Shown here in pieces: positions 1-64,000 of a DNA stretch of 64,000 bases. The stretch spans positions 47,995,741 through 48,059,740 of the forward strand of contig CM041465.1 of the NCBI GenBank assembly GCA_023213395.1, written 5' to 3'. This DNA comes from Cycas panzhihuaensis. Taxonomy: Eukaryota; Plantae; Cycadophyta. How positions within the stretch are numbered: the stretch's first letter is position 1; every line of letters begins with the position of its first letter. A program made the position numbers and the translations under genes. A model generated the notes under the pieces. That model was not told where the DNA came from, did no database searches, and saw only the letters and a program-made list of their open reading frames with translations.

Positions 1-3000
1 CTGATATTGAAATTGTTACTGGTGTCGGACCAGAGAGCCTTGGTTCATAATCTTGAAGAACTAGATGAAATTTGGACAAAATTGTGTGATGCTTTTAAGA
101 AGAAGAAGATGAATAAACGTCTTGCCCTGATGTTAGAGTTACTCAATTCGTGTGTGTAAGATGAGAACAACATCAATTCGTATCTGAACAAGGTTACAAA
201 CTTGAAGAATAAGCTAGAAGAACTGAAGTAGAATATGATCGATGATGCATTGTTGTTTATGATAATTATGTCGAAGTTGCTTACTACCTTTGCCACTTTT
301 TAGACCATATATGGTAGAGATGAAGTGATAGAGGCAGAAAATTTTGATGGTATTAATAACCTTATTTTAGCGAAAGATGCCAAGCTAAAATATCATGGAA
401 TACTTGGAGGTTCTCAATCTAGTAAGGCCTTAGCTATAAAGACTCAGAGGAAAGAGGCTACTCACAAGGAGAAGTTCACACAAAGGTCTGGAGAAAGTTT
501 ATGAGAAAAGAAAAAATTCAATGGGAAATACAATTACTGTAAACATGATGGTCACCGAGAAAATAACTATTGGTTCAAAAGACGTAACAAGTGCAAAGCA
601 AGTTAGGATGGCAAAGAAAAAAGCATTGTTGCTCATTGCGTTAGGGAGAAAACCTTATTAGTCGATTCAGATTAAAGAGATTATTGAATTCTTGACTTTG
701 GAACGCAGAAGCATATCTCTTACCAGAAGCACAACTTTGATATGGTGAGAGAAAATCATAGTGGTGCCGAAGTTATCCTTGGAGATGCTCACTTATTGTC
801 GATGGAAGATATTATGTATCCATTGTAAATGGTAAGTTTACTGAAGTATATTATGTACCTAAGATGCAATTAAATCTTCTTTCAACATGAGAGATTTAGA
901 TCTGTACTGTGATAGATGCTTGATTAAGGATCTGAAGCAAAATTTCTCTGTCGTTGCTATTGGGAAAGTTAGAGACAACTTTTGGGTGTGTGAGAAATTT
1001 CAATCTTAGAAGAAGTCTTATGCCTTTGTTGCCAGTGCTGATGATGTGAGTAAACTTTGGCATAATCGCCTAGGACACCTTATCTATAGGAGCATCACAC
1101 TGTTGAAGATGGTTGAAGGATTACCATCATTTTACTGCTCAGATGGTGTTTGTGAAGGGTGTATACATGACAAGCATCATTGCTATCGTTTTGCTCAAGA
1201 TAATGCTTACAGAGCCAAAGAGAAGCTGGAGCTTGTGAATTCTAATATAATGGGACCACTCCCAAATCCTTCGATATCAAGAGTTCGTTACACCTTTGTG
1301 TTAGTAGATGATTATACTAGGAAGGCTTGGGTATACTTTTTCAAGAACAAGTCAGATGCATTTCATCGCTTCCGTAACTGAGAAGTGATGGTGGAAAATG
1401 AAAGTGATAAGAAAATTAAGTTATTAAGAAGTGATAATGGCAAGGAATACAATAATCATGCGCTTAATCAGTTCTGTTGTGATCATAGTATTAAATGGGA
1501 ATTTACGGTCTCGTATACCCCACAACAGAATGGAGTTGTTGAAAGAAAAAATCGTACCATGATGGAGATGATGAGGTGTATGGTGTACACTAAAAACTTG
1601 TCACTGATGTTTTGGGCAGAAGCTGTGGTGACTGCTGTATATATTTTGAATCAAGTATCCACTTAGTCAGTTCGTAGCATAACCCCTAAAGAAAAATAGA
1701 CTGGTTGGAAGCCTACCATTAGCCATTTGAGAACTTTTTGGTGTATTGTATACGCCTACATCTCAGATGATATTCATAATAAGTTAGATTAGAAGAGTCT
1801 AAAGTGTATATTCATGGGGTATTATGACCAGAATATACACTTTAGACTCTTCTAATCTAACTTATTATGAATATCCATATGGGAAGAATATTGTAGTTAC
1901 TCAAGATGTAAAATTCGACAAGTCATCAACATATCATGCTAATAGATCATCACAAAAGTCTTTTTTATCCCTCGCTACTCCCATTCCCAGATTCATGAGG
2001 CATCGAGGATGATGAACCAGTCGCCATAATACATGTGGAAGCAGGACCAAGTGGGATGAGTAATAGTGAGGAGCTGCCACAAGAAGAAACACCCCCAACA
2101 ACGATCCTTTTATACCATTATGGGCAAGGAAGATTATTGAAGATTCCAGTGTGGTGATGCATACCTTTACTGATGATATATGAATAAGAAGTTAACGTGC
2201 CAACCAAACTCTGCTAGTAGACACCAACAACTTTAGTGATCCTAATTTGTTTGATAAGGCAAAAAGAGATCTACGATGGAGAGATGCGATGGAGGAGATG
2301 TATGGTTCATCGATGAAGAACGATACATGGGATTTGGTTCTGCTCTCTCTAACAAAGAACCTTATTGGATGCAAGTGGGTCTATAAGATGAAGTTTTGCT
2401 CTAATGGAGAGGTGGACAAGTATAAGCCCAGACTTGTTGCTCAAAAAGAAGGAATTGACTATGAGGAGACGTTTGCACCTATCTTCAGAATGATGACAAT
2501 TTGATTGATCATTTCCTTAGCAACTACTTGTGATTGGGAGTTAGATTAGATAGACGTCAATTCTGCATTTTTTAATGGAGATCTAAAGGAGGAGATATAT
2601 ATGTTGCAGCATTTGGGATTCATTAAGGAAGGCTAGAAGCATCTTGTGTGCCAGTTAAGGAAATCAATCTATGGCCTGAAACAAGCACCCCATGTTTGGT
2701 ATGAGAAGATGAATGCCAAGTTAAAAGTTTCAAAAATTTTGAACTCAACCTGACTTTGTATGTGAAAATGAGAGAGACTTTAATAGTTACTTGTGTGGTC
2801 TATGTGGATGATTTAATCATTGAAGGTAACTACGGTAAGACTATAGCAAAAGTATTCTTTTGACATGATAGACCTCGGGAGGCTTCACTATTTCTTGGGT
2901 ATTTAGATCAGGCAGATGGATGATTAGATTGTGTTGTTACAGTTGTAGTATGTGAAGAACTTATTGGAGAAGATTGGGATGTAGAATTGTAAACTTGTTG

Positions 3001-3720
3001 CAACACCATGTGTTAAGAGCATAAGATTGTAGAAGGATATAACTAAACCCTCTGTAGATGGAATAAAGTATCACTAATTAGTAGGGAGTTTAATTTACTT
3101 GACTTATACCAAACTAGGTATCACCTATGCTACTAAATTAGTTTCTCGCTAAATGCAGAATCCTCAAGAATCTCATTAAGTTGCAGCGAAGTGGATTCTG
3201 AAGTACTTGAAGGGGATAATCAGTCTTGGTATCGAATATCGTTGAGGTGAGGAGACAAGGTTGTATGGTTACATAAATGCTAATTAGGGAGGAGACTCTA
3301 ATGATCATAAGTCTGCTACTGGATACTTGTTTGATGTTGGTAATTGATTTGTTTCATGGCAGTTGAATAAGCAATAAATAATGGCACTATTTTCTACCGG
3401 GGTTGAATATCAAGAACTTAGTGCTGATACGAAGGAAGCTATAGGGTTGCAAGGTCTCGTGGAGTTTCTTAGAGTTTTCAATAGACATTCGATTATCTTC
3501 GTTGATAATCAGAGTATCATTCATTTGTCAAATAATTCCGAGTTTTATGCATGTACAAGGCATATTAAGATTCAATACCATTACATCTATGAATATATCA
3601 AGTTAGGAAACTGCAGGTTGACTACTGTCTGAGTAAATTCTAACTTACAAACATGTTTACCAATCCACTTACTGAAGATCAATTCACAAAGATGCATACT
3701 AGATTAAGACTCACCAATGT
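1..3720 (+). pseudogene. copia gag-pol polyprotein, disrupted by many stops and frameshifts
   Basis: ORF fragments 1046-1381, 1385-1666, 2247-2504 and 3381-3632 carry canonical copia INT, RT and RNase H motifs. Confidence 0.92.
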
Positions 3721-3835
3721 TATCCTTGAGGGAGGATGTATCAACAAGGATAAAGAAGCTATAGCATAGTCATAGCCTTCGTAATAACATAACTGTTGCA
3801 GGTTGCAAGCTTCCCACATTTACATTAAGGGGGGA

Positions 3836-4161
3836 TATTAACATGACAATTGTTTGTTAAGCCACTAAGTTAATGTTTATGTGGTTTAATTAATGGTGAT
3901 TAGTGAAAATATGCAAAGAATTTAGAGGGTCATAACCCTTGTCGGGTGACACCTCTTACAAGAATATAAAATCCTTGACCCCTTGTGTATTCAATATATC
4001 AAATCATTATGAAATAATCAATATGATCTAGAAAGATCTTTTGTGGTGAGTTTTTTTTTTTAAGGGTTTTTCACGTAAATCTTATGTATTATGCATTTGT
4101 ATTCTGTATATATCTTTTATTTGCTTGCTATGTATAGTTAAAGATTCTGCAGATGGGAACA
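3836..4161 (+). repeat. 3' LTR of the copia element at 1-4161
   Basis: Follows PPT AAGGGGGGA (3827-3835). Starts TATTA (decayed TGTTA), TATA-like TATAAAA ~3965, ends GGGAACA. The interrupted minus-strand integrase frame (DPCIYGKKHRKIF) resumes at 4162. An alternative start at 3737 is possible. Confidence 0.7.
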
Positions 4162-5726
4162 TACATATATGATTTTACGTTTTTGAATATTTTCCTATGT
4201 TTCTTCCCATAGATACATGGATCATAAATACCATTTTTTCCTTTAAACTTGGGGAGACCATGTACTATGTTCAACTTATTCATTAACTGAAGGCCATAGA
4301 TATGTAGATGCCCTAATCTTTCATCTCAAAACTGAATCTCACTTGATATATTTGTAGTCAAATATGCTTTTTGGTTTATATACTTATCTAAGAGCCTATA
4401 AAGATGATTTTCTTTTACACCTTTTATGATTGTTTTCTCGTAACAATCACTAGTAATAGGCTTCCTGTCTTTAAAGAGAACACTCATTCTATTGTCCTCT
4501 ATTTAATTAATAGAAATTAGATTTTTCTTTAGTCTAAGCATGTAAACACATCCTCTATATAATAATCTTCAGTCTTGAGTTTATAATAGGGACCTCCTCT
4601 ATACCTTTGACAATTAAAATTTTATTTTCTTCTAGAGATACAACATGTCTTGTTACTTCTCATGTGTCTAAACTAGTCAATGCTACTTATCATATGTCTA
4701 GAAGCACTTGAATCTATATACCAAACATCATTGTACCCTTTTTAATACACTGCCTTGTTTTGTTGATCAATTCCAATTTGCTAACTAGCCTACAACAATT
4801 GATAATGTTTTTTGATATGACATGGCTTTTTGTAGTAATGGTAGGTCCTTTGAGGCAATTCATTTCAGTGGGGAAACAAGCATATTTCACTCATTTTAAT
4901 GTTCAAAAAATAAAAAAACATGCAATAAAATGTAGCATGGTAGGTGTTAAATAGCTCTGTGACAACATGTACTTATTTTACTTGATCTCTATGCAAAGTG
5001 CCAACAAAACATTAAAGTCATCAGATATGACATAGGGAGCAAAAAAAGTGATGATACAATCTTGCTCAATGAAATGAGTAAGAAAAGTTACAATATAGAT
5101 GTGGTCTTTATTTTTACAATAAGCTCTTTAATGTGCTAAAAAATGATATAACACCTTTTCGCTCAGTGTGACTAGGGGCTAACTAAAGGAGGTGGATACT
5201 CATTTCAAAATCAACTTAAAAGCATTTTAATGTATTAATATCACAAAAAAAAGAAATCTATACCCTAAGTTATCGACATAAATTCTATTAATATTTATGT
5301 AATGATTTTATGCTCATTTTTATCGAATCAATTTAAATTCATCTATGTCATCCTTAGAGCAATATTTGGGTGCTATTTTTCATTGATACAAGCTTTATTC
5401 TGGTGAGGGTTGGGTTTATTATCTCATTCTGGCATTTTAATTTTCCATGTGTCATTTGTCACTAGGCTAGACAATGGCTTATAATGTTTGTAATGGCATT
5501 GGTCATTCAAATAATGTTTAATCTATGTTTGCATTGGGGTATCTCTAAATGGTGTAGGGCATCTTTGGTGAGCCTACACCACATGTTAGAGAGGGCTATG
5601 ACCATCCAATCCTATTAATCCTCATATGATGGAGGTTCATATCCCTCTCTAACATGTGGTGCATGTGGTTACATGCATTTATATATCAGGATGCTTCAAG
5701 GGCGAAGAATATAAGGGGAGAGGAAA

Positions 5727-5991
5727 TGTAGTGAGCCTACACCACATGTTAGAGAAGGCTATGACCCTCCATCATATGAGAATTAATATGATTGGTTGAC
5801 ATAAAGGTAGGAATATAATAATATGGGGGTGAGTGTTATATATACCCCACTCTATTGTAAAGAGAAGAATATGATACAATGATATGTTAATGGATGTTCT
5901 TCAGAACCTTACCTTCTTCTTTCATCTTCTTTCTTCTATTTCTCTTTATATTTCTTTATATTGATTTGGTTATAGGATTAAGCATGTAACA
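5727..5991 (+). repeat. LTR (265 bp)
   Basis: TGT...ACA termini, near-identical to 7577-7841, followed by a PBS. Confidence 0.95.
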
Positions 5992-7576
5992 AGTGGTATC
6001 AGAGCTGCGTTATGATCGTGGAAAGCTGCCAGAAAGATCAAAGTCATTTTCTAATTCATATAGGAGCTAGGGATTCATTTTTGGCCAAATTTTTTTTTTC
6101 AAGGTTTTTGGCATATGGAAGTTCTACTCGTTGGGAGCAAAAATGAAATATTCTTAAAGAAACATCAAAGAATTTGGGACGAAAGGTCCCATTCCATAAT
6201 TTTTAAATGGTCATAGTACTATTTTTGAAGAAAAGTTGTAGAAATTATAGCCAATTTTATTTCAATCTCCTTTCTATTGATGTATTTTTAGGACAAATCT
6301 GCAACTTCAACTTCAAAGAGCCATAACTTTGGCTATAGGTGTTCAAATGACCTCAATTTGTTTTTGATTCTATGCGTTTTTAAATTTTTTTTTTCAATGG
6401 AAGTGGTTTGAGGTCAATTAGAGGTCAGAGCAGAGAGTTATTGGCATTTTATTAGAATGTACTATTACATTCCTTAGAAACCCTAGTAACAAATTTCTTA
6501 AATAGCTATAAATTTTGATCTAGACGTCAAAATTTGATTTCGTCTGAATCGTTGGAATTGTATTTTAGTGGCCGTGATTTTTAGCTATCTTTTATGTACT
6601 TTTGGGCCATATTTTTTTTCAGAATTAAAATTTTAAAGTTGAAATTTCTATATTATATATTTAGTTGTTCAGACTTTGGTTACAAAACCATTGCTCTTGA
6701 GGCCTAATATCTCTTTTATATTAAAATTGGATGATAAATGGCTATAGACACCCCATAATCTGTCCTATACCCACATCAACATGGCTACAGAAAGACCCAT
6801 ACCTCGCACATTTAATGCAGATGGGACTCTTTCTATAAAAGACTGACTCAATTATATGTCTACATATTTAAAATCACTTGATGCTAACCTAGGGAAAACT
6901 TTGACAACTAAAGTAGCCTCATTGTATCTAGAAGGAGAAGTTTATCTTTGGTTTAAGCAGTGGCATAACACATCTGGTCAACGTACTTCATATTTATGGT
7001 TAGAGTTTTTTATTGGCTTAAAATATAATGCTTCTTGGTGGAATTAGAGGCAAAGCCTTAAGCAAGACAAACAAAAAGCTTGTCAAATACTTGAGAAATA
7101 TAATCATAAGGTGGAACAAGGAATTCTCCCCACACCTCAAAGTTAAGAATAAAATAAAGATGAAGAAGGAGACATTGAACATGAAGAGCAAGTAGCAGAA
7201 GCTGATTGCCATCCCAAACCACCAATTATAGCTAAGGCAAAGGAAGACCATCACTCATCAAAAGTTAGAGCACATGCAAAACTGGGACCTTATTGACACC
7301 CATATTATCAGGAGACACAACATCGACACCCATATTATACAAAGCCCTTACAAACTAAGTACCATAAGAATACATATCATTCAAGCTTGAGGTTCCAAGG
7401 TTATAGAGATTCTGAATACATAAAGATCTACTTAGGATGAATAGATCCCTATTCTATGCGCAAATTTTCGGACAACCTTCGATGGACCTATCAGTTGGTC
7501 ACCAATAACAGGAGGTGGTCATGTGCATTTATGTATCATGATGCTTCGAGGGTGAAGCATCTGAGGGGAGAGGGAA

Positions 7577-7841
7577 TGTTGTGAGCCTACACCACATGTT
7601 AGAGAGGGCTATGATCCTCCATCATATGAGGATTAATAGGATTGGTTGACATAAAGGTAGGAATATAATAATATGGGGGTGAGTGTTATATATACCTCAC
7701 TCTATTGTAAAGAGGAGAATATGATACAATGATATGTTAATGGATGTTCTTCGGAACCCTACCTTCTTCTTTCATCTTATTTCTTCTATTTCTCTTTATA
7801 CTTCTTTATATTGATTTGGTTACAAGATTAAGCATGTAACA
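7577..7841 (+). repeat. 3' LTR (265 bp)
   Basis: TGT...ACA termini, preceded by a PPT, near-identical to 5727-5991. Confidence 0.95.
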
Positions 7842-8683
7842 ACATCATCAATATTGCAATGCCCTACAAGTTAGATTGTGGCATATTTCATTTGTTTAAG
7901 TAGCTTCAAATCTCTATATGGGGTGCCATGAAGATAGATCCAAAGCAAGGAGTCATTGCAAGCATGAGAATGAAATTATGCCTTAGAGATTCCCATGTTA
8001 AATCCCATATTTTAAACAACTCCATATGATTGGCAAACTAAGACTCATATATTCTTACATCAAAAACATATAAAACCATAGAACTGGACACCTTATAGGG
8101 TGCCCTTATCTTCAAGTCTTCACACCACTAATTATAGGCATGGGTGGTATAAAAGGGCTAAAGGCTTCTAGGTTATTACACATACACACAAACTCGAGGC
8201 TATAAGCTAAGTTAAAAGGGAACTTTACCCACATTACTTGATATGATGAAAACCATAACCATGAACTATGTAACAGTAAAATATTTCAAGTCCTTGAACT
8301 TATTATTTTACAAGAATGGCAACCATCTTACTTTTATTTGGAAGCCTCTTCTAAGCTACTACTAGATGCAAATCTACTTAGCCCAATTTCCCAAATTAGG
8401 TGACCTTGCTAATTGTATCTAACACCTCATAAATCGTCTACAAATTGGATTTTAGAGGCCTTTCCAAACGATTGCACCTACAATTAAATAACCATCTAGC
8501 ATATCAAAGTGATAAGCAAATATCCATAAAGCAAACTAATTCCATTTAACTTTACATAATTTAAACTAGTGAAAACATTTACAAAACATGTATAATTTCA
8601 CTCATAATTGCATGCTTGATTCCATATATTACTGGTTGAAGAATTAATAAAAAAATTCATGATAAACTCGCTCAGATACCAAA

Positions 8684-8976
8684 TGTGATTTTAAGGATTA
8701 AAAGGAACCAAAGATCAATAGGACATAAGACAAATTTTGGGTAGAATTAGTTTGCCATTGGGACTATTTTCATTTACTAAGAATGAGTCTCCATTCTTTG
8801 TATAATACATAGTCCTCTATTCTAATATACACATGAAATTAGAAATAGTCCAAAATAGGACTCGTAGCTGCCCTGACATGTGATACCATTGAGGACTTTC
8901 ATAACTCTAATGACACTTGTCATCAACCTTGATGAGTCACCACTAATTTGTCTTTATATGAACATTAACTCTAATA
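8684..8976 (-). repeat. 5' LTR of the copia copy at 4162-8976
   Basis: TGTG...AATA termini, shares GTCATCAACCTTGATGA...ATATGAACATTAA with LTRs at 23270-23327 and 26910-26970, and has an adjacent tRNA-iMet PBS. Confidence 0.8.
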
Positions 8977-10625
8977 ACATTCTCATTGAAATACATTAAT
9001 TTTTAGCCACTAGATCACTTGCAACAATGTAATGGTTAACTTTAGTTGCTCTGACAAATTTTTTAAGGAAATGTTGAAGAAATTAGTTGCATTAGTTTGT
9101 GTGGTCTTGATTGCTTGCGGCTTCCCTACTACAGTGGCCTCCCTTCATTTTGGGGATGCTCTCATTTTATACACTTGCTTCACCTCTACTTGGATAAAAA
9201 AGGGCAATTCTTTTCTACTTTGTTGGTTGCTTCCTGTAGTGCCTTCTTTACTTTGGCAAAGTGGTTATTTTTTCATCGTCAGTTTTGAATAATCGGATTC
9301 ATCCTTTGTAGCATTTGTTGTCAATAGATTTAAGGCTTGGGTATGTCAGGCACACATTACATAAGGTTGCTTGATCTCACATGTAGTAGGTAATTTATCA
9401 AAGGGTGAGTACATGGTTCACAAATTTTGCATTCATAGATGTTATTGTCTTTAGGTTTTTCATAGGGACAATCTAGGCTCTAGTGCCTCAACTCCAAAAT
9501 AAAACAAACAATTGTTCACTGGGCCTTTCTTTGATCTTTCCATTCTTTCTATTGTCATTTTAGTATTGTATATTGGTTGGGAATCTCCTTCTCTCCCTAC
9601 CTCTACCTCGCACATCTCTTCCTCTAGGCTTACTCTAATAAATCTTTTGTCATATGCATGTATGTGACATAATTAGTGCTCACTTTTTTCATTTTTCAGA
9701 ATATGAAAGTATTCTTTTATGGTGTGTATATTTGTGTCACAAGTGTGACACCATTTTGATTCCTTTATAATCTTATTCTTGGGGTTTATACATCACTCCT
9801 TTGTGCTATACATCTTCCTCTCAAAGATCTAGTGCCATTTTGGTTCTATACTTATGCCAATTCTCTCGTTGCTACTTGGTTTATCCTCCATGTTTTCCCA
9901 TGAACTGATTTAGTTAGATTTTCAGCATCTTAGAGAGATCATTGATCTCATCTATTAACTTATTTACCTTTTCTTCAAGAGCTCTTGTTTGGGCTCCCAT
10001 TTCCCTGGGAATAGTACTTTTCCCTGATCTTAGTTCTATCCCTTGGGGGAGGTGGTGAGGGGAAATTGGGTTCCTAATTTTGCCTTAGTTTTTTCGATTT
10101 CTCACTTTGAAACAAAGCTCTGATACCACTTGTAGAGACCAAACTTCCTCTATCATTAATATTATTCCAAATCTCTACGAATAGTTTACTGATAATTGCT
10201 GATGATAACAAAAAGTACAATATTGAAGTGTTAACAATAGTTGATACACCAATTATGATGACGAGAAATGCAATCTACATGGCTAATTGATACAAATCTT
10301 AATACACCCAATTCACCTAATACAGTATCTGAGATGACTAACCCTCTTCGAGGTGAGGTTTCCTCCAGAAATGTAGCCCAATGGATGAGCTAACTGCAAC
10401 TCTAAAGTTGGGTTAATGCCAAGAAGCACAAGTCTTGAATGATGGTTTAGAATGGGGACTTCAACCCCTATATATAGAGGTACTTAGCCTACTAAAGGAA
10501 GTTGGCTAGAATTGGGATAATTCTCTAGAATGAATCTTGAATAAGATCGGCCAGAATAGAGGTAAGAAGTTGGCCAAAAGACAAGTTATAAGTAGTCAAG
10601 ATGGACAGCATTAAGGATTTTAACA
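8977..10625 (-). mobile_element. 5' part of an LTR retrotransposon (probably Ty3/gypsy): LTR, PBS, decayed gag
   Basis: Minus-strand PBS TGGTATCAGAGC at 10117-10128 adjoins an LTR-like block 10131-10625 (TGT...ACA, TATA box ~10470). Decayed knuckle-like VCF...H..DCP at ~9460-9510. Confidence 0.7.
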
Positions 10626-12299
10626 TCTTTCCTCTTGACGATTTTCCTCTCTTATGCACCTACCTTCTCTTTTCTTTTCCCAATGTATTACTTTTCTTAT
10701 AGCTTGATTTTGACACTCCACTACCTGGAGGTTTCTTAGATGCTATTAGAAGGTGCTCTAGTTTTTATTCTTTAGTTAACAACTATTATCGTGACAATAT
10801 CCAAAATCTTTTGGTTTATTAATATGCATACTTGCCTATGTTTGAGTCCTTAGATTATTTTCTACTTGAAGGATTTAACAATGACAGTAGTGTTGATTGC
10901 TACTAGGCTTACAAACATCCTAAAATTGCCTAATATCATAGCTATCTCATGCCCTTCTACTTGATAACATAGTTCTTTCATGTCTCATGTCCTTGTCACT
11001 TCTTGATGTTAGTTGCACTTAGATTATTTTAACATATATAACACCTTTGCAACATTCATCACATATGTAACATATTCAATCACAACATAACCAACCAATT
11101 ATCAATCACATAGAACACTTAAGATTTTCCTCCTAACTTATATAATTTATTTATCAACACTGGATACAATCACTCTATATCATATCACTTGCTTTTTCTC
11201 AGCTCTCAACTTGAGAGTATATCTCATGGCTTAATTGTTCAACTCTCACCCTTGAGAACATGCCATCTAATTTATTAACTTGGCTCTCATCATTAAACCA
11301 ATGGGAGAAGTGGCCTATTTATACCCTTTTACATAGCCAAAAGCTCGAAAGGGTATGATTTTACAACATATCCTTTGACTTTTCATAACATAAAATTCTA
11401 CTTAATAATAAGTGCTTTTTCTGTATGTTTGTATTATTTGTCTTTAGAACATTCAGCATAGAATGGTCCCCTATGAAGCGTTTGTTGTTTTATAACCATT
11501 TCATTCCCTAAACAGAACTATCTCTTGAAAGCTCATTTTACAACCTACAACTATCTCAAGCATTCTATGAACTTCTTAAAGTTATTTTACAAGTGTCCTT
11601 AACTAGATTTGCACTAGATCACACATCAAAATTGTTCTTACAAATGTCCTTGATTGTTCCCAAGTGTCTTGGAACCAATTCCTCTGCATACACTTTGCAT
11701 TTTGAAAATGGTTAATTATGGTCAAGATGAAGCATTATAGATCATGACATGTCAATGTAGGTATTATTAACAAATAAATGAAAGTGATAGGTAATCGTAA
11801 TGAGATGTAGCATTCTAGCTAGAATGATGAGTAGATAATGATGTGCAATTGCTACAGCATATGGTTGAGTATATTTATAATTAACTATTGGGATTAATGT
11901 ATAATTTAGTTAGTTGCATTAAGTTAGAATGATTGTGTTAAGCCAGTCATTAGGATTAATGGGCAAATATGTAAACCTAGGAGTGTACCATGCCATGTGG
12001 TGTGACCCTTTTGAATGTCCATTGAGGGTATTCTAATAAGAATGAGGGACTTTACCCCTTATTTTTTTATATATAAGAAGCAATCTAATATAATGGTTGG
12101 ATGAGGACTAGTATAGATGTTATCAATGTGTAAGATTCAAAATTTTAACAAGTTTGCATAAAATAATCTATCAATCAATTTTGTTTTTTATTTTAAGAGT
12201 GTTATGAAATATATATTTTAATTATGATAATTGGGAGAGTATTAGGTGAGTCTTAGTTAAAAGTTACAAAAAGAAGGATGGTGCAACCAAAGTGTATGA

Positions 12300-13450
12300 A
12301 TATGATTTAGATAGAGGTTAAATCACTTATAACCAAATTCTTAGAAATGTTAAGAAAGTCTGTTATGTTTGAAAAAATAGGTACACTATATAGGGATTGA
12401 ACTTATAGATTTTCAACATTCTCACGTAATACAAGTATTGATGAAGTTTAATTGAAAATTTGAATTTTAAGTACTTCATTACTTCTCAACTAGTTGAATA
12501 TTATATTTTAAGGTACTAACTCTCTCAATTATTAGAAAATGAACAATTTCAATCAAAGGCAAATGTTTCTTAATAGTTTGTACAAAAATATTTTCAACTC
12601 TAAGATGTTCTTTTAGGAAGGGCAAAGCTTGAGAAAAGAAACATGTAGTTGAGGATATAATTAAGATGTCAATAAACATTGTAAATATCCAAGAATATTA
12701 TTCTATTGAAGTGGTAATAAGGATATTTTGAAGATGTGTGATTGAAATCTATTCAAGGGATCACTTGATGTTGTAATTAAAGTAGATAAAATAAGGACAA
12801 TGCTATGACATAAGGGGCAAGAGGAAAATGAAGAAGAAAAATGAAAACAAGTATTTAAAGTAAATTTGAATTGATTTAAAGACCATCAGAGGTAGAATCT
12901 AGATTTATAGTAACAATTTTATTTGTTAATGTGTTTAGGACAAAAAATGGAATTGATTAATATTTCTTAAGCGAAGAGAGTATTTGGTAAAGGAAGGCTA
13001 ATGGATAATAAGTGATTTAAGAATATAACAATATAGATAGTTGCAATTAGAAAAATAAAAGACATTGATGATTATATTTGTAAAAACTTCAAGCGATTTC
13101 ATTATGATGATTTTTTTATAAAAAATTTTAGAGGAATTTGGTGATCTAATAAATTGATCACATGGGCTAAGTGGATGTATTAATGATAATATTATTAAGT
13201 CAACTTGTGGAAAACAAATGGAACTAATATGAATGACATGGATATCATAGTCTATTTACTTTTCAAATAGAAATATAGTTTTGTTTAGCTTCACTTTGTT
13301 AATAAAATTTCCTAAATGTTTAGGGTATATTAAGAAATGCTTAATTGAAGGCCATAATTGAAGTTATGCTCAATGTGAAGGCGTTGTCAATTCTTATGAA
13401 TAAGAATACCTATTAACTATTAGTTCATACTATTCATGGTACTTTAACAA
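12300..13450 (+). pseudogene. possible highly decayed hAT-like transposase remnant
   Basis: Only weak motif echoes: LI*RPSEVESRF (~12870-12910, cf. hAT LIRP..TRF) and SYAQCE (~13362-13380, cf. hAT dimerisation SSA.CER). No TIRs identified. Confidence 0.2.
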
Positions 13451-13948
13451 TTATTTTTATTTTTAAATTTCTAAGACAAAACAAGAGCATATGGTCTCTC
13501 ATGATTGGAGCATTGTAAACTTTTATTTTGAAATATAAAACAGTAGAAAGACATCACATCTAAAGACTATATTACAATGACCTAATGGTCTTAAACATTG
13601 ATAAAATTAAACCAAATGAACACTCATCTGTCTATTTAAATATGTGACACATGTTTGGTGACTACCATAGGAAAGTTTATGGTAGTAGGTTACTTTGTGA
13701 GAGGCGGTAGTTATATGTCAAAGGATTAAGGGGTGTGAAGTTGTTAAACTAGTAAGATAAAATATGATAATCTAGTCCTTAGTAATTAGGATTAGGATTT
13801 GTATGTATTTAGTTAAAATGTAAGATGTTTTTCTTTTTTTGAAATTAAAAAGTTTATATTATTAATGTTTTATGTTTGTTTAGATACTCTATTGGAATTA
13901 CTTTTATAATGATAAGGAGGATTGTGTGCATGCATGCATGTAGACATA

Positions 13949-13949
<1 letters not shown>

Positions 13950-13995
<46 letters not shown>
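13950..13995. repeat. (CA)23 microsatellite
   Basis: Read directly from the sequence. Confidence 0.97.
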
Positions 13996-13997
<2 letters not shown>

Positions 13998-15046
13998 GAA
14001 AAAAAAGAGTGGCCTAATGGGCCTACCTCTCTCCTTAAGGAGGATTTTTTAAACCTTGATAGTAAGAATATATTTTGTATCAAAGTTTAATAAATATGTT
14101 TGATCATAAAACATGATACATAATGGAATATACAAGACAACATAGATCTCATGTTGGATGCTCAACAATGAAGATTTAACCAAAATCATTAAGATTAAAG
14201 TGGAGGAACATGTAGCTTAATTTCTCATTGGTTGGCTTGGGTACCCTGACCATTAACCTAGTTATATGTAAGAACAATGGTGTTCTATTTTTTATTGAAT
14301 GGCTTGTTCTTTAGAGAAATAGTTAAGGGGGCTCTATATTACATACTATTAAAAAATTCCTATCTCTTTGAATAAAGGCCCTTTAGGTTCCATTTTGTTA
14401 TGGGTTTAACCTCCTCTTTGTTTTTGGCCCCTATTTTTATTTTTATGCTATTGTATTAAACTATGTTCTTTAGGAGGCATCATTTGATGCATAAAGAGTT
14501 GTTTTATAGTTATATATATGTGTTTGAATTGAAAGTTCTCTAATTAAACCTTATTAACCCAATTCTTTATAGTAAGTGATAGTTGTAAATATAACACACT
14601 TCACCTTGTGAATAAGAAAGATGTTTCTTTATTTGCAAACATTATAATATTTTTATATTTTCAAATTATATGCATAGCTTCCATGCACAATGCAAAGGTG
14701 AAAGTGGATTATATTTTAACATCCCCTAATATTATAATGAGGGTTTAGGCATATGTTATATGTCCTTTCAGATCATGTTGTAAGCTTTTCCCCCCCCCCT
14801 TTATTTAAAAAAATAAAGGGACAAGGAAGCATTGATTCATTTTTGTGATAAATTGCATATGATTGATTTCCTAATTTTCCTTATTTAATATTTCCCTAGA
14901 AGAAATCCAATGATATAAGAGACTAGCCAAGTTCGATTTTTTTGTTCATGAGTATCATTGTGTTCAAATTCCATGTGAATTTAATGTATATACATTTCTA
15001 ATACTTATAGATCTTTCTATAATAAACATGAAAGGCTCTATTTGCT

Positions 15047-15083
<37 letters not shown>
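15047..15083. repeat. (TC)n microsatellite, one interruption
   Basis: Read directly from the sequence. Confidence 0.95.
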
Positions 15084-15099
15084 TGGAAGTGGAGTATTT

Positions 15100-15660
15100 G
15101 GAATAATTATTGAAGACATTTCAAACCCATTTCTTCTATAAGCTACTTGTGGGAGTATTAGTTAGGGATGGATTAGAAAAAGCATTCAAATGGTTTCTAT
15201 GATAGACTTGTTAAGAGTTCTTGAGCCTCTATTTTTTATTTAAGCCCTTGTAAGGGATCCATCTTTTGACTTATCAAACATATTATGTATTTTACATAAG
15301 CCTTTCTTTGTGAGTCTATTTCCCTCAAATTATGGGATTTGATCTCAAAGGCATTTATCTTTTCTAATGCATGAGACTACTAGATAAAGGCCTAATTCTC
15401 CATCATTTGTAAGGATAATTTCTTATCTATTAGAAAGAACATATAATTCTCCAATGCCTTAAAGATAGTTTTGAAGACAAGGTTATTGATTACTCTATAG
15501 GAGTAAGGGTGAGGATTATATATATTGTGTAGGGGAAATGCATCAACATACAATAGCTTATCTCTAATTATATTATACCTTGTCAAAAGTTCTAGGCATT
15601 TTATTTCTTCATAGCCTATAAAGTCCATTTAGCATAAGGTGATTGGCTTATTCTTAGGAT
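15100..15660 (-). pseudogene. possible decayed L1-type LINE ORF2 fragment (region downstream of RT)
   Basis: ORF 15392-15628 and its flanks loosely resemble the plant L1 segment PITYLG...II.KI..KL...PIY.MS...K.IE...R.F. Weak similarity only. Confidence 0.3.
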
Positions 15661-16290
15661 GTTACAACCTCATTTTATCATTTTCTTGATATATACATAC
15701 ATGTGTATATACTACAATAATCCTTCAGGGTTGCATATGGATTGCATGGGTGAAAAATAGTAAAGATACACTAATACTATAAATTATCAAATGTTGTAGG
15801 TAATAGAATATTTATAACAACTCCTAATCATATTATAAAGAATTAAAAATTAAAATAGTAATAAATATAGTAATGTTTAAAGTAATTAAATAATGATAAT
15901 TAAAATAATTCATAATATAATGAAATTATATTTAATAATGTAATTTATATTTATTACAAAACATTCAATAAAATAATAGAATGTCTAATATAACTTACGT
16001 TTCTTTGAGGTAAGAAACAATGTCATATTTCAAGGATAAGAAGAGAAGAAAACTTCAAAAGAAAAAAATTCAAATAACTTACTCATTCCTTATATTTAAG
16101 ATCTCATCTCAATTATTAATTATTTTATAACAAAGTCATCTTTAAAATAATTAAGTTTCTAGGGTGATAGTTTAACAGATTATATTTATTATTGTAATCT
16201 TAAAATTGCCATAACTTTTTCATATGTTGTCTATTCTTGTCTCACAACCATTTATTTTAAAGCTAATAAGTGTTGAATATTAGATAAAGA

Positions 16291-16650
16291 TGTGTAATAT
16301 TGACTTGTGTTAAAGTCATTAATACGTGTGCATTATGAGTAATTGTGTATGTGCTCACCTCACTCATCTATCTTATGATTGGATAACATAATGGTATGTC
16401 ATGTGATTAGTTAGGCAATAGGTGGTGTGATATGTAATGGTATGTCATGTGATTAGTTAGGCAATAGGCTCTATTTAAAGGGGAAATTTATCACATAACA
16501 ATTAAGTGATTCATTATGAATGGAATAACATTTGTTGGCTCCTATTGTTTTTCACCCTTGCAGTTTTCTCCACATATAAATCTTATGTCTTACCTATCCT
16601 ATAATGCTTTAGTAATGTCTTTCAATTTCTATTAAATGGTATTAGACCCT
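16291..16650 (+). mobile_element. orphan LTR with a decayed PBS
   Basis: TGTG start, internal 34-bp direct duplication (16389-16422 / 16435-16468), CTATTTAAAG TATA-like box ~16471, then TGGTATTAGACCC (decayed iMet PBS) at 16637. Confidence 0.5.
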
Positions 16651-19600
16651 GGTTCATGTGGTTCTATTTGTGGAAGACTGAATGTTGAGTTTGAAATACA
16701 CATAATTGTTAGTGATTAGGATCGTGTGTCTTTAATTAAGTTCTTGTAATATTATCATCTATGGACTAAAAAATTCCATGCTAATGTTTGTATGGCGAGT
16801 CCATGTCTTATTGTTGGACATGCTTGATATGAGTGTTGTTGGATCACAGAAGTAGGCGTGACCACCTTTCTATGGCAATTATTTGGGACCCCATGTTAGT
16901 AGCCTCTTAATACCCATGGAGAAACTTGTAGTGTTCATTGATGTGCAAAGAAATCCCATGCGAAGTTATAGTTAATGGAGATGGGGGCAAGCAGTGTAAG
17001 ATTGAAGATCTTTGGTATCATTTTATTTTTCACATGATTGTATTTAAATGCTCATTATTTTGTAACTATTAGGTGGCTTGGTTTGTTGGTTAGTAGTTGT
17101 ATGCAACAAAAATTGGGAGGTGATCCTATATTGAGCTTTCTTCTTATTGATAGATGGGTGTCTTGTTTAAGTCATTAAGCTTTGGAGGATGCCCTTGTTG
17201 CCTGCATAAGGGTATTGTCTTAGTTTTTTTCTTAAGATCAATAATTTTTTTTTAGGTGATGATCTTTATATCCTAGAGACAATTCGAGTGAGAAGATTGA
17301 TAAAGATAATTTTCTTTGGTTGAAAATATTAGTCTTAAGATTTATGATTTTGAAATTTTGAATAACAATGTAAGGTTACAACACAAACGATAAGGTTGAA
17401 GATTGAAGTAAAGATGCAAGATACAAAGGTTTAAGACTTAAAAGATTAGTAATATTGTTCTTCTGTGTCTTACACCCTCTTACATTAGAAGTCAAGAATT
17501 GAAGGAAAGACCCTTAAAATGTGGGATGTAGGCCATGGGAAAAGGCATGTACTTGAATGAATTAGGACTGTTAGATGAAGGCAGTCGACAACATCATAAC
17601 TATTAAAGATGGAAAATGAAAGTTCAATTTACATTTAGAAGTTTTCATAAAATTTCTCTACGCATCCTATATAGAGAAAGTAAGAAAGTAATATGGGGTG
17701 TCAGTCAAGATCCAAGTGCAGGCAGTCCCTGCATCTCACATCTCATACCCCTTGCATCCTGTAACCCCATATATAGTACTCATAATGTAAGCTTATATAA
17801 TATTGGTGTGGGAGTGGATCTACTGCAATAAAAATATATTTCATTAATTTTTCCCACTCAACTCACTAAATGCCTAATAAATATTCTAATGTTCCTTTTA
17901 ATATGTGGATTTAATTTGTACGTTTCCCTCCTTTTGGTTTTATAATTGAGTTGGTTCATTTATTATCCTATGGTTACTTGCATTAGACCTTTGAAACCTC
18001 TTAAGTTCCTAAAATAAGGTGCTATTATTTGCATTTGAGCATTTTTGATGAGATGACCTAAAGAACTCAATATTTTATGAGCAAGTTATGGTATCCACTA
18101 GTCGAAAGATCAAGAATCATCTAATCCAAATCATTGGTCATGTATAAGATTGCTTAAAATTGCTATCTGTGATGAATATAATTTAGCTATGAGGAAACTA
18201 AAGAGTTCTAGCTTGTTTCGAACAAGCTATATTATTAAAACAATGCTTATTGATTGTTTCGTTAAGGTGTGTATTTCTTGGTTTAATAAGGATAATAGAG
18301 AGATCCTCAATAAGGGAAGAAAATGATTTTTCTTTCTTACATCATAATTTTTCAAAGGATTCTAGTTTGTTTAGAGCCTACTAAGATACTATCTCTAAAT
18401 AAAATTAACTCTTTGAATAAGAGGACTGCTCCACATCATGCATATCTTTTTCAGGAAAAAGAAAAACCCAAAAGAAAAGAAAATGGAAGTGTGAATTTAC
18501 CATCAAAGAGTTAAAAGAAAGAGAGATAATGAGTAGGGGACATGGGGTTAACTCTAATATATTTAAGAGGCTTGTTAAGCATAAGAACTATAAGGTAAAT
18601 ATAAAGGAAACATAGTGGGAAGTCCAACCTAAAGGAAACCTCTAATTACTTTAAATGATCTAAGAATTGGTGAGGCCAACATTGTTGGTCCATCCCTCAA
18701 AGCTAAAGAAATTTTAAAAAATATATGGTGAAATAAAATAAATTGATCACAGACAATAACCAACTCTTGTTAAACATTTCTATTAGATTGCATATGAAAA
18801 AGATATGGGCACTCTTGCGTGAATTTAAAACCTACATATCACTGATTAGATCTGAGTCACTATAAAATGCTAAATGTGGCATGAAGAAATCAAAATAGGT
18901 ACTAAAGATGATATTTAGGTAGTTTAGTTAGTTCCTAATGTAACCACCAACCCTTCAGCTACAATAAAATGGGGGGGAACTTCTTCATTTTAAAAAGGGA
19001 GATCTTTGAGGATTTTTTTCCTTTTTTTTCTTTTCTCCTTCTTGTGAAGGATCATTGTAAGTAGGGATTTTAAATATTTAGCTATTTGGCTTGTAGGTTT
19101 TGAGATTTTAGTTGCTTGGTATATTTTCACTTTAAGGCTTCAAGGCTTGTAAATTTTACTCACAAGTTTTGGAAGTGCAATTGAGAGAGTGCTAGTTATA
19201 CTCACTCCTCTCAATTTATATGTTTCATGTTATCAATGAATCAAAATTCCATTTAATTAGTCATATCTATTATTTAGATGAATGTTCATGATCATGTTAT
19301 GGTAGTGTAGTCTTTTTTTTTACTTATATACTCTAGATTACATTTTAGATTGATTTCACTTTACTTGAGTTTCTTCCTTTATTATTTAAATGTTGTATTA
19401 AACATTTAATAACATAGTTCTATCCTAAACATCACACTTTTATTGTTAGTTATCTCTCTCTATTTTTTTTTTTGTGGTATCATTTAGGAATGCTTCGCAG
19501 ACTAGTTCATTTGCCTTTTTGAGAGATATTTTGTTGGAAGGAATAGAAAATTTGGATAATAGCTTTGGCAACCAAATTCGTGAGACCTTCTTTCTAGCTT

Positions 19601-19985
19601 TTACACTATTCCTTTATTCTCTTATTTTTTATTTTTCCATCTTTTATACCCATATGGTGTAGTTTACTTTCTTCAACCTGGAGTTTTCTTAAAAACCATG
19701 TACCTACTAAGATAGGTCCTAAGGCATTGAAGAAGAGCTTCTTCATTCCCCTCTTAATAGAGATCCTAGAGGCTCAAATATTTCTCTTACCCAAACTCTT
19801 GAATATAAATTTAAGAAAGAAAAGATTGCACAAACTAGTCAAGTAAATCATTTCTTTTACAAAGGGAACAAGTTTAATCATGATTCGTTAGAAGACATGG
19901 GTGATAAAGAGGTTGGTAGGAATCGTTACTCGTGGGGTAAGGATACTCTTCCCTAGTCACAAAGTGATCCACTAGCCTTGGAGTG

Positions 19986-20427
19986 TGTCGGGGCATATTT
20001 GGTTAGGAGCAAAATATAATTGTTAAAATGTTAGATTTACTGTATGGTAACCAATATGTTAATAAATGATTAGTCGAGTAGAGGTTATTGAAAGGTCATT
20101 ACGATGGGTTATTTAAGAAGTATATATATGATGAGCTTGGGCATAAGAGGGGGAGATTAGAGGAGTACCGAACAATGTTCTATGTTACACATACAAACAC
20201 TAGTGAATGGTATGGGATGACCATTTATTAGCTCCTTATTCATGATCATGATGTTGTACTCAATTTTGTTGTAATAATAATAAACAATATGGTTGATGAC
20301 ATTGGTTTATATATGTTTTTGTACTTATTCTTAATGTTGGATATTATATATATGATTGTGTTGTGTTGTTGTATTATGACTAATTTCTTTCTTTTCTTAG
20401 GAGGACCCAAAAAATATTATGTTAATA
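19986..20427 (+). repeat. 5' LTR of the Athila-like element
   Basis: Starts TGTCGGGGCATATTT, ends ATTATGTTAATA, aligns with 50581-51053. Confidence 0.9.
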
Positions 20428-21149
20428 TCTAGCCCCATTGCCAATTGAAGAATGAGAAAAGATGAAGGAGACAGAATAAGTTATTGATGATAATTAGAAG
20501 TAGATGACGATCTTGGATCCAAATGCAAACTCAACATGATTGGTAGAATTGGTGTGAATTAACAAAATCTTGAAGCCATTAGGAAGTTAAAGCCCTTTTT
20601 ATTACAATAGGGTATTATAGGGTACTATATTGATGACATTATAATTATAAAACCAATGATACTAGCTAACATTTTAGATCATGATTAATTTTAGTGCTTG
20701 GTTTAGGAATAGATTGATTATCGTACATTTTTAAGTATACCATTGATACAACAAGTCATCAACCACAATTAAGAAGATCTTCACGAATATGTACATCAAG
20801 ATAATAAACAAATAATTCATCAAGTCAAATTGATTGGTCAACCATAGATCATGCATGACAAGTTTGGAAAATGTGGGAGTAACAACATAGGCTAAATCTA
20901 ATTTTAAAAGAGACTGATGAGGCATTTATATATTTGAGTCTTCAAGAACACAAATGATCCTCGATAGATAACACCATATAAGTAAAAGAATATACGAGCC
21001 CCAAATAAGGACGAACCTTATTCCAAATAAGGACAGGCCTTATTGGGAAGTTTTATGGATGAAAATACATGGATCGTAAGAATGAGTTTATACAACGAAG
21101 GCTTTTGTAACTAAGAGACAAAAGATTACTAGTAAAGCCACTTATACCA

Positions 21150-22961
21150 ACTATGGTAATGCTTAAGGGTACAAAATAGAAATTACCAACATCTAATACG
21201 GAGACAGATGAAGATCCAACTTAGCATTATAACATGTGAGAGACAATGTAGATGGCCAACAAAGAAACTGATAAAGATCACTAACTTAAGCATTCCTAAC
21301 AAATCTACATGACATTACAAATGATTAGTTTAAAGAGTTCAATGAAGGGCATTTTGCAAAATGTAATGATTTGCACAATGCCTTCAAAAAAGAATTTAGA
21401 CTTTTATGAGATGACAATAAGATTGTAGATCAAATATACAACCTCAAGCAGGAAGTTAAGGAGATGATTAGAAGTTATAATACTAAGTTAAAATGTTTGA
21501 TTAAGAAAATAGAAAGTGAAATACCTAATGGACTATGAAAGAGATGGTTTTTGGAAGGGGTACTTGCAAAATATAGAAGAAAACTTCGTGTAGTTTAACC
21601 CACATCACACTAGAAAGTAATTGATCAGGTAATGAGTCTAGAAATCGAGGACAAAGCAAAGGCATGGCATTAGACTAAAACCATAGAAATTGAGGACAAA
21701 GAAGAATATTCTATTGAGGCATTATAGGATGATTTGATGAGAATAATGAAAGATTTCATATAGAAACAATCAAAGGAACGTTGATAAATGTGGTGCATGA
21801 AGTGTAGGATAGAAGGACACATGGAGTTAGAATGTCCTAAGAACCAAGTATTAAATACTACCACACATGCAAGATGAATAATCATGATATAAACAAGTGT
21901 GGTTTTAATACTAAAGGATATAGATAATAAGATTATGATGTGTTTCTAGCATGACAAAAAACCAGTAGACCTCCCTTTGAATACGAGTATGGATCCAATC
22001 GATTAGTATTAAGAGACCCTTAAGGATGGCCCATGGTCTAATTCTTTTAATGTAAGTTATGGGGGCATTTTATCAGAGATTGCCCAAATAGAGAAAATAA
22101 TTCTACAACAACATTATGTTGATGCTATGAACTAGGAGATCACGACGATTGCTCCTAACAATAATATAAGTCAATGAATTGGGTCGACATTGAACCAACT
22201 GAAGACGTAGGTACTAGTAAAACTATACCTGTGTATGCAATCTATATAAGAAGAAATAAGAGGCACAAATATTATGATCCTAAAGAAGAGAGGGTACAAC
22301 TACAACAAGCCCAAGACTCAATATGGTCTGTTTAGAGATAATATAAGCAAATAAACACGACACCAATAACATCATAGCAAAGATAATCTATATAAAACAT
22401 CCCATGGAAAAACATGCCAATATTGCCAATACAAAAGATGATGACAGTACCGACACAAAAAGGCAATAAAGTAACCAACATTAATTAACCAATTTCTACA
22501 AATAGAAATTCTAGTCAAGATTCTAACAACTACAACATGATCCTTCACTTCTACAAACTTTTATGGAATGCACATACAAATAGGTGCCATTACTTTATGT
22601 CAATACCAAAAGGATCTAGTAAAAGTAAAGGAAAAAAAGTCTCCTCACAAATTAATAACAATTATTACAAAAGACCTTTGTAATAGGGGCAATGGTTGAA
22701 GATGACCCCAATGTAGACAAACTCTAAGTAGAGCATTATATCTAATTCTTAAGAGTTGACCACGATATAATAATAATTGTGACATTATTAGGACATGTCT
22801 TAGAGAATATAATAGTAGATAGGGGCACAAGAGTTAACATCATACCTATAACAACTTGGGAAAGAATGGGCAAACCTAAACTATGGCCATGTAGATTTTA
22901 ATTAAGATTGGTAAACCAATATGGTGTACAACCCTTAGGGACGATGATGGTATACAAGATC
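21150..22961 (+). pseudogene. gypsy gag (up to four CCHC knuckles) and protease N-terminal part
   Basis: WCMKCRIEGHMELECP at 21791, further decayed knuckles to ~22155, protease-like IIVD.G..VNI at ~22810-22845. Confidence 0.75.
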
Positions 22962-25900
22962 TATGAGATAAAGGATTATATATGGAATTAATAAATGTAC
23001 ACTCAATAATGCATCTAAAAGATAAGATGAGATAGCAGGTACAATTGGTCTACCTATAACTTAAAATTTTATTCATTTAGAATGACCTCCAATCTAAATG
23101 CACAATACATCATATATGTTACACCTTAATATACATTTAGGTTTAGTAACAATTGACAAAAGATTTTATAATTGCCTAACATTTGTCATCACTCCATTTA
23201 GGACTCTAATAACTCCTATAACATATGCTACAAATCCATTTAGGATTTTAGTAACTCTTATGATACATGTTGTCAACCTTGATGACTCATAGCTCAATTT
23301 ATCCTGATATGAACATTAATTCCAATACTCTCCTTTAATGTTCATGAGATTAACTAAATTTATCAGACTAGCCTATTAGCAAAGCATTAAGCCTCGCCTT
23401 TGATCTTCGTTTACCCTTTATCTTAGGCAGTTGATCTTGCTCAATGGTCTTCATATACTATTTAAGAAATTTGATGGATGGAATGACCTTAGGCTTTTAT
23501 TGTGTCTCTAAAGTGTGTTCAAAATTCTCCTCTTCAAAATTTTCCTCCTTTGGCTTGATAACCTACTGACTCAAAGAACTTAATTCAACCTATTCCTTAG
23601 TCTACTGTCCTTTATCTTTCTAAATCTTCTAGATGTTTAGATCTTGACTTTGGTCTATGACCTACTTATTAGCCTCTTTGGAGATGACTTCTGCAACCTA
23701 TTTGTCATCCTTTTCAAAGATAATCTCTCAAGTTATATGAACCTTTCTGGTTGTCAACTCGTATATTTGGTATACTTTCATCTCTTTGTTGTACCCAATA
23801 AGAATGCCTTTCAAGCTTTTATGGACAAGTTCTTGATGTACATCTTTGAAAATTTACATGTTATGCTTCTGAAGATTTTGCGATGGCTAACTATAGGCTT
23901 ATGACCTGACTATGTTTCTTCAAGTGTTTTATCCTGTACAACTTTAGTTATACTCCTATTTGTTAAGTAATCTATTGTACCAATTACTTTTTCCCAAAAG
24001 ATGTTTGAGAGATTCTTGTCCTTCATCAACAACTTTGCTTTATCAACTAACAAACTGTTCATTATCTCAACTAATCTATCTTGTTGACGAAAGTATGTTG
24101 ATGTCAATTGTTTTATGACATGGTCCTTATAACATATACAAAGTATCTAGAGCTAAATTCTCTTCTATTATATGACTTTAGTATTTTGATTTTTTATTCG
24201 CTTCCTTCTCCACTTTCGCTTTAAACTCCTTAAATGTCTTGAACACCTAAGATCTCTTCTTTAAAGGATAAATCAAAATTTTGTTGGAATAGTTATTAAT
24301 GAAGGCTAAGAGATATTTTACATCTCTAAGAGAAGTTTTCAATAAAGGACCATAAATGTCTAAGTGAATTAGGCTTAACTTTTTAGTCACCTTACCTTTC
24401 GAAAATCTTTCCTTATGTTACTTTCCATTAATACCAGAATCACACATACCCTTTCTTGCTCTGAACTTTAGGAGTCTATGTACCATATTCAACTTCTTCT
24501 TCAATTGAAGGCTAGTGAAATATAAATGTCCCAACCTTTCATGCCACAATTGAATCTTATTTACTACCCCTATAATCAAATATGCTATTTGGTTTATAAA
24601 CATATCTAAGAGTCGATAAAGAAAATTTTCTCTTACACCTTCTGTAATAATTTTGTCTTCACGATCACTAATAATCACCTTTCCATCCTTAAAGAGAACA
24701 CTCATACCATTGTCCTGAATATAATTGACAAAAGTCATATTCTTCTTTAATCTGGGCATATATAAAACATTCTCCATATAATAATTATTATGGTTTGTAG
24801 TTATAATTAGAACCTCTCTAATGTTTTTTATAGTTAATATTCTATTGTCTCTTAGAAATAAAGTTTACCTGGATGCCTTCCACATGTGCCTAAACTAATC
24901 AAATTTGTTTGTCATGTGTATGGAAGCACTTGAATCTATATATCGAATATTATTATACTTTTTATTATGCGCTACCATACTCTGTTAATCCGCAACATGT
25001 TGCAAACTATTTCTATGCTACTAGCTAGCTTGTAACAATCTACAATATCTCTTGATATGTTTTGGTTTCTTTCAATAATGGTAGGTTCTCTGAGACCTTT
25101 TAATTAAGTAGGAAAATATATATACTCCACTCATTTTTGATGCAAAATGTAACAAAATAACTAAAAACTCAGAAAATAGTAAACATTAAATAGCCTTAAG
25201 ATAATATACTCAAATTTTATTAATTGCAACTAATAGTGGATCCCTTAGTCACCATGCAGAGTGCTAACAAATCAATTTAAATCATCGGACACCATACAAA
25301 GCTAAAATTTACTTATGTGACTCTGCTAGTTACAAAGAACACAAAAATTTATAACAAAAAGGTGTTGTTTATTTTAATAGCAAATCTTCTTATGATTCAA
25401 AAAAATGACTTAACTTTTATAAAAACCACAAGACCAAGGAACAACTAACCAAGGGGCTATATAACTCAACTGAAAATTAAAAGTGACTAGATGTAACCAA
25501 CAACGTTAACACAAAAAAAAAAAAAGAAAATTATTTGAAGAATATAACCGGCGACTAAATTTGTGTGTTTGGCGCTGATCGATTCACGTTTGCGTCGAAC
25601 ACGTTATCGCCTTCGCCCCAAACGTTGGTGAGTCTTCCATTCGAAGAAATATCACTCATTTGAAGATTCAAATGGAGAAGCGATCGTTGCAAATCCTAAT
25701 CACAAACAACAATAAATACTTTTGAATCCTCAATTGTTGTCAGCCGCTACGGAGAAGGTAACTAAATAACCGACGTATATCATCATCTTCACTGGAGTTT
25801 TGCCTCTGGAGTCTCCCATTTGAAGGAAAGGCGGATCTACTGCCATGAAAGGGCATCAAACTCGACCAACTCCTGCTATGGGGAGAAAGGTTCCCTGTGA

Positions 25901-26970
25901 ACAGAATTCCATAACTCTATTCAAGACACCATGGGGCAGCAACCAGATGAATCAGTGATGACAAGGGTCAACAAGGCAGAAAGGGATGCGGGAGCATTAC
26001 AAAGTGCAGGTCTCGCAGATGTTTCGAGTCTCCCCAAGACGTGGCCAAGAGAAAGAAGCAGATCAGCCGTGCCAAGAGAATAAGGTGAAATCAACTTTCT
26101 TGGGTTTTGCTTTTGCTCCCAATACGGTGGAGAGGAGGTTGACCCTTCCAAGCTGGCCACTGCTGAAACTACTCACCAATCGATCTCCATGAAGCACGCA
26201 ACCTCGCTGCCATGAATTCGACTTCGAACCAGGGTGTCGCCTTGTGAGATATATAATCTTTCATTCGTACATGTTGCAGAGTAGTGCTACAAAGCTAACA
26301 CCAGGCAGGAGCCTCCACAAAGATTAAATCTATTAACATCGCCATAACATACATGCCTTTACATATTTAACAAAGCCCTTATTACTTTTCAGATGACTTC
26401 TTCTCCCATGGATATGAAACCTTTCCAAAATCTCAAAGGATGGTTGACTTTAACTAATGCAAACTTGCTCTCTTATAAAGCATCACAAATAATACCTACA
26501 ATAGCTACAATGACTAGGGATAACTCAATAGAACTGAAATTAGCAAAATTTTATAAACAAGTCTATAATGTTTTATATATTATTGGCTATAAAATTGATC
26601 TATAGAATTGGTTTACCTATAACTTGAAATTTCATTTATAACTTCAAAATTTCATTTCTCTAGAATGACCTTCAATCCAAATATACAATACATCACATAT
26701 GTCACACCTTAATATATAGTTAGTTAGGTCCAACAATAGTCCATGAATACACCACATATGTCACACCTTAATATATAGTTAGTTATGTCCAACAACAGTC
26801 CATGAAAGATTCTGTAATTACTTAAAATTTGTCATTACTCCATTTAGGACTCTAATAACTCTTGTGACATGTTACAAATTCATTTAAGACTTTAGTAACT
26901 CTTATGACACATGTCATCAACCTTGATGACTCACACCTCAATTTATTCTCATATGAACATTAATTCAATA
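22962..26970 (-). mobile_element. non-autonomous copia element (gag remnant, protease, integrase; no RT or RNase H) inserted in the gypsy protease
   Basis: TSD AGATC (22957-22961 / 26971-26975), 3' LTR 22962-23327, PPT 23328-23336, partial 5' LTR 26601-26970. ORFs 24418-24777 (NVLY.P.LKKN...LWHERLGHL) and 23910-24107 (integrase core). Confidence 0.88.
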
Positions 26971-27400
26971 AGATCCACATTAAGAATTGAAAATTTATTA
27001 TAAATTTTGGTATTATTCTTATGATTGATGGAATACCTCTAGTATGTAATGCACTTCTCAAATGTCATCAACCTTGATGACTCAGACCTCAATTTATTTT
27101 TCATATGAACATTAATTCAACAAGATCCACATCGAGAATCAAAAAATTATTATAAATTTTGGTATTATTCTTATGATTGATGGAATACCTCTAGTATATA
27201 ATGCACTTCTCAAATGTCATCAACCTTGATGACTCATACCTTAATTTATTCTCATATGAATATTAATTCAATAAGATCCACCTTGGGAATCAAGAATTTA
27301 TTATAAATTTTGGTATTATTCCTCTGATTGATGGAATACCTATTGTATATAATGCACTTCTCAGATAGAATACCTCTAGTATATAATGCACTTCTCAAAT
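26911..27400. repeat. tandem array, three ~151-152-bp units plus a partial unit
   Basis: ATGTCATCAACCTTGATGACTCA recurs at 26911, 27062 and 27214. GAATACCTCTAGTATATAATGCACTTCTCA-like block recurs four times. Confidence 0.93.
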
Positions 27401-30400
27401 GACAATGGTTGCACAATGCACACATCCTCCAAAATTGAGGACACAACACTCTAGCAATCAAACAAAATGGAAGGAAACTATTAATAGATTTAGACCGTCA
27501 TATAATAAGCAAAGAAATAATAGATTCTTATTCCTCAAATGAGGAAGATGATAATGATTATGATGATATAAAGACCAAAGACAATTAACACCCATTAAAT
27601 ATACTAGTTGATAATGATAATATATGTGAAACTATTGAGGGTGTTCTATATTTGGATCCGTGTCCATAAGATAAAAGTAAAATTAGATAGTGGATTATTT
27701 CATTAGCAATTATAAGATTATAAAATATTTTTGCCTTCATGTTACTTAGTCAATATGGAACTATCAAATTCTAATAATATGTATCAAATAGAAGACATAT
27801 GCAAGACTACTAATCATAAACATGAATACATGACCCAACTTTTAAAGTTATAATAGAGAATCAACCAATACTAAAAAAAAATCATACAACTTTCATGACA
27901 ATGAGCAAATTTTCTATAATAAATTACCACAATAATTAATCAATTTAGGAACTAGATAAGATGTACAAGCTATTAAATAGTCAAAAGATGGGATCTCATG
28001 TTGATCAAGGCATCTACAACAATCTTTTCATAATATAAAGATGTGTTTGTTTGGGCCTACAAAGATTTGAAAGGAACACCAAAAGATTTATATGAACATA
28101 AAATTAAATTAATACCAGGAGCTAAACTTGTGAAACATTGACCTTACCAAATAAATCTTAAATATGTAGAGTAAGTAAATGCAAAGATTAAAAAAAAGTT
28201 AAATGTAAAGATTATATTTAAAGCAGAGATAAACAAATGGGTTTTACCAATTATTGTGATTATAAAGAAGAATGACAAAATTTAAATTTATGTCAATTTT
28301 TAGAAACTACATGCAGTAACTCCCAAAGACTTATTTTTTATACCTTTTATTGATATTATATTAGAAGAATTTATAGGACATGAAGTATGTTCATTCTTGA
28401 ATGTTTTTTTGGGCTATAACCAAATCAATATTGCAAAAAAGGATAAGCTAAAAACTATATTCCATCATATAATCTAGGATTTTTGCATATAATTAAACGC
28501 CTTTTGGACTATGCAATGCTTTGACAACATTTCAAAGAATCATCATGTATTTATTTGAATAACTGTTATCAAAATTGGTCAAGGTATTCTTGGATGATTG
28601 GTCTATTTATGGAAGTATCAAAGATCATATACCAGTACTGAGAAAATATTTATAAGTTTGTAAAGGAGAATTATTGTCATTAAATTCAAAAAAATATCAA
28701 TTTTTGTTTCCATATAGGAAGTTGTTATGGCATATTAATTTCACATAAGGTTTAAAAATAGACCCTGAAAAACTTAAAGTTATAATAAATTTAGTACCAC
28801 TAATAGATGTAACAAGAGTTTGAGCATTCTTTAGATACATTGGGTATTGCCATAATTTTATAAAGAGTTTTATCTAAATAACAAATCCCTTAGAGTAATT
28901 ATCATATAAAGGTACAAAATTTGTATGGCAAAATAAACAACAAAATGCATTTAAAGATGCTAAGAATAAACTTATTACAATCCTAATCTTACCCTTTCTT
29001 GTTTGGTCAAAAGAATTTTACATTTATGTTGATGTATCACAGATAATAATAAGTTGCATACTAGCTTAGGAAGGAAGTTATAAATTTGACTTACCCATTT
29101 ACTTTACTAGTAGATGACTAAGTAAAATAGAAAAAAAAATTCAATGATGGAAAGGTAAGGGTTATGAATGATTTATGCAGTTTAAAAGTTTTGCCACTAC
29201 TTGCTAGCTAACCTCTTTATTTTTTATGTTGATCCCCAAGCTCTTTTATACATGATCAATAAACTTATCATCTAAGGAAGGATTAGTCAATGGTTATTAT
29301 AATTATAAGAATTTAATTTTAAGGTTGTAGTTTGAACAAGATGTGCACATGTGGCTGCAGATCACTTATCTGGAATTCACACAGGCAAAGAACTAAGAAT
29401 TCACATGGGCAAAGAACTAATTGGAGTAAATGATAATTTTCTTAATATAAAACTATTCTAAGTAATAATCTCTCCACTTCGTTATAAAGATATAATAGAA
29501 TACTTAAGCACAAGGTCATTTCCTATTGACATACCCTCATAATAACAAAGAGAACCAGTAAAGAAATCCATGCCTTATTAACTAATATGAGGGCTTCTTT
29601 ATAAGATAGATAAGGACCACATACTTTGAAGATGTATAATGTTGGAGGAAGTTCAACTAGTGTTGAAAGAGGCATATTAAGGAATTGTAAATAATCATGT
29701 TGGACCTAAATCCATAGTACGAAAATCTTATTATCGGGGTTGTGATAGATTCAACTATTGAAGGATACAAAAGAATATATTTCTAAGTGTGATACATTCT
29801 AATAAATGGGATAACCCTTAGACCATGATTTTATGCCTCTACAACTATATTTAGTCCAATGTGTTTTTGAATGATGGGGTCTAGACTTTGTTAGACCTTT
29901 TAAGTATGCTGTTAGAATAACATAGACAAAATATATAGTAGTAGCTATTACGTATCTTGTAAAGTGGATTGAAGTAAAGGCACTTTGAGACAATTCAACT
30001 TGAACTACAACTATATTTCTTTACGAGAATATTATTACAAGGTTTGGGACTTTATTAGAATTTGTGAGTGATAGAGAAACCTATTTTATAAATGATATGA
30101 TTCATTACCTAATACAAGAATTTATGATTACACATCACAAGTCCACTCCTTATTACCCATGGGAGAATGATCAATCTGAATCAACAAGTAAAATAATAGT
30201 GACAATGCTAACTAAATTATACAATGCAAATAGAAATGATTGGGAAGAATGGTTACACTTAGTACTATGGGCTTTTCAAATGACATGCAAGATTACTGCT
30301 AGACATACCCTACTTTAGTTTGTATATGGTATAGAAAAAGTTCTCCCCATAGAATTTTTGATGCCAAGTTTATAGATAATAGTATAAGAAGGATGATTAT

Positions 30401-30518
30401 ATACACTTAGTCTTAAAGCTAGTCTAGAAGTAATTTTGGCTTTATATAAGAAGTGATTATAGGTACAATGGGCAATGAATATAATATAACAATGTATAAA
30501 AAATTGGTTTAATAAAGT
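26971..30518 (+). pseudogene. gypsy pol (protease C-terminal part, RT, RNase H, integrase), degenerate
   Basis: RT motifs (GYNQI ~28412, PFGLCNA ~28500, FLDD ~28590), RNase H (HIYVDVS ~29020, ADHLS ~29358), integrase (WGLDFV ~29875, HHKSTPYYP..N ORF 30064). The integrase C-terminus resumes at 47734-47970 (FKEGDL..GKLKIRWLRPF). Confidence 0.9.
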
Positions 30519-30936
30519 CGTTAAAATATAATAATAACTTCTTATACTTTTATGCAATTTTAAATTAAGTCATAACTTAATGCTATATTCCTAGTTAAGG
30601 GTCATCACTCCACCTTTTCCTTGTAACCAACCAATGGGATGTGTCTAATATGAGGGCCAACCAAATGTGATCATATGAAGTCTAATCCACATTCACCATT
30701 TGTAATGTGTGAGATATTGAGCCCTCTATAAATTAAAGCCATGTCCACACCCATTTGTAATGATCTTTGATGAGAGTCTAAACTCTGTTAAAATTCTATA
30801 TTAAGCATGAACTAATTTGATCCTTGAATATATTATGTTCATCTTAATATGTTCATAATATCTTTTGATAACTTTATATTTAATACAAGAGAGTTAAGAT
30901 CCTATTTCAATAATTAGATTAATTTTGATTTTGTTA
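30519..30936 (+). repeat. 5' LTR (418 bp)
   Basis: Colinear with 47311-47728. Confidence 0.92.
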
Positions 30937-33900
30937 ATTAGTATTAGAGTTAGTTCTCTTGTATATACTCATTCTGCTACAAGTTTTCTCATATTGTAGA
31001 GGTTTACCCTATTCTATTATAAAAAAATGAAACCCCATTTTCACCTCATTTGACCCCATTTAGAGAACATTAAAAAAATAAACAAACCCTATTTAGGTCT
31101 ATTCTATGTATACACCTCTGTTGGTTTGAATTATATGTTCTCTCTTCAACTCCATTTTCACCAATATGAAGGTCAAATGGCCAACCATTATGACCAACTT
31201 TGTGTTGGTCAATCTATAGATTATGTTAAAGGGAGATGTCTCAGTTATAAAAGATCATACTTCCCATGGAACGACCTACTCATTGAAACCTTACATAGAT
31301 GAGTTTGCCCATGTTAGCTGGAACAAAAGCAAGTTCTAAATCGATGGCTGCTTAGTCTAGTTGATGTATGAAAATCCTAACCATTTGATAGCCACTATAT
31401 TGAAGAGATATTCTTGTAGTTTATGATAAATGGAAGGGCCCCCCAACCTATGCCCAAATCTTGTAAAGAGAAGATCTTTACACTATTTTTGTAATATTTT
31501 CTTAACTAGGTATCTATTTTTTGAATAGTCTAAACCATCAAAATCCTGATTGAAAGTTCTACAACTTAGACTCACTTTTGGTTAATTTTAGGTACATTTT
31601 AGGCTGCATAAATCTCCTTATTTTACCTCTTCTTATTCATTTTTTAAAATCCATTTTTTAATTAATTAAAGGCTTTAAATATATTTTAAAATAGAATATT
31701 TTAGTTATTAGCATCTTTTCAACATTTGAGAAGTAATTGTCACTTATTTTCTAAGCTAACATATGTGATATTTTATGGTTGTAGGTTGTCTTCTTATCGA
31801 GGAAGGTTACTTTTTACCTTTCAATAATGATTACTTTCTGAATGAGCACTCTAAAATCTTTCTTTATTTTTATTTTTTATTTTTATTCATGTTTCATACT
31901 TTAATTATTAAAATTCAATATTCTTATATTTAAATAAGACCATATTAAAAATAAATTTAAACTTAAAACATTAATCAAGATAATTTTTAAATTGAATTTC
32001 TAGACTACTAATATTGCAAGGTGAACGACTAAGACCCTTAAAGTATTCACTTCTACATACATGAGTTGTATTCACCTCAATAAGCAAGCTGGGAGGTAAC
32101 TTGGTATAAGGTGTGTTGAGTGATATATTAAGATGTTAAACCTTCTTTTGGTATTTGAAGACAAAGCTAGAACTAAAGGGGATGAGTACCTTGATTATGG
32201 TCCTTCGCTATATCTATTAATTGGTATAAATACAATACAAGTGGATTTAGAGTGTTAAGGAGTCAGTTAAGCCTTCTATATTCATATATTGAGATATATA
32301 GAGTTTAACTTATTCATATATTAACATATATAGAGTCCTTGAACTGCCATTTATAGGTAGGTTCCATTAGATAGAATAACAACTAAGGGCTTCCTTGAAG
32401 ACATTGAAACTTTAAAACTCTAGCTTAGTAACCCTACTAGGTAGATTATACACAATGGTAACTCAAATATTGATTTCAAACATGATTAAACTATCAAGGA
32501 GTGATAACTTTTTAGATTAAAAGAAATAAGACAAATACCTCTTAATCATAAATAATTTTAGGCTTATGTATCTAGAGACATATGTATACCTACTCCCATA
32601 CATGACCTAAGTAACCCCAATAATGTGATCTCTTTAGACCTTATTACCCTTGTTGCCTTTAGAGCTAAGGATAATATAGCTCCATCCTTCCTTCACTTAA
32701 CTATATAGGACAATGTAGACTAAAACATTGAAATAATAGATACTTCTCATAAAACTTAGAACATTATATATTCCCTTTATGAGTAGAAGGTTGACTTAAG
32801 AGTGATTATGCTAAAAGCATGTTTACATGCCATAACTTTCACTAGTTATATTCCCTAATATATGATCAAATTTAAGTCTATTGGGAACTAATTCAATACT
32901 CTTAGAGCTCCTTCTAACCTTGCCCTTGTTGCTATTATTATAAATATCCTTCCTTCTATATATAATAGTTTTATCTATCATTTATTTAATGAATTTATCA
33001 TTATGGACTTTAGTATCTTAGAAGGACTGCTGCTAAAAGAAGAAGGTATCCAAAACCATTAAGGAGCAACATCCTTTTCTAACACTACTTCTATATTCAT
33101 TACTAATAATCATGGGAGAAATTAGTTTCAATAGTAGCCTCTTGCCTAATAGTTTGGTTTGATGAATTTAAACCAACCACCATAATAGATAAGAAACCAA
33201 TAGAGGAGATAAAATGTTATCTGCCTAGATTATGGCAAACTTGGGCATGTGATTTTAGAATATAAAAAGATAATTTGATCTGTAGCTTATACAAAACTTA
33301 ACTAGATAATAAGGAGGCCCATATTAATAACAAAATAGAGGTTATGGTCAAGGAAATAGATAATAACAAAGAAATCAACCCAGGAATTACAATCAGGGCA
33401 ATAATAAAAGTTTCTAATACAAGGGGCTATATGGCCATTCCCACACCAATTCCTGGTCTTATTCGTTACTGAACTCTCTTCTCATCATGTAGATAATTTC
33501 TAATTGATAGACTCTGATTCCACATATTACATGACAAGCACTAAAGAACTCTTAAAGGATACTACACCCATGGAGAAAACTAGGTCCCAATAACCAGAAA
33601 CTACTACTAAGATCTAAACTATTTTGTAATTAGTTATAGGAATTAAAATTAAAAAATTATATGCAAGTTCTTAAATAAGAGATAATATAATAAATAAATT
33701 AGAAATATAAAGCATCATATATGCACCAGATATAACATGGTAAAACCCTAGCAATATACTAGGGAAACATCCACATAGGAAAGGTACTGATCTTTATTAC
33801 CCAAGAATAGAGAAATATATATAATTTATAGTATAATGTTAATAGCAACAATAACCAACCATCTCTACTCCTCATAGTACATCCAATACATCGAATACTA

Positions 33901-34269
33901 TTAATATAATGAAAAAACACCCTAAATTAGACTATGTGAGAGAGTCATATAAGGTACAAATCTTGACCATTAAATCTAGGATATTTTGAATGAACGACTT
34001 TGATTCTCTTTATAATTTAGTATGTTTTATAGTGCTAGCTTTTAAGGTTAGGGGCTACCACCCTTAAATCGTCTCTTTGTGGGGGGGTTCTAGTGCCCCC
34101 CATACCCCTTGGCCAAGCAGGGCCTCCACCCCCCTTGGATCCCTCTGCTGAAGTTTAGAGAGGAAACTACACTACCAACCTATCAAAATTTTTGTCCTCA
34201 AAATATTATTGTCACATTATCTAATAATCTCCACCTTGACAACAATTTACCTGAAACCTTTCCTGGACC

Positions 34270-37200
34270 ATTCATCATCTTTTTTGTAAGCTAAGAGAAG
34301 TCAAGCACCATTTAAACTTCTCTAGTAGTACTAGTTTTGTGAATATATTAGTACAATTCTATTTTGTGTTAACCTTCTCAAATGCTACTCTACCTACTTC
34401 CATAACTTGTCGAGTAAAATGGTACTTAAGAGCAATATGCTTTGTCCTACTATGATAAACTAGATTCTTTGTTAAGTAAATGACACTTTGACTATCACAA
34501 AATACTTTTACCTTTTTTTGTTTCCTTCCAAGCTCAACCAGTAGACCCTACAACCAAATTGCTTCCTTATAAGCATGTGCCATAGCAACATACTCTACTT
34601 TTATAGTCGATAATACAATTGTACTTTACAATTTTGACATCTAACTAAACAGATCATTTGCAAGAGTAAACACATAACCCGAAGTAGACCTTCTCTTATC
34701 TAAATCTCCTATAAAATTTGAATCAACATATCTACAAACCTAATTACCTATACCGCCAAAGGTGATACAATGGTTACTTGTACCTCTTAAATACTAAAGC
34801 ACCCATTTCACTACTACCCAATATTCCTTTCTTGGATTTGCCATAAATCTCCTAACTACACTGACAAGTTTTGTATATACCATGGCATATATCAAACTTT
34901 CTACTCCACTGGCATAAGGTACACGAGATATATAATCCTTTTCTTCTTCAGTATTAGGACTCATACTCGAAGAAAACTTGAAATAGGAAGCCAACGAGAT
35001 ACTCACTGGTTTCACATTTGCCATACCAAATCTATTTAGTACCTTCTCTACATATTTCTACCGTGATACCCATAGTTTACCATTTTTCCTATCTATATGT
35101 ATCTCCATGCCTAAGATTTATTTTGTAGCTCCTAGATCCTTTAAATCAAAAGTCCTAGCCAATTGAGCATTTAACTTGTTGATTTTTGCCATACTATTGC
35201 TTACAACCAACATGTCATCAACATACAATACTAAGATAATAAATAAGCTATTATCTAAGAATTTAAAGTAAATATAATGATCATACTTACTTCTTTTAAA
35301 ATTTTGGCTCTCCATAAAGGCATCAAACTTTATATACTATTACCTATGTGATTACTTCAAGCCATACAATGATTTTCTAAGCTTATAAATAAATCTTTTC
35401 CTACCATCCTGTACAAGCCCTTTGGGTTGATCCATATAGATCTCCTCATCTAAATCTCCATGTAGAAAATCTATTTTTACATCTAACTACTACAACTCTA
35501 AATCAAGAGAATCTACCAATGCTAATAAAACCTAAATTGAAATAAGTTTAACAACTAGTGAAAAGATCTCATAAAAATCAATGCTCGCTTTTTATACAAA
35601 GCCTTTAGCCACTAGTCTTGCATTATATTTGTCAACCTTTCCATCAACATCTATTTTTTTCTTAAAAATCCACCTATAACCAACAATCTTCCTACTATGT
35701 GGAAGTTCTATCAAGTCCTATGAATTATTTTTCTTCAAAGCATCTATCTCTTTTTGCATAGCCCTCTTCCACTTCTCATTATAGATATCATCTACTACTT
35801 CCTAATAGCATATAGGCTCACCATCATTAGAAACCAAAGTAATAGAAATAAAAGGGTTGTACTTATTAGGTGGATAACTAACTCATATAGATCTTCTAAC
35901 AGTTAGTGGAGGAGTGTCCACATACTCCTATAAATCTACTACAGATTCATCTTTAAAAAGCTCTTCCTCTATTTTTGCTTCCAAAGACGACTAGTTCTCA
36001 AGCTTGACCTGTTAATGTTCAACTTTTTGCTCTAGTTTTACTTTTACTTCTACACTGTTTGATTTTAGAAAAGGAGATTCATCAAATATAACATCTTTAT
36101 TAATAATGATTTTATGGGTAGTAGGATCCCATAACCTGTATCCCTAGACACCATCTCCATTACCATAACCAACAAAGATACATCTCTTGGATTTTAGGTC
36201 TAACTTTGAATGTTGAATTTTATTAGTCAAGGCATAAACATCACAACAAAAAACATTAAACTTTGAATAGTTACATGGCTATCCAGTCTATACCTCTTTA
36301 GAAATCTTGTAGTCTATTGTAAGTGATGGTGACCTATTTACTAAATAATAAGTTGTCTGAATAGCTTCTGCCCATAAGCCCTACTCCACTCCTGTATTAC
36401 TCAATATGCTTTTCACTCTTTCCAAGAGTGTCCTATTCATGTGGTCAACTATGTCATTCTGTTGTGGAGTATAGTTATTGGTCTTATGCATTTTGATTAT
36501 AACTTCTCTGCAATAGTTCTCAAACTCCAAGGAGTTAAACTCACCTTGATTATCAGTTCTTAAATATTTAATTGACCTACTAGTGCTCTTCTTAAGAGCC
36601 TTGAATTGCTTAAACATACTAAAAGCTTTAGATTTCCTTTTTGAAAAAAGGACCCAAATATTTTTGGAGTAATCATCTATAAATGTGATAAAGTACAATG
36701 ATCCTCCATAAGATATTATGGGGGCTAGTCCCCACACATCTAAATATACATAATCCAAAACATCTTTACTAGTGTGACTCCCTACTTCAAACTTGAGTCT
36801 ACACTACATTCCAAAAATATAATGTTTATAAAGGTTAATTCTAAAATCTACAAGTTAGGAAGTAACTTATGGTTCATCAGTACCTTAAGTTCTCTCTCAC
36901 TCATGTGCCCAAGTCTCTGATGCCATAACTGAGCTAGATCTTCTATAGTCTTTAATACTATAGTTACATGGCTGACATCTGCACTTCCCTCTAAATGTAA
37001 ATGTTTCCTTTCTTTAAGGATTTCATAATAACCAAGGCACCCTTTGATACCTTGAAGAATCTTTCATAACCTATGCACTTATAACTACCAGAATCTAGTT
37101 TACCTAAGAAAATTAGATTCCTTTTTAGATCAGGTATATGTTTGACTTTACTTAATGTTCTCACTATATCATCAAACATTTTAATTTTGATGTTGCCAAT

Positions 37201-38183
37201 GCCCAGTGTCTTATAGGAAACTTCATTTTCTATAAGCACATCACCACCATCAAGAGGTTGGTATGATGAAAACCAACTCTTGTGTGGACACATGTGGTGT
37301 GAAGTACCTAAATCTAATAACCAATCATGATAATAATAGGAAATATTATAAATATCTAAGACATCATCATCATCTGTACCTTGATTTGACTCCACTTGAT
37401 TATCCTCCTTGGCAAGATCTTCTTTTTTTAGAACTCTTTCCTTTTGTAGTAATCCTTCTTGAGGTGACTTGTCTCATTATAGTATTAACATTTGAGTTTA
37501 CTCTTCTTGCCTTTTGACTTTGACCTCAATGTGTCCTTGGAGCTTTGTCCTCTCTCAATCATTTTGCCCCTTACTATCATAGCTTCTAGTGTGGAGGTTT
37601 CAAGATAGGACTTCCTCCTCACCTCTTCCATTAGCAAAGCAATCATAACAGAATCATAGTCTAATTTATTTGTAGTGTTAAAACTAATTGAGATAACAAT
37701 ATTATCCCAAGATTCTAATAATGAATATAATAAGGTAACAACTTTGTTCTCATTCTTAATAGTAACATTGATACTAGCTAATTGATAAATAAGAGTATTA
37801 AAAATATTTAAATAATCAGTAATTTTTGTACCTTCTTTCATCTATAATGAGTGCAACTTCATTATCAAGTAAATTCAATTCGTCACTAATTTAGTCATGT
37901 ATAAGCCTTCCAAGTAGGTCCATAATCCTGCTACTATCTTCTCCCCTGTAATGTTAAACAAAACTTTATCCGCCAAGCATAATTATATTGTGCCAAGAGC
38001 CCTTTTATCCAAATCATCCCATTCATCACCATCTATATTTTCAAGTATCTTCAATTTGCTTGTAAGAGCTCTATACAATTACTATTATACTAAAACATCA
38101 TACACTTTCAACTTCCACAACTTAAAGTTATTTTTGCCATTGAATTTCTCCACCTTAAACTTTTCATTCATAAGTTTTACCAT
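34270..38183 (-). pseudogene. Tnt1-like gag-pol of element A
   Basis: ORF fragments with KVEKFNGKNNF, WLLDLGTSHHMCP, DYVYLDVWG..FIDDYS..LRTDN.GEF, LYVDDML, RVPYAS.V.SLIYAMV. Confidence 0.93.
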
Positions 38184-38854
38184 TTGGTGCAGAAAAAACT
38201 GACACCAAAACCTTCTCAAACTCATTGTAAAAATAAAAGTGGATTTGATACAATTTATGAGAAAACTAGGTCCTAATAACTAGAAACTGCCACCAAGATC
38301 TAAACTATTTTGCAACTAGTTACAGGAATTGAAACTAAAAATTTATATACAAGTTCTTAAACAAGGGATAATATAATAAATAAATAAATAAACTAAAGAA
38401 TCACATATACACCATATATAACATAGTAAAACCCTAGTAGTGTATTAAGAAAACATCCACATCGGAAAGGTATCAATCTTTATTATCCAAGAATATAGAT
38501 ATATACATAATTTGTAGTTGAATACTTATAACAATAACAACCAACCACCTCTACTCCTTATAGTATATCCAATACATTGAATACCATCAATATAATAAAA
38601 AAAAACCTTAAATCAAGTTATATGAGAGAGTTATACAAAGCACAAATCTTGACTATTAAATCTAGGGTATTTGGAATGAATGACCTTAATTCTCTTTACA
38701 ATTTAGTATGTTTTACAGTACTAGCTTTTTGGGTCAGGGGCTCCACCCTCAAACCTCTTCTTTACAGGGGGGGTTTCAGTAGCCCCTGTACCACCCAACT
38801 AAAGGGGGGCTCTCATCCCCCTTGGGTCCCCTTGCAGAAGTTTAGAGAGTAAAC

Positions 38855-41800
38855 TATTAGATAATATAATAATAATGTTTTGGAGGCTAAAATTTTGATA
38901 GGTTGGCAACATAGTTTTCCCCTAAAAACATACTAAATTATAAAGAGAATCATGATCATTCATTCAAAATATCCCAAATTCTATGGTTGAGATTTATGCC
39001 TTGTATGACTCTCTTATATAACCTAATTTAGGGTGTTTTTTCATCATGTCGATTATGTTTGATATATTAGATGTACTGTATTAAGTAGAGGCAACTGGTT
39101 GTTATTGCTATGAGTATTCTACTGTAGATTATATATATTTCTCCATTCTTAGATAATAAATATCGATACCTTTCTTATGCAGATGTTTCCCTAGTACACT
39201 GCTAGGGTTTTACCTTGTTATATCATGTGTATATATGATGCTTTAGCTTTCTAATTCATTTATTATATTATCTATGGTTTAAGAACATGCATGTTAAATT
39301 TTAGTTTTGATTCTCATAACTAGTTACAAAATAGTTTAGATCTTCGTGGTAGTTTTTGGTTATCAGGACCTATATTTCTCAATAAGTGGTATCAAAGCCA
39401 CTTTTATTTTTGTAGTGAATTTGGAAAGGTTTTAGTTTTGACTTTTTCTATACCAAATGGTAAAACTGATGAATGTAAAATTTGAGGTGGAGAAATTCAA
39501 TGGTAAGAACAACTTTGAGTTTTTGAAGCTGAAAGCATATAATGTTTTAGTACAATAAGATTTATACAGAGCTCTTACAGGCAAATTAAAAAAATCTGTA
39601 TAGATAGACAATGACAAACGTGATGATCTAGATTAAAAGGCCTCTTAACATAATACGATTGTGCTTGGTAGATGATGTTTTATTTAACATTGTATAGGAG
39701 AAGACAACATTAGGATTATGGACCCAGTTGAAAGGCTTTTACATGACCAAATTACTGACGAATGAAATATACTTGAAGAGGTAGCAGTTGTCATTGTAGA
39801 GAAGGAAGGTACAAATATTACTAATTATTTAAATATTTTTAATACTCTTATTTATTAGTTAGCTAGTATCAATGTCATGATTGAGGATGAGGACAAGGAT
39901 GTTACCTTATTATGTTCATTACTAGAATCTTGGAATAATATTGTCATCTCAATTAGTTTTATCACTACAGATAAATTAGACTATGATTCTGTTGTGAATA
40001 TTTTTCTAATAGAAGAAGTGAGGAGGAATTTCAATCTTGAAACCTCCACACTAGAAGTTATGATATCAAGGGGTAAAACTATTGAGAGAGGACAAAGCTA
40101 TAGGGACACATCGAGGTTAAAGTTAAAAGGCAAGAAGAGTAAGCTCAGATATTCACACTGCAATAAGACAGGTCACCTCAAGAAGGATTGCTACAAAAGA
40201 AAGAAGTTCTAGAAAAATGAAGATCTTGTGAAGGAGGCTAATTAGGTGGAGTTAAATTAAGGTACATATGATGATGTCTTAGTTGCTTATAATATTTTCC
40301 ATTATCATTATGATTGGTTATTAGATTCAGGTGCTTCACACCATATATGTCCATACAAGAGTTAGTTTTCATCATACCAACCTCTTGATAGTAGTGATGT
40401 GCTTATGGGAAATGAAGTTTCTTGTAAGATAATAGGCATTGGTAGCATTAGAATTAAAATATTCAATGGTGTAGTGAGAATATTAACTGAAGTTAGGCAT
40501 ATAACTAATCTAAAAAAGAATCTGATTTCCTTAGGCGAACTAAATTTTGGTGGTTATAAGTACACAGGTCATGAAGAAGTCTAAGGTGTCAAAGTGCATT
40601 TTGGTTGTTATGAAAGCCTTAAAGAAATGAAACCTTTATATTTTAGTGAGAACTACAAATGTTAGCCATATAATTACAACATCAAAGACTACAAAAGATC
40701 CAGCTCAGTTATGGCGTCAGAGACTTGGGCATATAAATGAGAGAGGACTTAAGGTGATAATGAACCGTAAGTTACTTCCTAACTTACATCTTTCATATTT
40801 AACTTTTTTAAATATTATATTTTTAGAAAGTAATATAGACTCAAGTTTAAAGTAGGAAGTCACACTAGTAAAGGTGTTCTAGATTACATACATTGGATGT
40901 ATGGGGACCAACCCCTACAATATCTTATAGAGGATCATTGTACTTTATCATATTTATAGATGATTACTCCAGAAAGGTATGGGTCTATTTTTTAGAAAAA
41001 GAAATCTAAAGTTTTTAGTATGTTTAATTAGTTCTAGGGTCTAGTTAAGAAAAGCACTGACAGGTCAATCAAATATTTAAGAATTGACAATGGAGGTAAG
41101 TTTAATTCCTTAGAGTTTAAGAACTATTGCAGAGAAGTTGGGTTCAAATGGCATAAGACCACTAAGTATACTTCGTAGTAGAATGGCATAACTGAGTACA
41201 TGAAGATGACATTCCTTTAAAGAGCAAGAAGTATGTTGAGTAATGCAAATATGGAGCAAGGCCTATGGGCATAAGCTATTCAAAAAACTTGTTATTTAGT
41301 AAACTAGTCACCATAACTTGTAATAGACCACGAGATTCTTAAAGAGGTATGCACCGGATATCCATGTGACTATTCAAATTTAAAAGTTTTTGGTTGTGAT
41401 GCTTATGCCTTGATTAATAAAAGTCAACATTTAAAGTTAGACCTGAAATCTAAAAGATGTATCTTTGTTGGTTATGGTGATAGATATAGTGTGAAGGGGT
41501 ACAAGTTGTGGGATCTTAGTGCCCACAAAATCACTATTAATAGAGATATTATGTTTGATGAATCCCTCTTTCTAAAATTAGATAATATAAAATTTAAAGT
41601 GAAATAGGAGTAGAAATCTAAACATTAATATGTCAAGCTTGAGACCTAGCTATCTTTAGAAATAAAAGAGTAGGAAGACCTTTCTAAAGATGAATCTATA
41701 ACAGATTTACAAGAGTATGTGGATACTCCTCCATTAACTGTTAGAAGATCTATATGAGTCAATCACCCACCTGACAGGTATAACCCTTCTATTTCTATTA

Positions 41801-44049
41801 CTTTCGTTTCTAATGATGGCGAGCCTACATACTATTAGGAAGTAGTAGATGATATCCATAGTGAGAAGTAGAAGAGGGATATGCAGGAAGAGATATATGC
41901 TTTAAAGAAAAATAATTTATGGGACTTGGTAGAACTTCTACGTGGTAGGAAGACTATTGGTTGTAGGTGGGTTTTCAAGGAGAAAATAAATGTTGATAGA
42001 AAGGTTGATAAATATAGGGCAAGACTGGTGGCTAAAGGTTTTGCACATGAAGCAAGTATTAATTTTCATGAGATCTTTTTATCAATTGTCAAACTCATTT
42101 CAATTCAGGTTTTATTAGCATTGGTAGCTTTTCTTGATTTGGAGTTGGAGCAGTTAGATGTAAAAATATCTTTTCTACATGGAGATTTAGATGAGAAGAT
42201 CTATATAGATCAGCCAAAAGGGTTTGTATAGGATGGTAAGAAAAGACTTATTTACAAGCTCATGAAATCATTGTATAGCCTGAAGCAATCACCCAGACAA
42301 TGGTACAGGAAGTTTGATACCTTCATGGAGAGCTAAAATTTTAAAAGAAGTGAGTATGATCATTGTGTTTACTTTAAATTCTTAGAGAATAGCTTATTCA
42401 TTATCTTAGTATTTTATATTAATGACATGCTAGTTATAAGTAAAATCATAGCAGAAATCAATAAGTTAAAGGCTCAATTAGCTAGAACTTTTGATATGAA
42501 GGATCTAGGAGCTGCAAAATAAATCTTAGGTATGGAGATACATAGAGACATGCAAAATGGTAAGTTATGGTTATAATAGTAGAAATATATAGAGAAGGTG
42601 TTAACCAAATTTGGTATGGTAAATGTGAAACTAGTGAGTATCTTGTTGGCTTCTCATTTCAAGATTTCTTCGAGTATGAGTCCTCGTAATGAAGAAGAAA
42701 AGAACTATATGTCTTGTGCACCTTATGCTAGAGTAGTAGGAAGTTTGATGTAATCCATTATACATATAAGACCTGACATTTCACATGCATTCAATGTAGT
42801 TAGCAAGTTTATGGAAAATTTAGGAAAGGAACATTGGACAACAGTGAAATGGGTACTTCAGTATTTGAGGGGCACAAGTGACTATTACATCAACTTTGGA
42901 GGTACAAGTAATCAGGTTTATGGATATGTTAATTTAGACTTTGTAGGAGATTTAAGTAAGAGAAGGTCTACTTCATATTATGTATTGACTCTTACAAATA
43001 ATTTGGTGGTTGGATGTCAAAATTACAGAGTACAATTGCATTATCAACTATAAAAGTAGAATATGTTGCTGTAACATATGCTTATAAATAAGTAATCTGG
43101 TTACAAGGTCTATTGGTTGAGCTTGGAAGGAAATAGAAAAAGGTAAAGGTATTTTGTGATAGTCAAAGTACCATTTACATAACAAAGAATCCAACTTATC
43201 ATAGTAGGACAAAGCATATTATGGTTAAGTACTATTTTGTTAGATAGGTTGTGGAAGCAGGTGGAGTGGCACTTGAGAAGGTTAACATAAAATATAATTA
43301 TGCTGACATGTTCATAAAATTAATACTATTGGATAAGTTCAAATGGTGTTTGACTTCTCTTGGCTTGCAAAAAATGTGATGAATGGTCTAAGAAAGGTAT
43401 CAAGTAAAATATTGTTAAGGTGGAGATTATTAAATAATATGATAACAATATTTTAGAGGCTAAAATTTTGATAGGTTAGCAGCATGGTTTCCCCCTTAAA
43501 CTTTCACGAGAGGATCCAAGATGGGCAGGAGCCCCCCTTGGCCAGGGGGTATGGGGGCGATAGCCCCTAACCAAAAAACTAGCACTGTAAAACATACTAA
43601 ATTGTAAAGAAAATCATAGTCGTTCATTCAAAATATCCCAGATTCTATGGTCAAGATTTGTGCCTTATATGACTCTCTCATATAGTTTGATTTAGGGTGT
43701 TTTTTCATCATGTTTATTGTGTTCAATGTATTGGATGTATTGTATTGAGTAGAGGTGGCTAGTTGTTGTTACTGTAAGCATTTTACTGTAGATTATGTAT
43801 ATTTCTCTATTCTTAAATAATGAAGATTAATGCCTTTCCTATGTGGTTATTTCCCTAGTGCACTGCTAGGGTTTTACCATATTATATCAAGTGTATATAT
43901 GATGCTTTAGCTTTCTAATTCATTTATTGTATTATCTCTAGTTTAAAAACTTGCATGTTAAATTTTAGTTTTGATTTCTACAACTAGTTACAAAATAGTT
44001 TAGATCTTGGTGGCGGTTTTCTGGTTATTGGGACCTAGTTTTCTCAATA
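38855..44049 (+). mobile_element. Tork/Tnt1-like copia element B, same family as A, opposite orientation
   Basis: 5' LTR 38855-39384, PBS TGGTATCAAAGCC 39387-39399, PPT AAGGTGGAGAT 43417-43427, 3' LTR 43428-44049, TSD TAAAC/GAAAC (38850-38854 / 44050-44054). Confidence 0.93.
39457..43379 (+). pseudogene. Tnt1-like gag-pol of element B
   Basis: ORFs 39877 (CNKTGHLKKDC), 40399, 40646 (LWRQRLGH), 41410 (KRCIFVGYG), 41881 (IGCRWVF..YRARLVAKGF..QLDVK..FLHGDL), 42811. Confidence 0.93.
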
Positions 44050-47000
44050 GAAACTGTGCTGCCAACCTGTCAAAATTTTAACCTCCAAAATATTATTATC
44101 ACATTATCTAACAACACCTACTCAGGTATAAATAGTCACATTTGGTGATGACATTTCATATAACATGGCTAAGATTAGAAAACCTCCCATAGCCTTAAAG
44201 AATTTAGATATTCATCATCATATAAGTAATGTCCTTTATGTTTTTGGTATAACACAAAACTTGCTCTCTATTAGTTAGATTGATAAGTAGAACTTTGACA
44301 TACTCTTTAGCCAAGAAATATGCACTATTTTAGAGCACTGAACTAGTTAAGTTGTAGTAACATGATATAAAAAACTAGACTACACAAACTTGATGGTGTC
44401 CCACTTTCCGTTGCATAGGATAAAAACTCATGTGCTACTATGCTATCTAATCAATTAGATAAAGGTAAGTAAAATATTATGGAAGACCCGCTTATTAAAA
44501 TGTAGGAAGAATCCTCTCATAATTAGAAGCAACCTACTCAAAAATATACCAAGGATTACCTATGGCATTGATGCCTTGGCCATCTAAATATGTAGAGTCT
44601 TAATCTCATGTTTAGATTTCAAATAGTACATGGGTTATAAAAAAATAAACAAAATAAATATTTCTATAAATCTTGCATTATTGGTAAATAACATAAGTAA
44701 CCTTTCAATCTAAGAAAGTTTTACATGTAATTGAACCATTAGGCTTCTTTCACTCAAATATTTGTAGACCTATGTTATCACCTTCACTCAATAGTAGTTT
44801 GTACTTTATCACTTTTATTAATGATTATTCTTGGAAAGTTTAGGTCTACTTTTTGAAGAATAAGTTTGGGGCCTTTGATAAATTCAAAGATTTCAAAACT
44901 AAAGTGGAAGATGAATCTTGTATGATAATCAAGATTTTACATTCAAATAATAGAGGTGAGTATACTTTAAACCAATTCATCGATTTCTGTAAAGAACATT
45001 ATATTAAATGCTAGTTCTTAACTCCTCATACTCTTTAACAAAATATAGTAACTAAATGCATGAACCAAATATTGGTGAATAAGGCTAAAGTAATGGTTAA
45101 ATCTGTAAACCTTGCTAATTTATTTTGGGCTGAAGCTATTCATACCACTACTTACCTAGAAAATAGGAGCTCGACTTTAGCTATAAAAAATATGACATCA
45201 AAGGAAGCTTGGTTAGGATAAAATCCTATAGCCTCACACTTCAAACATTCAAATGTAATACCTATAAGTTTGCTACAAAAGAAAATAGAAAGAAACTTGA
45301 TGATAAAAGCTTGAAGTGCATCTTCATAGGCTATGTACCTAGGTGCAAAGCTTATAAGGCATATGACCTTATTAGAAGATAAGTATACTTATCTTGGTAT
45401 GTTATATTTATAGAAGACAATCAAAACTTGGTTCAATATCAACTATAGTTTCTAGTAGATGATGATTTTAATATTTTAGAAGTTCCTCTTGCACTAATTA
45501 TGGACCCTTATGCTCCTTCAACCTCATATACTCTATGTTCATCATCTACTCCTCCTATAGCTCTATCTACTTCTATAGAAAGCTCTGCATTACCACCTTT
45601 ATCTCTAAACGACATTCATATTGAAGCTAAAAGTATCAAGAAGCTTCCTACGTGGTATTTACAAGTTGTGAAAGATGCACCGTCAACTTTTACAATATTA
45701 AAAAGGTAATCAAAGTTGAGACATACAACCAACTTTGCTTTAATGGCACAAGTTTTTAATGATCTCAAGCCTTCCACCTTTGAGGAGGAAATCAAAGAAT
45801 AATTTCAGTACGAAACTTTGGATGAGGATATGTATTCCATCCTAAAAAATGATACTTAGGAGCTTACTGAATTACCTCCTAGAAAGAAGCCAATTAATCA
45901 TCATTAGATTTATAAAACTAAGTATCATGTTGATGACTCCATTGAAAGACACAAAGCATGTATTACTATGAAAGGATTTAAATAATAAGAAGACATTGAT
46001 TATAATCAAACCTTCACACCTGTTACCAACATGACAACATTCTATCTAGTTATGTCATTAGCAACTTAGTTCAAATGGCTTGTCTATCAAATGAATGCCA
46101 AAAGTGATTTTTTCAATGGAGATCTTTTTGAAGAAGTTTACTTAAGACAACCTCTTGACTATATTATTTTTGAAAAAGAACATTTAATTTATAAGCTCAA
46201 GAAAACTCTATATAGACTTAAGTAGGCACTTAATGCTTGGTATGTAAAGATTGATACCTTTTTTCTCAAGCATGGATAGAACTATTCATCCTCTAATCCC
46301 AATTTGTACATTCACATCTACAATAATCTAATCACCATTGTTGTTCTCTACATTGATAATTTATCAATCATTAGAAATGATGATAAAGGGATCTCTAATC
46401 TCCAATAAGAATTTAAAAGTAACTTTAAGATGACTTACCTTGTACTGCTCCACTATTTCCTTGGCATTGAAGTGTGGTAAGAACTAAGATATATTTTCTT
46501 ATCACAATCCAAATATACAAATGATCTCTTGTAGTAATTCAAAATGAGTGACTGCAAACCTTCATCTATACCTATAGATACAAGAACCAAGTTGACCATG
46601 AATGAACAAGGCAAACCTATTTATCCCACTCTTTATAGACAGTTTGTAGGGAGTTTGATTTATCTTATTTATACTTACCCTGATATATCATATGCAGTTA
46701 GGATTTGCTCTAGGTATATGTCTTAGAATAAGATGTCTCATTAGAAATATATAATCAAAATTCTCAAGCACATTCATATCACCTTATAGCATGGAATAAA
46801 CTATATCCAAGTTAAAGCTCCTATTTTAAAAGGATTCACGAATGTAGACTGAGCTGGTTGTTAAGATTCTTTCCATTTTACTTCATGATACTTTTTTGAC
46901 CTAAACTTAGTTATTATTTCTTGGAGTTATAAGAAATAAATAAATGTTGCTCTTTCCTCCACTAAAGTAGAATATAAAATAGATGTTCATGCAACTACTA

Positions 47001-47310
47001 AGGTGATTTAACTATGCAAGATTCTTACTAAGCTTGGTGTTTAATAAATACAAGCAACTCTTGTAAAATGTGATAATCAAAGTGTATTGAAGATGACCAA
47101 GAACCATATTTTCAATGAACATAGAAAAATATTGAGATCCATCATCATTTCATCTATGAACATGTACAAGATAGAGAAATTAATCTTATGCACAGACTAA
47201 CTGAAGACTAGGTTGCATATATCTTCACCAAAACACTTAGTAAATCAATGTATGAAAGGTATTGACATGACCTTAGTGTGAGGATGAATGAAGTTATCAT
47301 TAAGGGAGTA

Positions 47311-47728
47311 TGTTAAAATATAATAACAACTTCTTATACTTTTATATAATTTTAAATTAAGTCGTAACTTAATATTGTATTCCTAGCTAAGGGTCATCAC
47401 CCTACCTTTGCCTCATAACTGACCAATGAGATGTGTCTAATATGAAGGCCAATCAAATGTGAGCATGCGAGGTCTAATCCATATTCACCATTTGTAATAT
47501 GTGAAGCATTGAGACCTTTATAAATTAAGGCCATGTTGACAATCATATGTAATGATCTTTGATGAGAGTCTTAGCTCTATTAAAATTCTATATCAGGGAT
47601 TAGCTAATTTGATCCTTTAATATATTGTATTCATCTTAATGTGTTTATAATTTCTTTTAATGAATTTATGTTTGATACAAGAGAGTTGAGATCCTATTTA
47701 AATAGGTATATTAATTTTGATTTTATCA
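47311..47728 (+). repeat. 3' LTR (418 bp)
   Basis: TGTT...ATCA termini, after a PPT, colinear with 30519-30936. Confidence 0.92.
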
Positions 47729-48899
47729 AAAGCACCATAGAAAAAACTATTTAAAGAAGGAGACCTTATCTTAAAGTATAATTGAAAATGCTTCATAATG
47801 CCAAGGAAACTTAAAATTAGATGGCTTAGGCCATTCTCTATGAAAAAAAATTGATAATTGAGTAGTTGAACTAGTAACAATTAATGGAGATACTTAAACA
47901 AGTATTATTCATGGATCAAAACTTAAATTGTACAATGAAAATACTATGCAAGATGAAATCTATCAGTAATAATAAGAATGCATATTACAACAACTTCTAT
48001 GAAATTCAAACTAGTACATGTAGAGAACAAAATTACTAAATATCATTAGATAAAACTTATGACAAAAATATCTCAAGTAATGTTGATATAAATAAACATC
48101 TAAATAAAAAAATTAAATAAAAGTATAAAAAAGAAGAAAAAATAAGAAGAATCGATGATCATGGTTAATTGACAGAAGTCACCCTTGGTCAACTGACCTA
48201 CCAATTAAGAAAATTATGTGGTATTAGATGACTTACTAACTAACTTGGGTTAATTAAGGCTGATTGATTTGTTAACTTATATTATAAAATCAATACATGT
48301 GATAAGACATAACTAACTTAATGGTAACTGACCTCCTTTAATTGACTCAAATAATAAATATATTAGAACATATAAATCATAACATATATACATGATTAGG
48401 TGATTAAGATAGCATGATCATAATTAGATCACAAATGGACTAAGCACAGAACAAATGAAATGGGTTATGTATAAACCATAGATAGATTAATCACAGACTA
48501 AATGATCACTATCACAAATGGACTAAGAATAGAACGAATTGATTGAGTACATACTAAGTAGATTAAAACAAATGAATTGGGTTATGCAAGTTAACAATAA
48601 TCGTAAGTAAGTAGATACAATAATCAGCTTTGTTAACACTATATGTTTTAATCAATCATAAAAAATAATGTGTAAATCTAATTAGGAATCTATTGATTAC
48701 CCAAAACTTAAGTTGATTAAGAATTCTAGAGCATAGATCTAGAGTGATGACTTAAGAAATGTTGTACTATTATAGTGATCAATCATCATGAAGATACTTG
48801 AAGTTTTTTTTTTTAAGTGTGAAAAGTGTCTAATAGTGGAGGTCGATTTGCTAAATTTAGTCAAACAACTATTTTATTTATTGGAGTAATACAAAAGTA

Positions 48900-50506
48900 A
48901 TTAGAGAAGAATATGGAGGAATATGTAAACACTCCATTTAAAGTAGTAAGGTGCCATATTAAATGGCAAGTATTACATTCACTAGTCTTTCACAAATGTA
49001 TAGAAGTGGAAGACCATACTGCTCTACTATGAGCAAATTTAACCAGTGCTAGGGTGGTTCAAGTAGCCACATTTCTCGCATTTCTAAAAATTTTAAATGG
49101 CTATAGGATATGTTAAATGGGTATAACCCCACAACTTATATATCAACTATTAACAAAAAAGTTATAGGTATGGAAGTAGAAGTCGTTGAAAGATTGATAG
49201 GGTTTCTAGCTCAAGGATAAGAAGTATGAAAGTTAGGGAATTTAATAATGGCCATGAAGGATAAAACCATTCAGGCTATATACTAGAAAGAATTCCATAC
49301 TAAGCATAGGGGGTAAGGTATTCTTGTTACGTATTTGAAAATGACAAATGTGATGGTGATAGTAGTTCTGATATGTACATGATTATTAGGAGAGTGACAT
49401 TACAACGTTGTACCTTGGTGGATAACATCATACTTATAGGGCCTTATGAAAAGTATTATTTATAATTGGTCAGCATTCATATCGAAAAAACTAAAGATAT
49501 CACTTCACTAGTTAGACACACGAGGGAAATCTAGTTTTAATTTAACCTTATACCTCTTATGGTTTTCTTATGAGAAAATTTACTTACCTAGGATAATACA
49601 GAGTTTGACAATATTATTTCTATTAGCCTTCCACCTATGTTTCATATAAACACTAAAGAAGATTAGTCCTAAAGTGTAGAAGGAAGAATGGATGGAGAAG
49701 ACAAAAACAAGGAAGGTTATGACAATAGATGGAATGGATGAATCTTTTAAAGAACTTAAAGATTTAGAAGATTTAAATAAGGACTATTTTACAAATTACT
49801 CAAATTTGAGTTCAAGTGAGGATGACAATAGTAATCTTAAACTAGAAAGTGACATTGCATTAGACCTAGTTCGTATGGATCAAGTCTCATAAGCTCCAAC
49901 ACCAAATTTAAACATACTTGACTTACCCACCATGGATAATAAAGTGGCATGATGTGAGCTATTTAAAATAATAATTTGCAAATGAGTATATGATCATCTA
50001 GACATAGAAATTCAACCACCACCAAAACAACTAGAGTAGGATAGAGTGATCATTATTGCCATATCATCTATGGACCCCTAACTTATTAAAATTGAGAAAG
50101 TTTGCATGATGAATTTGTTGGATCAACACCACACATTAGCAAAAGCATAGGGATCAATGTTCTTGAAAATGGTTGAAGAATATTATTGTAAAGAAGATAA
50201 CTATAATAGTCTATAAAAAAACCTAAATGAAGCAAGGGAATTACTTCAAAAAAAGGAAGAAGAATGCAATCAATTGGGAAGGACAAATCAAGAAATACAT
50301 ACAAAGGATTAATAGGTTGGAGGAGGATATACGTTAAATCTAGAAAGAAGTTAAAGATCTATCCACATAATTACAAGAGGAGAAAGGATGTTAAGAGTGC
50401 ATGTTATAATGCATTAAAGTGGTTAGCAAAAGCTAGGATTAGACCCACTATATTCAAGGGTGATAGAAAATCCTTAGACTCACTAGTACTGACTTTACAA
50501 CCATAA
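48900..50506 (+). pseudogene. decayed extra ORF in the 3' region of the Athila-like element
   Basis: Purine-rich, coding-like tract between the integrase end (~47970) and the PPT, with an acidic segment (ORF 49692-49892) and a basic, coiled-coil-like segment (50090-50500). No family recognised. Confidence 0.45.
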
Positions 50507-50580
50507 AGTTTCTTTGTTTTTGTTTTTTCTTTTTTTTGGTCTTTTAAGTGAGATGCTTAAATAAAAAAATAGGGGATAGA

Positions 50581-51053
50581 TGTTGGGGCATATTTTATTA
50601 AGACTAAACTATAATTGTTAAAATGTTAGATGCAAGTGTTGAATTTATTAAGTGGTAAATAATATATTAACAAATGATTAGCTAAGTTGAAGTCATTAAA
50701 AGGATGTTACAATGGGTCACATAAGAAGTATATATATAATGAGTTTGTCCATAAGAGAAGGTAATTAGGGGAGTATAGAACCATATTCTATGTTATGCAT
50801 CTTAAGACTTGTGAGTGGTATGAAACTAGTGTGGGATAACCATCTGTTAACACTTTGTATATGATCATAATGTTGTACTCAGTTTTGATATAATAATAAT
50901 AATAAACAATACAATTGATGACAGTGGTTTATATATATTGTTGTACTTATTCTCAATGTTGGATGTTATACATATGATCATGCTATGCTATTATGTTATA
51001 AATTATTTCTATCTTTCTCTTCCTAAGATGACCCAAAAAATATTATGTTAGTA
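50581..51053 (+). repeat. 3' LTR of the Athila-like element
   Basis: Starts TGTTGGGGCATATTT after the PPT, ends ATTATGTTAGTA, followed by TSD GAGTG. Confidence 0.9.
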
Positions 51054-52924
51054 GAGTGACTAGCATGATGTCTTGAATAAGGCTTAGGCTACAATGCTTA
51101 GGTTAAAAAGAGATAAGCAACCTTATATGAGGTAAAAGCATATTGAGGCCTTCTCTAATAAAAGTCATTTATTTAACATATGATACTTTAATATGACCAT
51201 TAAACCTTTTGTTTACACATTAGAAGGATAAGCCTCTTTATGGTATCCATCCTTTTCGAATGCCTCAATTCATGGTTAGGAAGAGCTAATGTTTATCTTC
51301 GAGGCTAAGTATTTTTGTAAAAGGACTATGCCTGCACTGGTGAAGGAACTCTCTAATATTAAGAAAATACTAAAGGAGATGGTCCTAGATTATATTTAGT
51401 AGTTTTGTTAACTCCAATAGAGAATTAAATCTAAGTTCTTACAGATAGATCCTTTCTAAAGGAAATGGTTCATCAAAGGTCTCAATAATAAGATTAGACT
51501 TGTTGTAGTTCATAAGTTCTTAGATACAGTTATTGAGGCTTAAATATCATCCCTAAAAATGGAATTGATAAATACCTAGTATGAGTTTATGACTTTCTCT
51601 TAGGGAGATGCTTCAACTCTTTAGGGCTAAGAAAGGAAATGTTCCCAAGTCCAATCCTAATACATTACCTTGAATGGATCCCTAGACTTTTGTTTCTTGT
51701 AAAAGGATACATAATAAGAATGCATATCTAAAGAATGTGTTAAAGGGTAAAGAAAAGCAAGAACCTCAGCCTTTGATGTCCATATTGAAAAGGCCTAAAG
51801 ATGAGCTTATAAGTAATGTAGAAGTATTCCTTGAGGATCTAATTAATAAAGCTATAATTAGATTTTAGGGATATTACTCTTGAGCTAGATGAGACCTTTG
51901 CTGGGCTCTCAACCTCTTATGATCAACCACCTTTCTCAAACTTGAGTATGCCTAATTTCATTAATAAGGAAGTCTCAAAATAGGCATATGGAGGAGTAGT
52001 TTCTATCACTTGAGCTAAGGTTGCTTAGGGTGTATAACATAGTCAAGTTTCTATTTAAGGAGGCTAAAGTGATTTGATGGTTAGGGCCCAAATAAATGTT
52101 TATTCCTAAGATGGAATTTATAGAGGTTCTAATGGTATTTAGAGAAATTCTATCCTCATTTTTTTAAAAGGTTAGTAAGGTCAAACTATCCATTAAATTT
52201 TGAATTTCTCTTCTATGAAGCCTTTTAAGGAATATGATACAATAAAATAATTAGCTCAATTTAAAGAAAATATCAATATTGGTTAGGTGTTAACACTCCT
52301 TAATCAAAGTGCTAAGATGATTAACATGATAAAGAACAAAGATTAGATACCAAAAGCACTTATCCACAGAGTGCATATTGAAGTAACACCCATGGTGGAC
52401 AATCTTCCTCCCCCTAATTTCATCCAACCTTAAGCCATTTTATCTTTCCCTCCTGATTTTTGATAGACATATCTTACATAGCCATGTAATATATTCTAGA
52501 GTAATTCACAATCTAATGTCTTATATGGTTATGAATTCTTTGAACTTAAAGTGTATACAATCAATTAAAAATATTTGAGATTTTAATAGAAATACTGTTA
52601 CCTTAATTCGGATTGTTCAAGATTTTGTGACAAATGTCACTACAAATCCTCAAGTGGTTATAGTGATTGATATGATGATTTTTGACAAAGAGCCCCTTTA
52701 TAGGATGCTATTGAGAAGATAGTGTTTTTTCAACATTAGAATAATTCCCAATGTTTGAATGTCTTATATGTTATTCTCCATGGGTAAAGATTTGATCTAG
52801 TTACATAGAAAGGATAGAATAAGAAGATACATTGATGATTTAGGAGAGGATATACTAAATAATTCATTCAAGCACTTGGGGCTAGGGACCTATACCATTA
52901 TGGGTGAGTATCATGGTTATCTAC

Positions 52925-55486
52925 TGTTTCCCGGCTTCCGGGAATGGATACGGAATCACCGACTCAGGTAAGTGCAGGTATGTCTCTAGCATTATCATCA
53001 CTTTGTGTCTTGATTATGCCTTACATATTTGCATCGTATGACTTTGTGGGCGGCTGGTCGTCGTCCACACCTATGTTGAACCTGGGACGACTACAGCAGG
53101 GGCACACACTTAGCGAGTGTGGCACCGTGGTGACCGTATTACTTCCCGCATCTGCCCTCCTCTCTCCAGGACCCAGGGTTTGCGCCACCTCCACCCGTGT
53201 GATGTCTCATCGTCGCTTGGTTAGCTTGCCACCTCATTTGGGGGCCTATTTACGCTCCCGTGGGCCGTTTCTTGGCTTGTTTGCTCCGGGTGGGTGTTTT
53301 AGTTGTCCTTTAGCCTTTTCTACCGCTTGCCCCCGGCTGGACCGGTTGGCGGGCCCCATTTGTGTCTCTGGTGCATCTGGCCGTAATCTTGGCAGTCAGC
53401 CATGATCTTGGCATGCATTTGGAATTTTCAGTGATCATTTGGAATATTCATGCAGCTAAAATTTCCATGATACTGTTGTCTCTGTTTGTTTTAAAATCCC
53501 ATGGTGGCGATTTCGCATTTATTAAAGCGCCACGTGGTTCGCCTTTTTCCCTTCCGGTAGTACCTATTCGCGTACTTTAGGGTTTTCCTTTAGTACTTAA
53601 GCATCTTTTAGGACTTTTTTGGATCTTTTTACTCACTTTTGGAAGTTACTCTCGAAAACTCTCTCTGCTTTCTGCTCTGCTTTCTGCTTCTTCTTTGCTG
53701 GACTGCACTCTTCATCTGGCCGACTCTCCTTCGGCTCGGTTGAGACATTCTCTCAACCCCTCAAGCGCCTTGGAGAGGGCTCCTTTGAAGCGGTTTCCAG
53801 CCGGTCTCTATCCAGGCAGTCCATGAGCCCTACGTTTGCAGGTGTTCTCCATCATACTGTAGCAGGCCTCAAACTTTTCTGCTCGGATCTGAGGCATTTT
53901 CCGGCCCTCCTTCATTCCTTTGGTGAGGCAAGCCTTGCCTCTTCCTCCCAGGTACTCTTTACTTTTTGTTAAGTTCTTTGCAATATTCTTGCTCCAACTC
54001 ATTTGTTCATGTTTGTTGCTTGAAGTTTGATCCTCTTTCCTTTGTGAGGACTGCTGTTCCACTTTCTCTTGTCTCTTGCCTGCGTTTCTTTGTCCAAAGC
54101 GGTGAGTGAGGTTGCATAGGCTTTGGGAGAGGAGCCGGGTGGATTAGTACCACCTTCCACGCTCCCGCAGCGGCTCCAAGCCCTCCAAAGCTTCCCTCTC
54201 GCCCCATGTTGCTCTTGGCCATCTAAACAAGGGTTTAGAGACTCCAGGTCGCCCAAACCAGTGACATCACGAGTTGCTACCGATTTGGGACCCTTGCTCA
54301 GTTTGGGAATCATTCGTAGTTCTCAACTACCATTCGTGGCTTTGCCTTTGCTCCCCGGTTACCCGGTTTGCTCCCCGTAGCATCCCGGTTCCCCGTGGGT
54401 GTCTTTGGGTCTTTCTTGCTCCTTTTTGCTACTATTTTCTAGCCTTGAGTCTTGACTTTCTCCTCATTGCCCGTGGCTCTTGGGGAGAGGTTTGGGCACC
54501 ATTTATGCGGTAGGCCACTCCGAGGCTTACCTTGTTGTCCCACTTTATTTAGAGTAATTTTTTCCCTTGATTTCCTCCTCGTTGGACTAACATTGATGCA
54601 TGCCTATTTGGATTCTGACTTATGTTGATATATATATATTGTTAGACCTTGTGCGTTGCATGTTAGTACCCTCCTTCGGGAGGAGGAAGATCTTTGTCAC
54701 TTGCAGGTATTTGAGACGCACGGAGAACGTTACCCGTTGATTTCTCTATCGGTGAGCGCCTCTTGCATGTGTTACAACTTACGTTATCTCATTTCCTAGT
54801 TAGCGTTTCCTTCTTTCTTTCGGTATTGCACTTATTTTCCGGGGAAGGTAAGGAAGCCCTGCTTTCATGCTCGCCTCACATCCCATGCGTTGCGTGGAGC
54901 GGTTGGGTACTCCTCGTGCGGGCTACATCACCTCGCACGCCCTTAGTCCAGGTACACATTTCCTCCTCTTGCGTACTCTTGTTCTTTTCCTTTTCTTCCT
55001 TAGTAATTAAGACATTGAAGATTAAAAGGAAAATTACCTTGTGTTTATTTGTTACGTATTTACTTCATTTGCATGCACCCCTTCGTCCGTAGGAAAGGTT
55101 GTAGGAGCCTTCTTGATCCCTACTTTTCCTTCCTCCCTTAACCGCACGAGCATCTCGCCTCCCGTCGTTCGTGTCCCCGGTTAGGTTGTGTAGGGTTGCT
55201 TTTGGCCTATCCCTCCTAGGTCCCTTCTCTCTCCCTTCTGTCCACCCAAGGGTGGGAGGGTCCTGCCGGGCCAACTCGGGTCATCTTACGTGCCTTCGCC
55301 TCTTTATCCAAGGTGGTGAAGGGTCACCCGATAGTAGCCATACTCCATTGCGGATCCCGAACTCGCTCCCGTGCGCAGGCGCCTGCGTGTAGTTGCTTGC
55401 CTTGTAGGTTCCACTTCCCTCTGGTTTCGTCACCATCTCTCCCCCGCGCCTATCAGTCAGGCGGTTATCCCAGTAGCTGGCGTCCA
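52925..55486 (+). repeat. 5' LTR (~2.56 kb)
   Basis: TGTTTCCCGG...GCGTCCA termini, colinear with 61285-63820. Confidence 0.95.
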
Positions 55487-55504
55487 TGGCGACCATCTTG
55501 GGGA
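55487..55504 (+). promoter_or_regulatory. primer-binding site, tRNA-Arg type
   Basis: TGGCGACCATCTTGGGGA directly follows the 5' LTR and resembles the Tat/Ogre PBS TGGCGACTCCACTGGGGA. Confidence 0.7.
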
Positions 55505-55780
55505 GCCAAGAAGGGAGCTAGTCTCGCTCTCTTGGTTGGTTTCGCTACTCTGTGTGATCCTTTCTATACATCTTGACCTCCACGTTGGGCGCCCCAACGC
55601 GTGTTATACCATTCCTTCTCTTTTCCCGACATCGCTTGGCCGACCTTGCATGCGCTTGGTTTCTCTCGTCGTTTGCGCGGTCTACCCCTTTGTTAGAAGA
55701 CCCCGAGTATAGCCTTCTTGCCTCGTCGGATCCGTCCGACTATGGAAGGGTACTCTTCCGATTGGACCTATCCCGCCTTG

Positions 55781-58700
55781 CTATGGAAACCCAAGCTCTT
55801 CCTTCATCATTCGAGTCCACCCAAGAGGGTGACGACTCCTTTACTACCCGATCGATCAACACCTTTCTTGTGCTCCCCATCCTTCTACCGACGCCAGTAG
55901 AGGGATCCGTTCCTCCCGAGGATTGCCACGCGTTGGCGATTTTATGAGGAACCTTCGGATGGACATGCCTTGTTCGAGGTCCCGATCACCTCTTATGGGT
56001 ATGTGGGGACTCCTCCGTTGACGTGCTTGAGGCTCTTGACGGATGCCGTGCGGCATGCTCTCAACCACGTCCCGAATGGCTTGAGGGTGTCTGCGCAGGG
56101 AGCCTCTTCCTCCTCTCGCTCTTCCCCTCACGCTTCATCCTCGTCGCCTTTCTGTGACAACAAACCCTTTCGTGCCTCTGCGTACACCCCATTCGTTTCT
56201 GCAATGGGGGCACGTGTGGCACCTTCCATCCCTTATCAAGGCCCTAATGCCTTAAGGCCTTCTCACGGTGTGTCGGTCCCTCAACTGGGGTTAGCATGCA
56301 GTTCCCGATCCAACTAATGTCTGGTCCCTAATCGGCACATGCCGCTCCTAGTAGGCCTAGTCGCCTGCTAGCCTTCCAGTACCGATCGGTGGGATTCGTT
56401 CCCACGCATCCTCCAACCCAGTAGCGTTGGTGCTTCTTTCTCGTTCCCCGGTATACTTCTCAACCTTGGGGGCAGGGTAGGAAGCCGTCTTCTTGTTTAT
56501 GGGGTGGATCCGCTACACCCATACGGAATGGCCCCACCTACGGGTGGCAGTATGGGCGTAACCTCGCATCCCTCTTGTCCCCATCCAATGCAGTTCCATC
56601 CGTTGTGCCTTCGCAAGGGAATCTGACTCCCTTCCAAGGCGCCCTTTTTCCCGCTCCTTGTCGTGAGGGTGGTTCCTCAAGGAGGGATGGGTGTCCTACC
56701 CCCATCCGCTCCTTGCGCGCCACCTACTTCGACGTTCGTTGATCCTACGGTTCAGGCAAGGGCGCGCCCCTTCGTGGACTTTAGGTCAACCCCTCTCGGT
56801 TGAGGCGTTGCGAACCAACTTGCCGCCTCATCCTCCCGAAGTTCCTAGATTCGATGGGACTTCGTCGCAAGACCCGGCGGAGCATGTCCGTAGTTTCTCT
56901 ATGGCATGCATCGATTACTGGGCTTACGACCATATTTTGATGAAACTCTTTCCTCGATCCTTGCAGGGTGACGCCCTTAAATGGTTTTATCGTCTCCGCC
57001 CACTCGATCTATTCATTCCGGATTGGTGGGACGAGTTCATCAATTACTTTGATGTAGCTCGCCCATTCGAGGCGGGATGAAATCCCTTCTCTCGCTCAAA
57101 CAAGGTCACGATGAGATGAATCGTGACTTTGTGCGGCGATTCCACGATCGCTTCACTCCACCAAGGCGACTTTGCGAGGAGGCCGGGACCTGTTTGTCAA
57201 TGCACTTCGTCCCGAAGTCCACGTGGAAGTCCTCAAGATGGGGGCGACCACGTGCGATTCCGCGATCGCCAAGTGCTTGGCGTTGGAGGCTATTGAGATC
57301 CAAGCTGGTCTCATGGAACCTCTTAAGCCCTCACAACGCCGTGAGGCACCACCCTACCAAAGACACTAAACCTTCTCAGCCGACGCGGTCTTCCTCTCAT
57401 CCTACCGAGAGGACCTTAGATCCCCTCACCTCGGCTATACGCTCGTTCGAGCGTACGATGAAGGAGCTCAAGCTTCAAGGTCCTTCGTCTCCTACTTCAA
57501 ACAAACAAGTCCAACAAACTACCCAAGTTCCTCTTCCCAGGAATGGGAACACCCAGTCCTCCCAAGCGAGAAGGTCAGGCCCTCGCTTGAGAAGAAGTGG
57601 TGTTCCATTCATGGGGATTGCTTCCATGACGATTCACGTTGTAGGGCCCGGATCCAAGGGATGCCCCTCGACGCGATTCCTCTCCCAAAGCAGGCCTCAA
57701 GGCCTAATCTAGACCAACCGTTCACAAGGATCCGTTCCTAAACATGGGGAACGTGATCACAACCCCCAAACCAAGAACAACCGTAGCAGGAAGATCACGA
57801 TCCACCCGCCTTCCTGCGACAAAGGGAAGGGCGCCGAACTCTTCTTCCTCTTCTCGTTCTCCTGGCCAGTACTCGTCGCCTTCACGACCGGAATAGGGAG
57901 GAAGGTGATTCGATTGTTTGAAGCAACTCACTTTCGCCCTTACGCGATCTCAAACTGCTAAGGAAGCGGCGGGGGCTGCCGGTTCTTCCGTTCCTTCCGA
58001 TCCCCTTCCGGAGGCCCTTCCTCCGGAAATCCCCCTTTTCCCCAAGGCTATTCACCTGTGGCGGTCGTTCACGACTTCGAAGGGCACTTACCCAACCCAC
58101 TGGGAAGGGTAAACCCTTCTCCGTCGTGGGCGAGCTCCATACGGTCGCTGCAGGAATGTCCTTGATGGACGTTCTGAGGAGTTGTCCCGAGCAACGGGCC
58201 CTCCTCTTGGAAGCTTTAGGATCGGGAGATGTGCCTATCCACGCTTTGGGCGTCGCCCAAGGTGGCGGACCCACTATTTCCTTCGATCCTAAGGATCTTC
58301 TCCCGCCGGTGAGCAGGGCGTCGGTGGAACTTCCCATTCACCATCACGATCGATCGCTGATTGTACCCTCCAAGAATCGACTGTTCGGCTCTTACGTCGA
58401 TGCCATGCCCTTGCGTGTTATGCAAGAGCTTGGTATCTCATATGGAACCGTTCCTGGCGATGCCAAGGGTATGACGGTGGCGAGAAGACCCTCTCGGATG
58501 TCGCGATCCCGCTCACCCTTGGGGCAAACTGCCTCTTGCCGATGTTGTAGTCCTCGGCGTTGGCGTGGATTACAACCTCCTTCCTGGTCGCCCATGGCTC
58601 GACCAAATGGGAGCCGTGTGTTCGACCCTTTGGGGGCTTAAATTCGTCCATGACGGACGAATGAGAGTGGTTCCCGTGAACGTCCTTTGCCAAACAAACT

Positions 58701-58918
58701 CGTTATGCCAATTCGGCAAACCAAGGTTCACCCACTCACGCCTCGGCTTGTTCAATTGGTATACCCAATCCGTCAAGAAGATCCCACATCTTCCCTTCCT
58801 AGTCTCGACGTTTTGCCCTATTGGCGTCGGAGTTATGGGTACCTTGCTTCGCTCAAATGATGATGAATCGCTGACGAGACGAGGGTTGTCTCCACCCATT
58901 TCTTTCCTTGGCCAATAG
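55781..58918 (+). pseudogene. gag-protease of the Tat-like element (frameshifted)
   Basis: Pro/Ser-rich N-terminus; gag capsid motifs VPRFDGTSSQDPAEHVRSF...KLFPRSLQGDALKWF (ORF 56691), LLSLKQG..E..RDFVRRF; protease motifs GS..DAMP..VMQELGI and YNLLPGRPWL..MGAV.STL (ORF 58565). Confidence 0.88.
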
Positions 58919-59043
58919 GTCGCACTGCCTCGCTCTAGACCCTCGTTTGGAACCTCTCGTTGGCGAGACTAGCCCCTCGCGTGTCACACACCATCGCTCG
59001 TCTTGACCCGCCGTCGATTCTTCTTTTTCATTACCCCCCGCAG

Positions 59044-59821
59044 GTGATGGTTTTGAGGAATTGCCTTTCGCTCCTCTCAAGGAGCCTCTTTCTGGTTTTC
59101 CTTCAGATTTCCATGAAGGAGTTGAGCGATCCGATGATCACCCCGGTCCCGTTGCTCCTTTCCCTTCTAGCGCTTCTTCTACTCGAAATAGGGTCATCCA
59201 TGGAGTGGACTATTTCGAGGATGATGAAGCCTCGCTGAGCACCGCGGCCTTGCACCTAATCGCCTTCTCCGTCACCACCGGCTCGGTCACGGAAGATCCT
59301 GCGATCGGATCCACGCCGATCCGATCCCCTCCTATTCCTCCTCCTCCTGTTGATCTTGCCCCTCTTCACTTTGAAGAGGGCAATGCCATGTGCATGGGGG
59401 AATTCAAGGCGTAGTCTTGGCCCCGCAAGGTCATTAGGGTTGGGGCTAATGCTCTCTGATGAGATTAGGGAATATTCCCTTCTGCTCCGTGAATTTCGAG
59501 ACATTTTCGTGGGATTATGTCGACATGAAGGGAATCGACTCTCGATTGTCACTCATAACCTCACCACCCTTCCCGGCGCCCACCCCTGCGCACCAGTGCG
59601 TCCCCTTCACCAAGCTTTACGCCACCGTCAAGATGGAGGTAGAAAGGCTTACGGATCCGAGCTCGAATATCTCCATGACCGTTTGACCAAATTCCAACCC
59701 GTTGGTCGGTCCTTTGTCATTATCGAATCTCTCGATAATGGTGCCTATAGGATAGCCACCTGGAGGGCTCGAATTTGAGAAAGCCGTTAATGGGATGTTC
59801 CTTAAGAAGTTTTACGCTTGA
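59044..59821 (+). pseudogene. deleted pol: pre-RT region fused directly to the integrase C-terminal tail
   Basis: LLREFRDIF/SWDYVDMKGID/IVTHNL.TLPGA/VKMEVERL is followed within ~60 nt by TKFQP...IIESLDNGAYRIA...NGMFLKKFYA* (stop 59819-59821). Confidence 0.85.
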
Positions 59822-60509
59822 CCCTTCTACGATCCCTCGCCTCGCCTCCAAACGAGCCTAAACTACCATCTTAGGTTGTCCCCATTCTTCCCGTGGCGTG
59901 TAGAATGGCTATTTAAGATGGACCCCGCTTTGTCTCTCTCGGGTTCCGTCTGAGCCTGCGTTCCGTATCCTCTCGGGAACCTTGGTCCTCTCGCTTGGGC
60001 ATCTCCCAACCGGGAGGACGCTTGGGGCATTGTTGCCCCTCTTTCTGTCTGGCGTTTCCTTCGCATATCCCGTTATGCTCTCCTGCGGAACATGTATGCC
60101 GTCCTACTTCCTAACCTCACACCTCCATGTCGCCCCAGCTCACGCGTGGGTGTGTGCCCTGATAGGTGTGTGTGGTTATACATGGAAGGAAACGTGTGCA
60201 TCATACTATAAAATGTTCATAACATGAATCACCTACTACACAACATAACACACACCCCATGCACGTACATATCAAAATCATGTCATCATACATCCTGGAA
60301 GCCGGTGTCCTCAGGGGGGTACAATCATATGGTCCTATATATGACCCCACAGGCCCGTGCTTTCCTCCGCCAAACCGTCCATCCATGTTCATCTCGTGTG
60401 GCCCTACAGGTTACCTCATTGCTAGGTCCTCCTACCCTTGACGCCACCGTTGTCTGCTTTCTAAGTGTTGCCTTAATCACCGATCATCCGCTTGGATTTT
60501 GTGTCACCT

Positions 60510-60959
60510 ATGTCCATTTACATCTTTACCGACGGAAGTCACAGAACTCGACCTTCAAACAAGTGGATTCTCCGCCCTTCCGGGTTATGATCTCCTCCGC
60601 CTGGGATCTTCCTCCTGAGGCTACCAACAATGAAGCCGAGTATACACCGCCATCAAGCCCTTACCGATGCCCTTCGTTTCCATCACGGACCCATTGTTTT
60701 GCTGCGACTCTCAAGTTGTGGTGTCTCATCTCACCCAGTTCACCGTGCGATGCCCTCACTGAGGACTCTTGCTTCGCCGCCAGATCCCTCTGGCCCGCTT
60801 TCTCTTGTTGATATCCAAGATATCCCTCGGGCTCTCAACGCCGAGGCGTATAGCCTTGTTCGCCTCATCCTTGAGCGCCACTGCCTCGCCTGCCGACCGT
60901 CCCCGAGTCTTGCTTGGCCTTTCCGCCCAAGCCTCGTGCCGTTGGTCGCTTCCGCTTGA
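60510..60959 (+). pseudogene. stand-alone archaeal-type RNase H (aRH) ORF, frameshifted in this sequence
   Basis: MSIYIFTDGS (ATG 60510), TNNEAEY (60623-60643), CDSQVVVSHLT (60703), DIPRALNAEAYSL (60819-60857). These are the four RNase HI motif blocks in the correct order and spacing. Confidence 0.85.
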
Positions 60960-61284
60960 TTTGCTCGCACCTCCAAATCGGGTTGCTAACGAGGTAAAAC
61001 TATGGTACCCACCATTTGTTCCCCATGTGGTCCTGCATGCTCCTTTGCATTCATTGTGGTGGGCGGCCCCTCACTGTCTCTTTCTCCCACGGTTTCGTGT
61101 GGCTCATAGGCCTATGTTGTCTCCACCGCTTTCAGTATCCACGCTTCGCCACGACACTCGCAAGACCCTTGCCCACCGATCCGATCTTGATTGATATATC
61201 TATATACACATGCATCGACAGCGGTTGTGTTGCCAAGATTCGCCATCGCATCGAGCCCGAGCTGGCGAGGCTCACGCCATAAGG

Positions 61285-63820
61285 TGTTTCCCGGCTCCCG
61301 GAATGGATACTGAATCACCGACTGTAAGTGCGGTATGTCTCTAGCATTATCATCACTTTTGTGTACCGATTGTATGCCTTACATATTTGCATGCGTATGA
61401 CTTTGTGGCGGCACGGTCGTCGTCCACACCTATGTTTAGCCTATGACGACTATAGCAGGGCACACTCTTAGCGAGTGTGGCACCTTGGTGACCATATTAC
61501 TTCCCATCCGCCTCCTCTCTCTCGGACCCATCGGGTTTCGCCACCTCCACCCGTGTGATGTCTCATCGTCGCTTGGTTAGCTTGCCACCTCATTTGGGGC
61601 CTATTTCGCCCCGTGGGCCCGTTTCTTGGCTTGTTTGCTCCCGGGTGGGTGTTTTAGTTGTCCTTTAGCCTTTTACCGCTTTGCCCTCACTGACCGGTTG
61701 GCGGGCCCCATTTGTGTCTCTGGTGCATACCCGTAATCTTCATGCAGCCATGATCTTGTGATCATTGGAATTTTCGCAGATCACTGGAATATTCACATCG
61801 CTAAAATTTCCGCAGACGACTGCCTCTGTTTGTTTTTAAAATCCGTGGCAATTTCGCATTTATTGCGAAACTGCCACGTGGTTCGCGCCTTTTTTCCCTT
61901 CCAGCCGTGCCCTATTCGCGTACTTTAGGGTTTTGCTTTAGTACTTAAGCATCTTTTGGGACTTTTTTTGGATCTTTTTACTCACTTTTGGAAGTTACTC
62001 TCAAGAAAACTCTCTCTGCTTCTGCTTTCTGCTTTTCTTCGCTGCCGGACCTGCACTCTTCATACTGGCCTTGACTCTCCTTGGCTCGGTTGAGACATTC
62101 TCTCAACCCCTCAAGCGCCTGAGAGGGCTCCTTGAAGCAGTTTCAGTAGGCCTCTATCCAGCAATCCATGAGCCCTACGTTTGCAGTGTTCTCCATCATA
62201 CTGTAGCGGGGCCTCAAACCCGCTGCTCAGATCCGGCATTTTTCCAGCCCTCCTTCATTGTCCTTTGGCTGAGGCAAGCCCCTTGCCTCTTCCTCCCAGG
62301 TACTCTTTACTTTTTTGTTAAGTTCTTTGCAATATTCTTGCTCCAGCTCATTTGTTCATGTTTGTTGCTTGAAGTTTGATCCTCTTTCCTTTGTGAGGAC
62401 TGTTGTTCCACTTTCTCTTGTCTCTTGCCTGCATTTGCTGTCCAAAGCAGCGGCGTGAGGGGTTGCATAGGCTTTGGGAGAGGGGCGGGGTGGCTTCCGT
62501 ACCGCCTTCCACGCCGCCCCAGCGGCTCCAAGCCCTCCAAAGCTTCCTCTCGCCTCATGTTGCTCTTGGCCATCTAAACAAGGGTTTAGAGACTCAGGTC
62601 GCTTAAACCAGTACATCACGAGTTGCAGTGATTTGGGACCCTTGCTCAGTTTGGGAATCATTCGTAGTTCTCAACTACCATTCGTGGCTTTGCCTTTGCT
62701 CCCTTGCGGTTTGCTCCCCGTAGCATCCCGGTTCCCCGTGGGTGTCTTTGGGTCTTTCTTGCTCCTTTTTGCTACTATTTTCTAGCCTTGAGTCTTGACT
62801 TTCTCCTCGCTGCCCCGTGGCTCTTGGGGAGAGGTTTGGGCACCATTTGCGGCACATAAGCCACTCCGAGTCCTACCTTGTCGTCCCACTTTATTTAGAG
62901 TATTTTTCCCTTGATTTCCTCCTCGTTGGACTAACATTGATGCATGCCTATTTGGATTCGACTTATGTTGATATATATATATTGTTAGACCTTGTCGTTG
63001 CATGTTAGTACCCTCCTTCTGGAGGAGGAAGATCTTTGTCGCTGCAGGTATTTGAGACGCACGGAGAACGTTACCCGCTGATTTCTCTATCGGTGAGCGC
63101 CTCTTGCATGTGTTACAACTTACGTTATCTCATTTCCTAGTTAGCGTTTCCTTCTTTCTTTCGGTGTGCACTTATTTTCCGGGAAGGTAAGGAAGCCCTG
63201 CTCGCCACGCCTCACATCCCAGACGTTGCGTGGAGCGGTTGGGTACTCCTCGCGGGCTACATCACCTCGCACGCCCTTGGCCCAGGTACACATTTCCTCC
63301 TCTTGCGTACTCTTGTTCTTTTCCTTTTTTCTTCCTTAGTAATTAAGACATTGAAGATTAAAAGGAAAATTACCTTGTGTTTATTTGTTACGTATTTACT
63401 TCATTTGCATGCACCTTATCGTCCGTAGGGAAAGGTTGTAGGAGCCTTCTTGATCCCTACTTTTCCTTCCTCCCTTAACCTTGACGAGCATCTCGCCTCC
63501 CGCGTCGTCGTGTCCCCTGTTAGGTTGTGTAGGGTTGCTTTTGGCCTATCCCTCCTAGGTCCCTTCTCTCTCCTTCCGCCACCCAAGGGTGGAGGGTCCT
63601 GCCGGGCCAACTCGGGTCATCTTACGTACCTTCGCCTCTTTCTCCAAGTCGGTGGAGGGTCACCCAAGAGTAGCCATACTCCATTGCGGATCCCGAACTC
63701 GCCCCACGGGCGCAGGCGCTCTGCGTGGTAGTTGCTTGCCTTGTAGGTTCCACTTCCTACCGTTTCGTCACCATCTCTCCCGCGCTATCGATCAAAGGTT
63801 ATCCCGTAGCAGCGCGTCCA
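61285..63820 (+). repeat. 3' LTR (~2.54 kb)
   Basis: TGTTTCCCGG...GCGTCCA termini, followed by CTACT and AT-rich host sequence. Confidence 0.95.
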
Positions 63821-64000
63821 CTACTAACCATTGATGCTTATTATTTGTAGCATGGTGTTTCTAATGATATCTAGACAATACACTTTAATAGGTCCAAGTC
63901 AAAGACTGGAGTTAATATAGGTATTATATTTAAATATCTACAGTGTAGGTCTCTTTTATTTTCTTTTAATTTTTTATTTCAATATACTAATAATAATATT

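What the first reader, a model, noticed from the sequence alone, without database searches (positions are those of the whole stretch)
60510..60959. Stand-alone archaeal-type RNase H gene downstream of pol in an element that has lost its own RT and integrase
Seen: YIFTDGS, TNNEAEY, CDSQVV and IPRALNAEAYSL occur in order across frameshifts. They begin at their own ATG (60510), about 690 nt after the pol stop codon (59821), so they are not fused to the polyprotein. The fourth catalytic Asp position reads Tyr (EAYSL vs the usual EADxL). Established: Tat-lineage gypsy elements carry an additional archaeal-like RNase H, usually inside pol, and placement after integrase is the rarer arrangement that I recall from gymnosperm Tat clades. 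Inference: here aRH may be an independently expressed accessory gene, for example clearing RNA:DNA hybrids or R-loops or acting in trans for helper elements, and it was retained while RT-RH-INT was deleted.
Basis: partly seen in the sequence, partly recalled or inferred. Interest (0 to 1): 0.75.

Follow-up and report, generated by a model that had tools for sequence, protein, structure and literature searches.

The report
Truncated Tat retrotransposon keeping RNase H
This plant retrotransposon copy carries an archaeal-type RNase H region behind the end of its integrase, a layout already described for gymnosperm Tat elements, and it likely kept that region passively when one internal deletion, also seen in other copies, removed most of reverse transcriptase and integrase.

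Summary
The motifs are real. A profile of 31 natural prokaryotic RNase HI proteins ranks 60617-60881 first in the window (25.9 bits; best of 100 shuffles 12.5). Asp, Glu, Asp and the archaeal-type Arg are present; the fourth Asp reads Tyr. The region lies 688 nt after the pol stop in a 10.9-kb LTR element (52925-63820).

This layout is published: the 'post-integrase' structure #3 (TatIII, Tat H/I) of Pinaceae, Ginkgo and Cycas, drawn with aRH as a solo ORF.

The frameshifts and the Tyr say little. The two LTRs differ by 100 gaps against 113 substitutions; five other repeat pairs in the window show 0-13 gaps per 100 substitutions. That points to local sequence error.

Added here: the RT-to-integrase deletion is not private. 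Contigs bridge the same junction in 2 of 4 public runs (depth 248 in one), beside undeleted copies. This is a non-autonomous subfamily with helpers. Because aRH lies outside the deleted block, keeping it needs no selection. Separate expression, selection and R-loop roles are untested. The subfamily offers a natural test of whether the solo aRH works in trans.

The parts
52925..55486 (+). 5' LTR (TG...CA)
   Evidence: blastn self-match to 61285-63820, 90% identity, 104 gap openings, 122 mismatches. The flanks TCTAC / CTACT agree with a 5-bp target duplication only if offset by one base.
55487..55504 (+). primer-binding-site-like stretch directly after the 5' LTR
   Evidence: Begins TGG next to the LTR end. 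Likeness to the tRNA-Arg type is recalled, not tested.
56835..57642 (+). gag remnant (capsid-like part and a Cys/His knuckle), frameshifted in this copy
   Evidence: Pfam Retrotrans_gag E 0.12 and Gag_p24_C E 0.011, both below the curated cut-off; motif positions.
58393..58700 (+). aspartic-protease region, frameshifted in this copy
   Evidence: Natural relative P0001 matches in three frames at 76-92% identity, E 6e-18. P0001 hits Peptidase_A2B at E 0.025 and RVP_2 at E 0.13, below the cut-offs.
59420..59659 (+). stub of the reverse-transcriptase start, cut by the deletion
   Evidence: Motifs recalled from Tat/Athila pol (positions); contigs of other copies run on into different sequence after 59650 (table 7).
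59659..59660 (+). deletion junction (RT core, native RH and integrase core missing), shared with other copies
   Evidence: Bridged by X4 record 30 (88 nt, depth 248) and X15 record 6 (68 nt, depth 8); shorter RT-side overhangs in X16 (3 contigs) and X18 (2).
59660..59821 (+). integrase C-terminal tail ending in the pol stop
   Evidence: GPF/Y-like and terminal motifs recalled (positions); contigs of undeleted copies carry other sequence before 59660 in 4 of 4 runs.
59822..60509 (+). 688-nt spacer between the pol stop and the aRH ATG
   Evidence: 8, 7 and 2 stops in the three frames; no Rfam match; 60100-60400 folds no better than shuffles, z 0.43; TATAWA at 60207 and 60336, not tested against chance.
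60510..60881 (+). archaeal-type RNase H (aRH) region: Asp 60531, Glu 60638, Asp 60706, Arg 60828, fourth-Asp position Tyr 60849; five frame changes in the profile path over 60617-60881 and more before it
61285..63820 (+). 3' LTR (TG...CA)

Best explanation
The stretch is the post-integrase archaeal-type RNase H region of a Tat-type LTR retrotransposon that has lost its RT, native RNase H and integrase cores by an internal deletion also present in other copies, and it was likely carried along passively because it lies outside the deleted block. How it most likely works: (1) Full-length parents have the order gag-PR-RT-RH-INT, stop, spacer, aRH (the order of the remaining parts is shown here; the full order is from PMC10508981 Table S3). 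(2) Their native RH is degenerate (reported for all aRH-bearing Tat structures in PMC10508981; not testable here), so the RNase H steps of reverse transcription, template removal and primer processing, would fall to aRH. It would be made as a small separate protein from a sub-genomic or spliced RNA and act inside the particle (inferred). (3) One deletion joined the RT start to the integrase tail (shown). The shortened element kept both LTRs and the primer site and was likely copied by RT and integrase from undeleted helpers (undeleted copies shown; complementation inferred). (4) The breaks and the Tyr in this copy are likely mostly sequence errors of the assembly, not features of the family.
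For: RNase H identity and type. The Arg-type profile scores 27.8-32.8 bits against 17.9-19.2 for a His-type profile; five size-matched Arg-type subsets score 19.1-23.7 against 17.9 at the stricter penalty. On the C-terminal part the scores are 10.7 against 0.6. There is no second aRH-like peak in the element (next 9.1 bits). Published layout. Local noise: the LTR pair has 100 gaps, 113 substitutions and ts/tv 1.3; five other repeat pairs have 0, 0, 7, 13 and 37 gaps for 24, 59, 98, 135 and 786 substitutions, ts/tv 1.7-3.7. That rate predicts 6.9 indels in 60510-60860 and a 21% chance of a change in one of four catalytic codons. Contigs of other copies differ from the window by short indels at six listed places in 60600-60775, at 100% of depth at one of them in 4 of 4 runs (12 of 294 rows shown); 3 of the 5 frame changes lie within 7 nt of such a place. 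Shared junction and undeleted copies. Non-autonomous elements that keep gag-protease are common.
Against: No Pfam hit for RNase H on single frames; the test rests on my own profile of prokaryotic sequences, and the Arg-type path does not join the first Asp to the rest (scored apart, 8.1 bits; the His-type profile scores that N-terminal piece higher, 18.9). No plant aRH relative came back from any search, so clade membership and the family's fourth catalytic residue are untested. The RT-stub and integrase-tail labels rest on recalled motifs. Given the indel rate, stops in the spacer do not alone exclude a continuous frame in accurate copies; one frame has only 2 stops. All contigs shown in 4 of 4 runs differ from the window inside the in-frame stop at 60474-60476, so the upstream limit of the ORF is uncertain. 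The X4 bridge has only about 31 letters on its shorter side, contig depth is not a copy number, X4's library type is not on record, and X4 may be the window's own source. Short contigs do not link the junction to aRH in any copy other than the window. No clear polypurine tract is visible before the 3' LTR.
Confidence: 0.68

Rival explanations
1. Semi-autonomous partnership: the deleted subfamily is kept by selection as a supplier of Gag-protease and of the solo aRH, which complement full-length elements in trans, while it borrows RT and integrase.
For: The junction recurs, at depth 248 in X4 against 354-565 for X4's other high-depth contigs along the element. In that contig the RT-side and integrase-side frames join without a shift (worked out from positions; a 1-in-3 chance). 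Wheat Sabrina_SA keeps an intact Gag-protease ORF and is proposed to contribute protein (PMC9744471). The ATG sits where free RNase HI proteins start.
Against: Retention follows from geometry alone. There are no data on selection or on an open aRH frame in junction-bearing copies. The fourth Asp reads Tyr in the one linked copy.
Confidence: 0.17
2. aRH is not independent: it reaches Pol as a C-terminal domain by splicing, read-through or a continuous frame that errors hide here.
For: [quoted passage not shown] One spacer frame has only 2 stops, and 60212-60811 is open for 199 codons.
Against: The TGA follows the usual last motif of integrase (recalled). The later papers draw a solo ORF. The Met lies at the native start position of free RNase HI.
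Confidence: 0.1
3. The copy is simply old and the frameshifts and Tyr are true decay of a dead insertion.
For: The LTRs differ at 4.6% of columns by substitution; public contigs hold at most 15% of its sampled words.
Against: Older repeat pairs in the same window have far fewer gaps per substitution and higher ts/tv. Some contigs match with more gaps than substitutions, for example 1 substitution and 5 gaps over 170 nt (table 8).
Confidence: 0.12
4. aRH has become a host-serving or R-loop-clearing accessory gene.
For: Archaeal-type RNase HI has broad substrate range in vitro (PMC9719913 passages).
Against: It sits inside a two-LTR, high-copy repeat (10,802 and 41,162 contigs laid in X4 and X15), with no sign of a single conserved locus.
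Confidence: 0.03

Closest known systems
Tat structure #3, 'post-integrase' (clusters Tat H in Pinaceae, Tat I in Ginkgo and Cycas; PMC10508981, PMC13468544); TatIII of REXdb (PMC6317226); lineage III of PMC4408406
   Same: aRH lies after integrase and outside the pol stop; it is of the archaeal type with Arg; LTRs are long; the target duplication is probably 5 bp.
   Different: RT, native RH and integrase cores are deleted, giving 10.9 kb against 12.7-17.3 kb for TatIII. The surveys classify by RT phylogeny, so such derivatives would likely fall outside them (inference). Fourth Asp is Tyr in this copy. No antisense PMD ORF was detected (low sensitivity).
Non-autonomous gag/protease-keeping LTR elements: TR-GAG type, wheat RLG_Sabrina_SA, beet GAG/PROT families, non-autonomous Retand (PMC9744471, PMC13570524, PMC11963269)
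   Same: Both LTRs and gag-protease are kept, RT and integrase lost, and copies share the structure and depend on helpers.
   Different: This one also carries an enzyme region (aRH) behind the deletion. The passages I read name no such case; beet families with leftover pol domains are described as decayed.
Archaeal-type RNase HI (Pfam RVT_3, PF13456; haloarchaeal, Bacillus and actinobacterial members fetched here)
   Same: D-E-D core, TNNxAEY helix, Arg followed by a short loop before the last helix, Met seven residues before the first Asp.
   Different: Tyr at the fourth Asp position; the NPG turn after the first Asp is not matched; carried by a retrotransposon.

Membership tests
Tat structure #3 / TatIII | aRH placed after integrase | tested here: met
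aRH at 60510-60881 follows the integrase tail and stop at 59821; no second aRH peak in the element.
Tat structure #3 / TatIII | aRH in an ORF separate from pol | tested here: inconclusive
   Stops in all three spacer frames and a Met at the native position, but about 2% indels in this copy and no accurate full-length relative.
Tat structure #3 / TatIII | RT phylogeny within Tat H/I | not testable with these tools
   RT core deleted; no plant Tat reference proteins returned.
Tat structure #3 / TatIII | Degenerate native RH | not testable with these tools
   Native RH lies in the deleted block.
Tat structure #3 / TatIII | 5-bp target duplication (92% of TatIII) | tested here: inconclusive
   Flanks TCTAC and CTACT agree only with a one-base offset.
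Tat structure #3 / TatIII | tRNA-Arg or tRNA-His primer site (79% of TatIII) | not tested
   A TGG-starting site follows the LTR; no plant tRNA set was compared.
Tat structure #3 / TatIII | Host among Pinaceae, Ginkgo or Cycas | not testable with these tools
   Organism names are coded; no genome is held.
Archaeal-type RNase HI (aRH) | Conserved Arg in place of the His loop | tested here: met
   Arg at 60828 aligns to column 115 (Arg in 23 of 28); C-terminal score 10.7 bits for the Arg-type profile against 0.6 for the His-type.
Archaeal-type RNase HI (aRH) | First three acidic residues D, E, D | tested here: met
   60531, 60638, 60706; each column is invariant in 28 of 28 profile sequences.
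Archaeal-type RNase HI (aRH) | Fourth acidic residue (Asp) | tested here: inconclusive
   Tyr in this copy. A change in one of four catalytic codons has about 21% chance at this copy's substitution rate. The position was not among the 40 of 526 rows shown, so the family state is unknown.
Non-autonomous LTR retrotransposon subfamily | Lacks RT and integrase cores but keeps two LTRs | tested here: met
   (no YxDD or HHCC pattern in the element).
Non-autonomous LTR retrotransposon subfamily | Same defect in more than one copy | tested here: met
   Junction bridged in 2 of 4 runs with different organism codes and studies; depth 248 in X4; shorter support in the other two. Copy number is inferred, not measured.
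Semi-autonomous (intact Gag-protease) type | Intact gag-protease ORF across copies | not testable with these tools
   The window copy is too noisy and the contigs too short.

The most novel reading that the evidence does not exclude
An amplified, cross-species subfamily of RT-less Tat elements keeps an intact solo archaeal-type RNase H under selection and supplies it, with Gag-protease, in trans to full-length partners whose native RNase H is dead. That would be a division of labour in which a non-autonomous retroelement contributes an enzyme, and the first evidence that the post-integrase aRH works as a free protein.
Probability: 0.17. Interest if true: 0.62.

Novelty: new member of a known kind. 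Interest (0 to 1): 0.32.

Why it matters
The layout is known, but how an RNase H outside pol can serve reverse transcription is stated as an open question (PMC10508981), and whether it is a separate ORF has been disputed (PMC13468544). A multi-copy derivative that lost RT but still carries aRH separates the two. If aRH decays there, it matters only in complete elements. If it stays under purifying selection, it acts in trans. The case is also a warning that frameshifts inside high-copy repeats of this assembly are unreliable.

Tried and rejected
No whole genome is held, so copies could not be counted or aligned.

Pfam on single ORFs and single frames: no RNase H hit. No PMD or other domain in 12 frames of the 5' region, gag-pol and the antisense 3' region apart from a weak Gag_p24_C. 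A Pfam score for the whole broken domain is therefore lacking.

Protein searches: 0 hits from the aRH frame (18 candidates), the gag frame (13) and P0001 among longer proteins (275). The exhaustive search with the protease frame gave 2 unnamed proteins. These blanks show poor coverage of plant retroelements, not novelty. Locus searches in viral and metagenome contigs found nothing, nor did tblastn of the C-terminal piece in plasmids. The ESM Atlas could not read the sequence.

Expression: no RNA holder listed. Contigs from X1 (kind unknown) and X23 (RNA is a guess) lie on the aRH stretch, but contig depth cannot rank parts of an element, so I drew nothing from them.

Spacer: no Rfam family, no unusual fold. 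The sigma-70 scan does not apply to a plant.

Earlier findings of this scan: none.

Rejected: structure #2 (aRH before RT), since no second aRH-like peak lies between protease and RT stub; a one-off deletion or assembly artefact at the junction, since other contigs bridge it.

In building the RNase HI profile, 127 matching ORFs were reduced to 31 at 75% identity and L001 and L005 were left out. Three His-type phage sequences were in that first profile and were moved to the His-type control.

Full report
Setting. The finding lies in a GC-rich (about 50-55%) island in a window that is otherwise 27-41% GC. A self-comparison gives two LTRs, 52925-55486 and 61285-63820, both TG...CA, so the element is 10.9 kb. 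The flanking five bases agree with a target duplication only with a one-base offset. Inside are a primer-site-like stretch, gag (weak Pfam hits below the cut-off), a protease region (natural relative P0001), the start of RT, the tail of integrase with a TGA at 59819-59821, a 688-nt spacer and the stretch in question. The RT-start and integrase-tail labels rest on motifs I recall from Tat and Athila pol; no profile confirmed them. No whole genome is held.

Is it an RNase H? Pfam found nothing on single frames, as expected when the right frame changes every 10-25 codons. I therefore gathered natural RNase HI sequences from plasmids, phages and archaeal genomes (Pfam RVT_3 confirmed on two of them), reduced 127 matches to 31, and aligned the profile to the window DNA with frame changes allowed. 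The best score on both strands of 64 kb is 25.9 bits at 60617-60881 with five frame changes; the next is 14.5; 0 of 100 shuffles of the element interior reach it (max 12.5). A 28-sequence Arg-type profile scores 27.8-32.8 and a 10-sequence His-type profile 17.9-19.2; five size-matched Arg-type subsets score 19.1-23.7 and 24.1-28.7 at the two penalties. The type call rests on the C-terminal part (10.7 against 0.6 bits); the N-terminal piece scores higher with the His-type profile (18.9 against 8.1). Asp 60531, Glu 60638, Asp 60706 and Arg 60828 are present, and the fourth Asp column (Asp in 26 of 28) holds Tyr. The Met at 60510 is seven residues before the first Asp, as in three annotated free-standing proteins in the alignment.

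Are the breaks real? Probably mostly not. The two LTRs differ by 100 gaps and 113 substitutions with ts/tv 1.3. Five other repeat pairs in the window show 0, 0, 7, 13 and 37 gaps for 24, 59, 98, 135 and 786 substitutions. Indel noise confined to one high-copy element is what failed polishing of a long-read assembly gives (inference). Half the LTR rate predicts 6.9 indels in 60510-60860 and a 21% chance that one of four catalytic codons changes. Contigs from four public runs differ from the window by short indels at six listed places in 60600-60775 (12 of 294 rows shown), and three of the five frame changes lie within 7 nt of one. The Tyr codon was not among the 40 of 526 substitution rows shown, so the family state there is unknown. 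In Sulfolobus RNase HI, changing Asp125 spared hybrid cleavage (PMC9719913 passage); that this is the fourth acidic residue is my recollection.

Is it separate from pol? The spacer has 8, 7 and 2 stops in its three frames, and the pol stop follows the usual last integrase motif (recalled). At this error rate that is suggestive, not proof. All contigs shown in 4 of 4 runs also differ from the window inside the in-frame stop 36 nt before the ATG, so the ORF's upstream limit is open. The spacer has no Rfam match and no unusual fold.

Is the deletion private? I laid four of the 23 listed runs on 59585-59735. In all four, contigs show other sequence before 59660, and in X4 contigs run on into other sequence after 59650; these are undeleted copies. 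One 88-nt contig in X4 (depth 248) and one 68-nt contig in X15 (depth 8) bridge the junction with about 31 letters on the shorter side. X16 (3 contigs) and X18 (2) show shorter RT-side overhangs. The four runs carry four organism codes and four studies. Depth 248 is about half that of X4's other high-depth contigs along the element (354-565), so the deleted form is likely a large part of the closest subfamily there. Depth is not a copy number, X4's library type is unknown, and X4 may be the window's source. In the X4 contig the frames on both sides join without a shift, which has a 1-in-3 chance. No contig links the junction to aRH.

What is in print. PMC10508981 (whole main text; supplement parts 1 and 3 and a search) lists structure #3, aRH in a separate ORF, in Pinaceae (Tat H), Cycas and Ginkgo (Tat I). 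[quoted passage not shown] It reports degenerate native RH in all aRH-bearing structures and asks how a separate ORF could function. PMC13468544 (passages) names it 'post-integrase', draws a solo ORF and notes earlier disagreement. PMC4408406 (passages and section 6) put lineage III aRH at the C-terminus of Pol and gives Arg as the archaeal-type marker. PMC6317226 (passages; Additional file 5) gives TatIII 12.7-17.3 kb, a 5-bp duplication and mostly tRNA-Arg priming. Non-autonomous elements that keep gag-protease are described in PMC13570524, PMC11963269 and PMC9744471 (passages). Four searches (listings, plus the passages named) showed no non-autonomous post-integrase Tat derivative that keeps aRH; the library lacks most subscription journals. 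The REXdb FASTA and element table were too large to read and the authors' GitHub data are out of reach; they hold TatIII aRH sequences that bear on clade and on the fourth residue.

Mechanism. Shown: order of parts, RNase H identity, Arg type, deletion junction, junction-bearing and undeleted copies. Inferred: in full-length parents the dead native RH is replaced by a small aRH protein from a sub-genomic or spliced RNA; the deleted form is copied with helpers' RT and integrase; aRH rides along because a single deletion inside pol cannot remove what lies behind the pol stop. An RT-RH-INT block of roughly 2.5 kb (recalled domain sizes) would put the parent near 13.4 kb, inside the TatIII range. 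I give this 0.68, selection for supplying aRH in trans 0.17, true decay of this copy 0.12 (not exclusive of the rest), fusion to Pol 0.10 and a host role 0.03.

Verdict. A real feature and a known arrangement: a new member of the post-integrase Tat kind, here in a non-autonomous subfamily. It works like TatIII by layout; formal membership by RT phylogeny could not be tested. Interest 0.32, mainly because the subfamily makes the open question about the solo aRH testable by dN/dS and long-read RNA.

Noticed in passing
window 52925-63820: Indel noise is confined to this element (4.0 gaps per 100 nt between its LTRs against 0-2.3 in older repeat pairs), so first-stage findings about frameshifts in high-copy repeats of this assembly need caution.
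   Followed up: yes
window 61260-61284: No clear polypurine tract before the 3' LTR; only a short purine run. It may be a collapsed homopolymer. It is of interest because this tract is the RNase H-resistant primer.
   Followed up: no
window 60207 and 60336: TATAWA matches in the spacer, about 300 and 175 nt before the aRH ATG; candidates for an internal promoter, not tested against chance.
   Followed up: no
window 58700-59420: About 700 nt between protease and the RT stub, Pro/Ser-rich in translation, with no aRH-like score; it could be a linker or an Ogre-like spacer.
   Followed up: partly
window 33573-44111: Two copia-like copies of about 4.6 kb in opposite orientation (34097-38714 and 43557-38925, 82% identical), with 460-600-nt LTR-like repeats; the second-best RNase H profile peak (14.5 bits, minus strand near 34362) falls here.
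   Followed up: no
window 30520-30932 and 47312-47724: 413-nt direct repeats, 86% identical with no gaps, 17 kb apart: likely the LTRs of an older element into which the copia copies inserted.
   Followed up: no
window 5568-7842: A 328-nt direct repeat pair (93%) with short inverted repeats around 5606-5795 and 7590-7645.
   Followed up: no
window 26687-27401: Tandem units of 59, 152 (three copies, 91%) and 34 nt, partly repeated at 8887 and 23055-23327.
   Followed up: no
window 1061-2830: Integrase HHCC pattern followed by a YVDD motif in copia order.
   Followed up: no
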